Source: an uncultured Cellvibrionaceae bacterium | GTDB taxonomy: Bacteria; Pseudomonadota; Gammaproteobacteria; Pseudomonadales; Cellvibrionaceae | DNA: 64,000 nt | Reading direction: 5' to 3' | Assembly: GCA_964542655.1 (NCBI GenBank) | Contig: CAZIWB010000010.1 | Span: 137,533 to 201,532, forward strand | Part shown: positions 1 to 64,000 of the stretch, in pieces | How the letters are laid out: every line of letters begins with the position of its first letter | How positions within the stretch are numbered: the first letter of the stretch is position 1 | The notes under the pieces: generated by a model | The model's input: the letters and a program-made list of their open reading frames with translations, nothing else | Told to the model about the DNA's origin: nothing | The model's database searches: none | Program-made: the position numbers and the translations under genes

Positions 1-1165
1 ATGAAAACAATTTCGACATACCTCCCACAACTGTTTTACCAATAGAGTTGCAATATCTGTATAGTTCATATTCATGGTTTTGGTTAAATCTTGACTTCCC
101 CAATCCCATGACAGCTACCAAATGTCCATTAAACTCCAATCCAAGTTTAATGGATGCATTAATAGAACCCTGAATGTGATTATTTTCACAAAACTCTTTA
201 TATTGGTTTGAATTTAATTCTACAACAGAACATTTTCTGGCATAGATTCTATCACTAATACCGAGAGATGACTTTATAATAGAAATAACAATATCTTCCT
301 TTTCCTCTACTTCCTTGTCAGTAAATTGTAATAACCGTCCATCAAATTTTTCTAATTTATCTAAATGATATTTTTTGTCTTTCTGTGAGTGCCAGTATAA
401 ACCGTTGATTTCTACACCAACATGTTTTTCTGGAAAATACAAATCAATTTCCAATGGAGGTATTACACTTCTATCATTTACTGTGTGTTGAATGTGTTCA
501 AAGTGTCTTCGAACCAATATTTCATGAGATGAAGTAGAATTATTCCATGTGATGTCATCCCTATTGTTTCTTATAAAAGTGGCCACATAATTAGGCGAAC
601 AGCCAGCCATTTCTGATAACATCTTACATGTATATCCACTATCCACCATATTCACAATATGGGGAGACATTAAAAAATCGTTTACTGTGCTGAACTTGTT
701 ATCATTATTGTTTCTTAATAAATCAGCCTTTCTATTAGATATGTATTCGCTACCCAATACGCCCATGATCTTTCGAACTTGATATAATGAAAACCCTGTA
801 TCTTTCGCACATTCTTTTTGGGTTTTGAGTGGATTTTCCGAAATATATTTCAGAACTATGCTTTCGCATTTCTTTGACGCTTCTGCATTTCGTTCTGCAT
901 TTTTTTCGTTTAAGGTAGAATTTGTAATTTTGTTTCTTTCGCCCATGTGTACACTATAACAAGTCTTAGAGCAAAACTTTCTGTATCCATTTTTTACAGA
1001 AATAAACTTAGTAGTTTCGTCACATACGGCACAGCGCGGCGGAACTTCACCTGTAGCTAGTTGGTAGCACTTTTCTAAGTCTACGCTATGGCCAGATAGT
1101 TTCCTACCGCCAATCTTGGTTTTGTTTTTGATGCAATTCACTACGTAATGTTCTATTTCAGTCAT
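1..1165 (-). CDS. Homing-endonuclease-like protein (zinc-ribbon + Vsr/DUF559-like nuclease motif); C-terminus truncated by window edge
   Basis: Minus-strand ORF with ATG at 1163-1165 that runs off the window start. Translation has CAVCDE...CSKTC Cys pairs, DLYFPEKHVGVEINGLYWH (Vsr/DUF559-like PD-(D/E)xK block) and an RIYARKC...NHIQG block shared with ORF 50817..52211. Confidence 0.45.
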   Translation of the reverse strand, partial: MTEIEHYVVNCIKNKTKIGGRKLSGHSVDLEKCYQLATGEVPPRCAVCDETTKFISVKNGYRKFCSKTCYSVHMGERNKITNSTLNEKNAERNAEASKKCESIVLKYISENPLKTQKECAKDTGFSLYQVRKIMGVLGSEYISNRKADLLRNNNDNKFSTVNDFLMSPHIVNMVDSGYTCKMLSEMAGCSPNYVATFIRNNRDDITWNNSTSSHEILVRRHFEHIQHTVNDRSVIPPLEIDLYFPEKHVGVEINGLYWHSQKDKKYHLDKLEKFDGRLLQFTDKEVEEKEDIVISIIKSSLGISDRIYARKCSVVELNSNQYKEFCENNHIQGSINASIKLGLEFNGHLVAVMGLGKSRFNQNHEYELYRYCNSIGKTVVGGMSKLFS

Positions 1166-1214
1166 ATTTACTATATATCACATGGAATGGATAAATAAAA
1201 GATAAATATTCAAT

Positions 1215-1934
1215 ATGACAAACGTATTTTTTAATAACTTCCAAAGCTCTATGGAGCAAGATTTGATAGAAGACCTAACCATAGAATCCATAGGAATCTT
1301 TGGTCACTCTATCTATTATTGCCCTAGAACTGTTGTGGCTAAGGATGATGTCTTTGGCGAAGATGCACGATCAGAATATAATTCTGCATATCAGTTTGAC
1401 CTATACATTAGAAGTTATGATCAATACGAAGGCGATGGCACATTCCTATCTAAATTCAATCTAGAAATCAGGGATCAAGTTAAATTCTCTATCGCTAGAA
1501 GAACCTTCCATAATGAGGTTGGTTCTGTGGAGAAGATCGAACGCCCAAGAGAAGGCGATTTAATTTATTCTCCTATGATGAAAAGAATGTTTATCATCGC
1601 CTATGCAAATCAGACACCAGTATTCTACCAGTTAGGTGCACTTCAAACATGGGATGTTACCTGTGAGGTATTTGAATATTCTTCTGAAAAGATTAACACT
1701 GGTATATACGAAATAGACGAAATTGAAAACAGATATTCCATGGATGAAAATGCATTTACATTTGAAACCGATGGCGATAACCCGCTAACGGATGACGAAG
1801 GATATCCTATCTCTACTGGACAATTTGATTTCGAAGAACAGAACCAAGACACTTTCGCTGACAACCAAGAGTTTCAGGAAGAAAGCACGGGAATAATCGA
1901 TTGGTCACAGATTAACCCATTTAATGAGGCATAA
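1215..1934 (+). CDS. g14: Neck protein, T4 gp14-like (assigned by size and synteny)
   Basis: 239 aa ORF immediately upstream of the gp15/gp16/gp17-like genes, abutting them by 2 nt; acidic C-terminus. Confidence 0.45.
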   Translation: MTNVFFNNFQSSMEQDLIEDLTIESIGIFGHSIYYCPRTVVAKDDVFGEDARSEYNSAYQFDLYIRSYDQYEGDGTFLSKFNLEIRDQVKFSIARRTFHNEVGSVEKIERPREGDLIYSPMMKRMFIIAYANQTPVFYQLGALQTWDVTCEVFEYSSEKINTGIYEIDEIENRYSMDENAFTFETDGDNPLTDDEGYPISTGQFDFEEQNQDTFADNQEFQEESTGIIDWSQINPFNEA

Positions 1935-1936
1935 GC

Positions 1937-2758
1937 ATGTTCGGTAATATCTGGAACCATGACACAATTAGAAAATACATCATTTATTTTGGCACACTCT
2001 TTAGTGATGTGATGCTTTCGCGCGGCGATGGTGACATACCAGATCAGCTAATGAAGGTTCCCATTCAATATGGCCCTAGAGAGAAGTTCTTATCACGATC
2101 AGAAGGAAATCCAGACCTAGAACGCCCGATTGCTATTCAACTGCCTAGAATGGCCTTTGAAATGACAAATATGGTCTATGATCCAGAGAGGAAGCTTATC
2201 AGCGCTAAGAAGCTTAGATCGATTGGTAGTGATCCAGATCAAATGAATTATCAACACACCCCAACACCATACAACTTCACCTTTGAATTAAATATCATGG
2301 TGAAGAATGCTATTGATGGTGTGCGTATCGTTGAACAGATTTTGCCGTTCTTCAGTCCTGATTTCATGGGCACGCTAAACATCAATGATCTAGGCGGCGG
2401 TTGGGATGTCCCTCTAACACTCAACAGTGTGGTTAGGACCGATACCTATGAAGGCTCTTACGAGCAAAGAAGAACACATATCTGGACACTCACATTCACC
2501 ATGAAAGGTTGGTTCTTTGGACCTACGAAGTCTGGTGAGGTAATTAAACAGGTAGAGGTTTATTTCCGCATCCCTAAACCGGGCCACACGATGTACGAAG
2601 CGGTAGGGAATACCCCTAGTGTTCTGGATATCATTATCACGCCGGGGTTAACGCCAGACGGCAAACCTACCTCAAATCCTGCTGAATCCATCGATAAAGC
2701 GTTTATCGTGGCAACAGATGATTATGGATTTATTGAGGAATTTACGGAACACATTTAA
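1937..2758 (+). CDS. g15: Tail sheath stabilizer/completion protein, T4 gp15-like
   Basis: 273 aa (T4 gp15 is about 272 aa); sits directly upstream of the small and large terminase in the T4 order. Confidence 0.5.
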   Translation: MFGNIWNHDTIRKYIIYFGTLFSDVMLSRGDGDIPDQLMKVPIQYGPREKFLSRSEGNPDLERPIAIQLPRMAFEMTNMVYDPERKLISAKKLRSIGSDPDQMNYQHTPTPYNFTFELNIMVKNAIDGVRIVEQILPFFSPDFMGTLNINDLGGGWDVPLTLNSVVRTDTYEGSYEQRRTHIWTLTFTMKGWFFGPTKSGEVIKQVEVYFRIPKPGHTMYEAVGNTPSVLDIIITPGLTPDGKPTSNPAESIDKAFIVATDDYGFIEEFTEHI

Positions 2759-3222
2759 TGTCAGATGAAATTAGGAAGAAACTGGATTTAGCACCATTCG
2801 TGCCAGACAAGCCAGAATCGTATAACATACAGACCGAAGATGATTTTGAATTTGCCAGAAAGGCTATGTACGAAATTATTGCCAAGTCACAACAAGCCCT
2901 AGAAGACATGTTCGATATCGCCAAGTCGCTACAGTCACCACATGCTTATGAGGTTTTAAATTCACTTCTGAAGAACGCTGCATCATATCCAAAGGATTTA
3001 ATCGACATCCAGAAAAAGCGTATTGACATTGCTAAACTGTCTAACAAGGATGCTGATAAGGCAGACACTACAACCACTAACAACAATCTGTTTGTTGGAT
3101 CAAACGAAGATTTAAATAAACTTCTCAATTCCATGGGTATCACCAATGATACCATTGCGCTTGAAGGCGAATTTGAAGAAGTGGAAGACGAAAAAGATAA
3201 CGATAATGAGTCTAGAGAATAA
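2758..3222 (+). CDS. g16: Terminase small subunit, T4 gp16-like
   Basis: 154 aa acidic protein overlapping the start of the large terminase (ATGTCAG overlap with the g15 stop); position matches T4 gene 16. Confidence 0.5.
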   Translation: MSDEIRKKLDLAPFVPDKPESYNIQTEDDFEFARKAMYEIIAKSQQALEDMFDIAKSLQSPHAYEVLNSLLKNAASYPKDLIDIQKKRIDIAKLSNKDADKADTTTTNNNLFVGSNEDLNKLLNSMGITNDTIALEGEFEEVEDEKDNDNESRE

Positions 3223-4852
3223 TACAGGATATAATGGAAATCCCCTTCTTAGAAAGGCGGGGATTAAAATTGAGTGGACGCACGAACAAGTATTAGAATA
3301 CGCACGTTGCAAACAAGACCCTATTTATTTTGCTGAAAAGTATATTAAGATCGTTGACGTTGATAGAGGCTTTGTCAATATCAAATTGTACGATTTCCAA
3401 AAAGATATTATCACGAAATTTAATAATAACAGAAAGACGATTGTTAATAGCTCTAGGCAGATTGGTAAGACCACAACCGCTACCGTGATCATCCTTCACT
3501 ATATCCTGTTTAATGACTCTAAACAGGTAGCTTTGCTTGCCAACAAGGGCGCGGCAGCTAGAGAAATCCTAGATCGTATCCAGAGTGCCTATGAGGCCCT
3601 TCCTTTATGGATTCAACAGGGGATTAAGGAATGGAACAAAGGTTCTGTTACCCTTGAAAATAAGAGCAAGATTATTGCTTCTGCTACAACTGGTTCTGCT
3701 TGTCGTGGTAAATCGTTTGCGCTTCTGTATATTGACGAAACCGCGTTCGTTGAAGGTTGGGATGAATTTGCTGGCGCTGTTCTTCCTACGATTACGTCTG
3801 GTAAGAAAACCAAAATTCTCTATACGTCAACACCAAATGGATTAAACCACTTCCACTCGATCATGACCAAGGCCAAAGACGGTAGAAATGGTTTTGCGTG
3901 GGCTGAAGTGCCGTGGTGGGAAGTTCCGGGTAGAGATGAAGCTTGGAAGAACGAAACCCTTGCATCGATCAACTTTGATATGGAAAAGTTCAATCAGGAA
4001 TTTTGTTGTTCGTTTATTGGTTCGTCTAACACGCTGATATCATCTGCTGCCCTAAAGGCTCTTGTTGATCAAATTCCGATTGTAGAGAAATATAATATCA
4101 AGCAATACAAGGCCCCAATTGATAAGCATCAATATGTTATTGTTGCGGACGTTTCCAGAGGAAAGGGACTTGACTATTCTGCTGCATCTGTGGTAGATAT
4201 TAGCAGAATGCCTTATGAACAGGTATGTGTGTTCAGGGATAACTACGTTACGCCCGCTGATTACGCATCTGAATTATTTAAATTATCGAAAATTTATAAT
4301 GATGCAACAATTCTCGTTGAAATTAATGACAACGGGGAACAGGTATCTTATACCCTGTATAACGAATTTGAATGTGAAACCCTGATATTCACCGAATCTA
4401 ACGGCAGATCGGGCAAACGCATTTCATCTGGTTTTGGTAAAACTGGTATTGATATGGGAATCAGGACAACCAAGACAGTAAAGAACATAGGATGCTCACT
4501 GCTCAAATTACTTGTTGAACAACAACAATTGGTAATTAATGACGACAACACTATCTATGAGTTGTCCCGATTCTCGCGCAAGGGCGCATCATATGAAGCC
4601 GAATCCGGGGCTACGGATGATATCGTAATGGGGCTTGTTCTATTCGCTTGGATGACGGATCAAAGCTACTTCAAGGAACTAACTGATATTAACACTCTTC
4701 AGAGGTTAAGAGATAGAACTGAAGAAGAAATTGAGAACAGCCTAATGCCATTTGGGATACATGATGATGGCAGTGATTATCATAATGATAATTCTGTGAT
4801 TGACTTAACGACCACACCGCATCACCCGGATTTCGGCAACATATTCTTTTAA
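3146..4852 (+). CDS. g17: Terminase large subunit (T4 gp17 family)
   Basis: Walker A SRQIGKTT, Walker B LLYIDETAF, TSTPNGLNHF and a C-terminal nuclease region GATDDIVMGLVLFAW, all alignable to T4 gp17. The true start may be the ATG at 3207, which overlaps the g16 stop. Confidence 0.9.
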   Translation: MIPLRLKANLKKWKTKKITIMSLENNTGYNGNPLLRKAGIKIEWTHEQVLEYARCKQDPIYFAEKYIKIVDVDRGFVNIKLYDFQKDIITKFNNNRKTIVNSSRQIGKTTTATVIILHYILFNDSKQVALLANKGAAAREILDRIQSAYEALPLWIQQGIKEWNKGSVTLENKSKIIASATTGSACRGKSFALLYIDETAFVEGWDEFAGAVLPTITSGKKTKILYTSTPNGLNHFHSIMTKAKDGRNGFAWAEVPWWEVPGRDEAWKNETLASINFDMEKFNQEFCCSFIGSSNTLISSAALKALVDQIPIVEKYNIKQYKAPIDKHQYVIVADVSRGKGLDYSAASVVDISRMPYEQVCVFRDNYVTPADYASELFKLSKIYNDATILVEINDNGEQVSYTLYNEFECETLIFTESNGRSGKRISSGFGKTGIDMGIRTTKTVKNIGCSLLKLLVEQQQLVINDDNTIYELSRFSRKGASYEAESGATDDIVMGLVLFAWMTDQSYFKELTDINTLQRLRDRTEEEIENSLMPFGIHDDGSDYHNDNSVIDLTTTPHHPDFGNIFF

Positions 4853-5100
4853 ACTATTTCAATACTAGCAGTACAGAATGATTCGTATTCGTATAACATT
4901 CTGCCAGATATATATTCGAATGCTTTACCATCTGCCAATGCTTTCTTGGCGTTTTCGGTATCATCACCATACCAATAGCTAAGGCCATTGTCATAGGTTT
5001 GGTTGATACGCTCATTCAAGATGAATCTGGCGATGTCTTCTTTTGTTTCACCGCCAACAATTCTATCATCCCATTTTTCTTTAAACATTAGATAAATCAT
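4849..5100 (-). CDS. Hypothetical protein
   Basis: 83 aa ORF; first of a long same-strand, tightly packed ORF series. Confidence 0.35.
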   Translation of the reverse strand: MIYLMFKEKWDDRIVGGETKEDIARFILNERINQTYDNGLSYWYGDDTENAKKALADGKAFEYISGRMLYEYESFCTASIEIV

Positions 5101-5249
5101 TTTGCGGTCCCTCTTTTATACTTAAATCCTGATAATTAAGCCAGCTATATTCGTTGTACTTAACTATAAATTCCATCTTGTCTAAGACTTCTACATCACA
5201 ATTTAGGAAAGAGCAATACAAAATATCACCTATTTTCACATTTTTGAAC

Positions 5250-5651
5250 TCATTTAGGTTCATCTATAGTTCCAAAATACCTAAGCACATGATAATGGCG
5301 GTTATTTTCTCTTTCCTGATTACAAGGCGAACAAACAAATTCTGAATTATGCCTTAGGGTTGATCCATACCGCCATGGAATGATGTGGTCGCGGGTAGCG
5401 GTTGGGTACCTTCCTTTTTCGTCTGGCTTGAAAATGAAGTCACAATCGATGCACTTAAAATCTTGCCCCTTAAGGAATTGTTCTTTCCTCTTTTTATCGG
5501 TTGTACCACTAGGGCGATTAGCTCCCCTAGATGCTCTAGCGGGGTGTGATACTCCTTCTAGATACCTTTGAAGGGCAAGATAATTTAAGTGGTGATTGTC
5601 TTCAAGGTAAAAAATTTCCACCAAGAATACTTTCAATATCAGGGGTAACAA
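5250..5651 (-). CDS. HNH endonuclease
   Basis: CIDCD..., DHIIPWRYG...N..FVCSPCNQ: His-Asn-His motif with flanking Cys pairs. Confidence 0.5.
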   Translation of the reverse strand: MLPLILKVFLVEIFYLEDNHHLNYLALQRYLEGVSHPARASRGANRPSGTTDKKRKEQFLKGQDFKCIDCDFIFKPDEKGRYPTATRDHIIPWRYGSTLRHNSEFVCSPCNQERENNRHYHVLRYFGTIDEPK

Positions 5652-6237
5652 ATGAATTACCCTTTAGCAACTTACCATCTTCACGGTAAATTGGATTTCC
5701 ATCATCACCAAGCTTCGTTAGGTTTGATGCCTGTACTTCTGCGCCAATCAGATCACCCGGAATGCCAAAGGTGATATCAGCGCCCATAAGAACGTATCTA
5801 AGATCAGCGCTGGCGTCTGCAATCTCCACTACATCAATCTTATCGCGAAAGCCCTTAACGTACTCTGGTTTAACGATAGGGGATGAATCCTTGACCACAT
5901 AAGAAGAACCGCGTTCATTGTAATCAACTTCTTCACGATCAAAAAATTCAAGGCGATAATCAACACCAAAGGCGTCAAGATACTCTTTGAATTCTTCTGC
6001 GATAAGATTGATTCGCAATGCGATTTCTTCGTCTGAAACGTCTGACAGTTTCGGCAATGCCACTGTGCGGATTGATAGGTTGTATAGTTCATGGAACCCT
6101 AAAACCTGATAATAAAGGTTCGTGTCTGGTTCCAGTGTTTTAAGAAGCTGTTCCTTGTCCGTTCTGGTTTCTAAAACAGCTTCAGCGTTTACTCTTGCTT
6201 TAGTTTTCTTCTCTTGCATATATATCCGTATACTCAT
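5602..6237 (-). CDS. MazG-like nucleotide pyrophosphohydrolase (all-alpha NTP-PPase), tentative
   Basis: EEIALRINLIAEEFKEY and VVEIADASADLRYVL acidic helix motifs typical of the MazG/HisE fold. The start is uncertain (internal ATG at 6237 or 6219) because the track ORF overlaps the upstream ORF. Confidence 0.4.
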   Translation of the reverse strand: MSIRIYMQEKKTKARVNAEAVLETRTDKEQLLKTLEPDTNLYYQVLGFHELYNLSIRTVALPKLSDVSDEEIALRINLIAEEFKEYLDAFGVDYRLEFFDREEVDYNERGSSYVVKDSSPIVKPEYVKGFRDKIDVVEIADASADLRYVLMGADITFGIPGDLIGAEVQASNLTKLGDDGNPIYREDGKLLKGNSFVTPDIESILGGNFLP

Positions 6238-6475
6238 ATTTAAGCTCGATTCCCATTTCGCGGGAATCTGCGTAGCCCTCAATAAATTCAGGGCTATATT
6301 CGATATCAATAACACCCCTAGCCTGTAGTTGTGCTATGTGTTCTGCGTGTTCTTCTAGAGTGTCATAATCATAGAAACTGGCACGAAATTCTTCCATGAA
6401 TTTATCATCGAATTTTTCGTCATCCAGCGTGACAAGATATTGTTGGGTAACATCGACCCGAAATGTTTTCTTCAT
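6200..6475 (-). CDS. Hypothetical protein
   Basis: 91 aa ORF in a packed same-strand series. Confidence 0.35.
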   Translation of the reverse strand: MKKTFRVDVTQQYLVTLDDEKFDDKFMEEFRASFYDYDTLEEHAEHIAQLQARGVIDIEYSPEFIEGYADSREMGIELKYEYTDIYAREEN

Positions 6476-7005
6476 CTGTCAAGTTCTTTCTTGATAATCT
6501 CTAGGCACTTTTCTAGGCCTGCTTCGTTGCCATCAATCATATAAAAAGGAATGGTATATTCCTTAAGAATGCCTAGGATTTCTTGTTGCTTCTCATCGCT
6601 TTCATTTTCTGTCTGAAACCGTCCAGCGGGGTTGTATGGCTTAACCCGGTTCACCAGAAAATTAATGTTGCGGTATTGATCGAAAGACCACTTCACCGTT
6701 TCCTTAAAGCATTCTGGATAGTCTTGCGCGTAGGCAAGGTTAAGTAGAATAGGCGAATCTGCAATGATTACATCTACCTTTCCCTTCAGGGACCAAACCC
6801 GGTGATGTTGCTTACCGAACACATAGAACTGGTCTTTTACCGTTTCTGTGCGGTTAGACCAAGCTAGAACCTTAGCATATTCACCGGGTATTTCGCAATT
6901 AATATTTTCACATTTCAGCTTGTAAAATAATCCAGAGGCCATCGTACTTTTACCGGAACCGGGCGCTGCAAATAGATTGACCACTAGTGTTTCTTTATTC
7001 TTCAT
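6472..7005 (-). CDS. P-loop NTPase / kinase-like protein
   Basis: Walker A AAPGSGKST near the N-terminus; DSP (Walker B-like) motif. Confidence 0.5.
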   Translation of the reverse strand: MKNKETLVVNLFAAPGSGKSTMASGLFYKLKCENINCEIPGEYAKVLAWSNRTETVKDQFYVFGKQHHRVWSLKGKVDVIIADSPILLNLAYAQDYPECFKETVKWSFDQYRNINFLVNRVKPYNPAGRFQTENESDEKQQEILGILKEYTIPFYMIDGNEAGLEKCLEIIKKELDR

Positions 7006-7678
7006 TTATCATCCTGTTATATCCACGTTCAATTTCTTTCAAAAGATCATCATGGAATTTTTGGCCTAGGCCATGCGGAACATTAATAGAGATGCCGCCA
7101 ACCGATATCACATCATCGATAGACGTTGAAGGCATGTCGTAATGTTCCCATTTTAGGTATCCAAATACATAACTATACATTTCTCTAGCATACCTTTCGT
7201 TATCATCATCGGCATAATAACGATGTGTACTATAATAGGATTTGTAATTATGTATTAACTGTGGATCGAATTTGTCAGGTGAGAAGTTTTGCTTCATCTG
7301 TGTCGCCATCTCATAATCACGATCAACAAAGTAATACCTGCCACCTTTAGGCGAGACGCCCGACCCTTTACGCAAAATGATAGGTGATTTATTCAGGTTT
7401 ACAGTTACTACTTTTTGCTTTTCTCTATTGAGTTTTCGCGTCAAAGAAATAGTGATGAAATCCCCATACCGGGTTAGATCATAGGAGAATGTCTTTTTAT
7501 ATTCTTCAAACTCTTCTTCCATCTGTTTGAGAATTTTATCATAATTCTCTTGCCTGTACGTAGCGGCCAACTTGTCAGTGATAGCTTTGGCTTCCTCATG
7601 TGTAAGGTTAGCTGGATTCTTTGCCGGTGCCTCAACTTTAGGGGTAGATTGTGGGGTAGGTTTCTTTTTGAAGAACAT
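6995..7678 (-). CDS. Hypothetical protein
   Basis: 227 aa ORF, no recognisable motif. Confidence 0.4.
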   Translation of the reverse strand: MFFKKKPTPQSTPKVEAPAKNPANLTHEEAKAITDKLAATYRQENYDKILKQMEEEFEEYKKTFSYDLTRYGDFITISLTRKLNREKQKVVTVNLNKSPIILRKGSGVSPKGGRYYFVDRDYEMATQMKQNFSPDKFDPQLIHNYKSYYSTHRYYADDDNERYAREMYSYVFGYLKWEHYDMPSTSIDDVISVGGISINVPHGLGQKFHDDLLKEIERGYNRMINEE

Positions 7679-7698
7679 AATAGATCATCCTATAAAAA

Positions 7699-7787
7699 TG
7701 GCGGATAGCTAGGGAGTCGAACCCTACACACCCTTTCGGGTGTTATGCATTAGCAGTGCACTGACTTAGCCGCTTGTCTCGCTATCC
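7699..7787 (-). tRNA. tRNA-Ser (anticodon GCT), type II
   Basis: Hand fold: acceptor GGATAGC/GCTATCC, anticodon loop CTGCTAA, long variable arm ACACCCGAAAGGGTGT, T-arm GGGTTCGACTCCC, encoded CCA. Confidence 0.75.
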
Positions 7788-8125
7788 GTTTCAATCCTTT
7801 TAATAAGTATATTTAGGCTTGTCAACATTGAAAGCTTGGAATATTTTCCGCTTTCAAATACATATCCCCAAATTTCACCGGAATTATCACATTCAACAGA
7901 TGCCCAAATAACAACCCCGTTTAACTGGTTAGACAACGCAAATTCTTGAAACCATTCTTCCCATAGGAAATCTTGGTGTTCCCTTGCATCACCATCAAAA
8001 CAGATATTACCATCTTTCTCAAAATCAATTTCATGATAATTTTCAGATGCTAATTCTTCTAATTCCGTTTGTAAATGACTTGGGATTTGCAAATCATTTA
8101 GCATCAATCCGATAGACCAACTCAT
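7766..8125 (-). CDS. Hypothetical protein
   Basis: 119 aa ORF; its 3' end overlaps the tRNA-Ser 5' end. Confidence 0.35.
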   Translation of the reverse strand: MSWSIGLMLNDLQIPSHLQTELEELASENYHEIDFEKDGNICFDGDAREHQDFLWEEWFQEFALSNQLNGVVIWASVECDNSGEIWGYVFESGKYSKLSMLTSLNILIKRIETDSETSG

Positions 8126-8382
8126 TAAAAATTGTACTTTCTTGTAGTAGGAATCGTTTCAGAAGACCCTTCTTCCTTTTTCACCACAGGTTCAACCACC
8201 ACTGCCTCAATAGAGTCAATGGTAATATACGCCATTTTAGCCATGCCTTCAACATTATTCCATGACATATTTCTTCCATCTTCGTCTTTTTTAAACCCAC
8301 AAAGAGGAATAGTGATGGTATTACCTGATTTAAGATAGAATGTTGCGATTTCAACATCATCAACAGGGTACGTTTTTTCCAT
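8125..8382 (-). CDS. Hypothetical protein (start trimmed to internal Met)
   Basis: The track ORF 8125..8493 overlaps the lipoprotein-like ORF; an internal Met at 8382 removes most of the overlap. Confidence 0.3.
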   Translation of the reverse strand: MEKTYPVDDVEIATFYLKSGNTITIPLCGFKKDEDGRNMSWNNVEGMAKMAYITIDSIEAVVVEPVVKKEEGSSETIPTTRKYNF

Positions 8383-8539
8383 TGATATCTTCCTGTTTAA
8401 CCGCACCAGACGTGAATTGAATATATGAAACACCATCAACACACGTCTTTGCGTATCCTGTCCATTTTGCGGTGGTCCGATCAAGACCACCACAACCGGA
8501 TAGAGCTAGGGCACAAGCCAGAGCTACTACAGCGCGCAT
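8360..8539 (-). CDS. Small putative lipoprotein
   Basis: MRAVVALACALALSGCGG: signal peptide plus an LSGC lipobox. Confidence 0.35.
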   Translation of the reverse strand: MRAVVALACALALSGCGGLDRTTAKWTGYAKTCVDGVSYIQFTSGAVKQEDINGKNVPC

Positions 8540-8540
8540 A

Positions 8541-8951
8541 TTAATTAATCGCGCTCGGTGGAATATTAGCGGTGATACCACTAAGGTTTTCATTCAGTAC
8601 CCGTTCGGTGATCGAAACAAACATTTCCATGGGATCAAGGCCACGATCAACACCAATCTTCAAGAGAGACTGTGAGAACGACATAGCACATGCGTTAAGA
8701 ATGGCATCCGAATTCAGGTAGTCAGTAAACTTTGACATGGCCAGCGAAAGGGCGATATTCTGGAAACCCATGTTGTCAGATATGTTGCGCGATTCTGACA
8801 TACCGCTTGCCATTGCTGCACAGATGGCATCCGCACCCTTGGCAATAATGGCCGCTTCTTCACGTGTGAGGCCAGCACCAGCAACAATATCAAACAGGCC
8901 ATCAATTTCTTCTTGGCTGGTCTTAAACATATTCTTATACTCAATATCCAT
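8541..8951 (-). CDS. Hypothetical protein
   Basis: 136 aa ORF. Confidence 0.4.
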   Translation of the reverse strand: MDIEYKNMFKTSQEEIDGLFDIVAGAGLTREEAAIIAKGADAICAAMASGMSESRNISDNMGFQNIALSLAMSKFTDYLNSDAILNACAMSFSQSLLKIGVDRGLDPMEMFVSITERVLNENLSGITANIPPSAIN

Positions 8952-8971
8952 AATTCAATTCCTTTCAAATA

Positions 8972-9337
8972 TTAAACAAATAGTGCAACAGCAATAATAA
9001 TGTAGGTCACATAATGAAGATACTGATCAACCCCTAAGAGCACCCAATATTCTTCATGTGTGGTTGGTCCCCAACCCCTTGATTTGTTATAAGACATTTT
9101 GAACCAATCGACATGGTAATGAATTATGAACTCTAAAAGAGAAAGGCCTAGCGCCATAGGAAATGACGTGAATCCCAAGAGGATAGCAAAGGTAACTAGA
9201 GCATGTAGACCAGAATGGAGAATTCCTCCTAGATGTCCGTATGTCCCTTTGTTCTGCCACATATACGGTGGTTGGTAAGCAAAGTCAACAATAAAATGCT
9301 TAGTCACCATGATAAAAAAGAAAATGATTTCCATCAT
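8972..9337 (-). CDS. Small integral membrane protein
   Basis: Three hydrophobic segments, with His-rich loops (HLGGILHSGLH, HYHVDW). Confidence 0.4.
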   Translation of the reverse strand: MMEIIFFFIMVTKHFIVDFAYQPPYMWQNKGTYGHLGGILHSGLHALVTFAILLGFTSFPMALGLSLLEFIIHYHVDWFKMSYNKSRGWGPTTHEEYWVLLGVDQYLHYVTYIIIAVALFV

Positions 9338-9681
9338 ACGTTTACTTTCAGTTCATCCAAATTGAAGTGTGGTAGATCAGATTCTTTGTTGCGAACCTTC
9401 AACATGGAGTCAAAAATATCATCATCGATATTCTGGCCGTTCCAAAGATCGAATTTAGTATCACCATTCAAAACAGTGATCGTCACCACACCATAACGGC
9501 AAGGCATAGATTCATAGAAACAGCCATACTTTGTCTTATGTCCGTCATTCCAAATGACGTAATAATATTTCATATCTTCATGTGAAGCGTATGGCTTGTC
9601 CATTTTCTCTTGGTAGAGGAAGAAAGGCCCCTTTCGTTTGAGACGTTTCTTCCAAGCCAAGATTTGATCGTCTAGCGCCAT
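9334..9681 (-). CDS. Hypothetical protein
   Basis: 115 aa ORF; ATGA-type overlap with its neighbour. Confidence 0.4.
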   Translation of the reverse strand: MALDDQILAWKKRLKRKGPFFLYQEKMDKPYASHEDMKYYYVIWNDGHKTKYGCFYESMPCRYGVVTITVLNGDTKFDLWNGQNIDDDIFDSMLKVRNKESDLPHFNLDELKVNV

Positions 9682-10035
9682 TTAATCTTCCTTGTTAATA
9701 AGGTCTTCAACAAAATCACGTGCAACGTGCATAGAATTATCGAAAATACCCAAATACTTGTTACCGTCTGTATGTGTGTCCATACAGATCATCGTGAAGT
9801 GTGTTGTTTCATACACCCATTTAGGCAGAAACCTTTGGGTATAAATGGATGCTTCGTAGTACCCTTCGTTCGCGAAATCTTCTTCGGAATCCGCATATAG
9901 AACGGATTGGTCATCTGCCGTCCAGTAATAATATCTAAAATCTTCTAGAGGGATTGAAACCCAATCTTCCACATAACCAAATGCATCATGGACTTCTTTC
10001 TTGGTTTTAAAATAATCGTCAATCTTTTCTTTCAT
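9682..10035 (-). CDS. Hypothetical protein
   Basis: 117 aa ORF. Confidence 0.4.
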   Translation of the reverse strand: MKEKIDDYFKTKKEVHDAFGYVEDWVSIPLEDFRYYYWTADDQSVLYADSEEDFANEGYYEASIYTQRFLPKWVYETTHFTMICMDTHTDGNKYLGIFDNSMHVARDFVEDLINKED

Positions 10036-10295
10036 CGGATTCTTTCATACTTGTTGTCTTCGTCAACCAGAACATAAAGGAAAAGCTCTTCGTTAGAAAG
10101 CATCTCATTAATTGTCGTGGAATTAAAACGATCATACAACATTTGACCATTTGGCTTTACGGCAGTAAGAGAAATCTTCTTACCGATTGTGCCAAGGCGA
10201 TATTCGTTGCGCGGACCCGCGAACGTCTGGTGAAACACACGAAGGTTATCCGTGCCATATTCACCCATGATTTCCCGAATGTCATATTTCTTCAT
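10032..10295 (-). CDS. Hypothetical protein
   Basis: 87 aa ORF. Confidence 0.4.
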   Translation of the reverse strand: MKKYDIREIMGEYGTDNLRVFHQTFAGPRNEYRLGTIGKKISLTAVKPNGQMLYDRFNSTTINEMLSNEELFLYVLVDEDNKYERIR

Positions 10296-10297
10296 AA

Positions 10298-10570
10298 TTA
10301 AAAATCCCCAATTCTATGATAAGGAAAAGATGCGGTCACCACATTAATGAGGAAGTTTTTATCCTCTTGTGGGATGTCTTCTATGTCATTACTATATAAA
10401 AGTTTAGAAAGCCAGTTTGCGACGTGATAACCAATCTCTTCTTTATCAAGATTTTTGGTGCACTCTAGGCACGGAACATCCTCTACAGGAATCCTTTCAC
10501 ATGTGCAACCATAAATTACAACTGGTTCGATAAAAAAGTTGTTTTCGATGATTTCTTTAATACCAGTCAT
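10298..10570 (-). CDS. Hypothetical protein with CxxC...CxxC motif
   Basis: YGCTCERIPVEDVPCLECT suggests a zinc-binding motif. Confidence 0.4.
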   Translation of the reverse strand: MTGIKEIIENNFFIEPVVIYGCTCERIPVEDVPCLECTKNLDKEEIGYHVANWLSKLLYSNDIEDIPQEDKNFLINVVTASFPYHRIGDF

Positions 10571-10790
10571 CTTCTGTCATTTCCATAAACCTAATCGGGT
10601 AGTCTTGTGGGATAGGTGCCCACAAAGAACCCCGGATAAAAAGGGTTGATAGATCATATCCATCTTCGGCATCTAGAATCTGGCCATCAATATAATGGGC
10701 GATAGCAGAGGAACATCCATCATCACACAGAACTACAATTTTGGTTCCGTTTTCTGGCTGTTCCTTTGCCCATTCTTTCCATTCAAACAT
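10557..10790 (-). CDS. Hypothetical protein
   Basis: 77 aa ORF. Confidence 0.35.
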   Translation of the reverse strand: MFEWKEWAKEQPENGTKIVVLCDDGCSSAIAHYIDGQILDAEDGYDLSTLFIRGSLWAPIPQDYPIRFMEMTEDDWY

Positions 10791-10793
10791 GTA

Positions 10794-11063
10794 TTAATTC
10801 CATACCTGAAGCTTAATTCCCGTATCACTGATATAGGCCATAGCTTCACCGTCAAAAAACTCATTATTGATCATGGTTTCCTGATCAACATGGAATCTTA
10901 CGACATTGCGCGTTTTTGGGTTATACAGCTTCATTTCAGGCGGAAATTGAACCATGTCCAGCGTATCCAGATAAGTTACGCCATTGCCGTTAGCCCACAC
11001 TACAAGATTTGCATCGATCATATCAATCACCCTATGTTTCGTTTTGATGATTTCTTTTATCAA
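10794..11063 (-). CDS. Hypothetical protein
   Basis: 89 aa ORF. Confidence 0.35.
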   Translation of the reverse strand: MIKEIIKTKHRVIDMIDANLVVWANGNGVTYLDTLDMVQFPPEMKLYNPKTRNVVRFHVDQETMINNEFFDGEAMAYISDTGIKLQVWN

Positions 11064-11078
11064 AAGAAAATTAGGGTG

Positions 11079-11264
11079 TCAATAATAATCGTCGGGAAGC
11101 TTTGTTCCATGTTCTGTATAAAAGGCGGCGCGATAATAAATTTCGTCAATGGATAATTTTGAGTCTTTCAGATATTTTACCCATTGGTTGAAACGAGCCT
11201 TTTCCTTTTTGGTAGGCTGTCTCGTATTCCGCATTTGCTCGCCCCAATCAATCATGGGAACCAC
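11079..11264 (-). CDS. Hypothetical protein
   Basis: 61 aa basic ORF. Confidence 0.3.
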   Translation of the reverse strand: MVPMIDWGEQMRNTRQPTKKEKARFNQWVKYLKDSKLSIDEIYYRAAFYTEHGTKLPDDYY

Positions 11265-11521
11265 CAGACCGCCTTAGCATCTTTTGATGTCTTCTCTAGC
11301 GTTGCTCTCTCTTCGTAGAAATCAATCCAGTGGTAATACTCATCTGTTGCTGATTTCTTAGCATTTTCTAATGAATTATATTCACCAACATAAGTCCAGC
11401 TTCTAAAGTATAAAGACCAATGCAAGGCCCTTTCCACCACAAAATTTCCCGTAGTAGTTTCGACTACACGAACACGAACGCCGTGTGGATATTTCTTTTT
11501 AAAGGGCCACATTACCAACAC
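11252..11521 (-). CDS. Hypothetical protein
   Basis: 89 aa ORF. Confidence 0.35.
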   Translation of the reverse strand: MLVMWPFKKKYPHGVRVRVVETTTGNFVVERALHWSLYFRSWTYVGEYNSLENAKKSATDEYYHWIDFYEERATLEKTSKDAKAVWWFP

Positions 11522-11766
11522 TCGTTTGCTTTAATCTCTTCCTTAACGTCTTCCAACGTATAGACATGAATTCCGTAAATCATACCATCAACCTCAAAAG
11601 AAGAACCACCTTCACCAGATGCATACATATCTGGAATTGCTTCCTCTAGAAGCTTGATACATTCTTGTGATTCATAAAAAGAAACACCAGTGCTGCCATC
11701 GCCGTTATCATGGGTTGTATAAAAAATTCTTTCCATAGTTTTCACTCCTTCTTTCCATTTCATCAT
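11512..11766 (-). CDS. Hypothetical protein
   Basis: 84 aa ORF. Confidence 0.35.
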   Translation of the reverse strand: MMKWKEGVKTMERIFYTTHDNGDGSTGVSFYESQECIKLLEEAIPDMYASGEGGSSFEVDGMIYGIHVYTLEDVKEEIKANECW

Positions 11767-11859
11767 GGCACTTCAAGCACCACGTAGAAACGTCTTTGCG
11801 CCCTTCTTCAAACCTAAGAATCCATCCACAATAAACACATTCCCAAGTTTCGAATTTCA

Positions 11860-12279
11860 TTATTCTGTCACTTTAAATGTTTCGGTCACATCTTTGATGA
11901 TTTCTGGTACGTAGAAGACTTCTACCTTCTCGCAGACCCGCCAATACCCATATTCAGATGTACCGATAACAACATATTGTAAATCCCAAAAATCAGCACC
12001 TTCATAAAAATCTTCGTCATAGAAATTATGTTTCAATGCTAATTGGTGCCCCAAATAATTCAACTCGTTGATGGATTCAGTTGTAGATTCTGCATTACCA
12101 AACTTACCCGGATTTTTGTGATCATTTACAGATTTGAATAGATTACAAAAATCAACATAGAACCTTACTTGTTCTACGGTCAACCCATCAAGAGATACCG
12201 TGTTATGATTATCCCAATCATTTTCCCAAGAATGGACTTTGATTAGGAAACCTGATTTAATATCAGTCATTATTTTCAC
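11860..12279 (-). CDS. Hypothetical protein
   Basis: 139 aa ORF. Confidence 0.4.
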   Translation of the reverse strand: MKIMTDIKSGFLIKVHSWENDWDNHNTVSLDGLTVEQVRFYVDFCNLFKSVNDHKNPGKFGNAESTTESINELNYLGHQLALKHNFYDEDFYEGADFWDLQYVVIGTSEYGYWRVCEKVEVFYVPEIIKDVTETFKVTE

Positions 12280-12454
12280 TCATCTTCAAAAAGTTCCTTG
12301 CGAATATTAGACGCCAACAAAGCCATCACACCAAAAAGGGTTATGTCTTCTGTTGTTATCTGTCTTCCCCATAGAGAGGGGATAAACACCCAAAAACCAA
12401 TAATAATAGCTAGAAATAAAAGCACACCAATACTTTTTAACAAGATAATTTCCT

Positions 12455-12865
12455 TTAGGTGAGAGTAGGTAGTTTGCCTAGATCATCATTGACATTATCA
12501 ACCGAAATAGGGCCGATACCTAGACATACAGTAGTAGGTTCTTTGAACACAGTTCTTCCAGCATCGGTTACCAGAGAGGTACCGCAAACGTACTTATAGG
12601 CTTCCTGAAGCTCTTTAAGCTCTTCTACGGTATCGACTACCACAGTGATTTTCATGGCTATTCCGCTGTCTTTATATGCTAATGCCTGTGCCTTTTTCTT
12701 TTCATGAATTTCATCAAATTCACAATCCTGAAACGCATAAGGTTCCATAGCATCCCAATAGGCATGAAGGTAGGCATGGCCAGCCATAGAAGCCATCTTA
12801 CCACGAATCCCGTTGATCTTAGCAAGGGATTCTCTGGCGAATACACAATACATTTTATGCGTCAT
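12455..12865 (-). CDS. Peptidyl-tRNA hydrolase PTH2-like (tentative)
   Basis: The C-terminal LVTDAGRTVFKEPTTVCLGIGP resembles the PTH2 family motif (D-A-G-x-T ... A-I-G-P). Confidence 0.4.
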   Translation of the reverse strand: MTHKMYCVFARESLAKINGIRGKMASMAGHAYLHAYWDAMEPYAFQDCEFDEIHEKKKAQALAYKDSGIAMKITVVVDTVEELKELQEAYKYVCGTSLVTDAGRTVFKEPTTVCLGIGPISVDNVNDDLGKLPTLT

Positions 12866-12870
12866 AACAA

Positions 12871-13182
12871 TTACTCCGGGTAATCTAGTGGTCTAAATAG
12901 AGGCCTTGAAAAGTCCCGTTCCATTTCCACTGTGGTTAGGTCATTTGCAATTATCATCCCTTGGATGTATCCAAGCCATCGGTTAAGCTTGCAAAGGGGC
13001 AATCTATCATCACACCCATTGATAAAATCGCTCATGAATTTATTGAAGGTTATCAATTCGTCTAATGGCATTCCGGTGTATGTTTCACCCCAATACCGCG
13101 TATCATCGATAATGGGAGCGATCATCTTTTTATATCGCTCCCCCATTATCTTCAATGCATCATAATATGCATCTTCATCCAT
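12871..13182 (-). CDS. Hypothetical protein
   Basis: 103 aa ORF. Confidence 0.35.
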   Translation of the reverse strand: MDEDAYYDALKIMGERYKKMIAPIIDDTRYWGETYTGMPLDELITFNKFMSDFINGCDDRLPLCKLNRWLGYIQGMIIANDLTTVEMERDFSRPLFRPLDYPE

Positions 13183-13745
13183 TACTTGATTTCCACGCCG
13201 TCATCAACACCAGTTTCAAAAGCATTACCAGCGTGACCAGAAATTACAATCTTTTCATACTTTTCGAAGAAACCAGACGTAGGATATCCAGCCAGACGAT
13301 AGAAGAATGAAGTAGGCATGGTGCCAAGTGCAGTCTTGTACGAACGCACACGATCAATCTTATCCTTCTGCGCAAGGGCAAAGTCGTTCCGGCCTGCTTC
13401 AATCAGGGTAAGAATCTTAGCATAGGTGGATTGATCCAGATTAGGATTCTGTTCCATGATCCACTGAATAGAGGCCTGTGAACCTTCTTCGCCATAGCGG
13501 CTTTCGTTAGCCTTGGTAATCACTTCTTCAACCGCACTAGCCTGAAGCTTGGTTACGCCAAGGGCTTCCTTCAGCTTTGGTGCATACTGGCCAAGCACGT
13601 TACGCGATTGATCATGGGCCGCAATGATGCTTTGTTCATATGCGTTCGCAGTGTTGTTCGCAGACATATACGAACCGATACCCATGATGATTGCCAGAAC
13701 GAAAGCACCAACAATACCAAGACCAATAATAGAAGTTTTACTCAT
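13182..13745 (-). CDS. Membrane-anchored protein, LemA-like (tentative)
   Basis: N-terminal TM helix (IIGLGIVGAFVLAIIMGIG) followed by a ~160 aa soluble region; size and topology resemble LemA. Confidence 0.3.
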   Translation of the reverse strand: MSKTSIIGLGIVGAFVLAIIMGIGSYMSANNTANAYEQSIIAAHDQSRNVLGQYAPKLKEALGVTKLQASAVEEVITKANESRYGEEGSQASIQWIMEQNPNLDQSTYAKILTLIEAGRNDFALAQKDKIDRVRSYKTALGTMPTSFFYRLAGYPTSGFFEKYEKIVISGHAGNAFETGVDDGVEIK

Positions 13746-13757
13746 TATATAATTCCT

Positions 13758-14783
13758 TTAATTTCTAACAACAACGATACCGATGCCAATTGAAGCGATC
13801 AACCCAAGAATAATTGAGGTAATAATTGCCCATTGCGGTACGTCAATTTCGTTTTCAAGATATTTAAATTCTTCCATGGGTCTACGGATGTAGTGTTCCC
13901 TGATGTTTCTATATACAATATTCAATGTGGTTTGTCTATCTAAAACTTTAGATGCCAGCAATTCATTTCGCATGGCCACATTCACAATATCATTTTTAGA
14001 CCACGAAAACACCTTAACCCATTTGATTTCTGGATAATTTTCTGTACCAATTACTACGGTAACATCATTCTTTTTACCACCAATCCATGCCGCTTGTAGG
14101 GCATCACCATAGGATTCTTTTTGGTTGGTAATCACAGTAACAATGTTTACCTGTTTCTTAGCACCAAGCGTTCTAAGCTGGTTAGAGACACTTTCATTCC
14201 ATAGAGCCAGATCAGGAATCTTTACCCCTACAGGGATAACCCTATCGATCCGGTGATAATCATATGGTGCTGGATAGTTTGGGATTTTACCCTTGTACGC
14301 ATTAGCCAGCGCAAGATGGAACAAGCTATCTGGTGCCGCTTTAACATAATTCGTGTAGTTACGCTCAAACGCCACAGGCTCATACATCTTAACCTGTGCC
14401 CAACGTTCCGGCATTTCAGACCCGCGCCTATCTACACGGGAAATATAGAAAGGCCCTACCGTAGTGTCAACTCGCCAATCCCAATCATTGGTATGTTCGT
14501 AGCAAGTATGACAAGTTCTATGTCCGTTTTTGTCTGTTGAACACATGCAATCATATGAGTGTTCACAGGAAGTTCTTTCCTGTTCCTTGGCGTTTATGTA
14601 TCCATTCACGATATTCGTGTCACCCATCGCGCCCATGGTAGATGAGAAGTACACAATACATGACAGAATCATAGGAACCACTGCCTGCACCGCCATTTCT
14701 GGAATTGTAATTTTGTGATGAAAATAATATTTCATGACCAGCATGACAAGAATCGCTGGCAAAAAGATTAAAAATAAAGTCAT
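13758..14783 (-). CDS. Large membrane protein (N-terminal and C-terminal TM segments, Cys/His-rich ectodomain)
   Basis: TM segments at both termini; cluster SCEHSYDCMCSTDKNGHRTCHTCYEH. Confidence 0.45.
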   Translation of the reverse strand: MTLFLIFLPAILVMLVMKYYFHHKITIPEMAVQAVVPMILSCIVYFSSTMGAMGDTNIVNGYINAKEQERTSCEHSYDCMCSTDKNGHRTCHTCYEHTNDWDWRVDTTVGPFYISRVDRRGSEMPERWAQVKMYEPVAFERNYTNYVKAAPDSLFHLALANAYKGKIPNYPAPYDYHRIDRVIPVGVKIPDLALWNESVSNQLRTLGAKKQVNIVTVITNQKESYGDALQAAWIGGKKNDVTVVIGTENYPEIKWVKVFSWSKNDIVNVAMRNELLASKVLDRQTTLNIVYRNIREHYIRRPMEEFKYLENEIDVPQWAIITSIILGLIASIGIGIVVVRN

Positions 14784-14835
14784 TCACGTCCCCTATTAAA
14801 TATGAATGACCGTATACTTCAAATCATTTCATATG

Positions 14836-15270
14836 TCAAATAGAATCCAAGTTGGTGTGTCTAACAGTCACGGTTTTTTCGCCGCGCAACCTAGCACCTA
14901 ATATTTCATGATGTCCATCGGAAACGTAGTGTTTGCCTTTATGGGTGATCACATGGGCGTTTTTAAATCCGCCATTGATTTTGTTGTGGAGTTTTTCGCC
15001 ATCGCTAACCTTAACAAAGGGCTGTGTGGCGTGTAAGTCTTTTATGTGGAAGGTGGTTTTCTTGTCTTCTATCTTGTGCCCATGTGTTTCGTATTTTTGC
15101 ACGGCAGAACCGATAGAGGAAGGATGACCACGTTTTGAGAGGGGAATGTAAGTGTGTTTATCTGCCTTTAGGCCAGAACCACGATAAGACTTGTTACCGT
15201 GTATTCTGGCCATCCTTAAGGCTGCTTCCTGTCCCGTCTTTTCTGCTAGAAACTCTTTGAAACTTATCAT
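14836..15270 (-). CDS. Putative packaged internal protein with T4-type capsid-targeting N-terminus; basic His/Lys-rich, with a weak ParB-like DGHHEILGARLRG motif
   Basis: The N-terminus MISFKEFLAEK matches the T4 internal-protein capsid-targeting sequence (MKTFKEFLAE / MKTYQEFIAE), including a gp21-type FLAE cleavage context. Confidence 0.45.
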   Translation of the reverse strand: MISFKEFLAEKTGQEAALRMARIHGNKSYRGSGLKADKHTYIPLSKRGHPSSIGSAVQKYETHGHKIEDKKTTFHIKDLHATQPFVKVSDGEKLHNKINGGFKNAHVITHKGKHYVSDGHHEILGARLRGEKTVTVRHTNLDSI

Positions 15271-15277
15271 CTACTAT

Positions 15278-15595
15278 TTATTGAAAAACGTAGAGCAAGC
15301 TTTCTATGAAGGTAATAGCATTAGCACGTGCCTTACGCGGAAACGTAGCAGTTTCAACTTCTGCTACGTCATGCTGAACAACAATGCTGTCTGGTGATGT
15401 GATAAGCCTAGCAGTATATTGGCTGGTAGGCGTACTGAAAAATAAGACTTCCTCCCCCACAATAGTTCTTTTTTCTATAACTAAAAAAGGAAAGGCATCC
15501 TCATTCAACTCATTGCGGTATACTTGTAGTTGCAACCCTGTTACCCCCATGAAATGGGCAGGGGTATTTTTGGTTACCCCTGCCCTATTGATCAA
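15278..15595 (-). CDS. Hypothetical protein
   Basis: 105 aa ORF. Confidence 0.35.
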   Translation of the reverse strand: MINRAGVTKNTPAHFMGVTGLQLQVYRNELNEDAFPFLVIEKRTIVGEEVLFFSTPTSQYTARLITSPDSIVVQHDVAEVETATFPRKARANAITFIESLLYVFQ

Positions 15596-15822
15596 GCCTC
15601 CTTAGGCTTGCGTGGACCATATGCGCGCTTGGCTTTGTCTTGCGCCATACGGATGACATCGGAAGGCTTGATCTTCTCTGCCGTATTGAGGTTGGGGCGA
15701 AACACCGAAATCTTTCGGGGAGACTTCCCTACGACAATACCGATAGAGGGGCGACCACGCCGACCTTCAACCATATATTCGATTTCACTACCAATCGTGA
15801 TATTCTTAAGGCTCTTAGCCAT
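15592..15822 (-). CDS. Hypothetical protein
   Basis: 76 aa ORF. Confidence 0.35.
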   Translation of the reverse strand: MAKSLKNITIGSEIEYMVEGRRGRPSIGIVVGKSPRKISVFRPNLNTAEKIKPSDVIRMAQDKAKRAYGPRKPKEA

Positions 15823-16053
15823 CTCTATTCTCCATCAAAAATATAACACTATATTTACATCATAACAAAAACTAAGACTATTCAAAACCTTAGTGACCAG
15901 TTCAGACTTACCTTCCTTGGTTGTTTCTAAGATATGATTCCTCTTGACTTTTGTCAAGGCGCAAAAAGCGCGCGCTTTCAACGCTTTATAAGATTTCATG
16001 GAAAAATGTTAAACGGAAAACGAATCAAAGAGGCTGATTCGTGATACCTAAAT

Positions 16054-16127
16054 TGGCATCCCTCGTAGGAGTCGAACCCACGCTTGCTGGGTTGGAGCCA
16101 GCCGTGCTACCGTAACACTTGAGGGAT
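16054..16127 (-). tRNA. tRNA-Trp (CCA)
   Basis: Anticodon arm GCTGG-CTCCAAC-CCAGC, T-arm GTGGGTTCGACTCCTAC, encoded CCA. Confidence 0.75.
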
Positions 16128-16135
16128 GCATATGA

Positions 16136-16405
16136 TTAAACCCTGTTTTTGCCTATATGGAACCCATCACAGAACACGCACTTGTATGGACGGAACTTAC
16201 CCCCATGCTTCCTTTGCATACTCTCACAGGCCTTTGTAGCGGATTTTAGAGAACCATAAGCTACCTTATGGTTTCCCGATCCTTGGCTGATATGCGAGTT
16301 GCGATGGAACATGCCCCATGCGTTTCTGGTGACTATGAAGTTAACAAACATCCTCTTTAGGGGTATCTGAAACTTCAAGGCCAGATAGAGATTTTTAATT
16401 TTCAT
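16136..16405 (-). CDS. Hypothetical protein (C-terminal CxxC...HxGKN)
   Basis: 89 aa ORF between tRNAs. Confidence 0.35.
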   Translation of the reverse strand: MKIKNLYLALKFQIPLKRMFVNFIVTRNAWGMFHRNSHISQGSGNHKVAYGSLKSATKACESMQRKHGGKFRPYKCVFCDGFHIGKNRV

Positions 16406-16417
16406 AAGTTTAAAATC

Positions 16418-16492
16418 TGGTACCCGGTGACGGGATTGAACCGCCGACCTTATCCGTGTAGGGGATTTGCTCTACCGCTGAGCTAACCGGGC
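16418..16492 (-). tRNA. tRNA, probable Val (anticodon TAC), C33 atypical
   Basis: Acceptor GCCCGGT/ACCGGGT, D-arm GCTCAGCGGTAGAGC, loop CCTACAC, T-arm GGCGGTTCAATCCCGTC. Confidence 0.55.
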
Positions 16493-16515
16493 ACTATGTG
16501 GTATTTAGTAAATTT

Positions 16516-16587
16516 TGGAGTGGCGTAGGGGAATTGAACCCCTTGACGTATGCTTTGCAGGCAATGTCCTACACCATTACACGCCAC
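16516..16587 (-). tRNA. tRNA-like, anticodon loop CTGCAAA (Cys GCA?), shortened D region
   Basis: Acceptor GTGGCGT/ACGCCAC, T-arm AGGGGTTCAATTCCCCT, CCA encoded. The body is about 4 nt short, so the fold is imperfect. Confidence 0.4.
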
Positions 16588-17002
16588 CCTCTTGCAACTG
16601 GTTGATGGATTGCATCAGCCGAGTTAGACGTTTGTCTTGCTCTTTTGGCCATCCATGAAATGTAAGCTCATTGTATATATGCGCTGCCATCTCGTCAACC
16701 CCATATTTATCATTTTCTATGACTTCCATGTTTTTTAGTTGCGACCATGGGATGAAATCTAAGGCCCATCGCCGCCCATCCTGATCAAGCCCATCCACCC
16801 AAGCCATAGAATCTGAATCTGAATACGCTTCTACCGTGATCGATAGTGCATCTGGATCACCTGTAGCGGTTATGAATGACATGGCAAGCACAAACTTTTC
16901 AAAGGTTTGCACGTTTGCCCACTTGTCATCCCCATAGGATTCTATATAAGCCTCTATCACCTTTTCAGGGGAGGCTTTGGTTATGTAGTCAATCAGTTTC
17001 AT
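16577..17002 (-). CDS. Hypothetical protein (start set at internal Met to avoid tRNA-Gly)
   Basis: The track ORF 16577..17083 would overlap tRNA-Gly; Met at 17002 chosen instead. Confidence 0.4.
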   Translation of the reverse strand: MKLIDYITKASPEKVIEAYIESYGDDKWANVQTFEKFVLAMSFITATGDPDALSITVEAYSDSDSMAWVDGLDQDGRRWALDFIPWSQLKNMEVIENDKYGVDEMAAHIYNELTFHGWPKEQDKRLTRLMQSINQLQEGGV

Positions 17003-17022
17003 AATAATCCTGTAGTGGAGCG

Positions 17023-17099
17023 TGGAGCGGGTAACGGGATTCGAACCCGTACCATCAGCTTGGAAGGCTGCAATGCTAGCCATTGAACACCATACCCGC
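17023..17099 (-). tRNA. tRNA-Gly (TCC)
   Basis: Acceptor GCGGGTA/TACCCGC, loop CTTCCAA, T-arm ACGGGTTCGAATCCCGT; resembles T4 tRNA-Gly. Confidence 0.8.
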
Positions 17100-17435
17100 T
17101 CAAAAATTAAATACTAATCACTCGTGTCATACCGCCTATGTTGCGGTAAACGAATAACATTTTCTTGCTATTCTTAGAATACCTGATTGATATAGACTTG
17201 TTATGCCAGAATTTCAAGACAAATCCAACATTATTTGGATCATCAAAACGATACACATTAAACCCGTATCGTACTTCCTCTAATTCTCGCCTAAACCTTA
17301 TCATCTACTTTTCCGTAGGATTCCCGTGCTGCAATGATTTCATCTCTTTCAGGCGGAATAGACTTCCAACCCCAATAGATTACCGCTGCAAAAATCCCGT
17401 ACCAAACAAATTCCATATTGTAAACCTTTTATTAA

Positions 17436-17510
17436 TGGTGGAGCATAAGGGAATCGAACCCTTAACTGAAGCTTGCAAAGCTACCGTGTTCCCGTTAGCA
17501 CCAATGCCCC
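17436..17510 (-). tRNA. tRNA-Ala (TGC)
   Basis: Acceptor GGGGCAT with a G3:U70 pair, loop TTTGCAA, T-arm AGGGTTCGATTCCCTT. Confidence 0.75.
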
Positions 17511-17535
17511 ACGTGCATCTTATTTATACAAATTT

Positions 17536-17781
17536 TCAAGAATCTTGAAAATTAATTTCTTCTTCAAGCAAAAACCGTATCTTTTCTGAACCTAAATCGA
17601 AGGTATCAGAAAAATTTTCGATTGAAAGTTCTTCATCGGTGATCGATACGCAATAGGGAAATGGAAGGCCTTCATTTATGTAAACAACCTTACCCGGCCC
17701 AACATAATCATATGGACTAGGGGTATCTTTATCTTGGTCAAAAAACGCGACGTTAACCACATCACCAACTTTATATTTCAT
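17536..17781 (-). CDS. Hypothetical protein
   Basis: 81 aa ORF. Confidence 0.35.
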   Translation of the reverse strand: MKYKVGDVVNVAFFDQDKDTPSPYDYVGPGKVVYINEGLPFPYCVSITDEELSIENFSDTFDLGSEKIRFLLEEEINFQDS

Positions 17782-18034
17782 AATCTTTTCCTTGAATGAT
17801 ATCCAACAAAACCCTAGGCCTTACGATCAAACATTTTGATTCAATCTCTTGCAATCGCCTTACAGGTATGTCATAGTGAGGCTTTTTGCCCCCATGGAAC
17901 CAGCACCGGTTAAGCCCTAGTTCCTTTGCCATGGCATGAAGGTTTTCTATGGAATAGGGCACGCAAATTAAATGCCTTGCCCCATCTGTCACATATTTAA
18001 TTGATGGTTGGTTCTTTACCATCAAAATAATCAT
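17771..18034 (-). CDS. Hypothetical protein
   Basis: 87 aa ORF. Confidence 0.35.
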   Translation of the reverse strand: MIILMVKNQPSIKYVTDGARHLICVPYSIENLHAMAKELGLNRCWFHGGKKPHYDIPVRRLQEIESKCLIVRPRVLLDIIQGKDYEI

Positions 18035-18233
18035 CTAAATCTTTGCGTACCTTTTCGGGCAAATCATCAAAATCTACCGGTTTGGAATTTTCAAAGAAAG
18101 AACCATCGGCAATCATACCTTTAATGCTGTTGATCAAATCATCCAGTTCCTCTTGGGTGATGTCAATATTTTCAAACGCACCGGGGGCAAAGGAAATTGT
18201 GAATTCCTTATCGTCGTCTTTTTCATCACTCAT
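17997..18233 (-). CDS. Hypothetical acidic protein
   Basis: 78 aa ORF. Confidence 0.35.
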   Translation of the reverse strand: MSDEKDDDKEFTISFAPGAFENIDITQEELDDLINSIKGMIADGSFFENSKPVDFDDLPEKVRKDLDDYFDGKEPTIN

Positions 18234-18412
18234 TGTTTCAAATTTCCCTTATCCATCATCTCTTGCAGATGTTCGGTTATATTAAAATCAACCCCATCCA
18301 ACACCATCTTAAATGCGTTAGGGTCTTCCAGCGAACGATAGAACCGCATAACGGAACCATCAGCCCTGTTTATCTCTACATGTGGGGTTTCTTCGTACAT
18401 GACAAACCTCAT
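18230..18412 (-). CDS. Hypothetical protein
   Basis: 60 aa ORF; ATGA overlap with the upstream gene. Confidence 0.3.
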   Translation of the reverse strand: MRFVMYEETPHVEINRADGSVMRFYRSLEDPNAFKMVLDGVDFNITEHLQEMMDKGNLKQ

Positions 18413-18420
18413 AATAAATC

Positions 18421-18496
18421 TGGCTCCCCGAACAGGATTCGAACCTGTAACCGTCCGGTTAACAGCCGGAAGCTCTGCCAGTTGAGCTATCGGGGA
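18421..18496 (-). tRNA. tRNA-Asn (GTT)
   Basis: Acceptor TCCCCGA/TCGGGGA, anticodon arm TCCGG-CTGTTAA-CCGGA, T-arm ACAGGTTCGAATCCTGT. Confidence 0.8.
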
Positions 18497-18571
18497 ATAT
18501 ATGTGTATTTATACAGAATAGATTAGAGGTTGTCAATAACAAAAATGGTTATACTGGAATTAAATGATATT

Positions 18572-18826
18572 TCACGTGTGCCAAGCCCACGTTCCTTCAT
18601 CAAGAAAAAATCCCTTGTCGGTAAGCTTTTTGCCCATTTCCGAATCTTCAGGATAATCCTCTTCCGTCACACCGATAAAAATTAAATCGTGTTCGCTCTG
18701 AAGGTAGAAATTTTCATGATGACGAACCAAAAGAAGTCCTTCAATGAAGGGATCATAAATGGTTGTCTTTTCTTTGGTTTTGATGTTCATTTCTTTTCCT
18801 TTTCGATTTCGACAGGAACCCCACAT
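18572..18826 (-). CDS. Hypothetical protein
   Basis: 84 aa ORF. Confidence 0.35.
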   Translation of the reverse strand: MWGSCRNRKGKEMNIKTKEKTTIYDPFIEGLLLVRHHENFYLQSEHDLIFIGVTEEDYPEDSEMGKKLTDKGFFLDEGTWAWHT

Positions 18827-18898
18827 ACAATAATAGACGTTTTCTTGTCAAGCACTTCTTCAAGTTGCTTTTTATATTTTGCAGGTACGTTCTTCGTA

Positions 18899-19243
18899 TC
18901 AATTACGTATTTCATTTGCCACCATGTTAATATGAGCTAGCACAAATTCTGTTACCGTATTGTTGTCATCTGTTAATACGGTACCAACCATTTGCAGACG
19001 CCAATCAATAGATTCCGCTATATGCGAAAGCGGTAGATTTGGGAATAAATCAATTTCTCCGATGATGTTTTTATCATCAATTTTTGCAGAGATAATCTTA
19101 CCGACTACCCTACCCAAATCAAGAATCTTACTATCAAACACAACCAAAACCTTCCCGGTTGATAGATGTTCAATGATTCCTTCTAGGATATCTTGCGGGA
19201 AAATCACATCATATCTACTGTGATCAAAAATAGTTACGTTCAT
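18899..19243 (-). CDS. Hypothetical protein
   Basis: 114 aa ORF. Confidence 0.4.
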   Translation of the reverse strand: MNVTIFDHSRYDVIFPQDILEGIIEHLSTGKVLVVFDSKILDLGRVVGKIISAKIDDKNIIGEIDLFPNLPLSHIAESIDWRLQMVGTVLTDDNNTVTEFVLAHINMVANEIRN

Positions 19244-19413
19244 TCGAAATCCTCACTATGCCCACACTTAGGGCATTTCAGGACATCAACCAACTTAACT
19301 TGGTTTCCTTTAAGGTAGATCGATCCGCCGAAGCCAGTGCAGACATTGCCGCGATCATCATAATCAATGGCTTTGCCTAGGTCCAATTCTACATCGCATT
19401 TAGGGCATTTCAT
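19240..19413 (-). CDS. Small zinc-ribbon protein
   Basis: 57 aa; MKCPKCD...CPKCGH gives two CxxC pairs; overlaps both neighbours (ATGA). Confidence 0.35.
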   Translation of the reverse strand: MKCPKCDVELDLGKAIDYDDRGNVCTGFGGSIYLKGNQVKLVDVLKCPKCGHSEDFE

Positions 19414-19918
19414 TTAATAATTCCAATACTTCTTCGTCTGTCATCTCATCCAAATCCTTAGGGGATTGAAATCCTTTACCAACGGTACGTACAAGCTTAG
19501 CGCCTGCATCATCTGCATCGCCAACGGCAACAACATTAAATTGCTGCCTCATGACTTTAAACCAGCTTTTAAAGCGCTTTGGGGATGATGTCAGGACCGC
19601 TACGGCATTAAACCCTAGACGATGCAGGACAGCCGCTTTGAATACACCCTCAACTACGTAAAGGTCTTTCTTGGAATAATCCAAAAGCTCTAGCCCAAAA
19701 CACCCATCAACACCGGATGGCAGATACGTGAAGTACCTAGCTGATTTGGGGTTATTCTGTTTCTTGGCTGTCTTTAATGGCTTATACTGCTGATACCCCA
19801 CGAGTTGCCCCGATAGATTCCAAAGATAGAATGTTACAACGTTTCCCGAATATGATTTCGAATAGTTGTAAAGATCAGGATTCATCCCGCGATCTTTTAA
19901 ATGCTTAACCAGTTTCAT
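19400..19918 (-). CDS. TOPRIM-domain protein (primase-like fragment)
   Basis: VVEGVFKAAVLHRLGFNAVAV and VAVGDADDAGAKL match the Toprim E...DxD signature. Confidence 0.4.
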   Translation of the reverse strand: MKLVKHLKDRGMNPDLYNYSKSYSGNVVTFYLWNLSGQLVGYQQYKPLKTAKKQNNPKSARYFTYLPSGVDGCFGLELLDYSKKDLYVVEGVFKAAVLHRLGFNAVAVLTSSPKRFKSWFKVMRQQFNVVAVGDADDAGAKLVRTVGKGFQSPKDLDEMTDEEVLELLNEMP

Positions 19919-20114
19919 TTTTAAATCCTTCTCTTAGATAGATGGCACGGTATTTTCAATTGCACCACTTCTCTTTCGCTATAGATCATAGCAATTCACT
20001 ACACTTCTAAGAGAAGAAAATTAAATTACTTTTTGTTGAAAATATAGATGATACACGCTGCCCATGCGACGATAAGAAATCCTGTTAGGATACCAAAGGT
20101 GAAATAATCAGATG

Positions 20115-20432
20115 TCATAGGTTTTCCTCAATATAAACAGCAATGGTATCAAATTGATTACCACCAATATCATTCATTTTAATAAGGATTTCAGCTTCGC
20201 TTGGTACCAACCCATACTTACGAAGTAAAGTTAGTGGCAAATATCCTTCATAGAAATATACAGTATTTCCAAATACACCGCAACGGCCATCACTTGTTTC
20301 TAGATCACCATTGATATGCGCTAGTACACCAAGGCAGCAATATTTACCATCCCTACAAAGATACCCAATTCCTTGTTCATAGTCGCCAGAACGAAGGGCT
20401 TCTACCCATTTTGTTTTGATTTCTTTATCCAT
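20115..20432 (-). CDS. Hypothetical protein
   Basis: 105 aa ORF. Confidence 0.4.
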   Translation of the reverse strand: MDKEIKTKWVEALRSGDYEQGIGYLCRDGKYCCLGVLAHINGDLETSDGRCGVFGNTVYFYEGYLPLTLLRKYGLVPSEAEILIKMNDIGGNQFDTIAVYIEENL

Positions 20433-20787
20433 GGGAGTTAATCAATTCCTTCTGTTCTTCAAAGGCAGCAAGAATAGCTGCATCCATGATAGGCTCTACA
20501 ATAGCGAATACCTTATTAATTTCTTCCTCTTGGAAAGAAACGGCATACCGGCGCATGTGCCAGAAAACATCACTACCAAAGTAGCTAATGACAGCCTTAC
20601 GGATTCCAACGTCACCAGAAACACCATCATTGAACATGCGATAATACGTGTTGTTCATCTTACGAAGGCGTTCCAGCTTGGCATTCTCAACACCCCTTAT
20701 GCGGCCATCATGTTTAGCGATTTCAGCATACAGGAGAGGAAGCTTGTCTTCATGATTTCCGTTATTGTTCCAATAAGCGTTGGTCAT
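20425..20787 (-). CDS. Hypothetical protein
   Basis: 120 aa ORF. Confidence 0.4.
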   Translation of the reverse strand: MTNAYWNNNGNHEDKLPLLYAEIAKHDGRIRGVENAKLERLRKMNNTYYRMFNDGVSGDVGIRKAVISYFGSDVFWHMRRYAVSFQEEEINKVFAIVEPIMDAAILAAFEEQKELINSHG

Positions 20788-20952
20788 ATCAAATTCCTTT
20801 AATCTGTCTATGACTATCTTATCTCACATAATAGAATTGGCGTCAATTATTATTTTAGACAAAATGAAATAGGTCACTACAGAAATAGTAATTCCTATAG
20901 CCATACCCCATTTCATCCCGCGATGAAACCCATCTAAATATCTTTCTTTCAT

Positions 20953-21147
20953 TTAATCATACCACCAAAAGGAAGAATGAAAGAAATAGTTAGTCCAAAC
21001 ACGAAAATATAGAACGTGGAAAATCTTTGTTCCAGTTCCATCGTGTCGCCAATCTTCAGACCACCCAATAAACTTACGGGGTGGTAGTTCATATCCAGCG
21101 GATGCTTCTTTTGGTGTTAGGCTCATGCGATGTGACCTTTCGGGCAT
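20953..21147 (-). CDS. Small hydrophobic protein
   Basis: 64 aa with an aromatic-rich C-terminal TM segment. Confidence 0.3.
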   Translation of the reverse strand: MPERSHRMSLTPKEASAGYELPPRKFIGWSEDWRHDGTGTKIFHVLYFRVWTNYFFHSSFWWYD

Positions 21148-21377
21148 ACCCGGAAATATTCAAAATCGGATTCAGTTGCTGGCTTCAGGTTATCACTAGG
21201 CATGATGATCACATATCCATTTTCCCAATCATATCCACCGTGTTGCGGCTTACCAGCCAGAACGCCAAAATACTCTGGCTGTTCATCAATCACATAACCA
21301 AGCGTGTGACCATCCATGACATAATATTTCGTCATATCAATTTCCCTTAAGTTTGTTTTTCCAAAAGTCGCGTTCAC
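21123..21377 (-). CDS. Hypothetical protein
   Basis: 84 aa ORF. Confidence 0.35.
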   Translation of the reverse strand: MNATFGKTNLREIDMTKYYVMDGHTLGYVIDEQPEYFGVLAGKPQHGGYDWENGYVIIMPSDNLKPATESDFEYFRVCPKGHIA

Positions 21378-21537
21378 CGCGTAACATCTGGCCTACATCA
21401 GAAGATGCCGAAAATTGTTTGATTGTGGAATTAAGGTTGGCAATTTCTTCATGTGCAAACTGCATACCATTCTTTTTGAATGATTCGCGACCTTCCTTAA
21501 TTCCCATCAAATATGCATCTGTGTACTGGTTAGTCAT
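21337..21537 (-). CDS. Hypothetical protein
   Basis: 66 aa ORF. Confidence 0.3.
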   Translation of the reverse strand: MTNQYTDAYLMGIKEGRESFKKNGMQFAHEEIANLNSTIKQFSASSDVGQMLRGERDFWKNKLKGN

Positions 21538-21764
21538 TATATACTAATCCGAATAGGAGATGCGAAGATATTTTTATGCCCAATAGCTTTTAGCTTCTTC
21601 ACTAGGCGCAATGCGCTCTTACGTGTACGAAGCCTTTGCGTGTAGTTGATTGGCTTACTGTGCTCGTTTCCGTTGAAATAACGAATCTCATATCTAACTA
21701 CCGTTTTCATAATCAATTCCCTTCCGTCTTGATGGTTGACGTATAATTGATTCGTGAATTTAAG

Positions 21765-21995
21765 TCAAATTAATTCTACTCGCCAATACCCGCGCCGCTT
21801 ACTAGCTTTGAATGCGCTTTCATCTTTATTCTTAATGGCATCATTAACGCGACGAATATCTGCAATATCACGACCAAAGCTAACATCTTGCCATTTGCTC
21901 TGCGCGAAACATTTATTAACAATAACATGAAAAATTGCCTGTTCAGCAGTTTCATATACTTGATGGCGGCTAAGAGGCTTTACATTGATGTGCAT
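21765..21995 (-). CDS. Hypothetical protein driven by repeated promoter/leader cassette 1
   Basis: The ATG is immediately preceded by the conserved 30-nt leader ...GAAGGGAATTAAAC. Confidence 0.5.
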   Translation of the reverse strand: MHINVKPLSRHQVYETAEQAIFHVIVNKCFAQSKWQDVSFGRDIADIRRVNDAIKNKDESAFKASKRRGYWRVELI

Positions 21996-22054
21996 GTTTA
22001 ATTCCCTTCGTGTCTTGTTGATCTACGTATAAGAGATTTAAATTATCATGTCAA
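21996..22054 (-). promoter_or_regulatory. Repeated sigma70-like promoter (TTGACA-17-TATACG) plus a conserved 30-nt leader/RBS, copy 1
   Basis: Minus-strand reading: TTGACATGATAATTTAAATCTCTTATACGTAGATCAACAAGACACGAAGGGAATTAAAC-ATG. Confidence 0.6.
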
Positions 22055-22078
22055 GAATTAATTTTGCCTTTAATTCCC

Positions 22079-22351
22079 TTAGCGGTAGTAAGCCGCACCA
22101 TAGGCCGAAACCTGCGAAGCGCCATTAGCGATGTTGCCACGAACGCCCTTAGCAGGGGTTGCCCAACTAGCAGACTTCAGGATGTTGCCCGTTGCGTTTT
22201 CAACGAAGCAAAAAACCGAGCGATAGTTACCTGCATGGTTTTCTACGATGCGGGTATACTTGCGGCCCTTCATGACCGAGATAACAAGGTTACGGCCAGC
22301 TTGATCAACCTTGGCCTGTACTTCGTTTACAAAGTTCTGAATGTCGGTCAT
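22079..22351 (-). CDS. Hypothetical protein
   Basis: 90 aa ORF preceded by a diverged copy of the cassette. Confidence 0.45.
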   Translation of the reverse strand: MTDIQNFVNEVQAKVDQAGRNLVISVMKGRKYTRIVENHAGNYRSVFCFVENATGNILKSASWATPAKGVRGNIANGASQVSAYGAAYYR

Positions 22352-22418
22352 GATTTAATTCCTTGTTTGTGTCTCTCTATGATTTGGTTATATGGTAATA
22401 CCAAATCCAAGTCAACAT
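22352..22418 (-). promoter_or_regulatory. Diverged copy of the promoter/leader cassette (TTGACT-17-TATAAC, leader ending AAGGAATTAAATC)
   Basis: Minus strand: TTGACTTGGATTTGGTATTACCATATAACCAAATCATAGAGAGACACAAACAAGGAATTAAATC-ATG. Confidence 0.45.
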
Positions 22419-22446
22419 TTATTTTTCAAAAAAGAAAAAATATCCA

Positions 22447-22638
22447 TTAAAAAGACTGTCCCTTAAGAACGCGCTTTTTGTGTGCCATAATGCGCTTGCC
22501 CAAATCAAGAGCAATGAAAGTGCGCGGCTGGCCCATCTCACGAACTTCTACCAGAAGAGTACCATCAACAGCGCTAGGAAAGAACCCCTTGCAATCGTTA
22601 CCGTAAAAATCAGAAATCAGCTTGCGAAGACCAGTCAT
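22447..22638 (-). CDS. Hypothetical protein, cassette copy 2
   Basis: 63 aa ORF directly after the leader. Confidence 0.45.
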   Translation of the reverse strand: MTGLRKLISDFYGNDCKGFFPSAVDGTLLVEVREMGQPRTFIALDLGKRIMAHKKRVLKGQSF

Positions 22639-22686
22639 ATTTAATTCCCTTCGTGTCTTGTTGATCTACGTATAATAGATTCATTT
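22639..22686 (-). promoter_or_regulatory. Promoter/leader cassette copy 2 (TTGACC-17-TATACG)
   Basis: Leader identical to copy 1 except for the last base. Confidence 0.6.
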
Positions 22687-22801
22687 GATTCGGTCAAGAA
22701 TTATTTTCAAATATTTTTCGCGCCCATGTAAACCATAGCAACACTAGCGACAAGAAAAGCTACACCAACCATATTAATTCCCCTTGAAATATTATGTCAA
22801 A

Positions 22802-23032
22802 TTAACATTCGACATTAATGTCAAGGCGGAAAAAGAAAGTGCCAAGGTTCTTAGAGAAATCATGCTTGGCGCGGTCCATAGAACCAGCGTAATACTTCAG
22901 AAGACGAAGCGTAGCAATTTCACTGCCATAGGCATAAACACAGCCACTAAGATGTTCGATGGTAAGTTCTTCACCGGCTTCCTTGGACCATGCTTGACCG
23001 AGAAGCTTCAGTTGGTTTGCGGTGATTTCCAT
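22802..23032 (-). CDS. Hypothetical protein, cassette copy 3
   Basis: 76 aa ORF directly after the leader. Confidence 0.45.
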   Translation of the reverse strand: MEITANQLKLLGQAWSKEAGEELTIEHLSGCVYAYGSEIATLRLLKYYAGSMDRAKHDFSKNLGTFFFRLDINVEC

Positions 23033-23092
23033 ATTTAATTCCCTTCGTGTCTTGTTGATCTACGTATAAGGGAATTAAATCATCCTGTCAAA
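23033..23092 (-). promoter_or_regulatory. Promoter/leader cassette copy 3 (TTGACA-17-TATACG)
   Basis: The spacer contains GGATGATTTAATTCCC; same leader. Confidence 0.6.
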
Positions 23093-23100
23093 TATTATTT

Positions 23101-23295
23101 TCATTTTTTTCTTAGATATCGTGCCTTGCGAGTGCACCGCCTAAAAGCACTTTCCAAAAGAGAAAGAACAGGGCGATAGTTACCAACCCGCTCTAACCCC
23201 ATCATCTCATACCAATAATGATTAGCCGCAGCCTGCCATTCTTTTGCTGTCCATGATGTCTCTGGACCTTTAGGATATGGGAAGGGATGTGACAT
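23101..23295 (-). CDS. Hypothetical protein (internal Met start)
   Basis: The track ORF 23101..23451 overlaps the cassette-4 gene; Met at 23295 follows that gene's stop. Confidence 0.3.
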   Translation of the reverse strand: MSHPFPYPKGPETSWTAKEWQAAANHYWYEMMGLERVGNYRPVLSLLESAFRRCTRKARYLRKK

Positions 23296-23296
23296 A

Positions 23297-23695
23297 TTAA
23301 TATCCTTCAGGCTGGATTGTGACACCCGGAACAGTCCAACCATTCCAGAAAATGCTAAGCGGCATTTTATTACCAGTATCAGAATAAACACCAAAGCGAA
23401 TCCCAAAGCGATAATCAAACATAGGCTTAATGGTTTCCATAGTGGCACCACCCTTAATTGCTTCCAGAACGGCAGGAACGATATCTTGACAACGCTGGAT
23501 CATCTGTGCCTTTTCAGTGATTACTTTGGTGTTAGAGGCAGACTTGCGGCCATATACAGCCTTACCAGCACAATCGCGACCATAATAAACCACACCACCA
23601 GCTTCATCTTCAAGAGCTACAGTGCACTTCAGGTTCTTCTTACCGCAGCAATCGCAATTGGTGATTTCATCAGTGATACCAAGAATCTTGAACAT
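23297..23695 (-). CDS. Hypothetical Cys-rich protein, cassette copy 4
   Basis: 132 aa; CDCCGKKNLKC...C...DC gives multiple Cys pairs. Confidence 0.5.
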   Translation of the reverse strand: MFKILGITDEITNCDCCGKKNLKCTVALEDEAGGVVYYGRDCAGKAVYGRKSASNTKVITEKAQMIQRCQDIVPAVLEAIKGGATMETIKPMFDYRFGIRFGVYSDTGNKMPLSIFWNGWTVPGVTIQPEGY

Positions 23696-23752
23696 ATTTA
23701 ATTCCCTTCGTGTCTTGTTGATCTACGTATAAGGGATTTAAATGATTCGGTC
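23696..23752 (-). promoter_or_regulatory. Promoter/leader cassette copy 4 (TTGACC-17-TATACG)
   Basis: The spacer has the palindrome GGGATTTAAATCCC. Confidence 0.6.
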
Positions 23753-23938
23753 AAGAATTATTTTTCAAAAATAAAAATTAATTACCGAAATCATATGAGG
23801 GAGTGTTTTCAAAAATAGGCAACGAACCGTTAGATGTTGCTGCCTGAAATTGTCCCCACGAAACAGACGTATTGGTATCTACCCATACGCGCCCGTTTAA
23901 GTGGAGGAAACAAATCCCATGAAAGAAAATCAACATGA

Positions 23939-24121
23939 TCAAGCCGCCTTGACAATGCGATTCAACTCGCGCGGATCGAAGTATGAAGTCTTATCAAACT
24001 TCACGCAAAATTCGGTATCCTTGAGGCGTACAAGATGTCCAATCGCGGCATCTTCAGAAAGGCCACCATCAACCAGAATGGCCATTGCTTTGTGGGGAGC
24101 GAAAAACATTGTGTCGGTCAT
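23939..24121 (-). CDS. Hypothetical protein, cassette copy 5
   Basis: 60 aa ORF directly after the leader. Confidence 0.4.
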   Translation of the reverse strand: MTDTMFFAPHKAMAILVDGGLSEDAAIGHLVRLKDTEFCVKFDKTSYFDPRELNRIVKAA

Positions 24122-24179
24122 ATTTAATTCCCTTCTGTCTTGTTGATCTACGTATAAGGGATTTAAATCATCCTGTCAA
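24122..24179 (-). promoter_or_regulatory. Promoter/leader cassette copy 5 (TTGACA-17-TATACG; leader with a 1-nt deletion)
   Basis: The -35 overlaps the stop codon of the upstream protease gene. Confidence 0.6.
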
Positions 24180-24736
24180 ATATTATTTTTAAATTTATAT
24201 CCATGAATCCACCTTCCAGAATAGGATAGGGAAGCAATAGGCCTGAAATCGCTATCAGTGCTGGATTCAATGATGCTCTTGTTCATGTTATCAAGAATAT
24301 AAAACTTACCATCGATCTTAACAGCCAATACAGCGTGATACTGGTTCATCGATAGAACCTTACCAACCACGATATAAAGATCATTCCTAGAGAAGCCTAG
24401 GCGGGTTAGAATGTGGTATTTCAGGATAGCATAATCTTCACAATCACCTGTAGCAAGTCTTAGGGTTGTGCTAGGTGTTTGCCATGTATCTACAGGTCCA
24501 TCCAGCTTATATGTGACATAGGTATTAACCCAATCATTTACCAGCTTTATCTTTTCCTGTTTGGATAGGTTAGAATGTTTCTTGAAATTAGAAAATTGTT
24601 CAGGGGAATTTTTAGTGCCTTCCCATCTAGCATCGTAGTTTGTCTTTTTGATTTCTATAGGTACAGAATTGTATATAGCCGGGGTGGCATATACTGGTGT
24701 ACTGATAAGGGCTAGTGCTATTAGAAACCTTTTCAT
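24176..24736 (-). CDS. Secreted transglutaminase-like cysteine protease (BTLCP family), paralog 1
   Basis: Signal peptide MKRFLIALALISTPVYA, then the ATGDCEDYAILKY Cys motif, a later His (QYHAVLAV) and Asp (YILD); same family as 29546..30136. Confidence 0.55.
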   Translation of the reverse strand: MKRFLIALALISTPVYATPAIYNSVPIEIKKTNYDARWEGTKNSPEQFSNFKKHSNLSKQEKIKLVNDWVNTYVTYKLDGPVDTWQTPSTTLRLATGDCEDYAILKYHILTRLGFSRNDLYIVVGKVLSMNQYHAVLAVKIDGKFYILDNMNKSIIESSTDSDFRPIASLSYSGRWIHGYKFKNNI

Positions 24737-25004
24737 AATCCTATTTATAAAAAATGGGGTATGAGACATAAGCCCCATACCCCTTAGTTAATTCAATGAA
24801 ATATAAGATAAATGTTATTCAACATTAAACTTAGAGTTAGTGTTGTGTGATAGGACTTTACTACTTTCCTACCTTCAGCGAGGGTTTCCATCGCCAATCG
24901 CATCACAACATACGACGCCCTTATAGGTCTTTACTATTGTCACACACCCAATAGATAGTGTCCATATATCCTTTTAAGCCCCTATATGGAAGGCTAGTAA
25001 ACTT

Positions 25005-25083
25005 GTTGGTTGCGGGAGCGGGATTTGAACCCGCGACCTTCTGCTTATGAGACAGACGAGCTACCGGACTGCTACTACCCCGC
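25005..25083 (-). tRNA. tRNA-Met/Ile2 (CAT)
   Basis: Acceptor TGCGGGG/TCCCGCA, anticodon arm TCTGT-CTCATAA-GCAGA, T-arm GCGGGTTCAAATCCCGC. Confidence 0.7.
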
Positions 25084-25202
25084 AACAAAATGATATTAAA
25101 AGAGAATAGACAATACTTATGGTGATCTAGGAGGATCGATGAAGTATACAAGAAAATGTTGGAATTTTATGTCTATTCTCATTTAATACCACTTTCGTAG
25201 TA

Positions 25203-25454
25203 TTATTCTTTTATTATCCATTCATCTGGAAATACATTAATATGAATGGCATATCTAAGGTAATTGGATACATTAAGCGATGTATCCTTAGCTTCGTATA
25301 TTACGAGTGCCATAGGTTCAAACGTATTTTGATTTACGTATCTCTCCATGATAAGCGGACTACTAATATCACCCTTAATGATATTCTTTATGTTTTCAAT
25401 TTCTTCAACCGAAGAAATTAATCTGTATGTGTTTTCAATTGTAATGTTATTCAT
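25203..25454 (-). CDS. Hypothetical protein
   Basis: 83 aa ORF. Confidence 0.4.
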   Translation of the reverse strand: MNNITIENTYRLISSVEEIENIKNIIKGDISSPLIMERYVNQNTFEPMALVIYEAKDTSLNVSNYLRYAIHINVFPDEWIIKE

Positions 25455-25889
25455 TATGTTATTCCTATTGTATTTATAAGCGTGAGATTACCGCTTTCTA
25501 TAGGTGCCTTTGAACCGTACCGATTGCCTTGCGAGCATCGTTAATCCTTTATCCACTAATCCCTAAGCCTCTTTGGAAGGCTATCATTGGTAACTAGTAT
25601 AACCTAGTGCTGCCGTTTTTGAAGTCTGGCGTTTGACTTGTCATATACTGCTACTCATCCGTCAATCCTACGTCCACTTTTTAGGGCGATTAAGATTCCG
25701 CTAAGAATCACCGTTATCTTTTCGAATAATCCCTTCAGCCTTGCGAGCATCCGAGAACCACGTTACCTTGCGGCCATGGTATTAAGCACCTTTAACAGTA
25801 TACCGGAACAGACTTTGCGTTTTGATGTGTAAATTGTTTTTAGATAACAATCGCGTCTACCGTTCCGCCACTCCCCCATAAATTTTTAA

Positions 25890-26403
25890 TGGTGGGGGAG
25901 GCAGGATTTGAACCTGCAAATCTGTGTAACCTACCTAGAAGTGCTGTTCCTGTTGCTCCCTTCTCTTTCGAAAAAGGAATACCACACTCCTACTGTCTTT
26001 CGTCTTGCGAACTACTAAACCATTCTTCACGACTTAGGGCACTTAGTGCACCCCTTACCATTTGAATTGCTATCTTGCCTTTTTGCGCGAACAATCAGAC
26101 TCAATAACTACCTATTAACTGTCAGCAATCGTAATATTGGCTTGCGATGACGAAAGCGCCAACTCTCTTAGATACTCACCGATCTAGCTCTGTACCCTAT
26201 CCTTTCGGATCATCACTATTACTTACTACCTATCTCCATTCTACAGAAGACCCTTTCGGGTAGTCTTAGGCTTTTATAGACGGATTGTTATGAGCGAACC
26301 CATAACAACAGGGTATTGTAGGAATATCCCTTTTTCAATGTATTACTACATTTTATCCTAGATTTCGGTAGCAAGCTACCTAGTCAGGGGACTATACTCC
26401 CCT
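25890..26403 (-). ncRNA. Candidate structured RNA (~510 nt) with a tRNA-like 3' end; tmRNA-like, intron-containing tRNA or phage stable RNA
   Basis: ORF-free on both strands. The 3' end has a T-arm GCAGGTTCAAATCCTGC followed by CTCCCCC-A-CCA, which can pair with a 5' AGGGGAG at 26397-26403. There are several GAAA-tetraloop hairpins (ACCCGAAAGGGT, ATCCGAAAGGAT). A hairpin CTCCCCCA/TGGGGGAG lies just beyond the 3' end. Confidence 0.3.
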
Positions 26404-26485
26404 ATTTAACTCTTTTGTTGCTGTCATTATATAGTCTTTTATATCCTATGTCAACAACTATTTTTCAATATTCTGCAATTTATTT

Positions 26486-26562
26486 TGGTAGACGTGGGAG
26501 GAATTGAACCCTCAACCTTGCGATTAAGAATCGCCTGCTCTAACCTATTGAGCTACACGTCC
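26486..26562 (-). tRNA. tRNA, probable Lys (CTT)
   Basis: Acceptor GGACGTG/CACGTCT, D-arm GCTCAATAGGTTAGAGC, loop TTCTTAA, T-arm GAGGGTTCAATTCCTCC. Confidence 0.55.
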
Positions 26563-26571
26563 AAATAATTC

Positions 26572-26646
26572 TGGTGAACCATCTTGGATTCGAACCAAGG
26601 ATCGCGGATTAAAAGCCCGCTGCTTTAGGCCTACTAAGCTAATGGT
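26572..26646 (-). tRNA. tRNA-Lys (TTT)
   Basis: Anticodon arm GCGGG-CTTTTAA-TCCGC, T-arm CTTGGTTCGAATCCAAG. Confidence 0.8.
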
Positions 26647-26981
26647 CCAGTTTCAATCTATATAAACGAAGTGAAATCTAATGTCAACCAAAAGTTTCTT
26701 CTTCGTATATTATTTTCAGTCTATTCCGTTACCAAAGTATTTCATATTGGTATAGCTTATGCCAGTATCGATATTTCATAATACATTGCGGGTCACTTCT
26801 CTTGTGTGCTTTCCGCTTCCATTTCCTGTAGCGGTGATACATATAAGCGTTTCTCATCATGAAACCTTTCAACTAACAAATCAATTCCACTGAAACATTC
26901 TTCAAATGGCTTTACTTGTTTTCCTAACTTGCTGTCTGGATATCTTAAAATATTATCCATCAATAATTCCTTTAATAAAAA

Positions 26982-27057
26982 TGGAGCCGGATATCGGATT
27001 CGAACCGATGACCTACCGCTTACAAGGCGGTTGCTCTAGCCACTGAGCTAATCCGGC
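26982..27057 (-). tRNA. tRNA-Thr (TGT)
   Basis: Acceptor GCCGGAT/ATCCGGC, anticodon arm ACCGC-CTTGTAA-GCGGT, T-arm ATCGGTTCGAATCCGAT. Confidence 0.85.
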
Positions 27058-27064
27058 ATTTCTA

Positions 27065-27358
27065 TTAATCTAACACATCGCCATGTTTACTGTCAAGCAA
27101 TGTATCTTCAATCTTCCAACGAATTACATTATATCCGTTTTCAGTAAGGGTATTTATCGTCTCCGAAAGATCGCCTTTGAAATCTTCTAGGGCGGTCCCT
27201 CTAGCAGAACAGAACCACTTACCATGATAATTATCTACCTGATCTTCGTCAAACTTTGAGCAACGATAGGAAGACGGAACAGTTTCAATGAAATGTTGCC
27301 AATCATCACCAGCATCTACCGTGATATGTGCTTCATAATAAAGCCTTGCGTCACTCAT
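27065..27358 (-). CDS. Hypothetical protein
   Basis: 97 aa ORF. Confidence 0.4.
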   Translation of the reverse strand: MSDARLYYEAHITVDAGDDWQHFIETVPSSYRCSKFDEDQVDNYHGKWFCSARGTALEDFKGDLSETINTLTENGYNVIRWKIEDTLLDSKHGDVLD

Positions 27359-27364
27359 AATATA

Positions 27365-27613
27365 TTACTCTTTAACTGGATATACAATTTCAGCTTCGGT
27401 GAAGTCATAGCACCCACAACCATCTTCTTCTGGATCAAATCTATCCAAAGATGAACATGAAAGTATCACTGTGTTTTCTGGCTTGTTATAGATGATAATC
27501 CCATAACCATCATCAAAATCAGTGCCACCACAGAAAGAATCATATGCGACATGAACATATGTATCTTTTGAAAGAGTGCTTAACACATCAATTAAATTAC
27601 CTACTGTCAACAT
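27365..27613 (-). CDS. Hypothetical protein
   Basis: 82 aa ORF. Confidence 0.4.
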   Translation of the reverse strand: MLTVGNLIDVLSTLSKDTYVHVAYDSFCGGTDFDDGYGIIIYNKPENTVILSCSSLDRFDPEEDGCGCYDFTEAEIVYPVKE

Positions 27614-27617
27614 AATT

Positions 27618-28175
27618 TTATCCTATCTTCTTAAGTCCCGGTTCAATGAAAAGCAATTCTGTATTTTTCTTTTCCACAGAATTATCCCATATGATCCATG
27701 AATATGATGTGGTTCCACCACCCTTAACAGGGCTACCGGCTGGATACATAGAAAGTCTTTCAGAAAACACATACACCTTACTAGGTGGATTTTCTGCATA
27801 GAACCTATGATATCTCTTTTGTGATTCTAGAAAGGCTGTTCTAACCAGAATTGCTACCTTATGAGTAGCAAGGGAAAGTGCATGTTCTAGAATATCTTCT
27901 GCAATATTGTAAGGTGGATTTGTGATGATATTATTGAAATTTTCTTTCACATCAAAAAAATCTTTGACTTCACCATATCCACGATCATATAGATCAGAAG
28001 AAAATACTTCACAACCAGTTTGTTTCAAAACCTCTGACATCGATCCATCACCGCAACAAGGCTCTAGGATGGTTCCTGAAAAGGTTTCATACTTAATTAG
28101 GGCTTTGGTGCCCCATGCTGGCGTTGGATAGAAATCCGCCCCCTCATTATTTACTAAACGTCTATTACTTACCAT
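27618..28175 (-). CDS. DNA N6-adenine methyltransferase
   Basis: ADFYPTP, SAM-binding motif I LEPCCGDGS and catalytic motif IV NPPY. Confidence 0.65.
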   Translation of the reverse strand: MVSNRRLVNNEGADFYPTPAWGTKALIKYETFSGTILEPCCGDGSMSEVLKQTGCEVFSSDLYDRGYGEVKDFFDVKENFNNIITNPPYNIAEDILEHALSLATHKVAILVRTAFLESQKRYHRFYAENPPSKVYVFSERLSMYPAGSPVKGGGTTSYSWIIWDNSVEKKNTELLFIEPGLKKIG

Positions 28176-28307
28176 TGTATCCCTTGTAAGTAGGCATTTC
28201 GCGATGACACCGCAACGCTTTCCTTCTATCAGTGCTATAGTAACAGAAGGCGAATGATTTGTTCACAACAGCGCCTACAACTGCCCATTGTCATTCCCAA
28301 TTTAATG

Positions 28308-28383
28308 TGGCGACCGTGAAGGGACTCGAACCCTCCTAAACCTGTTAGACAGACAGGCGTCTTCACCCGATGACTACACGGCC
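28308..28383 (-). tRNA. tRNA, probable Asp (GTC); U37 atypical
   Basis: Acceptor GGCCGTG/CACGGTC, anticodon arm CCTGT-CTGTCTA-ACAGG, T-arm GAGGGTTCGAGTCCCTT. Confidence 0.55.
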
Positions 28384-28418
28384 ATTTAAACTTTAATATC
28401 CTTAACCTTCGTATGGGA

Positions 28419-28488
28419 TTCGAACCCATGTCTTTCCCTGCACGAGAACATCCTATCCGTTAGAAGAACGAAGCAAAGCATATATTGT
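28419..28488 (-). tRNA. tRNA-like element / possible tRNA pseudogene (anticodon arm not resolvable)
   Basis: Perfect T-arm ATGGGTTCGAATCCCAT and 6/7 acceptor pairing, but no clean anticodon stem; no CCA encoded. Confidence 0.3.
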
Positions 28489-28832
28489 ACTGGTTAATTA
28501 CTCCTAACAATAATACACCTTGAGGATATGCTATGGGTTAATTACGTCCACAACAAAAAAATATTAATCATAAAACTTATAATCTTCTATGGGCCAATTA
28601 TAGCCATTCTTTTCTAGATATGCAACAGTTGCTCTTCTCTTCGCCTCTAGGAATTTGATTTCCCGTTCGTAAGATAGCAACTCTGCATACTTCTTAGAAA
28701 GATCATTTTGTGATAATTTCATAATAACATCCTATAAAAACTGGCCCACATTTTATACAGGGTGGGAACTGTACTTTCAGGGCTTCTCACACCCAAGAGT
28801 AAGGTTGGCAAGCAGCAGAGCCTTTTAATAAG

Positions 28833-28903
28833 TGGCGTCGTGGTAGGGCCTTGAACCCTATTATCTAGTACCTAGTTGTAGTAGGACTTGTGTGATCTAC
28901 AAC
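28833..28903 (-). tRNA. Short tRNA-like element (68 nt + CCA), degenerate
   Basis: T-arm TAGGGTTCAAGGCCCTA, acceptor GTTGTAG/CCACGAC, CCA encoded; D region about 11 nt; best anticodon loop is CTACAAC. Confidence 0.3.
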
Positions 28904-29061
28904 ATTCACACGCGAATAGCTCCCGAATAATAGCTCCCGAATAATAGCTCCACGACATAAATTCAGCGGTCTTACTGGTTCGTCACCATGCCGTGTTAAG
29001 TTTAGTAATACAGAAACATTGAATGTATGTCAACATTTATTTGCACTTTAATAGTATAAAA

Positions 29062-29147
29062 TGGTCCTAGGTGTAGGAATCGAACCTACCCGGCCTTTTA
29101 CAGCGATCCGTTATGAGCGGACGGACTCCCCAATCGTCTTACCTAGG
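29062..29147 (-). tRNA. Type II (long variable arm) tRNA with CAT anticodon, atypical
   Basis: Acceptor CCTAGGT/ACCTAGG, D stem GAC/GTC with an 9-nt loop, anticodon arm GTCCG-CTCATAA-CGGAT, 16-nt variable arm CGCTGTAAAAGGCCGG, T-arm GTAGGTTCGATTCCTAC. Confidence 0.5.
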
Positions 29148-29227
29148 ATAAAGTTGCGGGATGTGTTTCGGCTTCCTTTGCAATGAATTAATAAGGAACA
29201 CCCTTAGCAACTATATTTCAATATTTC

Positions 29228-29314
29228 TGGTAGGGATGGCGGGACTCGAACCCGCACGTCACAAAGGACAGGGGATTTTAAGTCCCCGGCGTCTGCCATT
29301 CCGCCACATCCCCA
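29228..29314 (-). tRNA. tRNA-Leu (TAA), type II
   Basis: D-arm GGCGGAATGGCAGACGCC, anticodon arm GGGGA-CTTAAAA-TCCCC, variable arm TGTCCTTTGTGACGTG, T-arm GCGGGTTCGAGTCCCGC. Confidence 0.85.
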
Positions 29315-29315
29315 C

Positions 29316-29564
29316 TTATTCACTCTCACAATCTAAACAAATCCATTCATCTGTTTCTATAGACATTTCGGAAATTTCGTACCACCAACCACAACAAGTA
29401 CACTGGAACGCAAGCGAATCTATTTCTGAACAGAAACTAATATCATTTTCTGCGTGTCCCATATCATGGTCTTCAAGCACTTCATAAAGTGACTTACAGG
29501 AACCCATCAATTCATATGCAATAAATTCAGCGGTTTGATTATATGTCATTTCTTCCAAATCCAA
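29316..29564 (-). CDS. Hypothetical Cys-rich protein
   Basis: 82 aa with FQCTCCGWWYE and ICLDCESE. Confidence 0.4.
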   Translation of the reverse strand: MDLEEMTYNQTAEFIAYELMGSCKSLYEVLEDHDMGHAENDISFCSEIDSLAFQCTCCGWWYEISEMSIETDEWICLDCESE

Positions 29565-30136
29565 GCAGAGGTTGTGTTTAAAGCAACCATGGGAGTGAAG
29601 TTGTAAATAGTAGGATGTGTTACTTCTAATGAGTCATCCTTATTTTCTAGCTTCACAAACTCACTACCAGTATCGGCTATTAGTACTGCATGGCCACCAT
29701 CAATATTCTTGCCAATAGTGACGTAGAGAGATTCAGCGGGAAATCCAGAGGAAACTAACATTTGGTACTTTACTACCACATATTCCTCACAGTCTCCATT
29801 ACCACGCACAAGCGCAGTATCCGCCGTATCCCACTTATCACCTTTAATGTCGGTACGAAACCTAATGTTTTTATTAACCCATGCGTTGATAAGTAGAAGC
29901 TTATCACGGCTATCCATCGATTTTGCCGATGATATTACATCATCCCATTTACCGCGTTCGGTAATCGGCTTTGATATAACCTCATACCATTTTTTACCCC
30001 AATAAAGAGACGGGTCTTTGAATGTTTCTATAGCTTTCTTACCATATATGTTAGGTGTTCTGGATTCCTGTGCAAAGGCATTACCTGCCAGCACCATCGA
30101 AATTGCCCCAATTGCTACTGTAATTTTTTTAAACAT
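29546..30136 (-). CDS. Secreted transglutaminase-like cysteine protease (BTLCP family), paralog 2
   Basis: Signal peptide MFKKITVAIGAISMVLAGNAFA; GNGDCEEYVVVKY; GGHAVLIADTG; paralog of 24176..24736. Confidence 0.55.
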   Translation of the reverse strand: MFKKITVAIGAISMVLAGNAFAQESRTPNIYGKKAIETFKDPSLYWGKKWYEVISKPITERGKWDDVISSAKSMDSRDKLLLINAWVNKNIRFRTDIKGDKWDTADTALVRGNGDCEEYVVVKYQMLVSSGFPAESLYVTIGKNIDGGHAVLIADTGSEFVKLENKDDSLEVTHPTIYNFTPMVALNTTSAWIWKK

Positions 30137-30463
30137 TGCGCGTCTCCTTTCTTGATATATAGATATCATCATTAAAAAGAGAAGTCAACATTTATTTTAT
30201 GAAAAAGTTGCGGGATGTGTTTCTATTTTCCAAAATGAGCGAATAAGGAACACCCTTAGCAACTATATCAAAATTCCCAATCTTTTCGATAACCATATGA
30301 AGTCTTCTTTGACTTACCAGTATCGTCAAGTTTCAAATCCTTAGTTTTATATGAAAATGTGTCATCAGAAACGCGCTGGCCATCAATATAGTAACGATGG
30401 CGATAAAGATTTCCCCATAGGGAACTTGTCATTGTCAGTTTCATAGTATACTCCTAAAAAGGA

Positions 30464-30540
30464 TGGTGCCGTTGGCAGGGATCGAACCCGCATCTCCGAG
30501 GCTTCAACTCGGCGCTAAGACCACATCAGCTACAACGGCA
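30464..30540 (-). tRNA. tRNA-Phe (GAA)
   Basis: Anticodon arm CCGAG-TTGAAGC-CTCGG, T-arm GCGGGTTCGATCCCTGC, acceptor GCCGTTG/CAACGGC. Confidence 0.75.
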
Positions 30541-30564
30541 TTTAAATTTTGGTACGGATAATGA

Positions 30565-30642
30565 TGGTAGCCACGGCGAGATTCGAACTCGCACTGTCTA
30601 GTACCTAAAACTAGTGTCTCCTGCCAATTGGACTACGTGGCC
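30565..30642 (-). tRNA. tRNA with anticodon TAG (Leu-type anticodon) on a short-variable-arm (type I) body
   Basis: Anticodon arm CTAGT-TTTAGGT-ACTAG, variable arm ACAGT only, T-arm GCGAGTTCGAATCTCGC. Confidence 0.5.
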
Positions 30643-30646
30643 ATTA

Positions 30647-31171
30647 TTACTTATTTAGTCTTGTCATCCCGCGCCAAAATCCATCTGGCGCTGGTTCATC
30701 TTTAGGTATTTTCTTGTTAACTATACCGTTAGTATAACATACTAAGTTTGATATAGCAACACTAATGTTTTTCTTATGGTCTTCTTTTTTGGGCTTACCA
30801 ATGTTTCCTTTACCACCCTTGGCGGCAACATTAGAAGCCCTAGAATTCATCTTTCTAGCACCTTCTAAACCATACTTGTTAACCATTTTATCCCATATGG
30901 ATATCTGGCTACCAACACTTGCAGCATCGGCATAATTTTCTTTAGGCGTCCCCCAATATAAATGTTTTGTGTTTGAACACAACTCATTATGACATGCATG
31001 ACAAACATGTATTTTCTTGCCGGATGGTATTGTTGTTTTTAAATGATGTGCCAAAAGACCTTTTAGGTACATGGATTGGCCACCTATATTAATACAATCT
31101 TCAGATAAATCCAAATGAGACTGTCTGTTTTCTTTATCTAATTTTATATAATCTTCTATATCTATGAACAT
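30647..31171 (-). CDS. HNH endonuclease
   Basis: IHVCHACHNELCSNTKHLYWGTPKEN is a classic HNH motif. Confidence 0.55.
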   Translation of the reverse strand: MFIDIEDYIKLDKENRQSHLDLSEDCINIGGQSMYLKGLLAHHLKTTIPSGKKIHVCHACHNELCSNTKHLYWGTPKENYADAASVGSQISIWDKMVNKYGLEGARKMNSRASNVAAKGGKGNIGKPKKEDHKKNISVAISNLVCYTNGIVNKKIPKDEPAPDGFWRGMTRLNK

Positions 31172-31650
31172 AGAAGTATTTAGTAAACTCGTATTTTAGA
31201 AAACCAGCGTGTCTGCCATTCCACCACACCCGCACTATACTTGTATTTAGTCATTGATGCATCAGGATTCTAACCTGCTTTTGGAAGCCCATTTGTTTTA
31301 TGTTGGATTCGAACCAACCACCTAGACCGTATACAGTCTTGCCACATGCACATCAACATTTCTTATCTGTGGAGAGTATTTTAAAGCATATAATAAGGAA
31401 CTCTCTTAACAGATTTAATCAAATTGTGTTTCGTCAATCCATGCTATTGCTAAAGAGATTTCTTCAAAATTCTCCGCAATCGGATCATATTCACCATGTT
31501 CAAACACATCGTAACGATCATCACTTTGAAGGATGATAACATATCCGCGATGATATTTTTGTTTGGTCCGTGCCATGATTAAATCTCCTGTCTCGTTGAA
31601 TTAACTTGTACAGAAGTAATAAAATCATGTCAACTACTATTTTAATTCTC

Positions 31651-31718
31651 GCGACGGCGGGGATCGAACCCGCGATTGCGGCACCACAAGCCGCCGTGTT
31701 ACCTCTACACTACGCCGT
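31651..31718 (-). tRNA. tRNA, probable His (GTG); acceptor top imperfect, CCA not encoded
   Basis: D stem GTGT/ACAC, anticodon arm GCGGC-TTGTGGT-GCCGC, T-arm GCGGGTTCGATCCCCGC. Confidence 0.55.
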
Positions 31719-31726
31719 CATAATAA

Positions 31727-31802
31727 CTGGTGCTTCATGTAGGTACCGCCCCTACCGCCTTTCGCTTATCAGGCGAATGCTCTACTTCTGAGCTAATGAA
31801 GC
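31727..31802 (-). tRNA. tRNA-Ile (GAT) with an aberrant T-loop (GGCGGTA in place of TTCRANY)
   Basis: Perfect acceptor GCTTCAT/ATGAAGC, D-arm GCTCAGAAGTAGAGC, anticodon arm TTCGC-CTGATAA-GCGAA, CCA encoded; the T-stem is GTAGG/CCTAC but the loop is GGCGGTA. Confidence 0.55.
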
Positions 31803-31805
31803 ATT

Positions 31806-32300
31806 TTAATGGTTTAGCCAGCGGGATTTGAACCCGCGCCTTCCTCTCAACGAGGCTGTCCTATCTAATATATTATCCTTAACGTCATTCTGTGTGGCCA
31901 CACAGAATTAATCTTAGTAATATATTCCACCTTAATCGGGGCGCGAATCCTTCATGAAGATGACAGGAGACATCCGTTAGACGATGGCTAAAGATTGGCC
32001 GATAGAGAAGGATTTGAACCCCCGAATATCATAGTGCCCCTTTGTAATCCGTTTGCGCAATTAAATTACATACTCACACTACTATCCACCACAGCCCTTC
32101 GGTACTTCTTCGGATTTCCCTACTTTTCTGCATTACGTGGAATCTATCGTAACTTTATATCTTAATAATATTGGCTTTATGTATTTCTGGTGCCAGAGAA
32201 AGGGATTGAACCTTAGATTTTATATCTGCCTTTGATCTAGAATAGAACAAGATACTTTATCTGCCGGGGTGGTTAGTAGTGCCCGTTTATTACAGTCTGA
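31806..32300 (-). other. ORF-poor region with at least three further tRNA-like T-arm/acceptor signatures that do not fold into complete tRNAs
   Basis: GCGGGTTCAAATCCCGC with CCA at 31810-31842; GGGGGTTCAAATCCTTC with CCA at 31976-32000; TAAGGTTCAATCCCTTT with CCA at 32190-32215. The 5' halves are missing or diverged. Confidence 0.3.
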
Positions 32301-32315
32301 CATAATAAGAAGTTA

Positions 32316-32394
32316 TGGCCTCGCAGGAGGGATTCGAACCCCCATCGATCCAATTACGGTGCTACGGTTTAGAAGACCGTTCCGATACTGCGAG
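32316..32394 (-). tRNA. Atypical tRNA-like gene: canonical TCT (Arg) anticodon arm, but the D-arm position is nearly empty and a D-loop-like 20-nt segment sits between the anticodon and T arms
   Basis: RNA: CTCGCAG-TA-TCGGA-ACGGT-CTTCTAA-ACCGT-AGCACCGTAATTGGATCGAT-GGGGGTTCGAATCCCTC-CTGCGAG-G-CCA. Confidence 0.4.
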
Positions 32395-32531
32395 AACATA
32401 ACCACTCATAAAAATTGTGCGACCCTTGGGCTTCTTACCCCATCATACACTAGGCGGCTCGCAGCGACTCCTAGGCTTAGTTTCTCCTATGACACTGTGC
32501 TATGCAACGAGGGTTTCCATCGCTACACATA

Positions 32532-32608
32532 GGATTTAAATTGGCTGGCCAAGTAGGATTCGAACCTACCATAAGAAGATTAACAGTCTTCCGCGTCCAC
32601 CTAGTTCG
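32532..32608 (-). tRNA. tRNA-Asn (GTT), second copy
   Basis: Perfect acceptor TGGCCAA/TTGGCCA, anticodon arm GAAGA-CTGTTAA-TCTTC, T-arm GTAGGTTCGAATCCTAC. Confidence 0.7.
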
Positions 32609-32625
32609 CCTTTGGCCAATATAAC

Positions 32626-32770
32626 TCAAAAAGGTGTGGAATGGATTTGAACCATTCTATTCCGCTACGACAGGGGGGAGGTAGTACAAAGCGGTCAACA
32701 CAACCGGCCAGTAGCGCCTAGCCCTTGCATCACACAGTTCCGTACTCTACAACATCGCCTAACCCCTGTC
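32626..32770 (-). other. Unresolved 145-nt tRNA-like/structured RNA segment between tRNA-Asn and tRNA-Tyr
   Basis: T-arm-like GAATGGTTCAAATCCATTC at its 3' end, but no matching 5' acceptor was found. Confidence 0.25.
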
Positions 32771-32771
32771 A

Positions 32772-32858
32772 AGCACTAAATTGGTGGGCCTAGATGGATT
32801 CGAACCAACTCACCGGTTAAGGAACAGATTTACAGTCTGCCGCGTCTCTCCTACTTCG
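32772..32858 (-). tRNA. tRNA-Tyr (GTA), type II
   Basis: Acceptor GGGCTTA/TAGGCCC, anticodon arm GCAGA-CTGTAAA-TCTGT, 14-nt variable arm, T-arm GTTGGTTCGAATCCATC. Confidence 0.8.
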
Positions 32859-33026
32859 CCGTAAGCCCTCTATCTTTCATAACTTTAACTCGGTTCTTAT
32901 ACACGAAGATTATCTTATGTGCAAGATAAAATCTGCGCATTCCTACCTTAAAATCAGAAAGATTTATGTCATCAAAATTCTTTAATCTGCCACTAGAATT
33001 CAAGTTATGACTTCTAAGAACGATCT

Positions 33027-33326
33027 TCATAACTCACCACATATCCTTAGACATTCCGTATAATAATTAGCATAACTTTCTGGAATGTATTCTTTAACAT
33101 CCAGAGGCTTGTTGATTATTCTTCGGAATGTTGACCCGTCTTTCCATGTTTCCTCTGGACCATAATCATATGACCATCTCCAAGGCCCTATCCACATATT
33201 TAAGTCTACATTGAAAACCAATGCTTTGTAAAGCAATTTATCCTCAACTGGATTAAAATATCTTGTGTAATAGTACCCTGTTTTATGTGGCACATTTTCT
33301 GGATACGGTATCATCATAATCTCCAA
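33027..33326 (-). CDS. Hypothetical protein
   Basis: 99 aa Trp/Tyr-rich ORF embedded in the tRNA cluster. Confidence 0.4.
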   Translation of the reverse strand: MEIMMIPYPENVPHKTGYYYTRYFNPVEDKLLYKALVFNVDLNMWIGPWRWSYDYGPEETWKDGSTFRRIINKPLDVKEYIPESYANYYTECLRICGEL

Positions 33327-33328
33327 AA

Positions 33329-33404
33329 ATGGTCAGGGTGGCCGGGATCGAACCGACTGTCTCTTGGTCCCAAACCAAGCGGATCACCAATTTTCCTTCA
33401 CCCT
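33329..33404 (-). tRNA. tRNA-Pro (TGG)
   Basis: Perfect acceptor CAGGGTG/CACCCTG, anticodon arm CTTGG-TTTGGGA-CCAAG, T-arm GTCGGTTCGATCCCGGC. Confidence 0.85.
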
Positions 33405-33414
33405 GATAATCAAA

Positions 33415-33506
33415 ATGGCACCCCGGATAGGATTCGAACCTACATTATCCTTGCGGACATTTCCAGTTACCTTACTCAACGTTCGTAGCGCTGGTGGATA
33501 CCGGGG
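33415..33506 (-). tRNA. Atypical long tRNA-like gene: ACG (Arg) anticodon arm, minimal D region and a 34-nt segment before the T-arm
   Basis: RNA: GCCCCGG-TA-TCCAC-CAGCG-CTACGAA-CGTTG-AGTAAGGTAACTGGAAATGTCCGCAAGGATAATG-TAGGTTCGAATCCTA-TCCGGGGT-G-CCA. Confidence 0.35.
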
Positions 33507-33534
33507 CATTATATGTGTATTTATACAATTAAAT

Positions 33535-33619
33535 CTGGTCCCCCGAACGGGAATCGAACCCGCTTGCTTATTAAAAGCCCGACTTGAAAGGACGGTCACC
33601 TGCCATTAGTGGTCCGGGG
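33535..33619 (-). tRNA. Type II tRNA with TTC (Glu-type) anticodon, atypical
   Basis: Acceptor CCCCCGG/TCGGGGG, D stem CAC/GTG, anticodon arm CCGTC-CTTTCAA-GTCGG, 15-nt variable hairpin GCTTTTAATAAGCAA, T-arm GCGGGTTCGATTCCCGT. Confidence 0.45.
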
Positions 33620-33631
33620 GATATGTGAAAT

Positions 33632-33722
33632 TGGCGGAAGCGGTGGGATTCGAACCCACGGACAGGTTTCCCCGTCGCTGGTTTTCAAGACCAGTTCCTT
33701 AAACCACTCGGACACGCTTCCA
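33632..33722 (-). tRNA. tRNA-Ser (TGA), type II
   Basis: Perfect acceptor GGAAGCG/CGCTTCC, anticodon arm CTGGT-CTTGAAA-ACCAG, long variable arm, T-arm GTGGGTTCGAATCCCAC. Confidence 0.85.
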
Positions 33723-34143
33723 CTATTCAACAATACTTAGAAAAGCTTACCCGTACCGTGCACTCGCACGATTTCTATAAGGGGAGTCATCCCTAAAGCG
33801 AACGTTTTGTAAGGTGACTAGCCTCATTTGTCGTTCCATTGGAGGATAAGCTTATCTAAATATTGACAAGCCACGTGTTTCAAGATACCGGGCGAACTAA
33901 AGCCTAACACTTAGTTCCTTTCGCTGACAATGCTTATACTTTATTGTATAAAGCCTGTCAAGACCTAATTTATTCTAACCTACGATGTCAAAGAGCATCT
34001 TATTTATCTTTTTATATCACTATAAATTGAGAAAAACAAGATTTATTTGCGGGAATCTGAGAATAATTTATTCCTTTTCGCCGCGTTGTTGAAGCACTTA
34101 TAGGCGCATCGTCCAACCCTGTCAACATATAAATACACATAAT

Positions 34144-34995
34144 ATGAAAAAATTCAGAGATTTTCTAGAGAACCCAAACCCTCCGGTTATTATCTATGCG
34201 TTGCCTACGCATGGGGCGCATTCTGTTGCGCCTACATCTAACCCATTAGATGAAGCTAAGTTTAGCAGCAAAGAAGAATACCATAGAGAAAACGATAATT
34301 CTCACATTGGCAGCCATGATGAAGTTGACAACCATGTTAGCGAAGGTGCTGATAAACATATCGGCAAACTTAAATATGAACAAAAAACTGCCGTCAATGC
34401 ATATTCTACATCATCTTATCATCTTAACCACCATCTCATATCTAAACACACAGGAAAGGAAGATACTGCTAATAAATACTTCGGCAAGGAACACCATGAG
34501 AGATTAGAGGGAATCGACCATCATCTATCTAATGCCATAAAGTCATCCAAACTTAAAAAGGACATGCACTTATATCATGGCACCACGGGTTTCAATCCGG
34601 GTAAAGAGGCCGCTAAACACCCTGAAGGCCATATCAAGCTACCTGCATATACATCCACTACACATGACAAAGTTATAGCTACAGATTTCAGCAATCCAAC
34701 AAAAGTGAAAAGTATGGATAGAGAATCACACATCATAAAAATACATGCGAAGAAAGGCACACACGCATTACACGTTGCCCATCATTCTCGCTTTGAACAT
34801 GAGAAAGAAACCATTATACATAAAAATGCTGTTCTGAAAATTCACAAGAAACCAGATGTCATTGAACATACAATGAAAGAAAGGGATTCTTTGGACAATC
34901 TAACTGGCAAAACCTTTAAAAGAAGAACCTATGTTTGGCACGCACATGTTGTAGATGACGGTACCACTGACAACAAGAAAGAGAAAAAGAAATGA
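34144..34995 (+). CDS. His-rich protein with a T4-type capsid-targeting N-terminus and an ADP-ribosyltransferase-like motif triad (H-G-T / S-T-T / E-x-E)
   Basis: N-terminus MKKFRDFLE (compare T4 MKTYQEFIAE). LYHGTTGF, then AYTSTTHDK about 27 aa later, then EHEKETII about 40 aa after that, which is R/H-S-E ART spacing. A late-promoter-like TATAAATA sits at 34131-34138. Confidence 0.5.
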   Translation: MKKFRDFLENPNPPVIIYALPTHGAHSVAPTSNPLDEAKFSSKEEYHRENDNSHIGSHDEVDNHVSEGADKHIGKLKYEQKTAVNAYSTSSYHLNHHLISKHTGKEDTANKYFGKEHHERLEGIDHHLSNAIKSSKLKKDMHLYHGTTGFNPGKEAAKHPEGHIKLPAYTSTTHDKVIATDFSNPTKVKSMDRESHIIKIHAKKGTHALHVAHHSRFEHEKETIIHKNAVLKIHKKPDVIEHTMKERDSLDNLTGKTFKRRTYVWHAHVVDDGTTDNKKEKKK

Positions 34996-35900
34996 TCAAA
35001 AAATTCAGAGATTTTATTAAACCAGTTCCACCGATTGTCATCACCGCTGTTCCTGTGCATGGTTCACACGCACAAGAGATTGTTAAGCCACCTGTCAAGC
35101 CTACGGTGATCACTGCCGATCCTACACATGGTAAGCATTCAGAACCTAAAGATGTCAATGAAGAAAAATTTGTTAAAGACAAATATATGCTTCATCACGA
35201 AAATGGGCATATTGGTGATGAAGAAACTACACACAAACACGTAGAAGACGAGGCAGATAAGCATATTAATGCGCTTACACAAAAACAGAAAGATGCCGTT
35301 AAATCTTATACTGGACATTCTAGAGATTTAAATCATAATCTTATTGAGAAAGCAAAGGGTAACCATCACTATCTTGATGACGAAACCAATTTCACAAAGC
35401 ACGGCGCAGCTAGAATTAGAGAGACAGAAAAACATCTTGCTAAAGCCATGAAGAAATCCAGAATCAAAAAGGATATTGTTCTATATCACGGCACCAAGGG
35501 GTACAATCCGGGTAAGGAAGCAGCAAAACACCCAGAAGGGCATATCAGACTTCCTTCTTATACGTCTACATCACATCATAAGAAAAATGCATTTAATTTT
35601 GCCGATCCAAGGGCTAGCAAGAAACAATCAAGAGAAACACACATATTAAGGATTCATGCTAAAGCTGGTACACATGCCATCCACGTTTCGCAACACTCGG
35701 AATTTCCCGAAGAAAGAGAAACAATATTACACAAAAATACTGTTTTAAAAATTCACAAGAAACCAGATGTCATTGAACACGAACACGAAGTATATAAACC
35801 CGGACAATGGGATAAGGAAAAGATCAAGAGAAGAACCTACGTTTGGCACGCACATGTGGTAAGCCAGCACCACGATGATGACGATAAATCTGACAAGTAA
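34992..35900 (+). CDS. Paralog of 34144..34995: His-rich, capsid-targeting-like N-terminus, ART-like motifs
   Basis: MIKKFRDFIK; LYHGTKGY, SYTSTSHHK, PEERETIL; many blocks shared with the upstream paralog (HIxxIHAKxGTHAxHV, KIHKKPDVIEH, KRRTYVWHAHVV). Confidence 0.5.
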   Translation: MIKKFRDFIKPVPPIVITAVPVHGSHAQEIVKPPVKPTVITADPTHGKHSEPKDVNEEKFVKDKYMLHHENGHIGDEETTHKHVEDEADKHINALTQKQKDAVKSYTGHSRDLNHNLIEKAKGNHHYLDDETNFTKHGAARIRETEKHLAKAMKKSRIKKDIVLYHGTKGYNPGKEAAKHPEGHIRLPSYTSTSHHKKNAFNFADPRASKKQSRETHILRIHAKAGTHAIHVSQHSEFPEERETILHKNTVLKIHKKPDVIEHEHEVYKPGQWDKEKIKRRTYVWHAHVVSQHHDDDDKSDK

Positions 35901-35904
35901 TTTA

Positions 35905-35932
35905 TAAGGGGGCTTTCGCCCCCTTATTTTTA
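35905..35932. terminator. Rho-independent terminator hairpin (bidirectional context)
   Basis: TAAGGGGGC-TTTC-GCCCCCTTATTTTTAA, between convergent genes. Confidence 0.6.
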
Positions 35933-36271
35933 ATATCGCTTATGTGCTTTCCGGTTAATATCTCGGCGCTGAATACTCATGCCCGCGCCCCAAATATCCA
36001 AGTAGAAATCATGCAATTCATCATCGCGAACCGTATCCTTGAAATTCGAATACGTAAGGTCTTCTGCGATATAATCCACCATGAATGCCGCGAATTCAGC
36101 GCGGGTAATCAGGATACGAAAGCGGTAGTCATGATTTTCCCATTCAAGGATATCTCGACCCGGAAAAGTATCCTCTAGCCATTCACGCTTGCGCGAACGG
36201 ACCATAAACATGTTCGTATCTTCCTTGCTCTGCACAACAGACACGAAACCAGTGTTAAAACAAATCCACAT
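35930..36271 (-). CDS. Hypothetical protein
   Basis: 113 aa ORF. Confidence 0.4.
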   Translation of the reverse strand: MWICFNTGFVSVVQSKEDTNMFMVRSRKREWLEDTFPGRDILEWENHDYRFRILITRAEFAAFMVDYIAEDLTYSNFKDTVRDDELHDFYLDIWGAGMSIQRRDINRKAHKRY

Positions 36272-36285
36272 AATATAATTCCTTT

Positions 36286-36312
36286 CAAAAGTTTAGAGGG
36301 GCAATCTTATAT
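36286..36312 (-). terminator. Hairpin terminator downstream of 36329..37072
   Basis: AGAGGGG-CAATCTTATATCA-CCCCTCT. Confidence 0.4.
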
Positions 36313-36328
36313 CACCCCTCTTGATTTG

Positions 36329-37072
36329 TCAATCTTTTTTATCTTCATATGAAGCGATTAGCTTCTTTTTTCTTTCATGAAAATTCTTGTGTAGCTCTTC
36401 CCAATTCTTCAATCCAGAGTGCTTAAAGAGATGATGGATATGTTTGTCATCAATCTTCTTAACGGCTTCTAGACCATGATGTTCTGCCTCTGGATGCTCT
36501 TTGAAGGCCTTATTAAAGAGATGAGAAGACTTATAGCCATGTTCACCCCTTAGGCTCTTCTTTTCGTCTATGTCGTGCCCGTAATCCTTATGGCCACCCT
36601 GTGCACGGAAATGGAATGCGCCGCCATGATCGATAGAATGAAGATCACCAGTTTTCTTATGGTGCATCACATTGCCTAGATCGTGTGGCCCTAGGATATC
36701 CCAATTCTTCGTTAGGATACCAGCATGATACATCTTTCCAAGCTGCTTGGCGTGCTTCTTAGAAATCTTATCAGTATGCTTACTGTTCACGCTTTCAAGG
36801 TGTTCATTCCACTTTGATTTAATATGCGTGCCACCATGCATTTCTGGCTTAACTGTTTTTATTCCCATGTGATGGTAAATCTTACCGGTTAGGGCTTCAG
36901 TCTTGGCTTGTTCTGGATTGTGGTACTTCTTCACATAGAATTTATGGCCCTTAGAGTTGGTGTGGATACCACCATCATTAGAGCCATATTGAGTACCTTC
37001 AACTGGTGTTAGCTTTTCTTCTGCTATGAAGTCTTTAAATTTTTTCATAACAGTATTTAGCTTTTCATTCAC
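36329..37072 (-). CDS. His-rich protein with a capsid-targeting-like N-terminus (third member of the family)
   Basis: N-terminus MKKFKDFIAEE (FIAE is identical to the T4 capsid-targeting cleavage context); very His-rich (about 35 His). Confidence 0.45.
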   Translation of the reverse strand: MNEKLNTVMKKFKDFIAEEKLTPVEGTQYGSNDGGIHTNSKGHKFYVKKYHNPEQAKTEALTGKIYHHMGIKTVKPEMHGGTHIKSKWNEHLESVNSKHTDKISKKHAKQLGKMYHAGILTKNWDILGPHDLGNVMHHKKTGDLHSIDHGGAFHFRAQGGHKDYGHDIDEKKSLRGEHGYKSSHLFNKAFKEHPEAEHHGLEAVKKIDDKHIHHLFKHSGLKNWEELHKNFHERKKKLIASYEDKKD

Positions 37073-37391
37073 ACGAATCGAGAATCATCCGCTTGTTAGG
37101 GCGATTCTTACGATTACGATACTTCATGCGGTTCCTACCAGCATAGCCATGGCCACGGGTGTTTTCTACTACAAAGTAACCCTGTGGTTTTACACCAATA
37201 ACACCTACAGGTACATCACCATAATAGTATTTACCGTGCCGATCCTTACATATAATAGGGACATCGCGCCAGATGGTGAAGCCATTATCTTCCATAACCA
37301 ATTCCTTAATAAGCTTGTGTGTATGGTTCCCGCAAGGTTCCATCACTGTTGATTTTGTGTACATGGGCAATGACAGATGTAACCCCATCAA
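37065..37391 (-). CDS. Hypothetical basic protein
   Basis: 108 aa ORF. Confidence 0.4.
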   Translation of the reverse strand: MMGLHLSLPMYTKSTVMEPCGNHTHKLIKELVMEDNGFTIWRDVPIICKDRHGKYYYGDVPVGVIGVKPQGYFVVENTRGHGYAGRNRMKYRNRKNRPNKRMILDSCE

Positions 37392-37527
37392 TATCAGTTA
37401 GGGTTGATTTCGAACCAACACTACCTGTTACCGCCGCATGAGCGATTTCATGAAGTGCATCTTGTTTGGTCTTTGCTTCAAGCACAAGCCAGCGCTGACC
37501 AAATTCTTCAATGATTTCGTTTTCCAT
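37306..37527 (-). CDS. Hypothetical protein
   Basis: 73 aa ORF. Confidence 0.35.
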   Translation of the reverse strand: MENEIIEEFGQRWLVLEAKTKQDALHEIAHAAVTGSVGSKSTLTDIDGVTSVIAHVHKINSDGTLREPYTQAY

Positions 37528-37585
37528 ATCTTCGCTCCATCAAAATGATGAAACTCTTTTATGATAAAAATAAAACCATGTCAAC

Positions 37586-37616
37586 AAAAAGAGGGGGATT
37601 TCTCCCCCTCTCATTT
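37586..37616 (-). terminator. Rho-independent terminator of the SPFH gene
   Basis: Minus strand: GAGAGGGGGAGAAATCCCCCTCTTTTTGTT. Confidence 0.6.
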
Positions 37617-37618
37617 CA

Positions 37619-38962
37619 TCACTTTTTCTTAGTAAGTGAATTTACGATGGCTTGGCCTTGTTCCGTTTGGGTAAAGGCTTCTACCATACCGGCTAGCTGC
37701 GTCCCGCCACTAGGGCTAAAGATCGAACCAATACCGCTTACACCTTCTGCAACAGTTCCGCCGTTGGCAATAACCTTAACATCTGCTTCCGCAATAGCCT
37801 TGGCCATTTCCTTACCAACTTCACCATTCGTCTTGATTTCTTCAAGCTTGACGAGATAGGTCTGGTAACCTTCATTCTCACCAATTTCCTTAGCAAGTGT
37901 AATCTGTGCATTAACAGGAGCGAGAAGGATAAGCTTTTCTGATTCAGCGTTAGCCTTACCGATTGCCTCAATACCTTCAGCATCCTTCTTAACCGCTTCA
38001 AGCTTACCTTCTGCTACCGTGATGGTAGTTTTCTTGTCAGTATCAGCGGCAATCACATTAACTGCCTGTTCCTGCTTAGCCTTAACTTCAGCAACTTCCT
38101 TAGCGATTTCTGCCTGCTTGGTTTCCTGAACACGACGAACCGCCATGTCCTTTTCTGTGGTAATGGCATTCTGGATAAGAACTTCCTGATCAGAACGTTC
38201 CTTGGCAATACCAACTTCCTTGTCCTTTTCAGCGTTGCGAATGCCTACCTGCTGTTCTGCCTGTGTGCGGCTAAGTGCAACATCTCGGCTTGCCTCAATT
38301 TCCTTCATTTCAGCAACACGGTTGTTTTCCGCAACCTTTTCGCGGCTTTCCTTATCAATACGTGACTGTTCCTTAGCCATGATATTGCGGATAACACGGG
38401 AATCATTACTATCGTTAAGGTTCATGAATTCAATCGTCTTGGCAGTCTTAACACCCCATTCCGAAAGCTGTTCATCAACTTCGTTGGTAAATTCTTCACC
38501 AAGCTTAGCACGATCCTGCATAATGTTTTCAAGTTCGTTGGTGCCAAGGATACGACGAACCGCGCCTTGAAGAACGTTTGAAAGCTGTTCCTGAAGTTCT
38601 GTGAAATTGCTTACCCGTTCCGCTGCCTGATTGGGATCATGGATACGGAAGAATGCCGCGATATCTACCACAAAAGGAAGACGGCCCTTATCGTATGCCT
38701 CATAGTTTTTCAGATTGATATCAAAGATGCTAAGCGGATATGAAACATGTTCGATGCCAAACTTAGGAACCCAAGACGGGATTGCGTAATAAACGTTGCC
38801 ATTAGTCGCACCAGAACCATAAGAAACTTTCTTATTAGCATACTGGACGATGTGTACCTGATTGGTAGGAACAACCCTACGCCAGACAAAGGCCAGTAGA
38901 AGAGGGAGAATAGCAAAACAAAATACGGCCAGTGCCGCAAATCCAATAATCATCATATTCAT
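37619..38962 (-). CDS. SPFH/band-7 (flotillin-like) membrane protein
   Basis: N-terminal TM segment, SPFH-like core (PLSIFDINLKNYEAYDKGRLPFVVDIAAFFRI...) and a long Ala/Glu/Lys-rich coiled coil. Confidence 0.6.
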   Translation of the reverse strand: MNMMIIGFAALAVFCFAILPLLLAFVWRRVVPTNQVHIVQYANKKVSYGSGATNGNVYYAIPSWVPKFGIEHVSYPLSIFDINLKNYEAYDKGRLPFVVDIAAFFRIHDPNQAAERVSNFTELQEQLSNVLQGAVRRILGTNELENIMQDRAKLGEEFTNEVDEQLSEWGVKTAKTIEFMNLNDSNDSRVIRNIMAKEQSRIDKESREKVAENNRVAEMKEIEASRDVALSRTQAEQQVGIRNAEKDKEVGIAKERSDQEVLIQNAITTEKDMAVRRVQETKQAEIAKEVAEVKAKQEQAVNVIAADTDKKTTITVAEGKLEAVKKDAEGIEAIGKANAESEKLILLAPVNAQITLAKEIGENEGYQTYLVKLEEIKTNGEVGKEMAKAIAEADVKVIANGGTVAEGVSGIGSIFSPSGGTQLAGMVEAFTQTEQGQAIVNSLTKKK

Positions 38963-38971
38963 ATTATAATA

Positions 38972-39259
38972 TTACTCCTTTAGGTTTTTAATCATATAGT
39001 GGGCAGCACGACACGAATCCGTTCGCATAATTCTCATGTAACCCTCCATAAATTCATCATATTCATGTGGCAGCATGGCGCAAGACGTACCATTCTGTTC
39101 TTCCCATTCGGCAATGTATTTTACTAAATTTTGAATATGATAATAAGCTTCTACGATTTCTCTTGCATTTTCTAGTGATTTTTTGTATGCTGGAAGTTTT
39201 TCCAAAGCATCACTGATATCGTCTACAATACGATTTCTATCAAGCCTGTGTAACGTCAT
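38972..39259 (-). CDS. Hypothetical protein
   Basis: 95 aa ORF. Confidence 0.4.
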   Translation of the reverse strand: MTLHRLDRNRIVDDISDALEKLPAYKKSLENAREIVEAYYHIQNLVKYIAEWEEQNGTSCAMLPHEYDEFMEGYMRIMRTDSCRAAHYMIKNLKE

Positions 39260-39438
39260 GGCGCTATAACCTGTGATCCATCTGGAATCGCTTTAAGGGC
39301 ATAACCATACCACCTAGACCGTTCCCCGTTAATGAGATATTCGGCATAATAAGCAAATTCTATATGGTTACCAATCCGGTTTTCATATCGAAAAATTCGC
39401 CTATCAAGACCGGGCGTTTCTTGTTCAAGATAATACAT
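39256..39438 (-). CDS. Hypothetical protein
   Basis: 60 aa ORF. Confidence 0.3.
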   Translation of the reverse strand: MYYLEQETPGLDRRIFRYENRIGNHIEFAYYAEYLINGERSRWYGYALKAIPDGSQVIAP

Positions 39439-39446
39439 GAAATGGT

Positions 39447-39466
39447 GGAGGGGATTTCTCCCCTCC
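39447..39466 (-). promoter_or_regulatory. Intergenic GC-rich hairpin (attenuator/terminator-like)
   Basis: GGAGGGGATTTCTCCCCTCC between 39474..40430 and 39256..39438. Confidence 0.35.
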
Positions 39467-39473
39467 CTGTCCC

Positions 39474-40430
39474 TTAGGAAGCCATTTCCAAGGCCACTTC
39501 AAGGGCATTCTGGTTAGTGCGGCTACCAGCACCGTACCAGTTAGAGGCAAGGCGGGTATCCGCGCTACGGCCCACAACATGGTTAGTCATGAACGTTACA
39601 GTGTTGTAAAGCTGCCAGAACGTTCCTTCGCCCATTTCTGCCCCCGGCTGGATATCCATCAGGCTCTTAGCGATTTCTGCATTCCGCGATGCTTCCTTTT
39701 CACGAACGTTAGAGGTAAGGGGGAAGATGCGGTTGAAATATTCAACAATATCTTCATCCTTGTAACGCCTTTGCGTAAGAAATTCAGCTTGATCCTTATA
39801 GGTGGCCAGCTTGAACTTTGCAATGCCAAGGGCTTCCTTCACCATATCAGGATCAAAATCGCGGCGATGGTTCACCTTCACGAAGTTCTTAGACTTCTGA
39901 TTAAGTGCCATCGTGATAGTGTTGTTGCAGACAACCCGGATAGGAGTCATACGAACGTCAATGGACTGTCCATAACGATGCGGGTTGGTGAAGTTAAGGA
40001 ACATATCAACCTTATCCTTACCACCGCAAACTTCAAACGATTCGTTAACCCGTGCCAGTGCCCAAACAATCTGGCCACCACGAAGCGAACCGGCAACTTC
40101 CATGTTCATATCGCCGCTGGCAACAAAATCATTGAAGAAATCAAATGCGTCTGCATTCTGGTAGGGCTTCCAATCGCTGGAAATGATGTCAAGCACCTTG
40201 TTATCAGTGGAGCGGATGAGGGCCGAACGATCAACTTCCACCAGCTTTCCGCCGATTTCAGCGAAGCAAGGGGTTGCGTTGACTTCCCAATCAAGACCCG
40301 CTGCCTTGAGAATTTGTGCGGGTGCAAGATCGTGAGGTACTTCAGTACCAAGACCATGCCAAGGCTTTTCACCAGCCCATGCGATAGAGGCCTTACCTTC
40401 AACCATTTCGATCATGTGACATTCGTTCAT
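39474..40430 (-). CDS. DUF932/TIGR03299-like phage-plasmid protein (tentative)
   Basis: 318 aa; N-terminal block EKPWHGLGTEV, recalled as the family hallmark. Confidence 0.4.
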   Translation of the reverse strand: MNECHMIEMVEGKASIAWAGEKPWHGLGTEVPHDLAPAQILKAAGLDWEVNATPCFAEIGGKLVEVDRSALIRSTDNKVLDIISSDWKPYQNADAFDFFNDFVASGDMNMEVAGSLRGGQIVWALARVNESFEVCGGKDKVDMFLNFTNPHRYGQSIDVRMTPIRVVCNNTITMALNQKSKNFVKVNHRRDFDPDMVKEALGIAKFKLATYKDQAEFLTQRRYKDEDIVEYFNRIFPLTSNVREKEASRNAEIAKSLMDIQPGAEMGEGTFWQLYNTVTFMTNHVVGRSADTRLASNWYGAGSRTNQNALEVALEMAS

Positions 40431-40498
40431 AACAATTACTCCGTTTGCTTGTTGATGAGGTACTTCTAAACGATTTCAAAATTGGTGTCAACACATTT

Positions 40499-41029
40499 TT
40501 ACGAAAAAATTTTCTTTCCTGCAAAATGTTCTGCCAAGAGGTATTCGCCTGTGCGATTGACGCGGAAAATATGGCCGCTCTGGATTTTATTATGCTTCTG
40601 TGCGGTAGTCTGGATCGTCACACCGCTAGGGGTTGTGTACAAATAGCGATGGATGGTGCGCTTACGTGCACGGGTAAGCTTATAGGTGTGGCAGCGTTCA
40701 CCAGAACCACCAAGCATACGTGTAGCAGCCTTCCAATTCTTGTTGTGACCCTTAATGCCATACTTAATAGTCTTGAAGCCAACCAGATGCGCAACTTCAT
40801 GGGGAATGGTGTCTTTAATCATATCTTCAGTATATTTTTCTACTGCTTCAGGATTAAAAGAAAGACCATACACCCCATTTTGATAATACGCATATGCCGA
40901 AGCCTGACCCTTCGCAGTGAAATCAATTACAACATCACCCATATCAATGCCAAATTTTTCCGCTGCAAGTTCAAGGCACTTGTAAACAGCGGTCATAAAA
41001 TCAACTTTCTGGTCATGGGTCAGTGTCAT
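40499..41029 (-). CDS. SprT-like zinc metalloprotease
   Basis: HEVAHL (HExxH) plus a C-terminal Cys/His cluster. Confidence 0.55.
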   Translation of the reverse strand: MTLTHDQKVDFMTAVYKCLELAAEKFGIDMGDVVIDFTAKGQASAYAYYQNGVYGLSFNPEAVEKYTEDMIKDTIPHEVAHLVGFKTIKYGIKGHNKNWKAATRMLGGSGERCHTYKLTRARKRTIHRYLYTTPSGVTIQTTAQKHNKIQSGHIFRVNRTGEYLLAEHFAGKKIFS

Positions 41030-41183
41030 AATTCAATCTCCATTCGTTATGCCACCCTTATAGATGTTCATATTTAATCCGTCAACATCAAATTTGAAAA
41101 AATTTCAAAAAATATGAAAGGAGCGAAACGCTAAATATTAGTAATAAAATGTCAAAACATATCAATATAAGGGAGAATAATTT

Positions 41184-43481
41184 ATGGCAATCCAAGTAAG
41201 TCCCGGTATTGTGGCGAATGAGGTTGATCTAACAACCACAATCCCTGCAATGTCCACAACAGAAGGTGCTATTGCTGGTGTATTTAATTGGGGACCAATT
41301 GGAAAATATACCCTAGTAGATTCTGAAATCAGCCTAGCAAAAGCTTATGGTACCCCAAATGATGGGAACTATGAGACATTTTTCGCTGGCGCAAACTTCC
41401 TAGGGTACGGTAATGCGTTATACGTGTCAAGAGCGGCAGTGACTACAGGCAAATCCGTTACATTTTCTACAACTCTATCAGGAAACACTACTTTAACCAC
41501 AAGCAACACGGCAACTACGGTTGTTCCGGGTATGGCTGTTTATGGTAATGGTATTGAGCCTAACACCACAGTAACCAATGTTACTGCAAATAGCTCTGTA
41601 AGCACAATTATTCTTTCAAATGCTGCTTCTGCTACTGGTACAGAAAATATCAACTTCTTTGAGGCTGATTATTCCTTCAACGCTATTGCTAACAGCACAA
41701 ACGTTGTGGATAGAGCAAAAAACATCATCCGCAATGCAGACGAAATTGAAGATTTCGATGGTTCGCCGGGTGTTGAATTTGTTGCTAAGTATCCGGGTGA
41801 ATTTGGTAACTCACTAAGAGTTTCTGTGTGTGGTTCTGATCAACAGTTTGCTTCTTTTGTAAATCCATATGCACTGGTTGTCAACTCTTCAGTTCAAACA
41901 AACACATCAGTAATCCCTAGCAAAGCTGGTATCTCAATTGAAGTTAATGCTACTACAGCTAACGTTTTTATTGCTAACTCTGCTACGCTTCCTTTCTCTG
42001 ACACATATATCGTGGCAGGCGAAATTAAATCTAGCATCTCTACGGGTGACTATATCGTAGTTGGTAACAACACCATTGGCCGTCAATCTCTGAAGGTTAA
42101 GAGTGTGTCTGCGCTTGCTAACACCAACCCGCTATCTCCTACAGGTGAAATATATTTCAATATTGAATTTGATCAGCCTTACAAGCTTTCTACTGCATTC
42201 TCTTCTAATCTAATCAATAGAACATGGGAATTCAATAACGTTCTAGCAACGGCACCGGGCACTTCAGATGAAGTTATTAATGCAGGCAGCAATGTGTGTG
42301 ACCAGATCAGTGTTGTTGTGGTTGACGAAAAGGGCGCATTTAGCGGTACACCGGGCACAATTCTAGAAGCATATTCTAATCTATCCAGAGTACCAAACGC
42401 TAAGACACCAGATGGTGAATCTAACTACTTCAAGAGCGTGATTAATAACAGATCACCTTACATTTGGGCAGTTAATGACCTACCTGATATGCCTAGCGCA
42501 AATGCTTCCACAGTTGCAAATGTAACTACAGATGCACCATACTCTAAATCTTTCGTTGGTGGTACTACCGGTTCTACTGAATCGTCAATTTCCATGGGCG
42601 AACTAGCTGCTGCATACGATCTATTTAAAGATGATACTTCAGTTGACGTTTCCCTAATTATTACTGGTAAGGCTATCGGTTTCGATGGTGCACAGTCGGT
42701 AAATTACCTTGTGGATAACGTTTCCGAAATCAGAAAAGATTGTGTTGTATTCGCATCACCGCCAAGAAATGCAGTTGTTAATAACAAGGGCAACGAGGCA
42801 CAGGACATTAAAATTTGGAGAGGAAACCTACGTGCTTCTTCTTATCTGTTCCTAGATTCTGGTTATAAATACCAGTATGACAAGTACAATGATGTTTATC
42901 GTTGGGTACCTCTAAATGGCGATATCGCTGGTCTAACAGCTAGAACAGACGATACAAACGATCCATGGTTTTCACCGGCTGGTTTTAATAGAGGCCAGAT
43001 CAAGAATATCATTAAGCTATCTTGGAATCCAAATCAGGCAGATAGAGACATTCTGTATAAGGATGACATCAATCCAGTTGTTACGTTCCCCGGTTCTGGC
43101 ACTGTTCTATACGGTGATAAAACCGCACTTGGTAAAGCAAGCGCATTTAGCAGAATTGGTGTTAGAAGACTATTCATCATTCTTAGAAAGACAATTTCTA
43201 GGGCTGGTAGAAATATGTTGTTCGAATTCAACGATGATTTCACCAGATCACAGTTCAAGAATCTCGTAGAGCCTTATCTAAGAGATGTAATGGGCAGAAG
43301 GGGTATCACCGATTTCCTAGTTGTGTGCGACGAAACAAACAACACACAGGAAGTTATCGATAGCAACAGATTTATTGGTGACATTTATGTTCGTCCAAAT
43401 AGATCAATCAACTTCATTACATTGAACTTCGTAAGCGTAAGAAGCGGTCAAGAGTTCACCGAAGTAGTAGGCCAATTCTAA
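41184..43481 (+). CDS. g18: Tail sheath protein (T4 gp18 family)
   Basis: 765 aa; N-terminal AIQVSPGIVANEVDLT and C-terminal conserved sheath blocks; followed by g19 and g20 in the T4 order. Confidence 0.8.
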   Translation: MAIQVSPGIVANEVDLTTTIPAMSTTEGAIAGVFNWGPIGKYTLVDSEISLAKAYGTPNDGNYETFFAGANFLGYGNALYVSRAAVTTGKSVTFSTTLSGNTTLTTSNTATTVVPGMAVYGNGIEPNTTVTNVTANSSVSTIILSNAASATGTENINFFEADYSFNAIANSTNVVDRAKNIIRNADEIEDFDGSPGVEFVAKYPGEFGNSLRVSVCGSDQQFASFVNPYALVVNSSVQTNTSVIPSKAGISIEVNATTANVFIANSATLPFSDTYIVAGEIKSSISTGDYIVVGNNTIGRQSLKVKSVSALANTNPLSPTGEIYFNIEFDQPYKLSTAFSSNLINRTWEFNNVLATAPGTSDEVINAGSNVCDQISVVVVDEKGAFSGTPGTILEAYSNLSRVPNAKTPDGESNYFKSVINNRSPYIWAVNDLPDMPSANASTVANVTTDAPYSKSFVGGTTGSTESSISMGELAAAYDLFKDDTSVDVSLIITGKAIGFDGAQSVNYLVDNVSEIRKDCVVFASPPRNAVVNNKGNEAQDIKIWRGNLRASSYLFLDSGYKYQYDKYNDVYRWVPLNGDIAGLTARTDDTNDPWFSPAGFNRGQIKNIIKLSWNPNQADRDILYKDDINPVVTFPGSGTVLYGDKTALGKASAFSRIGVRRLFIILRKTISRAGRNMLFEFNDDFTRSQFKNLVEPYLRDVMGRRGITDFLVVCDETNNTQEVIDSNRFIGDIYVRPNRSINFITLNFVSVRSGQEFTEVVGQF

Positions 43482-43496
43482 TAGGAGTTTATAGAA

Positions 43497-44033
43497 ATGA
43501 CTTTTAACGTAAATAATATCAAGAGCCAAATTACAGGTGAACTAGCTAGGCAGAATCTATTTCAGGTTCGCCTAGCGAACCCTGCGAACGCTTCGGCGGA
43601 CCTTAAGGCTCCATTCCAAATTCAAGCGGCATCTCTACCTGCATCCAATATAGGGACCATCCAAGTCCCTTACATGGGTAGATTCATTAAACTTGCTGGT
43701 AACAGAACCTTTGATTCTTGGGCTGTTACCATCATGAATGACGAAGACTTTGCTGTTAAGAACGCCATTGAAGAATGGTCTAACAAGATCAACAAGCTTG
43801 AACAGAATACAAGAGAACTTTCACAATACAAATCTGATGCTGAAGTTGTACAGCTAAGTAAGACAGGAAAGGTTCTAAGAACTTACAAATTTGTAGGTCT
43901 ATGGCCTAGCAGTGTTTCATCTATTGAACTTGGATGGGACCAAAATGATACTTACGAAGTCTTCCAAGTTGAATTCCAATATGATTACTGGATTGTTTCT
44001 GGTGGTACTACTGGAAACGCTGGCGGATTCTAA
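43497..44033 (+). CDS. g19: Tail tube protein (gp19-like)
   Basis: 178 aa, directly after the sheath gene. Confidence 0.65.
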   Translation: MTFNVNNIKSQITGELARQNLFQVRLANPANASADLKAPFQIQAASLPASNIGTIQVPYMGRFIKLAGNRTFDSWAVTIMNDEDFAVKNAIEEWSNKINKLEQNTRELSQYKSDAEVVQLSKTGKVLRTYKFVGLWPSSVSSIELGWDQNDTYEVFQVEFQYDYWIVSGGTTGNAGGF

Positions 44034-44058
44034 TATTATTTAATTTTGGAGAATTATT

Positions 44059-45675
44059 TTGGCACAACTTTTTGGTTTTGAATTTGGTAAGAGTAAGGAA
44101 GAAGAGAAGGCTAAAATTGCGTCGTTTGTCCCTAAAGAGGATGATGACGGCGCAGTTTTAGTACAAGGTTCTGGTGTATATGGCACCTACGTAGACTTTG
44201 ATGGTTCAATTAGGTCTGAAGCAGAACTAGTATCTAAGTACAGGGAAGTTTCTAATCACCCTGAAGTTGATATGGCGATTGATGACATCGTTAACGAGAT
44301 GATCACACAGGAACCAGAAGATTCCCCTGTAGAAATTATTCTTGATAAAGTAGAACAGTCAGACAAGGTTAAAAAGCTTATCATTGAAGAATTTGACAAC
44401 GTTCAAAGACTTTTGGAGTTCCACACACTTTCTTATGAAATCGTAAGAAGGTGGTATGTGGATGGTAGGCTTTATTACCATGCGGTGACGGACGAAGCTA
44501 ACCCTAAGCGTGGAATTATAGAACTTCGTTATATCGATCCTAGAAAAATTAGAAAAATCAAGGAAATTAAGAAAGAAAAGCTTGCTGGCGCAATTGATAT
44601 TAATGTGCCCGTGTCTGAATATTTCATTTACAACGAAAGAGGATTTGCAAAAACATCTGGTACTGCTGCAACCCCAACAAACAATAATGTTGGTGGTATT
44701 AAAATTGCGAAAGATTCCATCGTACATTGTACGTCTGGTCTGGTTTCGGATAACGGTGATCTTGTAAAGGGCTATCTACACAAAGCCATGAAGCCGCTTA
44801 ATCAGTTGCGTTCCATGGAAGATTCTCTTGTGATTTACAGAATTTCTAGAGCGCCGGAAAGACGTATTTTCTACATTGACGTTGGTAACCTACCGAAATC
44901 AAAAGCAGAACAATATGTGCGCGACCTACAGATAAGATTTAAAAACAAGCTGGTCTACGATTCAGCCAGTGGTGAAATCCGCGATGATCGTAAATTTATG
45001 ACCATGCTTGAAGATTTCTGGCTTCCCCGTTCTGGTGGTGGTCGTGGTACTGAAATCACTACTCTACCGGGTGGACAAAACCTATCAGAATTAGATGACG
45101 TGGTTTATTTCCAAAGGAAGCTATATAAATCTCTTAACGTTCCTATCACTCGCCTAGAGCCTGAAACAACATATTCCCTAGGTAGAGCAACAGAAATCAC
45201 AAGAGACGAAGTTAAATTTGCCAAGTTCATCAACAGACTAAGAAATAAATTTTCAGCACTGTTCCTTTCTATCCTAGAAAAGCAATTGGTGTTGAAAAAT
45301 ATTATGTCTCTTGAAGATTGGGAAGAAATTAAACACAACGTTCGTTTCCAATATGCCGAAGACAACTATTACGCAGAACTTAAGGAAACAGAAATCCTTA
45401 GAGATAGAGTTTCTATGCTTCGTGATATGGATGATTATATCGGCAAATACTGGTCGCACGAAAATGTTAGAAGAAACATTCTTAAGCAGAGTGACGAAGA
45501 CATAGAGGAAAACGATAAGCAGATTGCGGAAGAAAAGGATGATCCACAGTTCAACCCGCCACTTGATCCTAATATGGATGGTGGTCCGGGTGGTATGGAT
45601 CAAAATGATGACGGTCAAGCAGATTTTAACCCAAATCCACAACCGCTAGATAGCAATCCTCCACAACCTAAATAA
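44059..45675 (+). CDS. g20: Portal vertex protein (gp20 family)
   Basis: 538 aa; position between the tube gene and the prohead core/protease genes; acidic, Pro-rich C-terminus. Confidence 0.8.
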   Translation: MAQLFGFEFGKSKEEEKAKIASFVPKEDDDGAVLVQGSGVYGTYVDFDGSIRSEAELVSKYREVSNHPEVDMAIDDIVNEMITQEPEDSPVEIILDKVEQSDKVKKLIIEEFDNVQRLLEFHTLSYEIVRRWYVDGRLYYHAVTDEANPKRGIIELRYIDPRKIRKIKEIKKEKLAGAIDINVPVSEYFIYNERGFAKTSGTAATPTNNNVGGIKIAKDSIVHCTSGLVSDNGDLVKGYLHKAMKPLNQLRSMEDSLVIYRISRAPERRIFYIDVGNLPKSKAEQYVRDLQIRFKNKLVYDSASGEIRDDRKFMTMLEDFWLPRSGGGRGTEITTLPGGQNLSELDDVVYFQRKLYKSLNVPITRLEPETTYSLGRATEITRDEVKFAKFINRLRNKFSALFLSILEKQLVLKNIMSLEDWEEIKHNVRFQYAEDNYYAELKETEILRDRVSMLRDMDDYIGKYWSHENVRRNILKQSDEDIEENDKQIAEEKDDPQFNPPLDPNMDGGPGGMDQNDDGQADFNPNPQPLDSNPPQPK

Positions 45676-45704
45676 AATAAATATAATATAAAAGGAAAAC
45701 AACA

Positions 45705-46328
45705 ATGTCAACACCAAAAACTCTATTAGAATCGGTTATTGCAAAAGACCCTATCGCTTTCAACGAGGCTTTCCAATCGATCATTAGTGAAAAGATTGTA
45801 GATGCTCTTGAAGAAAGAAAGATTGAAATCGCACGTGCCCTATATTCGAATGAAGAAGCTGATGTAGTTTCTGAAGACGTAGAAGATTTGGGTGAAGAGA
45901 TTGATACTGAAATCGATCTAGACGAACTAGACGAAGCGGTTGATCCAGTTGCGGCAAGAGAATTTCTTGAAAAGCATGGTCTTAGAAACAAGAATTTCTT
46001 CTCTCTTAACACCGATCAGGTAGGTAAGATTGTCGATCATGGCAAGCAATCCAAGTACAGAAAATCATCTAGCGCTCCGGGTTCTTATGGCAGAATGTAT
46101 CACGGCCATTTAAATCGTCTAGCCGACAAGGCAGACAGAATGAAGGCCGAAACTGCTAAGAAATACGGTATCAAAGAAGAATTAGAGAAAGAAACTATTA
46201 AGCACCCCGTTGGGCAAAGACCAAAGGGCGCTGGTTGGGTATTAAAACAGGCAGGAGAACAGACAGGAAAAGATCATTCTGTTTGGGAAAGAAAAGTCAA
46301 AAGAATCGGCAAACCGGAAACAGAATAA
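45705..46328 (+). CDS. Prohead core / internal head protein candidate (gp67/gp68 position)
   Basis: 207 aa acidic-then-basic protein between the portal and protease genes. Confidence 0.35.
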   Translation: MSTPKTLLESVIAKDPIAFNEAFQSIISEKIVDALEERKIEIARALYSNEEADVVSEDVEDLGEEIDTEIDLDELDEAVDPVAAREFLEKHGLRNKNFFSLNTDQVGKIVDHGKQSKYRKSSSAPGSYGRMYHGHLNRLADKADRMKAETAKKYGIKEELEKETIKHPVGQRPKGAGWVLKQAGEQTGKDHSVWERKVKRIGKPETE

Positions 46329-46339
46329 GGTAGGGCAAC

Positions 46340-47008
46340 ATGGATAACATCGTCAAGTCTATTATTGAAGTTTATCGTCCTAAGGTGGAAGGCGAAGTTA
46401 AATTCGCTGATAAACATATTGTGGTTAAGCATAAGGATAGAAACGGCAATGGAGATGATGTTTTCAATGCCTCTAAAATTAAGCCTGTAAAGCGTGCACC
46501 AGATCATGGTTACAACCAAGAGAAGGACACACAAGTATACGAAAATTATGAAAAGAGCCATTTTGTTGATCTTAATCAAAAAACTGGCGACGTGCATGTA
46601 TATGGTCCGGGGAAGACAGGCGAAAGAAAGTTAGTAAAGACTTTCCATAGGGCTGCACATGGTGACAACACACTTTACAAGGCACAAGATTTCGCTTGGG
46701 CACAGAACGAAAAGAATGGTGTTTCTTTAGGAAAGGGCGACAAGAAAATTGGTATGAGAAAGATTACAGAAAAGCTTTCTAAGGATGACGTAATTTCCTC
46801 ATTCATCAACAAGTATGTTGCGGAAGAAAAGACACTAGAAGAAAAGGTTCTTACCGAAATTAAAGATATGTCTGACACACATATCGTCGCCATCATGGGT
46901 CTTTTCGAAAGCCTAGATGAAGAAAACCAAAGACTTCTGTATTTTACTCTTAGAGAAGAAAATGGTGCCAAGGAAGTTCTAGACTTCATTATAGGAGGTA
47001 CAGAATAA
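46340..47008 (+). CDS. Hypothetical head-module protein
   Basis: 222 aa; position in the head module. Confidence 0.35.
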   Translation: MDNIVKSIIEVYRPKVEGEVKFADKHIVVKHKDRNGNGDDVFNASKIKPVKRAPDHGYNQEKDTQVYENYEKSHFVDLNQKTGDVHVYGPGKTGERKLVKTFHRAAHGDNTLYKAQDFAWAQNEKNGVSLGKGDKKIGMRKITEKLSKDDVISSFINKYVAEEKTLEEKVLTEIKDMSDTHIVAIMGLFESLDEENQRLLYFTLREENGAKEVLDFIIGGTE

Positions 47009-47379
47009 TGGCCCTTAATATCCTAGGTAATAGAAAGAATACTTCGGTAGTATTGCACGTATCTGGTGGTAATGAAACCATCACGATTGCTGGTAATACA
47101 AGCACATCTACCATAGCTACTAGTGATGAGATAATTACTGGCGCTTATATTGCACAAGTTATTTGGGGCAATGGTACTGATGGGGTTATTACTCTAACAC
47201 GTGGTGGTACTTTGGTTGCTACCTATGATACCACTGGTCATATTGATTATGCTGGTGTTGGTATGCCGCTTACGCTTAAATCTACTGATAACTTAACAGT
47301 AAATCTTTCTGGCAACTCATATATCATCATTGAACTACAGAAGCAAGGTACGTTCACAAGTGAATATCTGGTTAATTAA
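47008..47379 (+). CDS. Hypothetical Gly/Thr-rich beta protein
   Basis: 123 aa; ATGG overlap with the upstream gene. Confidence 0.35.
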   Translation: MALNILGNRKNTSVVLHVSGGNETITIAGNTSTSTIATSDEIITGAYIAQVIWGNGTDGVITLTRGGTLVATYDTTGHIDYAGVGMPLTLKSTDNLTVNLSGNSYIIIELQKQGTFTSEYLVN

Positions 47380-47388
47380 GAGGGCAAA

Positions 47389-48075
47389 ATGAAACTTATA
47401 ACAGAAATCACAGAAGATATTGAGTACATCACAGAAGCCAAGGAAGACGGTAAAAAGAACCTTTATATTGAAGGAATCTTTCTACAGTCTGCTATCAAGA
47501 ATAGAAACGGAAGAATCTATCCTGAAGGCGTGATGGATAAAGAAGTGGCGCGCTACATGAAAGAATCTGTTGATAGAAAGACAGCGGTTGGTGAATTAAA
47601 TCACCCGCCGTCACCATCGATCAATCTAGATAGAGTTTCCCATAGAATTGTTTCACTTAAGAAAGAAGGAACAAACTATATTGGTAAGGCTCTTATTACT
47701 TCTACTCCCATGGGCAATATTGTTAAGGGTCTTATGGAATCCGGTGTACAGCTTGGCGTTTCATCTAGAGGTATGGGCACACTAAAACCAAACAAACAAG
47801 GAATTAACGAAGTTCAAGAGGATTTTCGTCTAGTTACCGCTGCCGATGTGGTTAGCGATCCTAGCGCACCTTCTGCTTGGGTTAATGGCATCATGGAAAA
47901 CGTAGACTGGATTTATGACGATAAAATGGGATGGAAGTCCGTTGATATTGTTGAAGCCATTGTTTCAGAAACAAAGGGCAAAATCGAATTAGCTATCAGA
48001 GAAAAGATGCTACAAGAAAGAAAAATTCAGCTTTTTGAGAATTTTATGGCTAAAATTTCAAAGCGCGCAATTTAA
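47389..48075 (+). CDS. g21: Prohead core protease (gp21 family)
   Basis: GELNHPPSPSINLDRVSH matches the T4 gp21 active-site region GELGHP. Confidence 0.75.
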   Translation: MKLITEITEDIEYITEAKEDGKKNLYIEGIFLQSAIKNRNGRIYPEGVMDKEVARYMKESVDRKTAVGELNHPPSPSINLDRVSHRIVSLKKEGTNYIGKALITSTPMGNIVKGLMESGVQLGVSSRGMGTLKPNKQGINEVQEDFRLVTAADVVSDPSAPSAWVNGIMENVDWIYDDKMGWKSVDIVEAIVSETKGKIELAIREKMLQERKIQLFENFMAKISKRAI

Positions 48076-48123
48076 TAAATATTAGAACAAATTAAAGACA
48101 TATGTCCAAGGGAGTAATTTAAA

Positions 48124-49368
48124 ATGGCAGTTGATTTTAATAAAATGTCAGATGAAGAAATTCTAGAATACGTAGAAAATCTTTCTGATGAAGAATTCGA
48201 AAATCTTGACGAAGGCGCGAAGGCGTTCCTAGACAAGTACCTAGAAGAAGCATTTGACGAAGACGAAGGCGAAGAAGAAATTTCTGAAGACGCTGAAGAA
48301 GTCACTGAAAGTGAAGAACTAGAAGAAGGCGAAGAACTAGAAGAAGGTACTGAAGCTGCCAATACTCTTAAGCCAAAGGGTGGTTCATCCGCTGGCGATT
48401 CCAGAGCGGAACAGCTTGCAACTTTCACTTCTCTTATGTCTCAACTAGGCAAGGAAGACCTTTCCAAGTTCCTTAATCAAGCACTGGAACAGATCGGCAA
48501 GGAAGCTGACAAGACACCGGGTACACCTGAAGGCAATAGAGCTACTATTACAGCTAAGCCATCTGCGGCTAAGGGTTCTGGTAAGGCAACACCATCCGAA
48601 CCAATGAAGAAGCTAACCAAAGAAGATATCGATGAAATCTTTGCTGGTGACGAAGTTATTTCTGAAGAAACCAAAGAAAAGGCTACCGTAATTTTTGAAG
48701 CTGCACTTCATACAAGATCAATTCTTGAAGAAGCTAAGCTACAGGAAGCTTTTGACGCTAAGATTGCAGAACTAGAAGAAAGCTACGACGAAAAGCTTGA
48801 AACAGAAATCGAATCTATCACTGAAACGCTAATTGAGAAGATCGATAGCTACATGGATTACACTGTCCAAAACTGGCTAGATGAAAACGAAGTACAGATT
48901 ACCAACTCACTTAGAGCGGAAATTGCTGAAGACTTCATTGCTGGCCTTAGAAACCTATTCGTAGAAAGCTACGTAGAAGTTCCTGAAACTAAGCTTGATA
49001 TTGTTGAAGAACTACAGGCACAGGTTGCTAGCCTTTCTGAAGAGCTATCCGCCGCTGTTGATCAGAACATTGAACTATCAAACATTGTTGCAGAATCATC
49101 CAGAGAAAACATCATTAATTCTATCTCCGAAGGCCTAACGGTATCCGAAACTGAAAAGCTTCGTACCCTAGCTGAAAGCGTTGAATTTTCTGATTCCGAT
49201 ACATTCACCAAGAAAGTAGGCATGATCAAAGAAAATTATTTCTCTGAAAAGAAAACACCTACAACCGGTCTGATTGTTGAAGAAATCGATGGTACAGATG
49301 CAGAAGTTAAGAACACAAATCCAACAATGGACAAGTATATTAACGCAATCTCTAAAAACATAAAATAA
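48124..49368 (+). CDS. g22: Prohead scaffold protein (gp22-like)
   Basis: 414 aa, very acidic and coiled-coil, with an EEGEELEEG repeat; lies between g21 and g23. Confidence 0.65.
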   Translation: MAVDFNKMSDEEILEYVENLSDEEFENLDEGAKAFLDKYLEEAFDEDEGEEEISEDAEEVTESEELEEGEELEEGTEAANTLKPKGGSSAGDSRAEQLATFTSLMSQLGKEDLSKFLNQALEQIGKEADKTPGTPEGNRATITAKPSAAKGSGKATPSEPMKKLTKEDIDEIFAGDEVISEETKEKATVIFEAALHTRSILEEAKLQEAFDAKIAELEESYDEKLETEIESITETLIEKIDSYMDYTVQNWLDENEVQITNSLRAEIAEDFIAGLRNLFVESYVEVPETKLDIVEELQAQVASLSEELSAAVDQNIELSNIVAESSRENIINSISEGLTVSETEKLRTLAESVEFSDSDTFTKKVGMIKENYFSEKKTPTTGLIVEEIDGTDAEVKNTNPTMDKYINAISKNIK

Positions 49369-49411
49369 TAAATAAAGTATAGAAATAAACTTTTAAGGGA
49401 GAAGAATAAAA

Positions 49412-50773
49412 ATGAATATTATTTCTGAAGACATCCAAAGAAAGTGGGAACCTGTTCTAGAACACTCCGCACTTCCTGAAATTAAGGATGCACACCGTAG
49501 AATGGTTACTGCAACCATCCTAGAAAATACTGAAAAGGCACTCAACGAAGGTCGTCAAGCAATGTCTGGCCAGAGCCTTCTAGGTGAAGCTGCACCAACT
49601 AACGCAACTGGTTCCAGCATCGATAATTTCGATCCGGTTCTAATTTCGCTAGTTCGTCGTGCGATGCCAAACCTTATTGCGTATGACCTTTGCGGCGTTC
49701 AGCCAATGACTGGTCCTACAGGCCTTATCTTCGCTATGCGTGCACGTTACGACAACCAGACAGGTACAGAAACCTTCTATAACGAAGTTGATACTGGTCA
49801 CTCTGCACGTGGTGGTGCAAACGCATCCGCAACTGCTGCTGGTTACTCTGCTGCTAACGTAGTTGGTGGTCAGGATTCCAACATCGGTACAGCACCGGGC
49901 GCTGCTAACAACGTTGGTGGTAACACATACAACTTTGCTGGTGGTATTGCTACTGCACTTGCTGAAGGCCTAGGTTCTAACACAACTGCTATCTTCCCTG
50001 AAATGGCATTCTCAATTGAGAAAGTTATTGTGGAAGCTAAGTCTCGTGCGCTAAAAGCTGAATACAGCCTCGAACTAGCACAAGACCTTAAAGCAATTCA
50101 CGGTCTGGATGCTGAAACAGAACTATCCAACATTCTTTCTGGTGAAATCCTTGCTGATATCAACCGTGAAGTTGTACGTTCTATCATCACCATTGCTAAG
50201 CCGGGTGCACAGGAAGGCACAGTAACTCCGGGCGTATTCAACCTAGACACCGATTCTAACGGTCGTTGGTCTGTTGAAAAGTTCAAGGGTCTTCTGTTCC
50301 AGATTGAACGCGAAGCTAACGCTATTGCTAAGGGTACCAGACGTGGTAAGGGTAATATCATCCTTTGCTCTTCGGATGTTGCTTCCGCTCTAGTTATGGC
50401 TGGTGTTCTAGACTACACCCCTGCACTTAATGGCAACAACGGTATCAATCCAGACGACACAGGCAATACCTTCATTGGTGTTCTTAATGGCCGTTTCAAG
50501 GTTTATATCGATCCGTATGCAGGCGCTAACTACCTAGTAGTTGGTTATAAGGGTTCTAGCGCATTTGATGCTGGTTTCTTCTATTGCCCATACGTTCCGC
50601 TACAGATGGTTCGCGCAGTTGATCCTGCTACCTTCCAGCCTAAGATTGGTTTCAAGACACGTTATGGCGTTGTTAACTCTCCTTACGCAGAAGGCGCTAC
50701 AGAAGGCCTAGGCCGTCTAGTACAGGATTCCAACGTGTACTACCGTAGAGTTATCGTACAGAACCTTCTCTGA
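49412..50773 (+). CDS. g23: Major capsid protein (gp23 family)
   Basis: 453 aa with a strong RBS; an AATAAATA late-promoter-like box at 49364-49371; canonical position after the scaffold gene. Confidence 0.85.
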   Translation: MNIISEDIQRKWEPVLEHSALPEIKDAHRRMVTATILENTEKALNEGRQAMSGQSLLGEAAPTNATGSSIDNFDPVLISLVRRAMPNLIAYDLCGVQPMTGPTGLIFAMRARYDNQTGTETFYNEVDTGHSARGGANASATAAGYSAANVVGGQDSNIGTAPGAANNVGGNTYNFAGGIATALAEGLGSNTTAIFPEMAFSIEKVIVEAKSRALKAEYSLELAQDLKAIHGLDAETELSNILSGEILADINREVVRSIITIAKPGAQEGTVTPGVFNLDTDSNGRWSVEKFKGLLFQIEREANAIAKGTRRGKGNIILCSSDVASALVMAGVLDYTPALNGNNGINPDDTGNTFIGVLNGRFKVYIDPYAGANYLVVGYKGSSAFDAGFFYCPYVPLQMVRAVDPATFQPKIGFKTRYGVVNSPYAEGATEGLGRLVQDSNVYYRRVIVQNLL

Positions 50774-50794
50774 TTGGTTCTTACCTACAAAATT

Positions 50795-50818
50795 AAAGGG
50801 GGCTTCGGCCCCCTTTTT
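50795..50818. terminator. Strong bidirectional rho-independent terminator
   Basis: AAAGGGGGC-TTCG-GCCCCCTTTTT between g23 (+) and the homing-endonuclease-like gene (-). Confidence 0.75.
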
Positions 50819-52211
50819 ATTGCAATACAAATGTGGCGGTTCCGCTATTCCATATTTTAGGAATATCAAGAATGCCCATTACATCATTCTCTGATAGTGT
50901 ATTATCAAAATCCTTGAATTTATTTTTCATGAATTGTGTCCTAGAAACTCTTTTCTCGCCGTTCACAACATACCAATATGACGGGCGATTTTCTGCTATT
51001 TTAATAAACCCATTCTTAACATATACATCACCGTAAGAATAGCACTTATCCGCGTAAGTGACAATACTGCCTTCATTTAATTTCCTGAAATACTTTAGTA
51101 TCTTACTAAATGACCCAATGACAGATGTATTTAATTTGTTAGCAAATCTGATTAGTTCCCATTCGTAGTTTTTATTAAACCTAGGCTTACCAAAAGTCAT
51201 AACAGAAACCAACTCACCAGAATGATATACACCTATAGATATACTAGATGTCGTATCTCCTTGTATATGGTTGTCATTAAGGAATTGCTTAGCGGTGGTT
51301 CTATCTATAATTTGAACTATACACTTTCTAGCATATATCCGCCTATCAGTAACACCCAAATTATGGGAAATAATAGATTTAATTACCTCTGGTTTGGTTT
51401 TCCAATCATCACTCCATAGATGAAATAATTTAATTCCCTTCTCTTGACATAGAGAAGTTTTATCATAGTGTGACGTTTTTGGTTTAAATTTATCCGTATG
51501 GAAATATACCCCATTATATTCTATAGCATATCCCAATTCAGGAACATAGATATCAATCTCTTTACCTATTATTGATCTATTATTAGTCAATACTTCTTTA
51601 TTGGTAATTGACCGCACAAAATCAAGAATTTCTAATTCCTCTTTCGATACGAAAGATTTTTCTCTTTCATATGAATTGGCTGGCCGCATTTCGATGCCGT
51701 GCTTTCTCATGAAAATGGATAGAGTTGATTTAGAAGTTCCTAATTGTCTCGCAATCAATTCAAGAGTATCACCACTATCATATAGTGTCTGAAGATCATT
51801 CTTATTTTCAAGAATTTTCATAACCTTATATGATGACTGATTGTATTTAACACTAGGAATCCTATGCTTTTCAATCCATTTATTAACAGGGGTGACGGAT
51901 ACCCCTAATTCACCCGCAATGACATCTTTAGACTTGCCTAAATTAATTCTCTGATCATAAAGCCAATCTCTATTACTAAGCTTTTCTAACACCCCTTGTG
52001 GTAGTTTATTCTTACCAGTTTGGTTTCTTTTATTGGCGATAGAAGAAGTTTCCTTGTGACTTCTTCTCTCTATTCCGTGTTCATTTAACCAGTTCCTAAC
52101 AGTAGGATTAGACGTGTTAAATTCTCGCGCCAAAGCACTTATAGAATAGCACTGGTCGATATACAAAGATAACAACACATCCCTGCTAGGAACTTTAATT
52201 TTATTAGCCAT
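50817..52211 (-). CDS. Homing-endonuclease-like protein: three tandem HTH modules plus a Vsr/DUF559-like nuclease motif (paralog of 1..1165)
   Basis: Three repeats of xxxxIAxELxxSxxTVxxWxxKHxI; EIDIYVPELGYAIEYNGVYFH; C-terminal RIYARKCIVQ...NHIQG. Inserted right after g23, where T4 has a freestanding homing endonuclease. Confidence 0.5.
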   Translation of the reverse strand: MANKIKVPSRDVLLSLYIDQCYSISALAREFNTSNPTVRNWLNEHGIERRSHKETSSIANKRNQTGKNKLPQGVLEKLSNRDWLYDQRINLGKSKDVIAGELGVSVTPVNKWIEKHRIPSVKYNQSSYKVMKILENKNDLQTLYDSGDTLELIARQLGTSKSTLSIFMRKHGIEMRPANSYEREKSFVSKEELEILDFVRSITNKEVLTNNRSIIGKEIDIYVPELGYAIEYNGVYFHTDKFKPKTSHYDKTSLCQEKGIKLFHLWSDDWKTKPEVIKSIISHNLGVTDRRIYARKCIVQIIDRTTAKQFLNDNHIQGDTTSSISIGVYHSGELVSVMTFGKPRFNKNYEWELIRFANKLNTSVIGSFSKILKYFRKLNEGSIVTYADKCYSYGDVYVKNGFIKIAENRPSYWYVVNGEKRVSRTQFMKNKFKDFDNTLSENDVMGILDIPKIWNSGTATFVLQ

Positions 52212-52219
52212 GATAATAC

Positions 52220-52609
52220 TTAGGCGTTGTGTTCCATCATATCTACTAGATCAAAGTGTCTCACTGGTAGGAACATCACCGTATTAAAATCTTGTTCCAT
52301 TCCCACAAACTTATAGGATGATTTTGATCCACCAACATTAACTCTTTCTACTTCTAGAAGATCACCAACTTCAAAAAGACTAAGCGCATATTCCAGTTCA
52401 GAATCATACCCGTTCCTACCAAGGAATTTAACCTTGTCGCCACGAACACACATGTTATCTAACACCCATTCCAAAGTGATACCGGGCACCACCAATGACT
52501 CATCTTCATGGTGTTTAAAACCGATGTATTCAGAAACTACGCCATGGGCTTCTAGGCGATCAAACTCTTTATCGTAAATAAATTTTTTATCCATAAATAC
52601 CATATACAC
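52220..52609 (-). CDS. Hypothetical protein
   Basis: 129 aa ORF co-oriented with the endonuclease-like gene. Confidence 0.4.
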   Translation of the reverse strand: MYMVFMDKKFIYDKEFDRLEAHGVVSEYIGFKHHEDESLVVPGITLEWVLDNMCVRGDKVKFLGRNGYDSELEYALSLFEVGDLLEVERVNVGGSKSSYKFVGMEQDFNTVMFLPVRHFDLVDMMEHNA

Positions 52610-52623
52610 TAAATGAGGTAACT

Positions 52624-53100
52624 ATGCAATCACTAAACTTCCTATCACCTATAAATTTTAACTTTGCATTATCAAATGTCCCTACAGTGGAATTTTTGGT
52701 GCAAAAAGCATACCTACCCGGAATTAATCTAGGTTCCGCCTTTGTTCCTACGCCATTCGTTAGATTGCCTACACCGGGTAACATTTCCTATACTGATTTA
52801 CAGATTACACTAAAATTAGATGAGAATATGCAGGCGTATAATGAAATTCTAGATTGGATGGAAGCACTAGGCCATCCTGATAACCTAGAATCCCAATATG
52901 AGAATATCAGGGGAGACGCCAGAATTACCGTACTAAATAGTAGTAACAGACCAATACAGGATTTCACATACACAGATGCATATCCTACGATGCTAAGCCC
53001 ATTACAATTTGATGCTACGTTAACAGACGTTCCTTACTTCTCTTGTGATGTGTCTTTCGCTTTTGGTAGAATTATTAGACATAAAGTGACTAGGAGTTAA
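52624..53100 (+). CDS. Hypothetical protein; gp3-like tail completion protein suggested by cyanomyovirus synteny only
   Basis: 158 aa ORF between g23 and uvsY; no motif recognised. Confidence 0.3.
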   Translation: MQSLNFLSPINFNFALSNVPTVEFLVQKAYLPGINLGSAFVPTPFVRLPTPGNISYTDLQITLKLDENMQAYNEILDWMEALGHPDNLESQYENIRGDARITVLNSSNRPIQDFTYTDAYPTMLSPLQFDATLTDVPYFSCDVSFAFGRIIRHKVTRS

Positions 53101-53101
53101 G

Positions 53102-53578
53102 ATGATTTTAGAATTAGTGAAGCGTAATGATCCTATCTTGAAAAAGGTAGCAGAGAAATTTGATTTCAATAATCCACCAGTAGACCCGCTAGACTTGGCA
53201 ACTGATCTAGCAGAAACCCTATTAGAAACAGATGCAGTAGCAATTGCCGCTAATCAGGTTGGATTGCCCCATAGAGTATTTGTTATCAAAGCTGATGAGC
53301 TTATCGTTTGTTTTAATCCAGTGATCGTAGATCAATCCGAAGAAACCATTAAGCTAGATGAAGCCTGCCTTACATTTAAAGGCGTATCAGCCAAAATCAA
53401 GAGGCCTAGAGTTATCAAGGTTCGTTACACAGAACCAAATGGAAAAACAGTAACAAAAGTTTTTCAGGATATGACAGCAAGAATATTCCAACATGAAATA
53501 GACCATTTAAATGGCCTAACCATGGTAGATCGTTGCTCCTATATAGAGAAGGATAAGCTGTTAAAGAAACTTAAGTAA
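53102..53578 (+). CDS. def: Peptide deformylase
   Basis: The three PDF motifs: AANQVG (GxGxAAxQ), EACLT (EGCLS variant) and QHEIDHLNG. Confidence 0.8.
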   Translation: MILELVKRNDPILKKVAEKFDFNNPPVDPLDLATDLAETLLETDAVAIAANQVGLPHRVFVIKADELIVCFNPVIVDQSEETIKLDEACLTFKGVSAKIKRPRVIKVRYTEPNGKTVTKVFQDMTARIFQHEIDHLNGLTMVDRCSYIEKDKLLKKLK

Positions 53579-53591
53579 TAAAGGAGTTGTT

Positions 53592-54029
53592 ATGAAAATT
53601 GATGATATCATGGATATGTGGGATGCGGACAGTGTAATTGATAGTACAAATCTATCTTTAGAATCACTCAATATTCCTAAGTTACATGCCAAGTATTACC
53701 GAATCTATATTAACGAAAAGTTGGTGCATAAGAAATATGATGCCCAATATAAAGAGTTAAAGATGGAAAAATATGAGTTTTATACTCAAGGTCCAACTAA
53801 AGAACAACTAGATATGGGATGGAGATTACCACCTATTGGTAAGATATTAAAACAGGAAGTTCCACAGTATCTAGAATCCGATAAGGATTTAATCAATCTG
53901 TCATTAAAGATTGGTCTACAGAATGAAAAGATAAAGTTTCTAGAGTCTATCATTCAATCATTAACGGGAAGAAGTTTCAATATCAAGAATGCTATTGAGT
54001 TTGAAAAGTTTAAGATGGGAGTTGGATAA
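53592..54029 (+). CDS. uvsY: UvsY-like recombination mediator
   Basis: 145 aa; the N-terminal IDSTNL block matches T4 UvsY VFIDSTKL; lies next to uvsW. Confidence 0.5.
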   Translation: MKIDDIMDMWDADSVIDSTNLSLESLNIPKLHAKYYRIYINEKLVHKKYDAQYKELKMEKYEFYTQGPTKEQLDMGWRLPPIGKILKQEVPQYLESDKDLINLSLKIGLQNEKIKFLESIIQSLTGRSFNIKNAIEFEKFKMGVG

Positions 54030-54102
54030 ATTTTGGGCATACTATGCCTTAAATCCAAAGACTAAATACTCTATGAAACACTTAGAGAATCAAAAGGCGT
54101 TA

Positions 54103-54200
54103 GCCTTTTGAAACCGCGTAGCGGTTTCAAAAGGCTTACTAGATACCTTTAATGACTCTAGGGTAAACCGCTGCGCGGTTAAAGGATTGCTGCGCAATCC
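54103..54200 (+). promoter_or_regulatory. Three consecutive GC-clamped hairpins in the uvsY-uvsW intergenic region
   Basis: GCCTTTTGAAACCGC-GTA-GCGGTTTCAAAAGGC (14 bp stem), AACCGC-TGC-GCGGTT and GGATTGC-TGC-GCAATCC. Confidence 0.45.
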
Positions 54201-54321
54201 TGTACCATAGGTTTTTATAAGTCATTAATAACCTTTTAAGTCCTTCTATAAAACATCTAATGTTTAGTATACCAAAATCTCAAAAGTTGTCAAGTAAAAA
54301 ATGCATATAAGGTGAAGAAAA

Positions 54322-55785
54322 ATGTCGAATGTTTTTATTGAAAGAGTAGATAACGTGTATATTAGAGTACATGCAGAACCTCATGTAATAATGGAGCTAT
54401 CCGATTACTTAACTTTCAAGGCACCCGGATATAAATTTTCACCGAAATACAAAGCCAAACAGTGGAATGGTGATATTCACTTGTTGAATAGGCTTACTTG
54501 TATGGTTTACGGCGGTCTAATCAAGAGAATTAAAAAGCTTTGTGATGATAGAGGATATCCGATTTCTTGGGATGAAAGTCTATTCTATGACGATATTTCT
54601 AGAGAGGAAGTCATAGAGTTTATTGATGCTCTTGGCATTCCTGTAGAAATTGAGGCCAGAGACTACCAGATAGATTCTATCAGGACATGTGTTTCTTCTC
54701 GTAGACGTACCCTTATATCTCCTACATCTAGCGGTAAAAGCTTTATGATCTACGCCATTACACAATGGTTTAAGAAAGAAAAGGCTCTTATCATCGTTCC
54801 TACTGTCAATCTGGTAAATCAGATGGAATCAGACTTTAGGGAATATGGATATAAGGGAGAAATCCATACGTCTGTTGGTGGCCTATCCAAATCAAATGAT
54901 ATTGATGCAGATATCGTTATTACTACATGGCAGTCTGTGGACAATGGGAAAACCAAACAAACAGATCAGTGGTACAAGCAATTTGGTCTGGTGTTCGGTG
55001 ATGAAGCCCATGGATGTAAGGCAGCATCTCTAATTCGCATTTTAAAGGGTCTATCAAACGCGAAATATCGCTTCGGTACTACTGGTACCCTAGATGATGA
55101 ACCTCTTAACGTAGCGACTATTGAGGGTCTTTTTGGGCCGCAATACAGGTCTATTTCCACCAAGGAAATGATTGATCAGGGATATGCCACCAAGATCATA
55201 ATTAAATGTCTTGTTCTTCGGTATCCAGAGGAAGAACGTAAGGCGTTTGCTAAGGCTAAAAATAGCTATGCGGATGAATTACAGTATATCACAAATCACA
55301 CAAAACGTAATAATTTTGTGCGCAACCTTACCACATCTCTAAAGGGTAATAAGCTGGTATTCTTCAGGCTTAAGGATCACGGAAAGAGATTGTTTGATTT
55401 AATTTCAGAAAGAACAAGTGGTAACGTTTTCTATATTGATGGCAGCGTTAAGGGTGAACTTAGAGAACAAATTCGTAAGGCTATTGAAGACGAAGAAAAT
55501 GCAACTCTGGTTGGTTCTTTGGGGACTACTTCTACTGGTGTGAATATTAAAAAGCTTCACCACATGATTGCTGGTTCGCCATCAAAGAGCAAAACGAAGG
55601 TTCTACAGTCAATCGGGCGTTTGTTAAGACAGCATTCATCTAAAGATGTTGTGTACATGTATGATGTGGTTGATGACCTAACTTGGAAGAAGAACATCAA
55701 CTTTGTTATGAACCACTTCCTAGAAAGAACGAAGATATACGACAAAGAACAGTTTGAATACCAAATATTTCAAATTGATTTGTAA
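54322..55785 (+). CDS. uvsW: UvsW RNA-DNA/DNA helicase
   Basis: The N-terminus aligns with T4 UvsW (FKAPGYKFSPKYKAKQWNGDIHLL versus FEADGYRFNPRFRYGNWDGRIRLL); SF2 helicase motifs PTSSGKS, DEAH and TTGT. Confidence 0.85.
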   Translation: MSNVFIERVDNVYIRVHAEPHVIMELSDYLTFKAPGYKFSPKYKAKQWNGDIHLLNRLTCMVYGGLIKRIKKLCDDRGYPISWDESLFYDDISREEVIEFIDALGIPVEIEARDYQIDSIRTCVSSRRRTLISPTSSGKSFMIYAITQWFKKEKALIIVPTVNLVNQMESDFREYGYKGEIHTSVGGLSKSNDIDADIVITTWQSVDNGKTKQTDQWYKQFGLVFGDEAHGCKAASLIRILKGLSNAKYRFGTTGTLDDEPLNVATIEGLFGPQYRSISTKEMIDQGYATKIIIKCLVLRYPEEERKAFAKAKNSYADELQYITNHTKRNNFVRNLTTSLKGNKLVFFRLKDHGKRLFDLISERTSGNVFYIDGSVKGELREQIRKAIEDEENATLVGSLGTTSTGVNIKKLHHMIAGSPSKSKTKVLQSIGRLLRQHSSKDVVYMYDVVDDLTWKKNINFVMNHFLERTKIYDKEQFEYQIFQIDL

Positions 55786-55838
55786 ATAACGCTTTACTTT
55801 TACTATATAATAGTCTATATGATCACTAAGGAAACAAT

Positions 55839-56444
55839 ATGACACAACGTAAAAAACCAAATCATTACGTAGATAATGAAAAGTTATACTTAGCGATGAA
55901 AGATTTTATTGAGAAGTATAATAAGGCTGTTGCTGAAGGCACACAACTACCCCAACCATCAAACTATATCGGCAAGAGCGTAACTGATATTGCCGAAGGT
56001 TGGGCTAGAAGTCCAAAGTTCAATAGATACACTTTCAAGCAAGAAATGATTGAAGATGGTATTGAGAATGTTTTCAAGTATATTCACAATTTTGATCCAG
56101 TGAAATACAGCAATCCACATGCTTACTTCAGCCAGATTATCTACTTCGCATTTTTAAGAAGAATTAAACTTGAACAAAAAGACCAGTATATCAAGGCAAA
56201 ACTACTGATCGATTCCAGTATTTTCAATGGGTTTAGTGAACTATCACACGATGATATGGTGCACATTAATGATGTATACCCAATGATCAATGATCCAGAC
56301 TTCATTGAACGGTATCAGAAGCTTAAGAATATTTTTGAGCCTGATGACGACAAAGCCAAGGAAGATAAACCCAAAAAGAAAAAGGGAATTGAGGCTTTCC
56401 TAGAGGATAAGGAAGAAGAACTAGAGGGAGATTTAGATGAATAA
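55839..56444 (+). CDS. g55: Late sigma factor gp55
   Basis: KYSNPHAYFSQIIYFAFLRRI matches T4 gp55 [21 protein letters not shown]. Confidence 0.8.
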   Translation: MTQRKKPNHYVDNEKLYLAMKDFIEKYNKAVAEGTQLPQPSNYIGKSVTDIAEGWARSPKFNRYTFKQEMIEDGIENVFKYIHNFDPVKYSNPHAYFSQIIYFAFLRRIKLEQKDQYIKAKLLIDSSIFNGFSELSHDDMVHINDVYPMINDPDFIERYQKLKNIFEPDDDKAKEDKPKKKKGIEAFLEDKEEELEGDLDE

Positions 56445-56601
56445 AAATTCACTTCCCGCTGCCGTTAGACAAATAATTGATTCGTTATTTGACCCTACTA
56501 CAATGCAACATGTTAGGTTTAATAACGAAATCATCCTAGAAAACATTAGGGATTGTTCGGACGAAGCACTTAAGCGGTATAGATCAAAAAAGAAGAAATA
56601 A
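56437..56601 (+). CDS. Small hypothetical protein between g55 and g47
   Basis: 54 aa ORF bridging the two genes with overlapping start and stop. Confidence 0.3.
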   Translation: MNKNSLPAAVRQIIDSLFDPTTMQHVRFNNEIILENIRDCSDEALKRYRSKKKK

Positions 56602-57641
56602 TGAAGATAGCTTTTATTACTGATACACACTTTGGGGCGCGCAACAGTTCCAGAGTGTTTGCACGATATTTCGACAAGTTCTATTATGAATTTTTCTTCC
56701 CATATCTAGAAGAACATGGAATCAATAGAATTATCCATCTAGGGGATTTGGTTGACAATCGTAAACAGATTAATTTCCTAGCCGCAAGAGATTTGCGCAA
56801 ATTTGTTCGTACATGCACAGACAAAGATATTGAGTTTGGTGTTATTGTTGGCAACCATGATGCATACCACAAAAACTCTAATGAGGTAAATTCTCTTAAA
56901 GAAATTTTTTCTGATAGCAATCTGAAATGGACTGCATACGAGAATCCAGAGACAATTAATATCGATGGGTTGGATATCGCTGTTTTACCATGGATCAATT
57001 CGGGTAACTATGCCGAATCGTTCAAATTTATTGAAGAGACACCAGCGGAAATCTTGTTAGGGCATCTTGACATAGCTGGTTTTGAGATGTATAAGGGGTC
57101 CGTTCAGAATCACGGTATCGACCGATCAGCGTTCCGCAAGTTCGATACCGTGATGACAGGGCACTTCCATCATAAATCTACTGATGGCCAGATATTCTAT
57201 CTAGGCGCACCATATCAAATCACGTGGTCTGATTGGAACGACGATAGAGGGTTTCATATCTTTGATACTGACACCAGACGCCTAACGTACATCAAAAATC
57301 CTTTCGAAATCTTCCATAAGATCATCTATGATGACACACCAGAGGAAGAGTTAGACGGCATGGATTATTCTAGCTGTTACATCAAAGTGATAGTGAAGAA
57401 CAAGACCAGCCAGCTTGATTTTGATAAGTTTCTATCAAGGATAGAACAACAAAATCCAGAGGACTTACAGGTATTTGAAGATGCGGTTGGTATCGAGTTT
57501 GATGGAACTGAAATAGAAGCAGGGCAAGATACCCTATCCATAATCAAAACCGAAATACAAAATTCTGAAACTAAAGTTGATAAAGATAGACTCACTGGTT
57601 TCATTAGTGATTTGTATTTCGAGGCAGAGCGCATAGAATGA
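56601..57641 (+). CDS. g47: Recombination endonuclease subunit gp47 (Mre11-like)
   Basis: Metallophosphoesterase motifs DTHFG, GDLVD, GNHD and GHFH. Confidence 0.8.
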   Translation: MKIAFITDTHFGARNSSRVFARYFDKFYYEFFFPYLEEHGINRIIHLGDLVDNRKQINFLAARDLRKFVRTCTDKDIEFGVIVGNHDAYHKNSNEVNSLKEIFSDSNLKWTAYENPETINIDGLDIAVLPWINSGNYAESFKFIEETPAEILLGHLDIAGFEMYKGSVQNHGIDRSAFRKFDTVMTGHFHHKSTDGQIFYLGAPYQITWSDWNDDRGFHIFDTDTRRLTYIKNPFEIFHKIIYDDTPEEELDGMDYSSCYIKVIVKNKTSQLDFDKFLSRIEQQNPEDLQVFEDAVGIEFDGTEIEAGQDTLSIIKTEIQNSETKVDKDRLTGFISDLYFEAERIE

Positions 57642-59344
57642 TAATTTTCAAGGAAGTAAGATATAAAAATTTTTTATCAACGGGTAATGACTTTACCACT
57701 ATCAATTTAAACAAGGCAAAGTCTACTCTTATTGTAGGTGGCAACGGTGATGGAAAATCAACCATCATTGATGCCATCTGCTTTGCCCTATACGGAAAAC
57801 CTTATAGGAAGGTTACCAAACCACAGTTAGTAAACTCTATTACCGGTAAGGGTCTTCTGGTTGAATTGGAATTTTCTATTGGCACCAACTCGTACATGTT
57901 ACGTAGAGGGATCAAGCCAAACGTGTTTGAAATCTATCAGAACAACAATCTGATAGACCAATCATCTGATGTTAAGGACTATCAGGCCATTTTGGACAAG
58001 ATTATTAAAATCGACTTCAAAAGCTTTTGCCAGATTGTTATCCTAGGTTCTGCCAACTACATTCCATTCATGGAACTGACAACAGCGGATAGAAGAGCGG
58101 TTATTGAGAACACGTTAAGCCTTCAGATATTCACGTTGATGAACTCCATTCTTAAGCCTAAGATTGTCCAATTCAAGGAAGATTATAAGGCTCTTGAAGA
58201 TGAAATCAGGCTAACAGAAAATACACTCTCGTTGCTAGAGAGAAATGAAGAATCGTTGAAACAAAATAACGATGAAATCATTGCGGACAAAGAAGATCAG
58301 ATAGCCGCCATTAAGACTGAATTAAAGGACAAGGCGAAACAGGTAGAAGAGCTTAAGGAACAACGAGAGGCCATCCTTAGCACCATTACAATAGATGCTG
58401 ATGAAGTAAGCAAATCGCGGTTTGATATAGGCGAAAAGATATCTGAATATAAAAAGACGATTGCTGATTGTGATAAGCATCTATCCTTTTATAATGACAA
58501 CAATATCTGCCCTACGTGTGATCAGTCGCTAGAAGCCGATCACAAGCACTTTAATATCTCTGGCCTAGAGAAGTCTAAGACAGAAGCATATAACGCTAAG
58601 GTAGCTCTAGAGGCGGAATTGGATGTTATTGTTGCCACTATCCTAGAGGTAGATAGTAAGCAAAAGGCTGCATCTGAAATCACTACTAAGATTAAGGAAA
58701 TTGTTTCTGAATCCAAGTATAAAATCACCACTATGGATTCTATCACCAACGAAATCACCGCTCTTAAGGCTAAGACACAAGAAAACAGCAATGTTGATGA
58801 AATAAACAAGACTAAGAGCATCCTTAACGCTTTATACGACACAAAAGACAGGATGCACGAAGAAAAGGATTTACTTGAAGCCTCTCTTGTGTTATTAAAG
58901 GACGGTGGACTTAAGACAAAGCTTGTCAAAGAGTACATACCTAAGATCAATTCTATCCTTAATGGATATCTGTCCGATCTTGATTTCTTCGTACATTTTG
59001 AGTTGGATGAAAATTTCAACGAAACTATTAAATCAAGACATAGAGATAAATTCTCTTATTCTTCCTTCTCTGAAGGCGAAAAGCAGAGAATTGACCTAGC
59101 ATTGATGTTGACATGGAGGGATATTACGAAGATTCGTAATGCAGCATCAACGAACCTCCTATTCATGGATGAAATCTTAGATAATTCTATGGATTCTATT
59201 GGCGTAGACAATCTATGCCAAATACTGAATAAGAAAGACAAAGACACCAACATTTTTGTTATTTCTCACTCTGAAAAGATGGTTGATAAGTTTCATGCAT
59301 CTATTAAGTTTAAGAAGATCAAGAATTTTAGCAGGATGATATAA
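57638..59344 (+). CDS. g46: Recombination endonuclease subunit gp46 (Rad50/SbcC-like ATPase)
   Basis: Walker A GGNGDGKST, a long coiled coil with a CxxC hook (CPTCDQ), signature FSEGEKQR and a D-loop. Confidence 0.85.
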   Translation: MIIFKEVRYKNFLSTGNDFTTINLNKAKSTLIVGGNGDGKSTIIDAICFALYGKPYRKVTKPQLVNSITGKGLLVELEFSIGTNSYMLRRGIKPNVFEIYQNNNLIDQSSDVKDYQAILDKIIKIDFKSFCQIVILGSANYIPFMELTTADRRAVIENTLSLQIFTLMNSILKPKIVQFKEDYKALEDEIRLTENTLSLLERNEESLKQNNDEIIADKEDQIAAIKTELKDKAKQVEELKEQREAILSTITIDADEVSKSRFDIGEKISEYKKTIADCDKHLSFYNDNNICPTCDQSLEADHKHFNISGLEKSKTEAYNAKVALEAELDVIVATILEVDSKQKAASEITTKIKEIVSESKYKITTMDSITNEITALKAKTQENSNVDEINKTKSILNALYDTKDRMHEEKDLLEASLVLLKDGGLKTKLVKEYIPKINSILNGYLSDLDFFVHFELDENFNETIKSRHRDKFSYSSFSEGEKQRIDLALMLTWRDITKIRNAASTNLLFMDEILDNSMDSIGVDNLCQILNKKDKDTNIFVISHSEKMVDKFHASIKFKKIKNFSRMI

Positions 59345-59346
59345 TT

Positions 59347-59625
59347 ATGAAGTTGTATAGTTTTTATTGGAATTGTGGTCGTGTGGGCGACGTAGAGGGC
59401 GTATTTGTTTCCGATGACGAAACACTAGAAAAGTATTATGGCTCCGAAGTTTATTTCGGAGAAATTCTAGGTAAGCACTCTGAAATTTGTGGCACTCTGG
59501 ATAGAGATGATATTGAAGTTCTATCTGATGATGAAGAAAAGATAGAATGGCTGGTATCGGTAACTGGTGGCGATTATACTATCTCTGGTTACAATCCACT
59601 ATCATATTTGAGTGAAAGAGAATGA
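59347..59625 (+). CDS. Hypothetical protein
   Basis: 92 aa ORF, first of an inserted block between g46 and g45. Confidence 0.4.
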   Translation: MKLYSFYWNCGRVGDVEGVFVSDDETLEKYYGSEVYFGEILGKHSEICGTLDRDDIEVLSDDEEKIEWLVSVTGGDYTISGYNPLSYLSERE

Positions 59626-60427
59626 GATGCATTGGGTTATTAATACTTCTCTCAAAAGAGAATTGGGATATGACGCACTAATCTATAACTTAGAAAGGCA
59701 AAGGGTTGAATATACCCTTTGCCGCAAACCCCCATTCGTGGATTATTTAATTTCAATGGAGGATGATCTAGATGAGAATGGATGTCACAAAGAAATACAC
59801 TTAGATATTGACGGTCATGTGTTTGTATCAGGAACAACGTCCATGAAGGGAGTATCTGATAAACACGGTTGGAAACCCGGCTATATAGATTCACCATCTA
59901 TCATAGAGGGGATAGAACATTGGGGTGACAACTGCCTGCAATATGGGTGTATGATTGGAACCATTAAAGACATAGTTCCACCAGAGGGGAAGGATTTTTT
60001 CATTAAACCAAATGAAGATTCTAAGTCGTTTAGTGGCACATTGATGGATAGTGATAAGTTTGAATCTTTTAGAGATAACTTGTTGAAGATTGATTCTTAC
60101 ACAACAATTCCACCAGAGACAGAAGTGATCATATCGCCCATTAAGAAGATATGGGCAGAATACAGAACTATCATTGTAGGCGGTCGTTATGTCACTGGTT
60201 CTAGATATAAGACAGGCTCTAGGGTTGAATATTCACCAGACGTAGGTGGGCGAATAATCGATTTCGCCAACGAAATGATAGACATCTGGAATCCACGAGT
60301 GGCGGTGACATTAGATATTGCGGACACACCAGAGGGATTGAAAATTATTGAGACAAATTCGATTTCATCATCTGGTTTTTATGCAATTGATATGAGTAAA
60401 TTTGTAGGAGAAATTAGTTCACTATGA
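59612..60427 (+). CDS. ATP-grasp domain enzyme
   Basis: FIKPNEDSKSFSG (K-P...S-G nucleotide loop), EYRTIIVGG, and a C-terminal LDIADTPEGLKIIETNS (E-x-N metal site). Confidence 0.6.
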   Translation: MKENEMHWVINTSLKRELGYDALIYNLERQRVEYTLCRKPPFVDYLISMEDDLDENGCHKEIHLDIDGHVFVSGTTSMKGVSDKHGWKPGYIDSPSIIEGIEHWGDNCLQYGCMIGTIKDIVPPEGKDFFIKPNEDSKSFSGTLMDSDKFESFRDNLLKIDSYTTIPPETEVIISPIKKIWAEYRTIIVGGRYVTGSRYKTGSRVEYSPDVGGRIIDFANEMIDIWNPRVAVTLDIADTPEGLKIIETNSISSSGFYAIDMSKFVGEISSL

Positions 60428-60816
60428 GAAATATTGAAAGGAACGTTATGAAATCAGTACGTATTGAAAAGGATAGATTGTTATCCACTATTAGGGAAAA
60501 CCTAGTGGCACACGTTGAGCAATACACCGAAAGTGTGGAAGATTATGTTAATCTTGTTAAGACTATTGCCAAGCACAACTATAAGATCGCCAACACTGGT
60601 GATATTGAAAAGTTTGGGAAACTTAAGTCATTCCCTAAGCCGCCAACGTCATATGAAGATTCGTATACTAAGGCAATCCGTATGCTGGAATTTGAAGTTG
60701 AGTCTGTTATTGAAATTGACGAAACAACATTTAACCAGTTGGTACTAGATGAATGGGGATGGAAAAGTAGTTTCGTGTCTGCATCCACTTTTTATAAGAG
60801 CGAGAGCGCACTATGA
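60424..60816 (+). CDS. Hypothetical protein
   Basis: 130 aa ORF. Confidence 0.4.
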   Translation: MRNIERNVMKSVRIEKDRLLSTIRENLVAHVEQYTESVEDYVNLVKTIAKHNYKIANTGDIEKFGKLKSFPKPPTSYEDSYTKAIRMLEFEVESVIEIDETTFNQLVLDEWGWKSSFVSASTFYKSESAL

Positions 60817-61109
60817 CAGAAAAAAATATTGATTATCGCTATAGTGAAGACAGAATCCTAGAAGAAATTGCTAAATACATCGATGCCACCTATAACGAAC
60901 ATTATTCGCAAGGTGAAATTCAGGCTACAGAAGTGATTATTGATCGTGGCCGAGGCATCGGATTTACCCTTGGGAATATTGATAAGTATTCACAAAGATA
61001 CGGAAACAAGGGTGAAGTTAAGGATTGGCGTAAAGATTTGATGAAAGTCATTCACTACGCAATAATTGCACTACATGTGCATGATTTAGAACATGGGGAT
61101 AAAAAATGA
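60813..61109 (+). CDS. Hypothetical protein
   Basis: 98 aa ORF. Confidence 0.4.
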   Translation: MTEKNIDYRYSEDRILEEIAKYIDATYNEHYSQGEIQATEVIIDRGRGIGFTLGNIDKYSQRYGNKGEVKDWRKDLMKVIHYAIIALHVHDLEHGDKK

Positions 61110-61288
61110 AGATTGTTTATTATAAAAGTATTACTGAAGATGGCTGTTCGACTAAGGAAGGGCAAGCCGAATTTAAAGACGCTACCACTAAAGATATGAA
61201 AGAATCTGGATTTCTAGGACTTGAAGATTCTGTTTTGTTCGTATTCTCCGACCGCTTCGTTTCTGAAGTGTGTGTTCTTCCATCGTAA
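61106..61288 (+). CDS. Hypothetical protein
   Basis: 60 aa ORF. Confidence 0.3.
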   Translation: MKIVYYKSITEDGCSTKEGQAEFKDATTKDMKESGFLGLEDSVLFVFSDRFVSEVCVLPS

Positions 61289-61300
61289 TTAGGAGACATA

Positions 61301-62251
61301 ATGGAAATTAAAATTGACATTGACTATCTAAGGTCAAGAAAACTAATGATCGGCACACCTATGTATGGTGGCCAGTGTTTCGGGGTTTATTCCAAGTCTG
61401 TAGCAGAACTACAGGGAATTTGTACTCAATATGGCATCCCCCTAGCAAATTATAACCTGTACAACGAATCACTTATCACCCGTGCCAGAGCATATGTAAG
61501 CGATGAGTTTATGCGTTCTGATTGTACTAATCTGTTGTTCATCGATTCTGATATTGGCTTCAACCCTATTGACGTGCTGGCCATGCTATCACTTCAGACA
61601 GATGATAGCCCTTATGACATCCTTTGCGCCCCATATCCAAAGAAGAATATTTCTTGGGAAAAGGTGAAAACTGCTGTTGACAAGGGTATGGGTGATGAAA
61701 ACCCAAACAACCTACAAAATTATATGGGTGATTTCGTGTTCAACCCTGTAGGGGGAATTTTAAATCTTACGGAACCTTCAGAAGTTCTAGAGTCTGGCAC
61801 TGGCTTTATGATGATTCGTAGAGCAACATTCGAAAAGTATGAAGAAGCCTATCCAGAACTGAAATATAAGCCTGATCACGTTAGAACAGAACATTTTGAT
61901 GGTTCGCGCGAAATCATGATGTATTTTGATACTCCTATTGACGGTAAGCGTAATAATATTGTTGAAGAGCTTGGGTTATTCCTTGCTGATAAGCCTAGGG
62001 CAACCCATGATGAAATCCTTGCATTCGTCAAGGATACCAAGAATGGTTACAAGAAATATACGGATAGATACCTATCTGAAGATTATTCCTTCTGCCAGCG
62101 TTCGCGCAAGGCCGGAATGTCTGTTTACCTATGCCCATGGATCAATCTGGTTCACTTTGGCAACATGGCGTTTGGTGGTTCGATTGCTGCTTTAGCATCG
62201 ATTGAAGAGCATCTAACGGCAGACCCTAACAAGGTCAAAAAGGGGGGTTGA
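61301..62251 (+). CDS. Putative glycosyltransferase
   Basis: 316 aa; FIDSDIGF (DxD-like) and EDYSFCQR motifs are reminiscent of nucleotide-sugar glycosyltransferases; lies in the replication module. Confidence 0.4.
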   Translation: MEIKIDIDYLRSRKLMIGTPMYGGQCFGVYSKSVAELQGICTQYGIPLANYNLYNESLITRARAYVSDEFMRSDCTNLLFIDSDIGFNPIDVLAMLSLQTDDSPYDILCAPYPKKNISWEKVKTAVDKGMGDENPNNLQNYMGDFVFNPVGGILNLTEPSEVLESGTGFMMIRRATFEKYEEAYPELKYKPDHVRTEHFDGSREIMMYFDTPIDGKRNNIVEELGLFLADKPRATHDEILAFVKDTKNGYKKYTDRYLSEDYSFCQRSRKAGMSVYLCPWINLVHFGNMAFGGSIAALASIEEHLTADPNKVKKGG

Positions 62252-62270
62252 CATACTAACCCCCTTATAT
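62243..62270 (+). terminator. Hairpin terminator after the glycosyltransferase gene
   Basis: GGGGGTT-GACATAC-TAACCCCC followed by TTATATT. Confidence 0.45.
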
Positions 62271-62297
62271 TATAAGTGAATATGGAGTACATTAATA

Positions 62298-62939
62298 ATG
62301 AATTTTGACAGTAATACAATTAAAATCCTTTCTAACTTTTCGAAGATTAACCAATCAATCCTATTCAAGCCGGGTAAAACCATTAGCACTATGGCTGCTA
62401 GTAGGTCTATCTTTGCTAAGGCTGATGTAGATATTGAGTTTGATAAGAAGTTTGCCATTTATGAACTTAACAAGTTCCTAAGTGCACTCTCTCTTTTCGA
62501 AAGTCCAGAAATCAAAGTGCATGATAAGCACGTGGAAATCAGACAGGGTAGCAAGGTCATTAAGTACCTTCTAACCGAACCTGAATTTATCGTTTCCCCT
62601 CCTACCGATAGCATTGATCTACAGGATATCGCTATCACATTTACCATCACAGAACAACAATATAACGAAGTGATTAAGGCTATGTCTATCTTGGCGCTGC
62701 CTGAAATCTCTATTGTGTGTGATGGCGAAAGCATCCTTCTAAAATCTATCAACACCAAGAATCCAACTTCAGATGAATATAGCATCTGGCTAGGTGATAC
62801 GGATAAGGTTTTCTCTAAGACTTTCAAGGTAGAGAATATCAAGAACATTCCTTGTGACTATGAGGTAACCGTAACCGAAGGTGGGGTTTCTCATTGGAAA
62901 TCTGGTATCGTAGAATACTACATCATGGCGAACGCATAA
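62298..62939 (+). CDS. g45: Sliding clamp gp45
   Basis: 213 aa; aligns to T4 gp45 along its length (KILSNFSKINQSILFKPGK versus ALLKNFATINSGIMLKSGQ). Confidence 0.75.
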   Translation: MNFDSNTIKILSNFSKINQSILFKPGKTISTMAASRSIFAKADVDIEFDKKFAIYELNKFLSALSLFESPEIKVHDKHVEIRQGSKVIKYLLTEPEFIVSPPTDSIDLQDIAITFTITEQQYNEVIKAMSILALPEISIVCDGESILLKSINTKNPTSDEYSIWLGDTDKVFSKTFKVENIKNIPCDYEVTVTEGGVSHWKSGIVEYYIMANA

Positions 62940-63277
62940 TGGGTGTTGATACGAGATTTTACGCCGTGTATGGCGTCTGTATGACAGAATGGGATGATGC
63001 TTTCTATGATGAATATGATGAAAAGTATGACCTAACAGAAGGAAAATGCCCTATCGTTTTTGATGGGATGTCTGGTGAATATTTCGTTATGGGCCACCAG
63101 TTTATGGAAACGGAATCTATGCGATATGAAATGCCATATGGTTTCACGTCCATTGATCCAATGGACCTAGAAGAATATAAGCAAGAATACATATCCAACT
63201 TTCATGACGTATTTCCAAACTGGACACATCTTTTAGATGGCCCATGGGAGATACATGTTTTTGTCCACTATAGCTAA
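62939..63277 (+). CDS. Hypothetical protein
   Basis: 112 aa; TAATG overlap with the g45 stop. Confidence 0.4.
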   Translation: MGVDTRFYAVYGVCMTEWDDAFYDEYDEKYDLTEGKCPIVFDGMSGEYFVMGHQFMETESMRYEMPYGFTSIDPMDLEEYKQEYISNFHDVFPNWTHLLDGPWEIHVFVHYS

Positions 63278-63291
63278 TAGGGAATTATATT

Positions 63292-64000
63292 ATGGAAGAA
63301 ATTTTTTGGGTGGAGAAATATCGCCCTAGAACAATCAATGACACAATTCTACCAAAAGAGTTGAAAGAAACTTTCAAGAATTTTGTGGCGACAAGAGAAT
63401 TTCCCAACCTCATTCTATCTGGTCGCGCTGGCATTGGTAAGACTACTATTGCCAAGGCCATGTTAGATGAATTGGGGTGTGATTATATTGTCATTAACGC
63501 ATCGCTTAATGGTAATATCGATACGCTTAGGAACGAAATTCAACAGTTTGTGTCTACAATGTCTTTTGCTGGTGGGCGCAAGTATGTTATCCTAGATGAG
63601 TTTGATAGTATTTCGTCAAACTCATTCCAGCCAGCGCTAAGGGCGTTCATTGAAGAATTTTCTAGGAATGCAGGGTTTATTATGACCTGTAATTTCCCTA
63701 ATAAGATTCTAGAACCAATCCGTTCTCGTTGTTCGATCATTGATTTCAAGATGCCTAAGGATGAAGTTCCTACGCTTGTCAAGGAATTTTATGATCGTAT
63801 CGTGTACATCCTTAATACCGAAGGGGTGGAATACGATAAGAAGGTTCTACAAACCGTTATCAAGAATAATTATCCAGATTGGCGCAAGATTATTAACGAT
63901 CTACAGCGCTATTCACATTCTGGTAAGATTGATAGCGGTATCCTTCTGAATCCGGCTAGTGAGGTTGTTAAGCAACTGGTTTCCTTTATGAAGGAAAAGA
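63292..64000 (+). CDS. g44: Clamp loader subunit gp44 (RFC-like AAA+), 3' end beyond window
   Basis: EKYRP, Walker A GRAGIGKTT, DEFD and SRC motifs, parallel to T4 gp44. Confidence 0.75.
   Translation, partial: MEEIFWVEKYRPRTINDTILPKELKETFKNFVATREFPNLILSGRAGIGKTTIAKAMLDELGCDYIVINASLNGNIDTLRNEIQQFVSTMSFAGGRKYVILDEFDSISSNSFQPALRAFIEEFSRNAGFIMTCNFPNKILEPIRSRCSIIDFKMPKDEVPTLVKEFYDRIVYILNTEGVEYDKKVLQTVIKNNYPDWRKIINDLQRYSHSGKIDSGILLNPASEVVKQLVSFMKEK

What the first reader, a model, noticed from the sequence alone, without database searches (positions are those of the whole stretch)
31651..33722. Dense tRNA array mixing canonical tRNAs with several architecturally atypical tRNA-like genes
Besides canonical Pro, Tyr, Ser, Asn, Leu and others, hand-folding gives: (a) 32316..32394 and 33415..33506 with perfect acceptor and T-arms and clean TCT and ACG anticodon arms, but almost no D-arm and a D-loop-like or 34-nt segment placed after the anticodon arm; (b) type II (long variable arm) bodies carrying CAT (29062..29147) and TTC (33535..33619) anticodons; (c) a type I body with anticodon TAG (30565..30642); (d) tRNA-Ile (31727..31802) with T-loop GGCGGTA in place of TTCRANY; (e) several orphan T-arm/acceptor halves (31806..32300, 32626..32770, 28419..28488, 28833..28903). 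These could be decoy or nuclease-resistant tRNA variants, permuted or intron-containing genes, or decaying pseudogenes. Either way, the number of non-canonical members is unusual.
Basis: seen in the sequence. Interest (0 to 1): 0.75.

Follow-up and report, generated by a model that had tools for sequence, protein, structure and literature searches.

The report
Phage tRNA array with rewired tRNAs
A phage's cluster of transfer-RNA genes holds ordinary tRNAs plus two arginine tRNAs whose D-arm is wired in a different strand order, a conserved design found in more than a hundred other phages, almost never in bacterial genomes, and missed by standard gene finders; it also holds several other recurring non-standard tRNA shapes.

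Summary
All genes lie on the minus strand, in a 26-kb tRNA array (7699-33721) of a distant T4-like myovirus. The atypical members are not hand-folding errors, and most are not pseudogenes. (a) 32316-32394 (UCU) and 33416-33507 (ACG) belong to a conserved, essentially virus-restricted tRNA-Arg family. A 3-bp helix encloses the anticodon arm, and a normal Arg D-loop (AAYUGGA) follows it, so the D-arm is strand-swapped. A 19-base motif found 105 IMG/VR stretches, and every real member carries an Arg anticodon. Covariation supports the helix. Default ARAGORN finds 0 of 107, and GenBank records of cultured phages leave them unannotated. (c) The short tRNA-Leu(UAG) belongs to a common phage class-I Leu family. 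(d) The Ile T-loop GGCGGUA, paired with a GG-less D-loop, recurs in at least 10 isotypes. (b) Long-variable-arm bodies with class-I anticodons are frequent in phage arrays. (e) The "orphan halves" are really 115-182-nt tRNA-like RNAs with complete acceptor stems; one shows compensatory changes in a relative. The atypical genes supply Arg, Glu and Cys, which no canonical gene in the window supplies, and they match the phage's preferred codons. They are probably working tRNAs. Why they are rewired is unknown.

The parts
33416..33507 (-). Strand-swapped-D-arm tRNA-Arg(ACG), 92 nt. Layout: acceptor GCCCCGG, U8 A9 U10, C C A (5' strand of the helix), C, anticodon arm CAGCG/CUACGAA/CGUUG, AGUA, A G G (3' strand), D-loop UAACUGGA, extra hairpin GUCC-GCAA-GGAU, T arm, G73, CCA.
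   Evidence: Sequence. Motif. Family covariance model R1 scores 75.4 bits. Not found by ARAGORN default or by Rfam at E<=10.
32316..32394 (-). Strand-swapped-D-arm tRNA-Arg(UCU), 79 nt. Helix CGG/CCG encloses the anticodon arm ACGGU/CUUCUAA/ACCGU. D-loop UAAUUGGA, linker UCGAU, T arm, G73, CCA.
   Evidence: R1 scores 88.3 bits. Rfam tRNA scores only 38.8 bits. Missed by default ARAGORN.
33536..33620 (-). tRNA with anticodon UUC (Glu), a normal D arm (CACU/GGUG with U13.G22) and a 15-nt variable arm (GCUU-UUAAU-AAGC). It has C1-G72, A73 and CCA, and one U.U mismatch in the anticodon stem.
   Evidence: 83 of 85 nt are identical in relative L084, and both differences are pair-preserving changes in the acceptor stem. 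Found only by relaxed ARAGORN.
31728..31802 (-). tRNA-Ile(GAU) with an alternative elbow: T-loop GGCGGUA and D-loop AGAAGUA without G18G19.
   Evidence: Rfam 54.9 bits. Fold z-score -3.6. The same T-loop/D-loop pair occurs in 17 unique IMG/VR tRNAs of at least 10 isotypes.
30565..30642 (-). Class-I-shaped tRNA-Leu(UAG): 5-nt variable loop, A73, G37, D arm UAGUCCAAUUGGCAGGAG.
   Evidence: Member of a phage family of short Leu tRNAs (43 unique, all five Leu anticodons, A73 in 36/36).
29062..29147 (-). Long-variable-arm tRNA with anticodon CAU, C1-G72, A73 and CCA.
   Evidence: ARAGORN. Fold. Rfam gives only tRNA-Sec at 20.7 bits. 8 of 99 CAU tRNAs in other phage loci are also >=82 nt.
32188..32302 (-). 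115-nt tRNA-like RNA: 6-bp acceptor stem (GUCAGA/UCUGGC), long structured insert, weak T arm (AAGG-UUCAAUC-CCUU), A73, CCA.
   Evidence: The homologue in L084 (712-826) has two double compensatory acceptor pairs and one in the T stem.
31996..32149 (-). 154-nt tRNA-like RNA: perfect 7-bp acceptor stem CGAUAGA/UCUAUCG, T arm, G73, CCA. The long hairpin has a loop holding the palindrome UUGCGCAA.
   Evidence: No homologue found.
31810..31991 (-). 182-nt tRNA-like RNA: perfect 7-bp acceptor stem UUAGCCA/UGGCUAA, T arm GCGGG-UUCAAAU-CCCGC, variable-arm-like hairpin, and a branched ~110-nt arm in place of the anticodon arm. A73, CCA.
   Evidence: z-score -3.3. ARAGORN -i calls it a tRNA with a 91-nt intron.
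28833..28956 (-). 124-nt tRNA-like RNA: perfect 7-bp acceptor stem GUCGUGG/CCACGAC, T arm UAGGG-UUCAAGG-CCCUA, G73, CCA. Contains a 14-nt tandem repeat.
28402..28474 (-). Degenerate tRNA-like sequence and probable pseudogene: 5-nt 'anticodon' loop, G.G first acceptor pair, no CCA.
   Evidence: Rfam 30.4 bits. Fold.
32626..32775 (-). Promoter-like TTGACA-N17-TAGAGT followed by a ~110-nt RNA that ends in a T-arm-like hairpin, then CACACCUUUUU. No CCA and no acceptor partner.
   Evidence: 72% conserved in L084, with the hairpin and the -35 box identical.
16516..16587 (-). 72-nt atypical tRNA-Cys(GCA)-like gene: 7/7 acceptor stem, T arm, U73, CCA, shortened anticodon stem.
   Evidence: Relaxed ARAGORN. 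Fold z-score -2.65. Missed by the default tools.
7699..33721 (-). The whole array: 20 ARAGORN tRNAs plus the elements above, interspersed with small ORFs, an HNH endonuclease, two BTLCP-like protease genes and a GOLLD RNA.

Best explanation
The region is the promoter-proximal end of a 26-kb tRNA array of a distant T4-like myovirus. The array supplies a nearly complete tRNA set tuned to the phage's own codon usage. Its atypical members are mostly working genes that belong to recurring, phage-typical structural classes.

The clearest class is a rewired tRNA-Arg (two copies, UCU and ACG). After U8 A9 U10, a 3-nt strand runs straight into the anticodon stem. After the anticodon arm and a 4-nt bulge comes the complementary strand. 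That strand is followed by an ordinary arginine D-loop (A14 A15 Y U G18 G19 A20 U) and a short linker ending in A-U before the T arm. All helices and the residues used for tertiary contacts and ArgRS recognition are kept (U8, A14, A15/U48, G18G19, A20, C35). Only the order in which the chain runs through the D stem is swapped, giving a three-way junction in place of the cloverleaf's four-way junction.

Shown: the sequence family, its secondary structure, its restriction to Arg anticodons, and its restriction to viruses. Inferred: that it folds into an L-shape, is charged by host ArgRS and decodes AGA and CGU/C/A. The selective reason for the rewiring is unknown. Escape from a host or rival enzyme that reads the canonical D arm or elbow is one candidate, and a frozen accident spread by gene exchange is another.

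The short Leu, the GGCGGUA-elbow Ile and the extra-arm Glu and CAU tRNAs are read the same way, as decoders with non-standard bodies. The 115-182-nt elements are stable tRNA-like RNAs with an acceptor/T minihelix and CCA, processed like tRNAs. Their function is unknown, as with T4 species 1 RNA.
For: Family. The motif TATC-N8-CT-NNN-AA-N5-AG-N-A-NN-GTAA-N-TGGA gives 105 IMG/VR stretches. In 596 Gb of cellular genomes it gives 4, of which 2 are real (both on MAG contigs) and 2 are chance. 105 of 107 matches close with an acceptor stem and a T arm.

Anticodons. They were left free in the pattern, yet the relaxed search finds only ACG 71, TCT 29, TCG 2 and CCT 2. C35 is invariant.

Structure. 96.8% of cells are paired. 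The covariation score is 0.746 against 0.197 in shuffles and <=0.124 for slid partners. Pair 12-41 shows GC 27, CG 23, AU 9 and UA 2, and is never unpaired. Seven fully complementary helix variants occur.

D-loop. It is identical to that of canonical phage tRNA-Arg, AAYUGGAUA. A20 and C35 are the main Arg determinants (PMC9976931).

Model R1 separates members (59-88 bits) from canonical tRNAs (<=32 bits).

Function. Canonical genes in the window cover 16 amino acids, and the atypical ones add exactly Arg, Glu and Cys. Phage ORFs use AGA 182 and CGT 93 of 402 Arg codons, GAA 624 of 752 Glu codons, and CTA 198. In relative L084 the slot of the rewired ACG gene holds a canonical tRNA-Arg(ACG).

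Other classes. Short Leu. Alternative elbow. Long-variable-arm class-I tRNAs. The UUC element is conserved with pair-preserving changes. The 115-nt element has compensatory changes.
Against: There are no expression, charging or structural data. RNAalifold recovers the acceptor, anticodon and T arms and no canonical D arm, but it does not predict the 3-bp helix. In the ACG subfamily the third pair of that helix is always an N.A mismatch (24 of 61 sequences). C11-G42 and much of the D-loop were fixed by the search pattern, so their invariance is partly by construction. Some phages, such as DLP6, carry both a canonical and a rewired ACG gene, so the rewired copy could have a non-decoding role. 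The UUC and CAU extra-arm tRNAs lack some host identity features: the UUC element has C1-G72 and A73, whereas E. coli tRNA-Glu has G1-C72 and G73 (from my own knowledge). No relatives were found for three of the four long elements. The window is only 64 kb of a 201.5-kb contig, so other tRNAs may lie elsewhere.
Confidence: 0.65

Rival explanations
1. The rewired Arg genes, and possibly the other odd tRNAs, are decoys or inhibitors rather than decoders. They would mimic tRNA-Arg to soak up or block a host tRNA-targeting nuclease, a toxin, or an ArgRS-dependent sensor.
For: Phage tRNAs are known to neutralise tRNA-cleaving defences (PMC11464382, PMC10264068). DLP6 carries a canonical Arg-ACG alongside the rewired one. 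The family is virus-restricted.
Against: The window has no canonical tRNA-Arg, although AGA and CGT are the phage's main Arg codons. The anticodon loop, C35, the A20-type D-loop, the acceptor stem, the T arm and, in many members, CCA are all conserved, which is more than a nuclease decoy should need. Four different Arg anticodons occur, as expected for decoders. In 109 loci ARAGORN finds only 2 canonical ACG genes against 71 rewired ones.
Confidence: 0.15
2. The atypical elements are decaying pseudogenes or recombination debris in a fast-evolving array.
For: 28402-28474 looks degenerate. tRNA-His has a mismatched acceptor end and no CCA. DLP6's record lists tRNA 'pseudo' genes. The array is mosaic, with homing-endonuclease-type insertions. 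Three long elements have no detectable relatives.
Against: For the Arg family there are 57 unique IMG/VR sequences plus cultured phages of Proteobacteria, Actinobacteria and a Listeria-labelled phage, with compensatory changes in every helix. The Leu and alternative-elbow classes are likewise multi-lineage. The UUC element differs from L084 at 2 of 85 positions, both pair-preserving, whereas the 11-nt spacer beside it differs at 2 of 11. Perfect 7/7 acceptor closure in three long elements is improbable by chance.
Confidence: 0.05
3. The genes are disrupted (intron-containing or permuted) and are processed by cutting and ligation into ordinary cloverleaf tRNAs.
For: Phage arrays do contain interrupted tRNAs. 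L183 has Lys and Asn genes with ~49-nt inserts inside the anticodon. In L084, tRNA-Tyr is split by a 712-bp ORF-bearing insert. ARAGORN -i models the 182-nt element as a tRNA with a 91-nt intron.
Against: For the rewired Arg genes, restoring the canonical order would need a segment transposition (two cuts and two ligations), not removal of an insert. Their 5' and 3' ends are ordinary acceptor ends, unlike circularly permuted genes. There is no group I intron or other ribozyme match in the region. Lengths of 78-79 nt leave nothing to remove.
Confidence: 0.05
4. The long-variable-arm tRNAs with UUC and CAU anticodons are mischarging tRNAs. A class-II body with A73 would be charged by LeuRS, SerRS or TyrRS, and would insert the wrong amino acid at GAA or AUG codons.
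For: E. coli LeuRS reads A73 and the tertiary core, not the anticodon (PMC9976931). Precedents are nematode nev-tRNAs and bacterial allo-tRNAs (PMC3333845, PMC5389517). Both elements have A73 and C1-G72.
Against: GAA is the phage's commonest Glu codon (624 uses) and no other tRNA-Glu is in the window, so mistranslation would be proteome-wide. The UUC element keeps a Glu-like D stem, C12-G23 and U13.G22 (the Glu signature is from my own knowledge). Extra arms also occur on Lys, Thr, Val, His, Cys and Ile tRNAs, and as an optional insert in the Arg(ACG) subfamily with an unchanged core. This points to a tolerated decoration rather than an identity switch.
Confidence: 0.1

Closest known systems
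Canonical bacterial and phage tRNA-Arg (for example the T4 tRNA-Arg gene and the ARAGORN-called Arg tRNAs of the same IMG/VR loci)
   Same: 7-bp acceptor stem, 5-bp T arm with UUCGA loop, 5-bp anticodon stem, CU-NCN-AA loop, C35, D-loop sequence AAYUGGAU with A20, U8 and A9.
   Different: The D stem is not a local hairpin. Its two strands flank the whole anticodon arm, and the D-loop lies 3' of the stem and leads into the T arm. Canonical tRNAs score <=32 bits with the family model against 59-88 bits for members.
D-arm-lacking and 'armless' mitochondrial tRNAs (for example metazoan mt-tRNA-Ser(AGY); from my own knowledge)
   Same: No D hairpin at positions 10-25. The result is a three-way junction.
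   Different: Those tRNAs have lost the D-loop and the D/T-loop contacts. Here the D-loop, G18G19 and a normal T-loop are retained and only the connectivity changes. These are also phage genes acting in bacteria.
Circularly permuted tRNA genes of Cyanidioschyzon merolae and split tRNAs of Nanoarchaeum (from my own knowledge; review PMC4033280 listed)
   Same: The order of tRNA segments in the gene differs from the canonical order.
   Different: Those are processed back into a canonical mature tRNA, and their gene ends lie inside the tRNA. Here the gene begins and ends at the acceptor stem, and no simple processing route restores the canonical order.
nev-tRNAs (PMC3333845) and allo-tRNAs (PMC5389517): class-II-type bodies with non-Leu/Ser anticodons
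   Same: A long variable arm combined with an anticodon of a class-I amino acid, as in the UUC and CAU elements.
   Different: allo-tRNAs have 8/4 or 9/3 acceptor/T stems, whereas these have 7/5. Mischarging is not shown here, and codon usage argues against it.
T4 species 1 and 2 stable RNAs (rnaC 139 nt, rnaD 119 nt), located beside tRNA-Arg in the T4 tRNA cluster
   Same: Long stable-RNA genes embedded in a T4-type tRNA cluster. rnaC has a closing stem, long hairpins and a perfect T arm CCGGG-UUCGAAU-CCCGG. Function is unknown.
   Different: No sequence similarity to any window element. The window elements have perfect 7-bp acceptor stems and encoded CCA.
Phage tRNAs that escape tRNA-targeting defences through anticodon-loop changes (PMC10264068), and the T5 tRNA-Lys that neutralises PARIS (PMC11464382)
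   Same: Phage-encoded tRNA variants that differ from host tRNAs in ways that could defeat tRNA-directed enzymes.
   Different: Those variants change loop nucleotides in a normal cloverleaf. Here the body architecture changes and the anticodon loop stays canonical.

Membership tests
tRNA (Rfam RF00005 / cloverleaf) | 7-bp acceptor stem closing the molecule, with a discriminator base and a 3' CCA (encoded or added) | tested here: met
   7/7 pairs for 32316-32394, 33416-33507, 33536-33620, 29062-29147, 30565-30642 and 31728-31802. CCA is encoded in all of them.
tRNA (Rfam RF00005 / cloverleaf) | 5-bp T stem with a UUCRANY loop | tested here: met
   Met for both Arg elements and for the UUC, CAU and Leu elements. 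Not met for Ile 31728-31802, whose loop is GGCGGUA.
tRNA (Rfam RF00005 / cloverleaf) | 5-bp anticodon stem with a 7-nt loop, U33 and a purine at position 37 | tested here: met
   CUUCUAA, CUACGAA, CUUUCAA (with one U.U mismatch in the stem), CUCAUAA, UUUAGGU and CUGAUAA.
tRNA (Rfam RF00005 / cloverleaf) | D arm as a local hairpin between positions 10 and 25 | tested here: not met
   Not met for the two Arg elements. Only 7 nt separate the acceptor stem from the anticodon stem. The partner strand lies after the anticodon arm, and RNAalifold predicts no D hairpin. The feature is met for the other elements.
tRNA (Rfam RF00005 / cloverleaf) | Score at or above the Rfam gathering threshold (29 bits) | tested here: inconclusive
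   32319-32394 scores 38.8 bits. 33416-33507, 33536-33620 and 29062-29147 have no RF00005 match at E<=10. Of 14 family members tested, 10 score 29.1-39.1 bits and the four of >=81 nt are missed.
Arginine-accepting tRNA (bacterial identity set) | A20 in the D-loop, C35, U/G36 and A/G/U73 (PMC9976931) | tested here: met
   UGGA (G18 G19 A20) is present, though partly fixed by the search pattern. C35 is invariant without being imposed. Position 36 is G or U. Whether ArgRS can reach A20 in the rewired fold cannot be tested here.
Class II (long-variable-arm) tRNA: Leu, Ser, Tyr and Sec in bacteria | A variable region of >10 nt forming a stem-loop, combined with a Leu, Ser, Tyr or Sec anticodon | tested here: not met
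   The UUC and CAU elements have 15-16-nt variable arms but class-I anticodons. Conversely, Leu(UAG) has the anticodon but only a 5-nt variable loop.
allo-tRNA (PMC5389517) | 8/4 or 9/3 acceptor/T-stem configuration | tested here: not met
   All elements have the 7/5 configuration.
tmRNA | tRNA-like domain plus a tag reading frame, scoring at the Rfam gathering threshold (47 bits) | tested here: not met
   The best match is 17.8 bits at 31810-31899. ARAGORN finds no tmRNA.
Intron-containing tRNA (group I intron in the anticodon loop) | A recognisable group I intron between the tRNA halves | tested here: not met
   No intron family match in the window or in L084. The inserts are 40-110 nt.
T4 rnaC/rnaD stable RNAs | Sequence homology to T4 species 1 or species 2 RNA | tested here: not met
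   nhmmer of rnaC and rnaD against the window gives no hit at E<=10. Only the design and the genomic context are alike.

The most novel reading that the evidence does not exclude
Phages carry a previously unrecognised topological isomer of tRNA. It is an arginine tRNA whose D-stem strands are swapped around the anticodon arm. It still folds into an L-shape, is charged by ArgRS through the relocated A20 loop, and works on the ribosome. It is widespread in virulent phages of many bacterial phyla, virtually absent from cells, and invisible to routine annotation. Alongside it sit further phage-specific body plans: class-I Leu, the GGCGGUA elbow and optional extra arms. Together these suggest that phage tRNAs are under selection to differ structurally from host tRNAs.
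Probability: 0.55. Interest if true: 0.9.

Novelty: new variant of a known kind. Interest (0 to 1): 0.85.

Why it matters
The cloverleaf connectivity of tRNA is among the most conserved features in biology. A natural, widespread tRNA that keeps all helices and tertiary residues but changes the strand path would show that the L-shape tolerates rewiring. It would also give a ready test case for how ArgRS, RNase P, EF-Tu, modification enzymes and the ribosome read tRNA shape rather than topology.

There is a practical consequence as well. These genes are missed by ARAGORN and are unannotated in GenBank records of well-studied phage groups, including Pakpunavirus, Vequintavirinae and Ounavirinae. 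Phage tRNA repertoires, and codon-compensation or anti-defence analyses built on them, will therefore undercount Arg tRNAs wherever this form is present.

If the rewiring protects against a tRNA-directed defence or toxin, it points to a new axis of the phage-host arms race, and to orthogonal tRNA scaffolds for engineering.

Tried and rejected
1. My first fold of the Arg elements (UAUCC/GGAUA and AUCG/CGAU as the enclosing helix) was rejected once homologues were aligned. The covarying helix is C11-N12-N13 with N-N-G, and in the ACG subfamily GGAU belongs to a GNRA-capped extra hairpin.

2. Near and distant BLAST of the region against 50,697 phage records found only ordinary tRNA matches.

3. 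Searching IMG/VR for relatives through the adjacent ADP-ribosyltransferase found nothing. Using the tail sheath gave 80 loci at <=58% identity, and none of the 37 I scanned had a tRNA nearby.

4. Exact-protein look-ups returned the same phage from two Logan runs, plus one mosaic relative, L084. The homologue search for the 96-aa array ORF found only itself. Cluster look-up gave no names.

5. Patterns for the 115-nt element and the UUC element found nothing in IMG/VR or JGI metagenomes. A D-arm/anticodon pattern for the UUC element gave one chance hit inside a coding region.

6. nhmmer of all long elements against about 1 Mb of phage tRNA loci, DLP6, L084 and each other found only the L084 homologue.

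7. Relaxed ARAGORN (-ps80, -i, -mt) produced mostly false positives and misfolded the Arg elements.

8. MFE z-scores are uninformative for most single elements, at -0.2 to -1.5.

9. Literature searches found no description of the rewired Arg family. This covers only the held open-access library.

Full report
**Context**

The window comes from a distant T4-like myovirus. PHROG hits identify tail sheath, portal, major head protein, scaffold, large terminase, gp46-like nuclease and a helicase. The major capsid protein is 67% identical to Stenotrophomonas phage DLP6, and 62-65% identical to Synechococcus S-SKS1, Sinorhizobium phiM12, and Pelagibacter and Methylophilales phages. There is no close DNA relative among 50,697 phage records. 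The same phage occurs in two Logan assemblies and on an NCBI contig of 201,532 bp.

All tRNA genes lie on the minus strand between 7699 and 33721. They are interspersed with small ORFs, an HNH endonuclease, two BTLCP-like protease genes and a GOLLD RNA. The finding's coordinates cover the promoter-proximal 2 kb of this array.

**Checking the observation**

ARAGORN default tRNAs. Rfam adds Ile(GAU) at 31731-31802 (54.9 bits), 32319-32394 (38.8 bits) and, with looser settings, 28405-28474 (30.4 bits). Neither tool reports 33416-33507 or 33536-33620. 29062-29147 is found only by ARAGORN.

I read the sequence and scanned for a T arm followed by 7 nt, a discriminator base and CCA.

One correction is needed. 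The "orphan" T-arm/acceptor halves do have 5' acceptor strands, only much further upstream. The matches are 7/7 Watson-Crick at 31991 (182 nt), 32149 (154 nt) and 28956 (124 nt), and 6 of 7 at 32302 (115 nt). By my estimate a given 7-mer occurs within 300 nt with probability of about 0.02, so three perfect matches are not chance.

Relaxed ARAGORN does not refold the odd genes as standard tRNAs. It misassigns both Arg elements.

**The two Arg elements**

Aligned by eye, the two elements share the same spacing and the motif UAUC-N3-[5-bp stem, CU-NNN-AA loop]-AG-N-A-NN-GUAA-N-UGGA. With up to three mismatches this motif occurs twice in the window, against 0.02 expected.

Scanned exactly against IMG/VR, it matched 105 stretches. 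Against 596 Gb of bacterial and archaeal genomes it matched 4, which is about the number expected by chance for 19 specified bases. Two of the four are real members on MAG contigs, and two are chance hits without stems.

Of 107 matches in the retrieved viral loci, 105 are closed by a complementary acceptor strand and a T arm, giving 57 unique sequences. The anticodon was unspecified in the pattern, yet it is always arginine. A relaxed search finds ACG 71, TCT 29, TCG 2 and CCT 2. One of the two MAG members in cellular genomes also carries CCT.

C35 is invariant without having been imposed.

**The helix that replaces the D arm**

The two nucleotides after UAUC covary with the two nucleotides before GUAA. 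The observed combinations are AC/GU, GC/GC, GG/CC, AG/CU, AU/AU, UC/GA and GU/GC.

On a 61-sequence alignment that includes four cultured phages, the full structure is 96.8% paired. Its covariation score is 0.746, against 0.197 for shuffles and at most 0.124 for slid partners. Pair 12-41 shows GC 27, CG 23, AU 9 and UA 2, with no unpaired cell. Pair 13-40 is Watson-Crick or G.U in 37 sequences and N.A in 24, the latter mainly in the CCN/AGG group of ACG genes.

RNAalifold on the same alignment recovers the acceptor, anticodon and T arms and predicts no D hairpin, but it does not call the 3-bp helix. That helix therefore rests on the covariation counts alone.

**The rewired topology**

The segment after the helix, AAYUGGAU, is the D-loop of canonical phage tRNA-Arg genes from the same loci, which read gcuc-AACUGGAUA-gagc. 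The residue before the T stem is an invariant U preceded by A.

The gene order is therefore: acceptor, U8 A9 U, strand equivalent to 22-25, position 26, anticodon arm, 4-nt bulge, strand equivalent to 10-13, D-loop 14-20, linker ending in U48, then T arm. All helices and tertiary-contact residues of tRNA-Arg are kept, but the chain passes through the D stem in the opposite order.

Between the D-loop and the T arm the family carries one of three things: 4-5 nt, 7-9 nt, or an 18-20-nt insert. The insert forms a hairpin, usually GNRA-capped and itself covarying. The window's ACG gene is of this last type, with GUCC-GCAA-GGAU.

A covariance model built from the alignment scores the window genes at 88.3 and 75.4 bits, cultured-phage members at 59-84 bits, and every canonical tRNA at 32 bits or less.

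**Detection and annotation**

- Default ARAGORN overlaps none of 107 members.
- Rfam's tRNA model finds 10 of 14 tested members at 29.1-39.1 bits and misses the four that are 81 nt or longer.
- In all 20 cultured-phage records where BLAST finds a member, no feature is annotated under the match. They include PAK_P2 and other Pseudomonas phages, phiPsa397, Atu_ph04, Limnohabitans DC31, Stenotrophomonas SOVA965 and DLP6, Xanthomonas X1, Salmonella SSBI34, Listeria-labelled LPML1, Microbacterium Zooman and Mesorhizobium Cp1R7A-A1.
- In LPML1 the neighbouring tRNAs are annotated but the rewired Arg gene is not.
- Eight full-text searches found no description of this architecture. The library is open-access only, so prior description elsewhere cannot be excluded.

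**Evidence that they decode**

A20 in the D-loop and C35 are the main bacterial Arg identity elements (PMC9976931), and both are retained.

The canonical genes in the window cover 16 amino acids. The atypical ones add exactly Arg (twice), Glu and Cys, and only Gln remains unsupplied.

Codon usage in 29 long ORFs of the window matches the atypical anticodons:

| Amino acid | Main codons used | Total |
|---|---|---|
| Arg | AGA 182, CGT 93, CGC 42 | 402 |
| Glu | GAA 624 | 752 |
| Leu | CTA 198, CTT 220 | – |

In the mosaic relative L084 the flanks, the UUC element and tRNA-Pro, are 96-99.7% identical to the window. There, the slot of the rewired ACG gene holds a canonical tRNA-Arg(ACG) together with other tRNA-like elements and an ORF. 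This suggests the two forms are interchangeable.

In 109 viral loci ARAGORN finds only 2 canonical ACG genes. However, these loci were selected for carrying the motif.

None of this shows expression or charging, and that step is inferred.

**The other atypical classes**

(c) Class-I Leu. In the same 109 loci, 43 unique tRNA-Leu genes are 79 nt or shorter. They span all five Leu anticodons, share a D arm like the window's (UAGYCCAAYUGGYAGAGG), and have A73 in 36 of 36 CCA-ending cases. DLP6's GenBank record lists 74-nt Leu-CAA, Leu-GAG and Leu-CAG. E. coli LeuRS needs A73 and the tertiary core, not the variable arm. So a class-I Leu is plausible, although reviews state that Leu carries a long arm everywhere except in animal mitochondria.

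(d) Alternative elbow. The pattern AAGU-N31-35-GGGGCGGUACC-N11-CCA matched 43 IMG/VR stretches. Seventeen unique sequences close as tRNAs, with AAGU sitting in a GG-less D-loop, and their anticodons cover at least 10 amino acids, including an Ile(GAU) like the window's. This is a recurring alternative D-loop/T-loop pair.

(b) Extra arms. In the same loci, variable arms of 10-20 nt occur on Lys, Met, Thr, Ile, His, Cys, Val and Asn tRNAs. They also occur as the optional insert of the Arg(ACG) subfamily. The UUC element itself has a relative only in L084. It is 83 of 85 nt identical, with C2-G71 changed to U.G and G7.U66 changed to G-C, while the 11-nt spacer beside it has two changes.

(e) Long tRNA-like elements. 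The 115-nt element has an L084 homologue at 73% identity. In that homologue acceptor pairs 3 and 6 and one T-stem pair change on both sides and stay paired. The other three have no detectable relatives.

The closest precedent for these long elements is T4 species 1 RNA. It is a 139-nt stable RNA of unknown function next to tRNA-Arg in the T4 cluster, with a closing stem, long hairpins and a perfect T arm. It shows no sequence similarity to the window elements.

28402-28474 looks like a pseudogene.

**Verdict**

The atypical genes are mostly conserved members of phage-typical structural classes, and the two Arg genes reveal a widespread, virus-restricted and unannotated tRNA architecture with a strand-swapped D arm.

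Confidence is high for the secondary structure and distribution, moderate for function as arginine decoders, and none can be claimed for the selective reason behind the rewiring.

Noticed in passing
window 25479-25992 (-): A GOLLD RNA (RF02032, 155.6 bits against a gathering score of 150) sits inside the tRNA array of this T4-like phage. It contains a T-arm plus acceptor-3' plus ACCA module at 25890-25917.
   Followed up: partly
L084 2239-2950 (corresponds to window 32829-32832, inside tRNA-Tyr): In the mosaic relative, tRNA-Tyr is interrupted right after the anticodon by a 712-bp insert carrying a 202-aa ORF with weak NUMOD3 and endonuclease-like hits. Rfam finds no group I intron there.
   Followed up: partly
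L183 3376-3501 and 3654-3776: A tRNA-Lys(UUU) and a tRNA-Asn(GUU) in an IMG/VR phage contig each carry a ~49-nt insert between anticodon nucleotides 35 and 36. This is far too short for a group I intron.
   Followed up: no
window 32626-32775 (-): A promoter-like TTGACA-N17-TAGAGT is followed by a ~110-nt RNA ending in a T-arm-like hairpin and a U run, with no CCA. In L084 the -35 box and the hairpin are identical while the middle has diverged (72% overall).
   Followed up: partly
window 30198-30268 and 29144-29216 (-): Two copies (81% identical) of a ~70-nt hairpin-forming element (uaguugcuaagggugu...acacaucccgcaacu) lie between array genes.
   Followed up: no
window 34144-35900 (+): Two tandem ADP-ribosyltransferase genes (PF03496, T4 Alt-like by context) are transcribed divergently from the array. 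No relatives were found in IMG/VR.
   Followed up: no
window 9431-9502 (-): A possible tRNA-Gln(UUG)-like sequence has a good anticodon arm and T arm but a poor D arm, a U1.C72 mismatch and no CCA. If functional it would complete the 20-amino-acid set.
   Followed up: partly
window 31648-31720 (-): tRNA-His (Rfam 49.8 bits) has mismatches at the first two acceptor pairs and AGAA in place of an encoded CCA, unlike nearly all other array members.
   Followed up: no
L242 (DLP6, KU682439 102164-120240): The closest cultured relative has a similar array. It carries about nine further unannotated T-arm/acceptor modules: some 71-89-nt tRNA-sized elements with CCA, one 138-nt element without CCA, and several with no acceptor partner. 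Its record also lists a 92-nt tRNA-Ile(UAU), a CTA suppressor and two 'pseudo' tRNAs.
   Followed up: partly
window 28833-28956 (-): The 124-nt tRNA-like element contains about 2.6 tandem copies of a 14-nt unit, GGAGCUAUUAUUCG, immediately after its 5' acceptor strand.
   Followed up: no
window 31996-32149 (-): The terminal loop of the long hairpin in the 154-nt element holds the 8-nt palindrome UUGCGCAA, which could support loop-loop dimerisation.
   Followed up: no

Follow-up and report, generated by a model that had tools for sequence, protein, structure and literature searches.

The 64,000-nucleotide stretch of DNA analysed here (the window) is part of a T4-like myovirus of about 200 kb, which was undescribed before and to which no sequenced isolate is closely related. 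It encodes four proteins that begin with a T4-type capsid-targeting tag. With a probability of roughly 70% we read these cargo proteins as effectors that are made late, loaded via the scaffold, trimmed by the prohead protease and co-injected with the DNA: two small Alt-like ADP-ribosyltransferases (ART1 and ART2), an atypical kinase (KIN) and a ParB/Srx-like protein (PARB). The cargo probably enters together with the DNA and acts on the host; its late expression, packaging, cleavage sites, injection, enzymatic activity and targets are given below as predictions. The phage and T4 are only distant relatives. The best GenBank match of its major capsid protein was at 67%, to Stenotrophomonas phage DLP6, and the capsid-tagged cargo family was absent from 50,697 GenBank phage records.

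The four reading frames are located at 34144..34995 (ART1, plus strand, 283 aa), 34992..35900 (ART2, plus strand, 302 aa), 36329..37048 (KIN, minus strand, 239 aa) and 14836..15270 (PARB, minus strand, 144 aa). Their N-termini MKKFRDFLEN, MIKKFRDFIKP, MKKFKDFIAEE and MISFKEFLAEK are exactly those quoted in an earlier note on this DNA, which had compared them to the T4 tag. For the third gene this note had taken an upstream GTG at 37072 as the start; since 30 homologues begin at MK.F, the true start is the ATG at 37048. When the entire window was translated in six frames, the common core F-[KR]-[DE]-F-[IL] (residues 4-8 or 5-9) turned up four times, in each case at the start of one of the cargo reading frames. 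Expected were 0.64 occurrences anywhere in the six frames and ~0.001 at the ~110 N-termini. A looser N-terminal pattern search of the window returned only the same four proteins and one spurious 49-aa reading frame. The motif is thus confined to the four proteins at a frequency far above chance, and their N-terminal identity with the T4 tag is not accidental. The earlier note had named two refuting checks, on the ART fold and on the chance frequency of the N-terminal similarity; neither of them refuted its interpretation.

In T4 the internal proteins IPI, IPII and IPIII carry the capsid-targeting sequence (Mullaney & Black 1996; reviews PMC9026906, PMC3012670). It makes up the first 10-19 residues. 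Mutagenesis of this tag showed that residues 4 and 7 matter for targeting and residues 8 and 10 for processing (PMC9026906). Read from NC_000866, IPII and IPIII start with MKTYQEFIAE|A as had been quoted, while the second quoted form, MKTFKEFLAE, does not hold for IPI, which starts with MKTFKEFTST...ITE|A. Like the T4 internal proteins, all four cargo proteins have an aromatic residue at both targeting positions, namely Phe at position 4 (5 in ART2) and at position 7 (8 in ART2). The processing positions 8 and 10 are matched by two of the four, KIN (IAE at residues 8-10) and PARB (LAE at residues 8-10). Tag removal at an L/I-x-E ending on residue 10, as proposed for the whole set, would therefore apply to KIN and PARB but not to ART1, which reads F-L-E, nor to ART2, which has no Glu there. 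The earlier note had also placed the tag on T4 Alt; this protein lacks it and is processed at ITE-6 and LTE-619 (PMC5694885). The tag is conserved across three unrelated families: F4 and E10 were at least 90% conserved in the KIN family, F4 and F7 at least 90% conserved and E10 invariant among 18 PARB homologues, and the equivalent of F4 was found in 101 of 113 ART family members. Relatives carry the same tag on further cargo as well, pointing to modular use, and a modular tag on unrelated cargo is also what T4 has.

The protein machinery that such a tag calls upon in T4 is encoded in the window. A gp21-type prohead core serine protease (47389..48075, plus strand; Peptidase_S77, 135 bits) has the N-terminus MKLITEITEDIEYITE|A (ITE|A), and a gp22-type scaffolding core protein (48124..49368, plus strand; T4_CASP, 205 bits) contains 30 [LIV]-x-E sites. 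The major capsid protein gp23 carries LGE|AA. The protease is expected to be the enzyme that trims the tags and the scaffold to be their docking partner. The cargo genes flank a tRNA cluster, as do ipI and ipII/ipIII in T4.

Three of the gene starts are preceded by a box resembling the T4 late promoter. The box TATAAATA lies 8 nt before the ATG of ART1 at 34128..34135 on the plus strand, not at 34131-34138 as previously given. CTAAATA is found 5 nt before the ATG of KIN (37054..37060, minus strand) and ATAAATA 4 nt before that of PARB (15275..15281, minus strand). None of the three has a Shine-Dalgarno sequence between box and start. The same arrangement is seen for the L001 homologue of PARB, and [TCA]TAAATA occurs upstream of the cargo genes both here and in relatives. 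In the window as a whole TATAAATA was not enriched (7 found vs 6.98 expected); its placement beside gene starts was not random. For gp18, gp22 and gp23 the box [ACT]TAAATA is located 25-50 nt upstream and is accompanied by a clear Shine-Dalgarno sequence. Boxes only 4-8 nt from the ATG would call for mRNAs with almost no leader, an unusual property among late genes of the T4 type and a point against our reading.

With three independent gene starts that share a box beside the ATG and lack a Shine-Dalgarno sequence, a 5' signal at the nucleotide level is conceivable. The shared N-terminus would then not be a capsid tag but a translation-initiation or mRNA element, or some other signal for sorting or degradation, and the proteins would act only in the producing cell. 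We regard this as very improbable, given that hundreds of homologues keep the motif in their protein sequence although their codons and upstream regions differ, many of them having ordinary Shine-Dalgarno sequences. Furthermore, the experimentally defined T4 tag is matched at its functional residues, the protease motif directly follows the tag in KIN and PARB, and the matching protease and scaffold are encoded in the same genome.

ART2 is 50% identical to ART1, and its start overlaps the ART1 stop (ATGA), such that it is translationally coupled to ART1. A strong intrinsic terminator (35904..35927, plus strand), made up of a GC-rich stem of 10 bp and a T run behind it, lies 4 nt past the ART2 stop, where it closes the unit and faces convergent genes. 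Both proteins contain the motif triad that had been pointed out before: LYHGT (residues 143-147 in ART1, 164-168 in ART2), YTSTT (169-173) or YTSTS (190-194), and E-[KR]-E-T-I (220-224 with EKE at 220-222, and 241-245 with ERE at 241-243). PF03496 scored 38.1 bits for ART1 and 54.3 bits for ART2 at a gathering score of 23.4, and the ART fold is of the C3/VIP2 type. Although the earlier note saw no family that it recognised, the two proteins belong to the Alt/VIP2 R-S-E ADP-ribosyltransferases, within which they form a divergent branch. They share homology with T4 Alt in its catalytic domain (hhalign 93.9%, Alt residues 416-592), and the alignment matches S-T-S, E-x-E and the ILPR/LLPR stretch behind it. 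The family is large, with 2786 profile matches at E <= 0.001 and 204 at E <= 1e-30. ART1 and ART2 are not orthologues of Alt: only Alt residues 416-592 align, they have 283 and 302 aa compared to ~680 aa (682 aa in T4), and their N-terminus differs from Alt with its long N-terminal region and no IP-type tag.

With the C3 and binary-toxin enzymes (Certhrax, C3bot/C3stau, VIP2, iota/CPILE-a, C2-I) the two proteins share a PF03496 score above gathering and the Y-x-S-T-S and E-x-E motifs at the usual spacing. Unlike these secreted toxins they are phage-encoded and capsid-tagged, extremely rich in His and Lys, and have His or Ser in place of the motif-I Arg. The H-Y-E clade (diphtheria toxin/PARP) was also considered, since the Y-H-G-T of the two proteins resembles the diphtheria toxin motif, but its fold and motif set were not found in them.

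As had been suggested, the His of LYHGT stands in place of the catalytic Arg: it aligns to this residue in Certhrax and in T4 Alt, where the canonical Arg is part of ITLYRSQ. Among 113 relatives the position was occupied by His in 78, Ser in 33, Thr in 2 and Arg in none; in the IMG/VR loci it was Ser in 25, His in 14, Ala in 3 and Thr in 1. Since the catalytic Arg of the R-S-E class is absent family-wide, the transferase activity could be weak, altered or lost. In case of a complete loss, the proteins would be packaged but catalytically dead, acting as basic DNA-associated bulk proteins like T4 IPII/IPIII in charge neutralisation, DNA condensation or as an ejection aid, with the fold as a mere scaffold. 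The missing Arg would agree with this, as would the extreme composition (His ~10.5%, Lys ~11%, pI > 9) and the occurrence of relatives as polyproteins of nine modules, a form that points to delivery in stoichiometric and not catalytic amounts; ART-fold domains without activity are also known, from C2-I, VIP2, iota toxin and anthrax LF. Those dead domains, however, lost the very residues that are retained here. At a mean column identity of only 17%, S192 of S-T-S and the second Glu of E-x-E (E243; ART2 numbering) are invariant, the first Glu (E241) is present in 111/113 and T193 in 96/113 members. G167, adjoining the His/Ser position, is invariant too, and the LLPRN following E-x-E is common to the active T4 Alt. 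We therefore consider a purely structural role unlikely.

An active domain need not be a protein-arginine transferase like Alt. Hydrolysis of NAD+ by a glycohydrolase activity is one alternative; another is the modification of nucleic acids (DNA or RNA) or of a small molecule, for instance a signal used in defence. The exchange of the NAD-phosphate-binding Arg for His or Ser across the whole family may reflect another substrate or binding mode, R-S-E enzymes acting on nucleic acids or small molecules are known, and a related phage has a NADAR (ADP-ribose-processing) gene and another tagged ART-superfamily candidate adjoining its cargo cluster. This we judge improbable, as the closest relatives in structure and sequence (Certhrax, C3, VIP2, iota-like toxins, Alt) modify proteins. 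Moreover, arginine-specific enzymes typically have E-x-E and not Q-x-E, which suggests arginine as the acceptor, as for Alt. By sequence, ART1 and ART2 are small ADP-ribosyltransferases of the Alt type ('mini-Alt') whose active site departs from the standard one and whose activity is predicted.

The canonical [LI]-x-E that closes the 10-residue tag was found in 32/113 ART family members and is absent from ART1 and ART2. For these two a longer propeptide is predicted, comprising residues 1-37 of ART1 (34144..34254, plus strand) and residues 1-57 of ART2 (34992..35162, plus strand). Downstream of the tag, the ART1 propeptide contains one P-x-HG-x-H-S motif (residues 21-27) and that of ART2 two P-x-HG-x-H-[AS] motifs (residues 21-27 and 44-50). 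The candidate protease sites are LDE35-37|A and VNE55-57|E, and [LIVM]-x-E was present at the aligned column in 96/113 family members. In the structural model of ART2 residues 54-58 form the only internal segment with a pLDDT below 50, while residues 11-20 reach 95. Phage polyproteins of nine ART modules carry [LIM]-x-E after 8 of the 9 modules, the C-terminal one being without. These observations suggest that the conserved [LIVM]-x-E marks the end of an IPI-style propeptide and is a cleavage site. Since other [LIV]-x-E sites occur inside the mature domains, the motif alone cannot define cleavage. Propeptides of 37-57 residues with P-x-HG-x-H repeats distinguish the two proteins from the T4 internal proteins.

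KIN carries a perfect tag (MKKFKDFIAE|E) and has a kinase fold like that of CtkA, PI4K type II and HipA, an identity that the earlier note had missed. Searches against Pfam, NCBIfam and PDB sequences gave no match, and KIN did not fall within the HipA_C or PI3_PI4_kinase profiles. In common with the CtkA, PI4K type II, HipA and CotH kinases it keeps the Gly-rich loop (GSNDGG, residues 22-27), the conserved Lys (K40) and Glu (E51), the H-D-x-x-N loop with the catalytic Asp/Asn (H122-D123-x-x-N126) and the metal-binding Asp of I-D-H-G-G (D140). It differs from them in being capsid-tagged, rich in His and paired with a conserved gene for a 113-aa protein directly downstream (35930..36271, minus strand). 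This partner has no tag and 2.7% His. A sigma-70-like promoter (36304..36332, minus strand; TTGACA-17-TAAGAT), assigned by consensus match only, and a subsequent Shine-Dalgarno sequence precede it. In 32 IMG/VR loci the partner gene directly follows KIN in the same orientation, and its L001 copy has a weak NuiA-like Pfam match. KIN and ART are linked in 32/72 IMG/VR loci. In Pseudomonas phage Dolphis a single protein (gp117, 1222 aa) combines a KIN-like domain with an ART domain of PF03496, and the 113-aa gene is again nearby.

PARB likewise has a perfect tag (MISFKEFLAE|K), followed by a C-terminal domain with DGHH at residues 118-121; DGHH[AE] is conserved among its homologues, and was compared with the DG-x-HR-type motif of the ParB/Srx superfamily. 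Profile matches were near or below threshold (PF23719 in 16/18 members, ParBc_2 in 2/18), and the PARB profile had no match in the PDB. In Stenotrophomonas phage DLP_3, tblastn found a protein with 33% identity that is annotated as 'ParB-like nuclease domain protein'. Based on these sub-threshold matches we tentatively call the protein ParB/Srx-like; it had gone unrecognised before.

All four cargo proteins are strongly rich in His, as noted before, with 9.7-12.6% compared to a window median of 1.9%. They contain 12.5-16.7% Lys, have a pI above 9.2 and lack Cys. At the level of the three families His amounts to 8-10% and Cys is again absent, which does not hold for relatives elsewhere. A Lys-rich, basic composition is shared with the T4 internal proteins, but these have only 1-2% His compared to 8-12% in the cargo, and the catalytic domain of T4 Alt has 0% His. 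The cargo proteins also differ from the internal proteins in being enzyme-sized (144-302 aa) with recognisable catalytic folds.

Taken together, we propose the following course of events. The cargo would be made late from the T4-late-type boxes and would bind the gp22 scaffolding core via the tag during prohead formation. The gp21-type protease would then cut after IAE10 in KIN, after LAE10 in PARB and, removing the longer propeptide with its P-x-HG-x-H motifs, after LDE37 and VNE57 in the ARTs. The trimmed proteins would stay in the head beside the DNA and accompany it into the next host, where the ARTs would move ADP-ribose from NAD+ to host targets, with arginine as the suggested acceptor, and KIN would phosphorylate host targets. 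Being packaged, trimmed by gp21 at [LI]-x-E and injected is the life cycle of T4 Alt as well. Head delivery of ADP-ribosyltransferases and other effector domains is a concept shared with the MuF-fused and polyvalent phage proteins described by Iyer, Aravind and colleagues (PMC9503650). Instead of a MuF or portal fusion, delivery here is predicted to rely on a 10-residue T4-type tag on separate small proteins or, in relatives, on polyproteins that the protease can separate.

A wider reading combines three parts, and that all of them are true together we hold to be doubtful. First, the ARTs with His or Ser for Arg could be active, with a changed acceptor or a changed mode of NAD+ binding, and be delivered in many copies; the relatives with nine-module polyproteins that the protease can separate belong to this picture. 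Second, the ARTs, the tagged KIN and its untagged, sigma-70-promoted 113-aa partner could constitute a host-takeover module that is injected, acts and is then switched off. Third, three unrelated folds have convergently become rich in His and free of Cys, which could be a physical adaptation to the DNA-filled capsid, for example as a charge switch in which the proteins are protonated and DNA-bound in the head but neutral and released in the cytoplasm.

The cargo set represents a known theme, that of the T4 internal proteins and Alt, in a new form. If our reading is true, the T4 capsid-loading tag would be old and would serve throughout a large, uncultured branch of T4-like phages as a general address label for enzymes, and it would provide a simple sequence rule for spotting injected effectors in metagenomes. 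A large Alt-like family that keeps S-T-S and E-x-E but never the Arg deemed essential would allow the need for this residue to be tested. A capsid-delivered kinase with a conserved partner would raise new testable questions, and so would the His-rich, Cys-free cargo, as to what a protein requires for travelling with DNA.

The window is part of a T4-like myovirus. Its genes sit on a single NCBI contig of 201,532 bp. It encodes a tail sheath (41184-43481), a tail tube, a portal (44059-45675) and the major capsid protein (49412-50773). Also present are a prohead protease of the gp21 type (47389-48075; Peptidase_S77, 135 bits), a scaffold of the gp22 type (48124-49368; T4_CASP), the large terminase and nucleases resembling gp46/47. 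The 64 kb have a G+C content of 39.9% and carry 20 tRNA genes, which span 7.7-33.7 kb. Among 50,697 phage records from GenBank the major capsid protein reaches at most 67% identity; Stenotrophomonas DLP6, cyanophage S-SKS1 and Sinorhizobium phiM12 come closest. At the nucleotide level essentially no matches to the window were found, and a megablast search of the cargo locus against the same 50,697 phages returned nothing. A 464-aa HNH/homing-endonuclease-like gene (50817-52211, minus strand) lies right after the major capsid gene on the other strand.

Four proteins of this phage begin with a T4-type capsid-targeting sequence, the tag: two tandem ADP-ribosyltransferases, ART1 (34144-34995, plus strand, 283 aa) and ART2 (34992-35900, plus strand, 302 aa), a third protein, KIN (36329-37048, minus strand, 239 aa), and a fourth one, PARB (14836-15270, minus strand, 144 aa). 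All four reading frames exist with the N-termini that the earlier note had quoted. In the six-frame translation of the window the motif F-[KR]-[DE]-F-[IL] is found exactly four times, and in each case it covers residues 4-8 or 5-9 in one of the four proteins, compared to a chance expectation of 0.64 anywhere in the window and of about 0.001 at N-termini. The KIN gene is real, but its start had been placed at a GTG at 37072. Because the homologues begin at MK.F, we set it to the ATG at 37048. In the public collection KIN (36329-37072, minus strand) is given as 247 aa from the upstream GTG start, such that 8 extra residues hide the tag, and PARB (14836-15270, minus strand) as 125 aa from Met20, such that the tag is lost.

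T4 IPII and IPIII start with MKTYQEFIAE/A and IPI starts with MKTFKEFTSTTTPVSTITE/A (read from NC_000866). Residues 1-10 of IPIII are sufficient for packaging, with targeting mainly via residues 4 and 7 of the tag and processing via residues 8 and 10 (review of Black's work, PMC9026906). For KIN (MKKFKDFIAE/E) and PARB (MISFKEFLAE/K) the agreement with the T4 tag extends to all four positions; for ART1 (MKKFRDFLEN) and ART2 (MIKKFRDFIKP) it is limited to the targeting positions. Unlike the cargo described here, i.e. the tagged proteins presumed to be loaded into the head, T4 Alt has no IP-type tag and is cut at ITE-6 and LTE-619 (PMC5694885), so that it should not have been counted among the bearers of this sequence. 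In T4 the ip genes lie on both sides of the tRNA cluster (NC_000866); in the window the ART-KIN group adjoins the tRNA region at one end, with PARB close to its other end. Near the cargo cluster, a membrane-anchored SPFH/Band-7 protein of 447 aa is encoded (37619-38962, minus strand), and a Band_7 gene (L008 13901-14740) is found near the KIN-like gene of a related contig.

ART1 and ART2 share 50% identity. They matched Pfam PF03496 at 38 and 54 bits (threshold 23.4), and the only result from PHROGs was a weak match of ART2 to phrog_802 'Alt-like'. NCBIfam yielded no further match. A PDB sequence search with the tandem ARTs matched Certhrax (2.8e-5), and a profile of 113 ART relatives aligned to residues 416-592 of T4 Alt with a probability of 93.9%, pairing ITLYRSQ of Alt with HVYHGT, FVSTS with YTSTS and NEMEVILPRG with E-x-E-x-LLPRN. 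The tandem paralogues therefore have an ART fold of the R-S-E (C3/VIP2/Alt) type, notwithstanding the resemblance of Y-H-G-T to the H-Y-E clade. Membership in the H-Y-E (DT/PARP) clade, as prompted by 'YHGT', is ruled out by the fold. The proteins are Alt-like, and the earlier impression that they fit no recognised family had to be abandoned. A word-indexed search returned only 10 relatives; an exhaustive profile search brought the number to 2786 at E <= 0.001, of which 204 reached E <= 1e-30. A tblastn search with ART2 against the 50,697 GenBank phages found nothing, and with another family member as query the only matches there were distant MuF-ART fusions.

Residue conservation was counted in 113 single-domain members with a mean column identity of only 17%. 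No member deviates at G167, S192 or E243 (ART2 numbering); 111 of the 113 have E241 and 96 have T193. That His stands in place of the catalytic Arg was borne out by the alignment: this column holds His in 78, Ser in 33, Thr in 2 and Arg in none of the members. The IMG/VR loci displayed the same pattern (Ser 25, His 14, Ala 3, Thr 1). Judged from conservation, the strictly kept S-T-S and E-x-E argue for an active ART enzyme, and the lost Arg points to a changed mode of NAD+ binding, another substrate or a low activity. Avoidance of Arg by the cargo as an escape from self-modification by an Arg-specific ART was not supported, with 6.1% Arg in the PARB family.

After the tag, the motif P-[IV]-h-I-T-A-x-P-x-H-G-x-H-[AS] is present one to three times in 87 of the 113 members, and the column closing this region reads [LIVM]-x-E in 96. 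The predicted propeptide has a median length of 53 residues and can be likened to the 19-residue propeptide of T4 IPI. As candidate cleavage sites ART1 has LDE35-37 and ART2 has VNE55-57; the L/I-x-E that the earlier note had expected at the end of the tag is absent from both. In the ART2 model residues 54-58, which hold the site, are the only internal segment with a pLDDT below 50, and the first repeat (residues 11-20) is modelled at a pLDDT of 95. Such a pattern would be expected if a docked prodomain were followed by a linker that the protease can reach.

Profile matches of the ART family were up to 2377 aa long with up to 10 matched stretches. The homologous protein P0150 (2377 aa; L005 8001-15134, JGI 3300063269), encoded on a 240-kb T4-like contig with td, frd, nrdAB, rnh and phoH as neighbours, contains 9 complete ART modules. 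[LIM]-x-E follows a W-x-V-x-P-H strand within about 10 residues after 8 of the 9 modules and is missing after the C-terminal one. This layout suggests that the prohead protease would cut the polyprotein into monomers, and it lends independent support to [LIVM]-x-E as the probable ART cleavage site. The gp23 (LGE/AA), gp21 (MKLITEITEDIEYITE/A) and gp22 (30 sites) of the window are compatible with a T4-like protease specificity. Another giant ART polyprotein is located at L009 11133-14264. At the same locus the tag and the propeptide start lie on a 69-aa ORF of their own (14952-15161, minus strand, MKFKDFVK...) that abuts a 228-aa ART ORF (14266-14952, minus strand); a gene split in two, a frameshift and an error in sequencing are possible explanations.

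KIN has a kinase fold. Close homologues of KIN (50-69% identity) number more than 170; they are mostly on contigs of 100-200 kb and carry no Pfam domain. GSNxGG, K40, E51, H122-D123-x-x-N126 and D140 are invariant in the family, with a conservation of 90% or more at F4 and E10. No sequence-level match to KIN was obtained in PDB, Pfam or NCBIfam, including a search of its profile against PDB that gave nothing significant. In GenBank phages KIN is matched at about 28% identity only, within large proteins of myoviruses of about 90 kb. In gp117 of Pseudomonas phage Dolphis (MT711888, L006 2051-5719, 1222 aa), annotated as 'ADP-ribosyltransferase', a KIN-like region (about 650-862) is followed by a PF03496 ART (1119-1196), such that the protein is a natural kinase-ART fusion. 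An ART family gene lies at most 10 kb away in 32 of the 72 IMG/VR loci found through KIN. Kinase and ART are thus linked by neighbourhood as well as by fusion. A further KIN homologue, P0020 (338 aa), is a fusion with a GNAT acetyltransferase domain (PF13508/PF00583).

KIN is followed by a 113-aa partner gene (35930-36271, minus strand) that has no tag and a normal His content and is preceded by a sigma-70-like promoter of its own (36304-36332, minus strand) plus a Shine-Dalgarno sequence (SD). The same order on the same strand recurs in 32 IMG/VR loci, the pair also occurs in L009 and L010, and in Dolphis the partner gene comes two genes after the fusion gene. The copy in the related locus L001 has a weak Pfam match to NuiA, a nuclease-inhibitor-like fold. 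We infer that the 113-aa protein may be made early and act as a partner or as an inhibitor of the injected kinase.

The 18 homologues of PARB keep F4 and F7 at 90% or more and an invariant E10, and their C-terminal domain contains DGHH[AE]. PF23719 was matched in 16 and ParBc_2 in 2 of these 18. By tblastn PARB matched an annotated ParB-like nuclease domain protein at 33%, and a related tagged protein of 128 aa (L011 3535-3921) has the canonical ParB-type DGHHR; the PARB profile had no significant match in PDB. Weak signals from several directions point to a ParB/Srx-like domain.

The four proteins are strongly His-rich as noted before (9.7-12.6% versus a window median of 1.9%), contain 12.5-16.7% Lys and no Cys, and have a pI above 9.2. 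Median His contents are 10.5% in the ART, 9.5% in the KIN and 8.3% in the PARB family, with a median Cys content of 0 in all three. T4 IPI-III differ in this respect with 1-2% His. Since the same folds occur elsewhere without rich His (T4 Alt catalytic domain 0%, Dolphis KIN-like domain 0.9%, Dolphis ART 3.0%), the enrichment tracks tagged-cargo status in this clade rather than fold. One could speculate that it serves a charge switch or the binding of metal.

The tag is modular in this phage clade. On the related 148-kb contig L001 a tagged ART, kinase, ParB-like protein (MKTYKEFLAE) and 188-aa protein (13171-13737, minus strand) are encoded within 4 kb. The latter (MKTFKQFLVE/SSYTPLYHGT) is His-rich and has sub-threshold Tpt1/KptA and PARP matches, which make it a possible second cargo of the ART superfamily. 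Adjoining this cluster is a gene for NADAR, which processes ADP-ribose (14228-14662, minus strand); the window holds no homologue of this gene or of the 188-aa protein. Further tagged His/Lys-rich proteins on related IMG/VR contigs are, besides the 128-aa protein of L011, a 212-aa protein without Pfam match (L012 430-1068, MKTLSIFISE...), a 572-aa HEAT/LRV-repeat protein (L034 628-2346) and tandem repeat proteins of 841 and 721 aa (L044 9174-11699 and 11701-13866).

The T4-late-promoter-like box TATAAATA ahead of ART1 is present as described earlier, though at 34128-34135, three bases off the position given then. The number of such boxes equals the shuffle expectation, so that enrichment was discarded as late-promoter evidence and only box placement is informative. 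For gp18, gp22, gp23 and two other late genes [ACT]TAAATA lies 25-50 nt upstream, with a strong SD. The distance from box to ATG is 8 nt for ART1 (34128-34143), 5 nt for KIN (37049-37060, minus strand) and 4 nt for PARB (15271-15281, minus strand), with no SD in any of them. A fourth such case is the gene at 1215 (region 1191-1214), which likewise lacks an SD and has [TCA]TAAATA at 4-8 nt from its ATG. These close boxes suggest near-leaderless late mRNAs, as the T4 rules would imply. In the relatives of L008 and L009 the box keeps its usual distance and an SD is present, and PARB of L001 shows the close arrangement seen in the window. ART1-ART2 is bounded by the box and a strong terminator (35904-35927). 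Two further TATAAATA boxes on the minus strand lie 10 nt upstream of the 5' end of tRNA-Ala (box 17521-17528, tRNA 17436-17510) and 9 nt upstream of that of tRNA-Asn (box 18506-18513, tRNA 18421-18496), and may be late-type promoters for tRNA genes with almost no leader.

A limited literature search found no description of a tagged mini-Alt family with a His/Ser-S-E site, of its propeptide and polyprotein forms, of a tagged kinase with partner or of a His-rich cargo signature. The concept is already established by the T4 internal proteins, Alt and ARTs packaged in phage heads (PMC9503650). As far as computation allows, the reading of the earlier note as capsid-targeted effectors of the Alt/IPI kind is supported. 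In the most likely mechanism, to which we assign a probability of roughly 0.7, the tag would load the cargo onto the scaffolding core in T4 fashion, a gp21-type protease would trim it, and the trimmed proteins would be co-injected with the phage DNA to act enzymatically on host targets.
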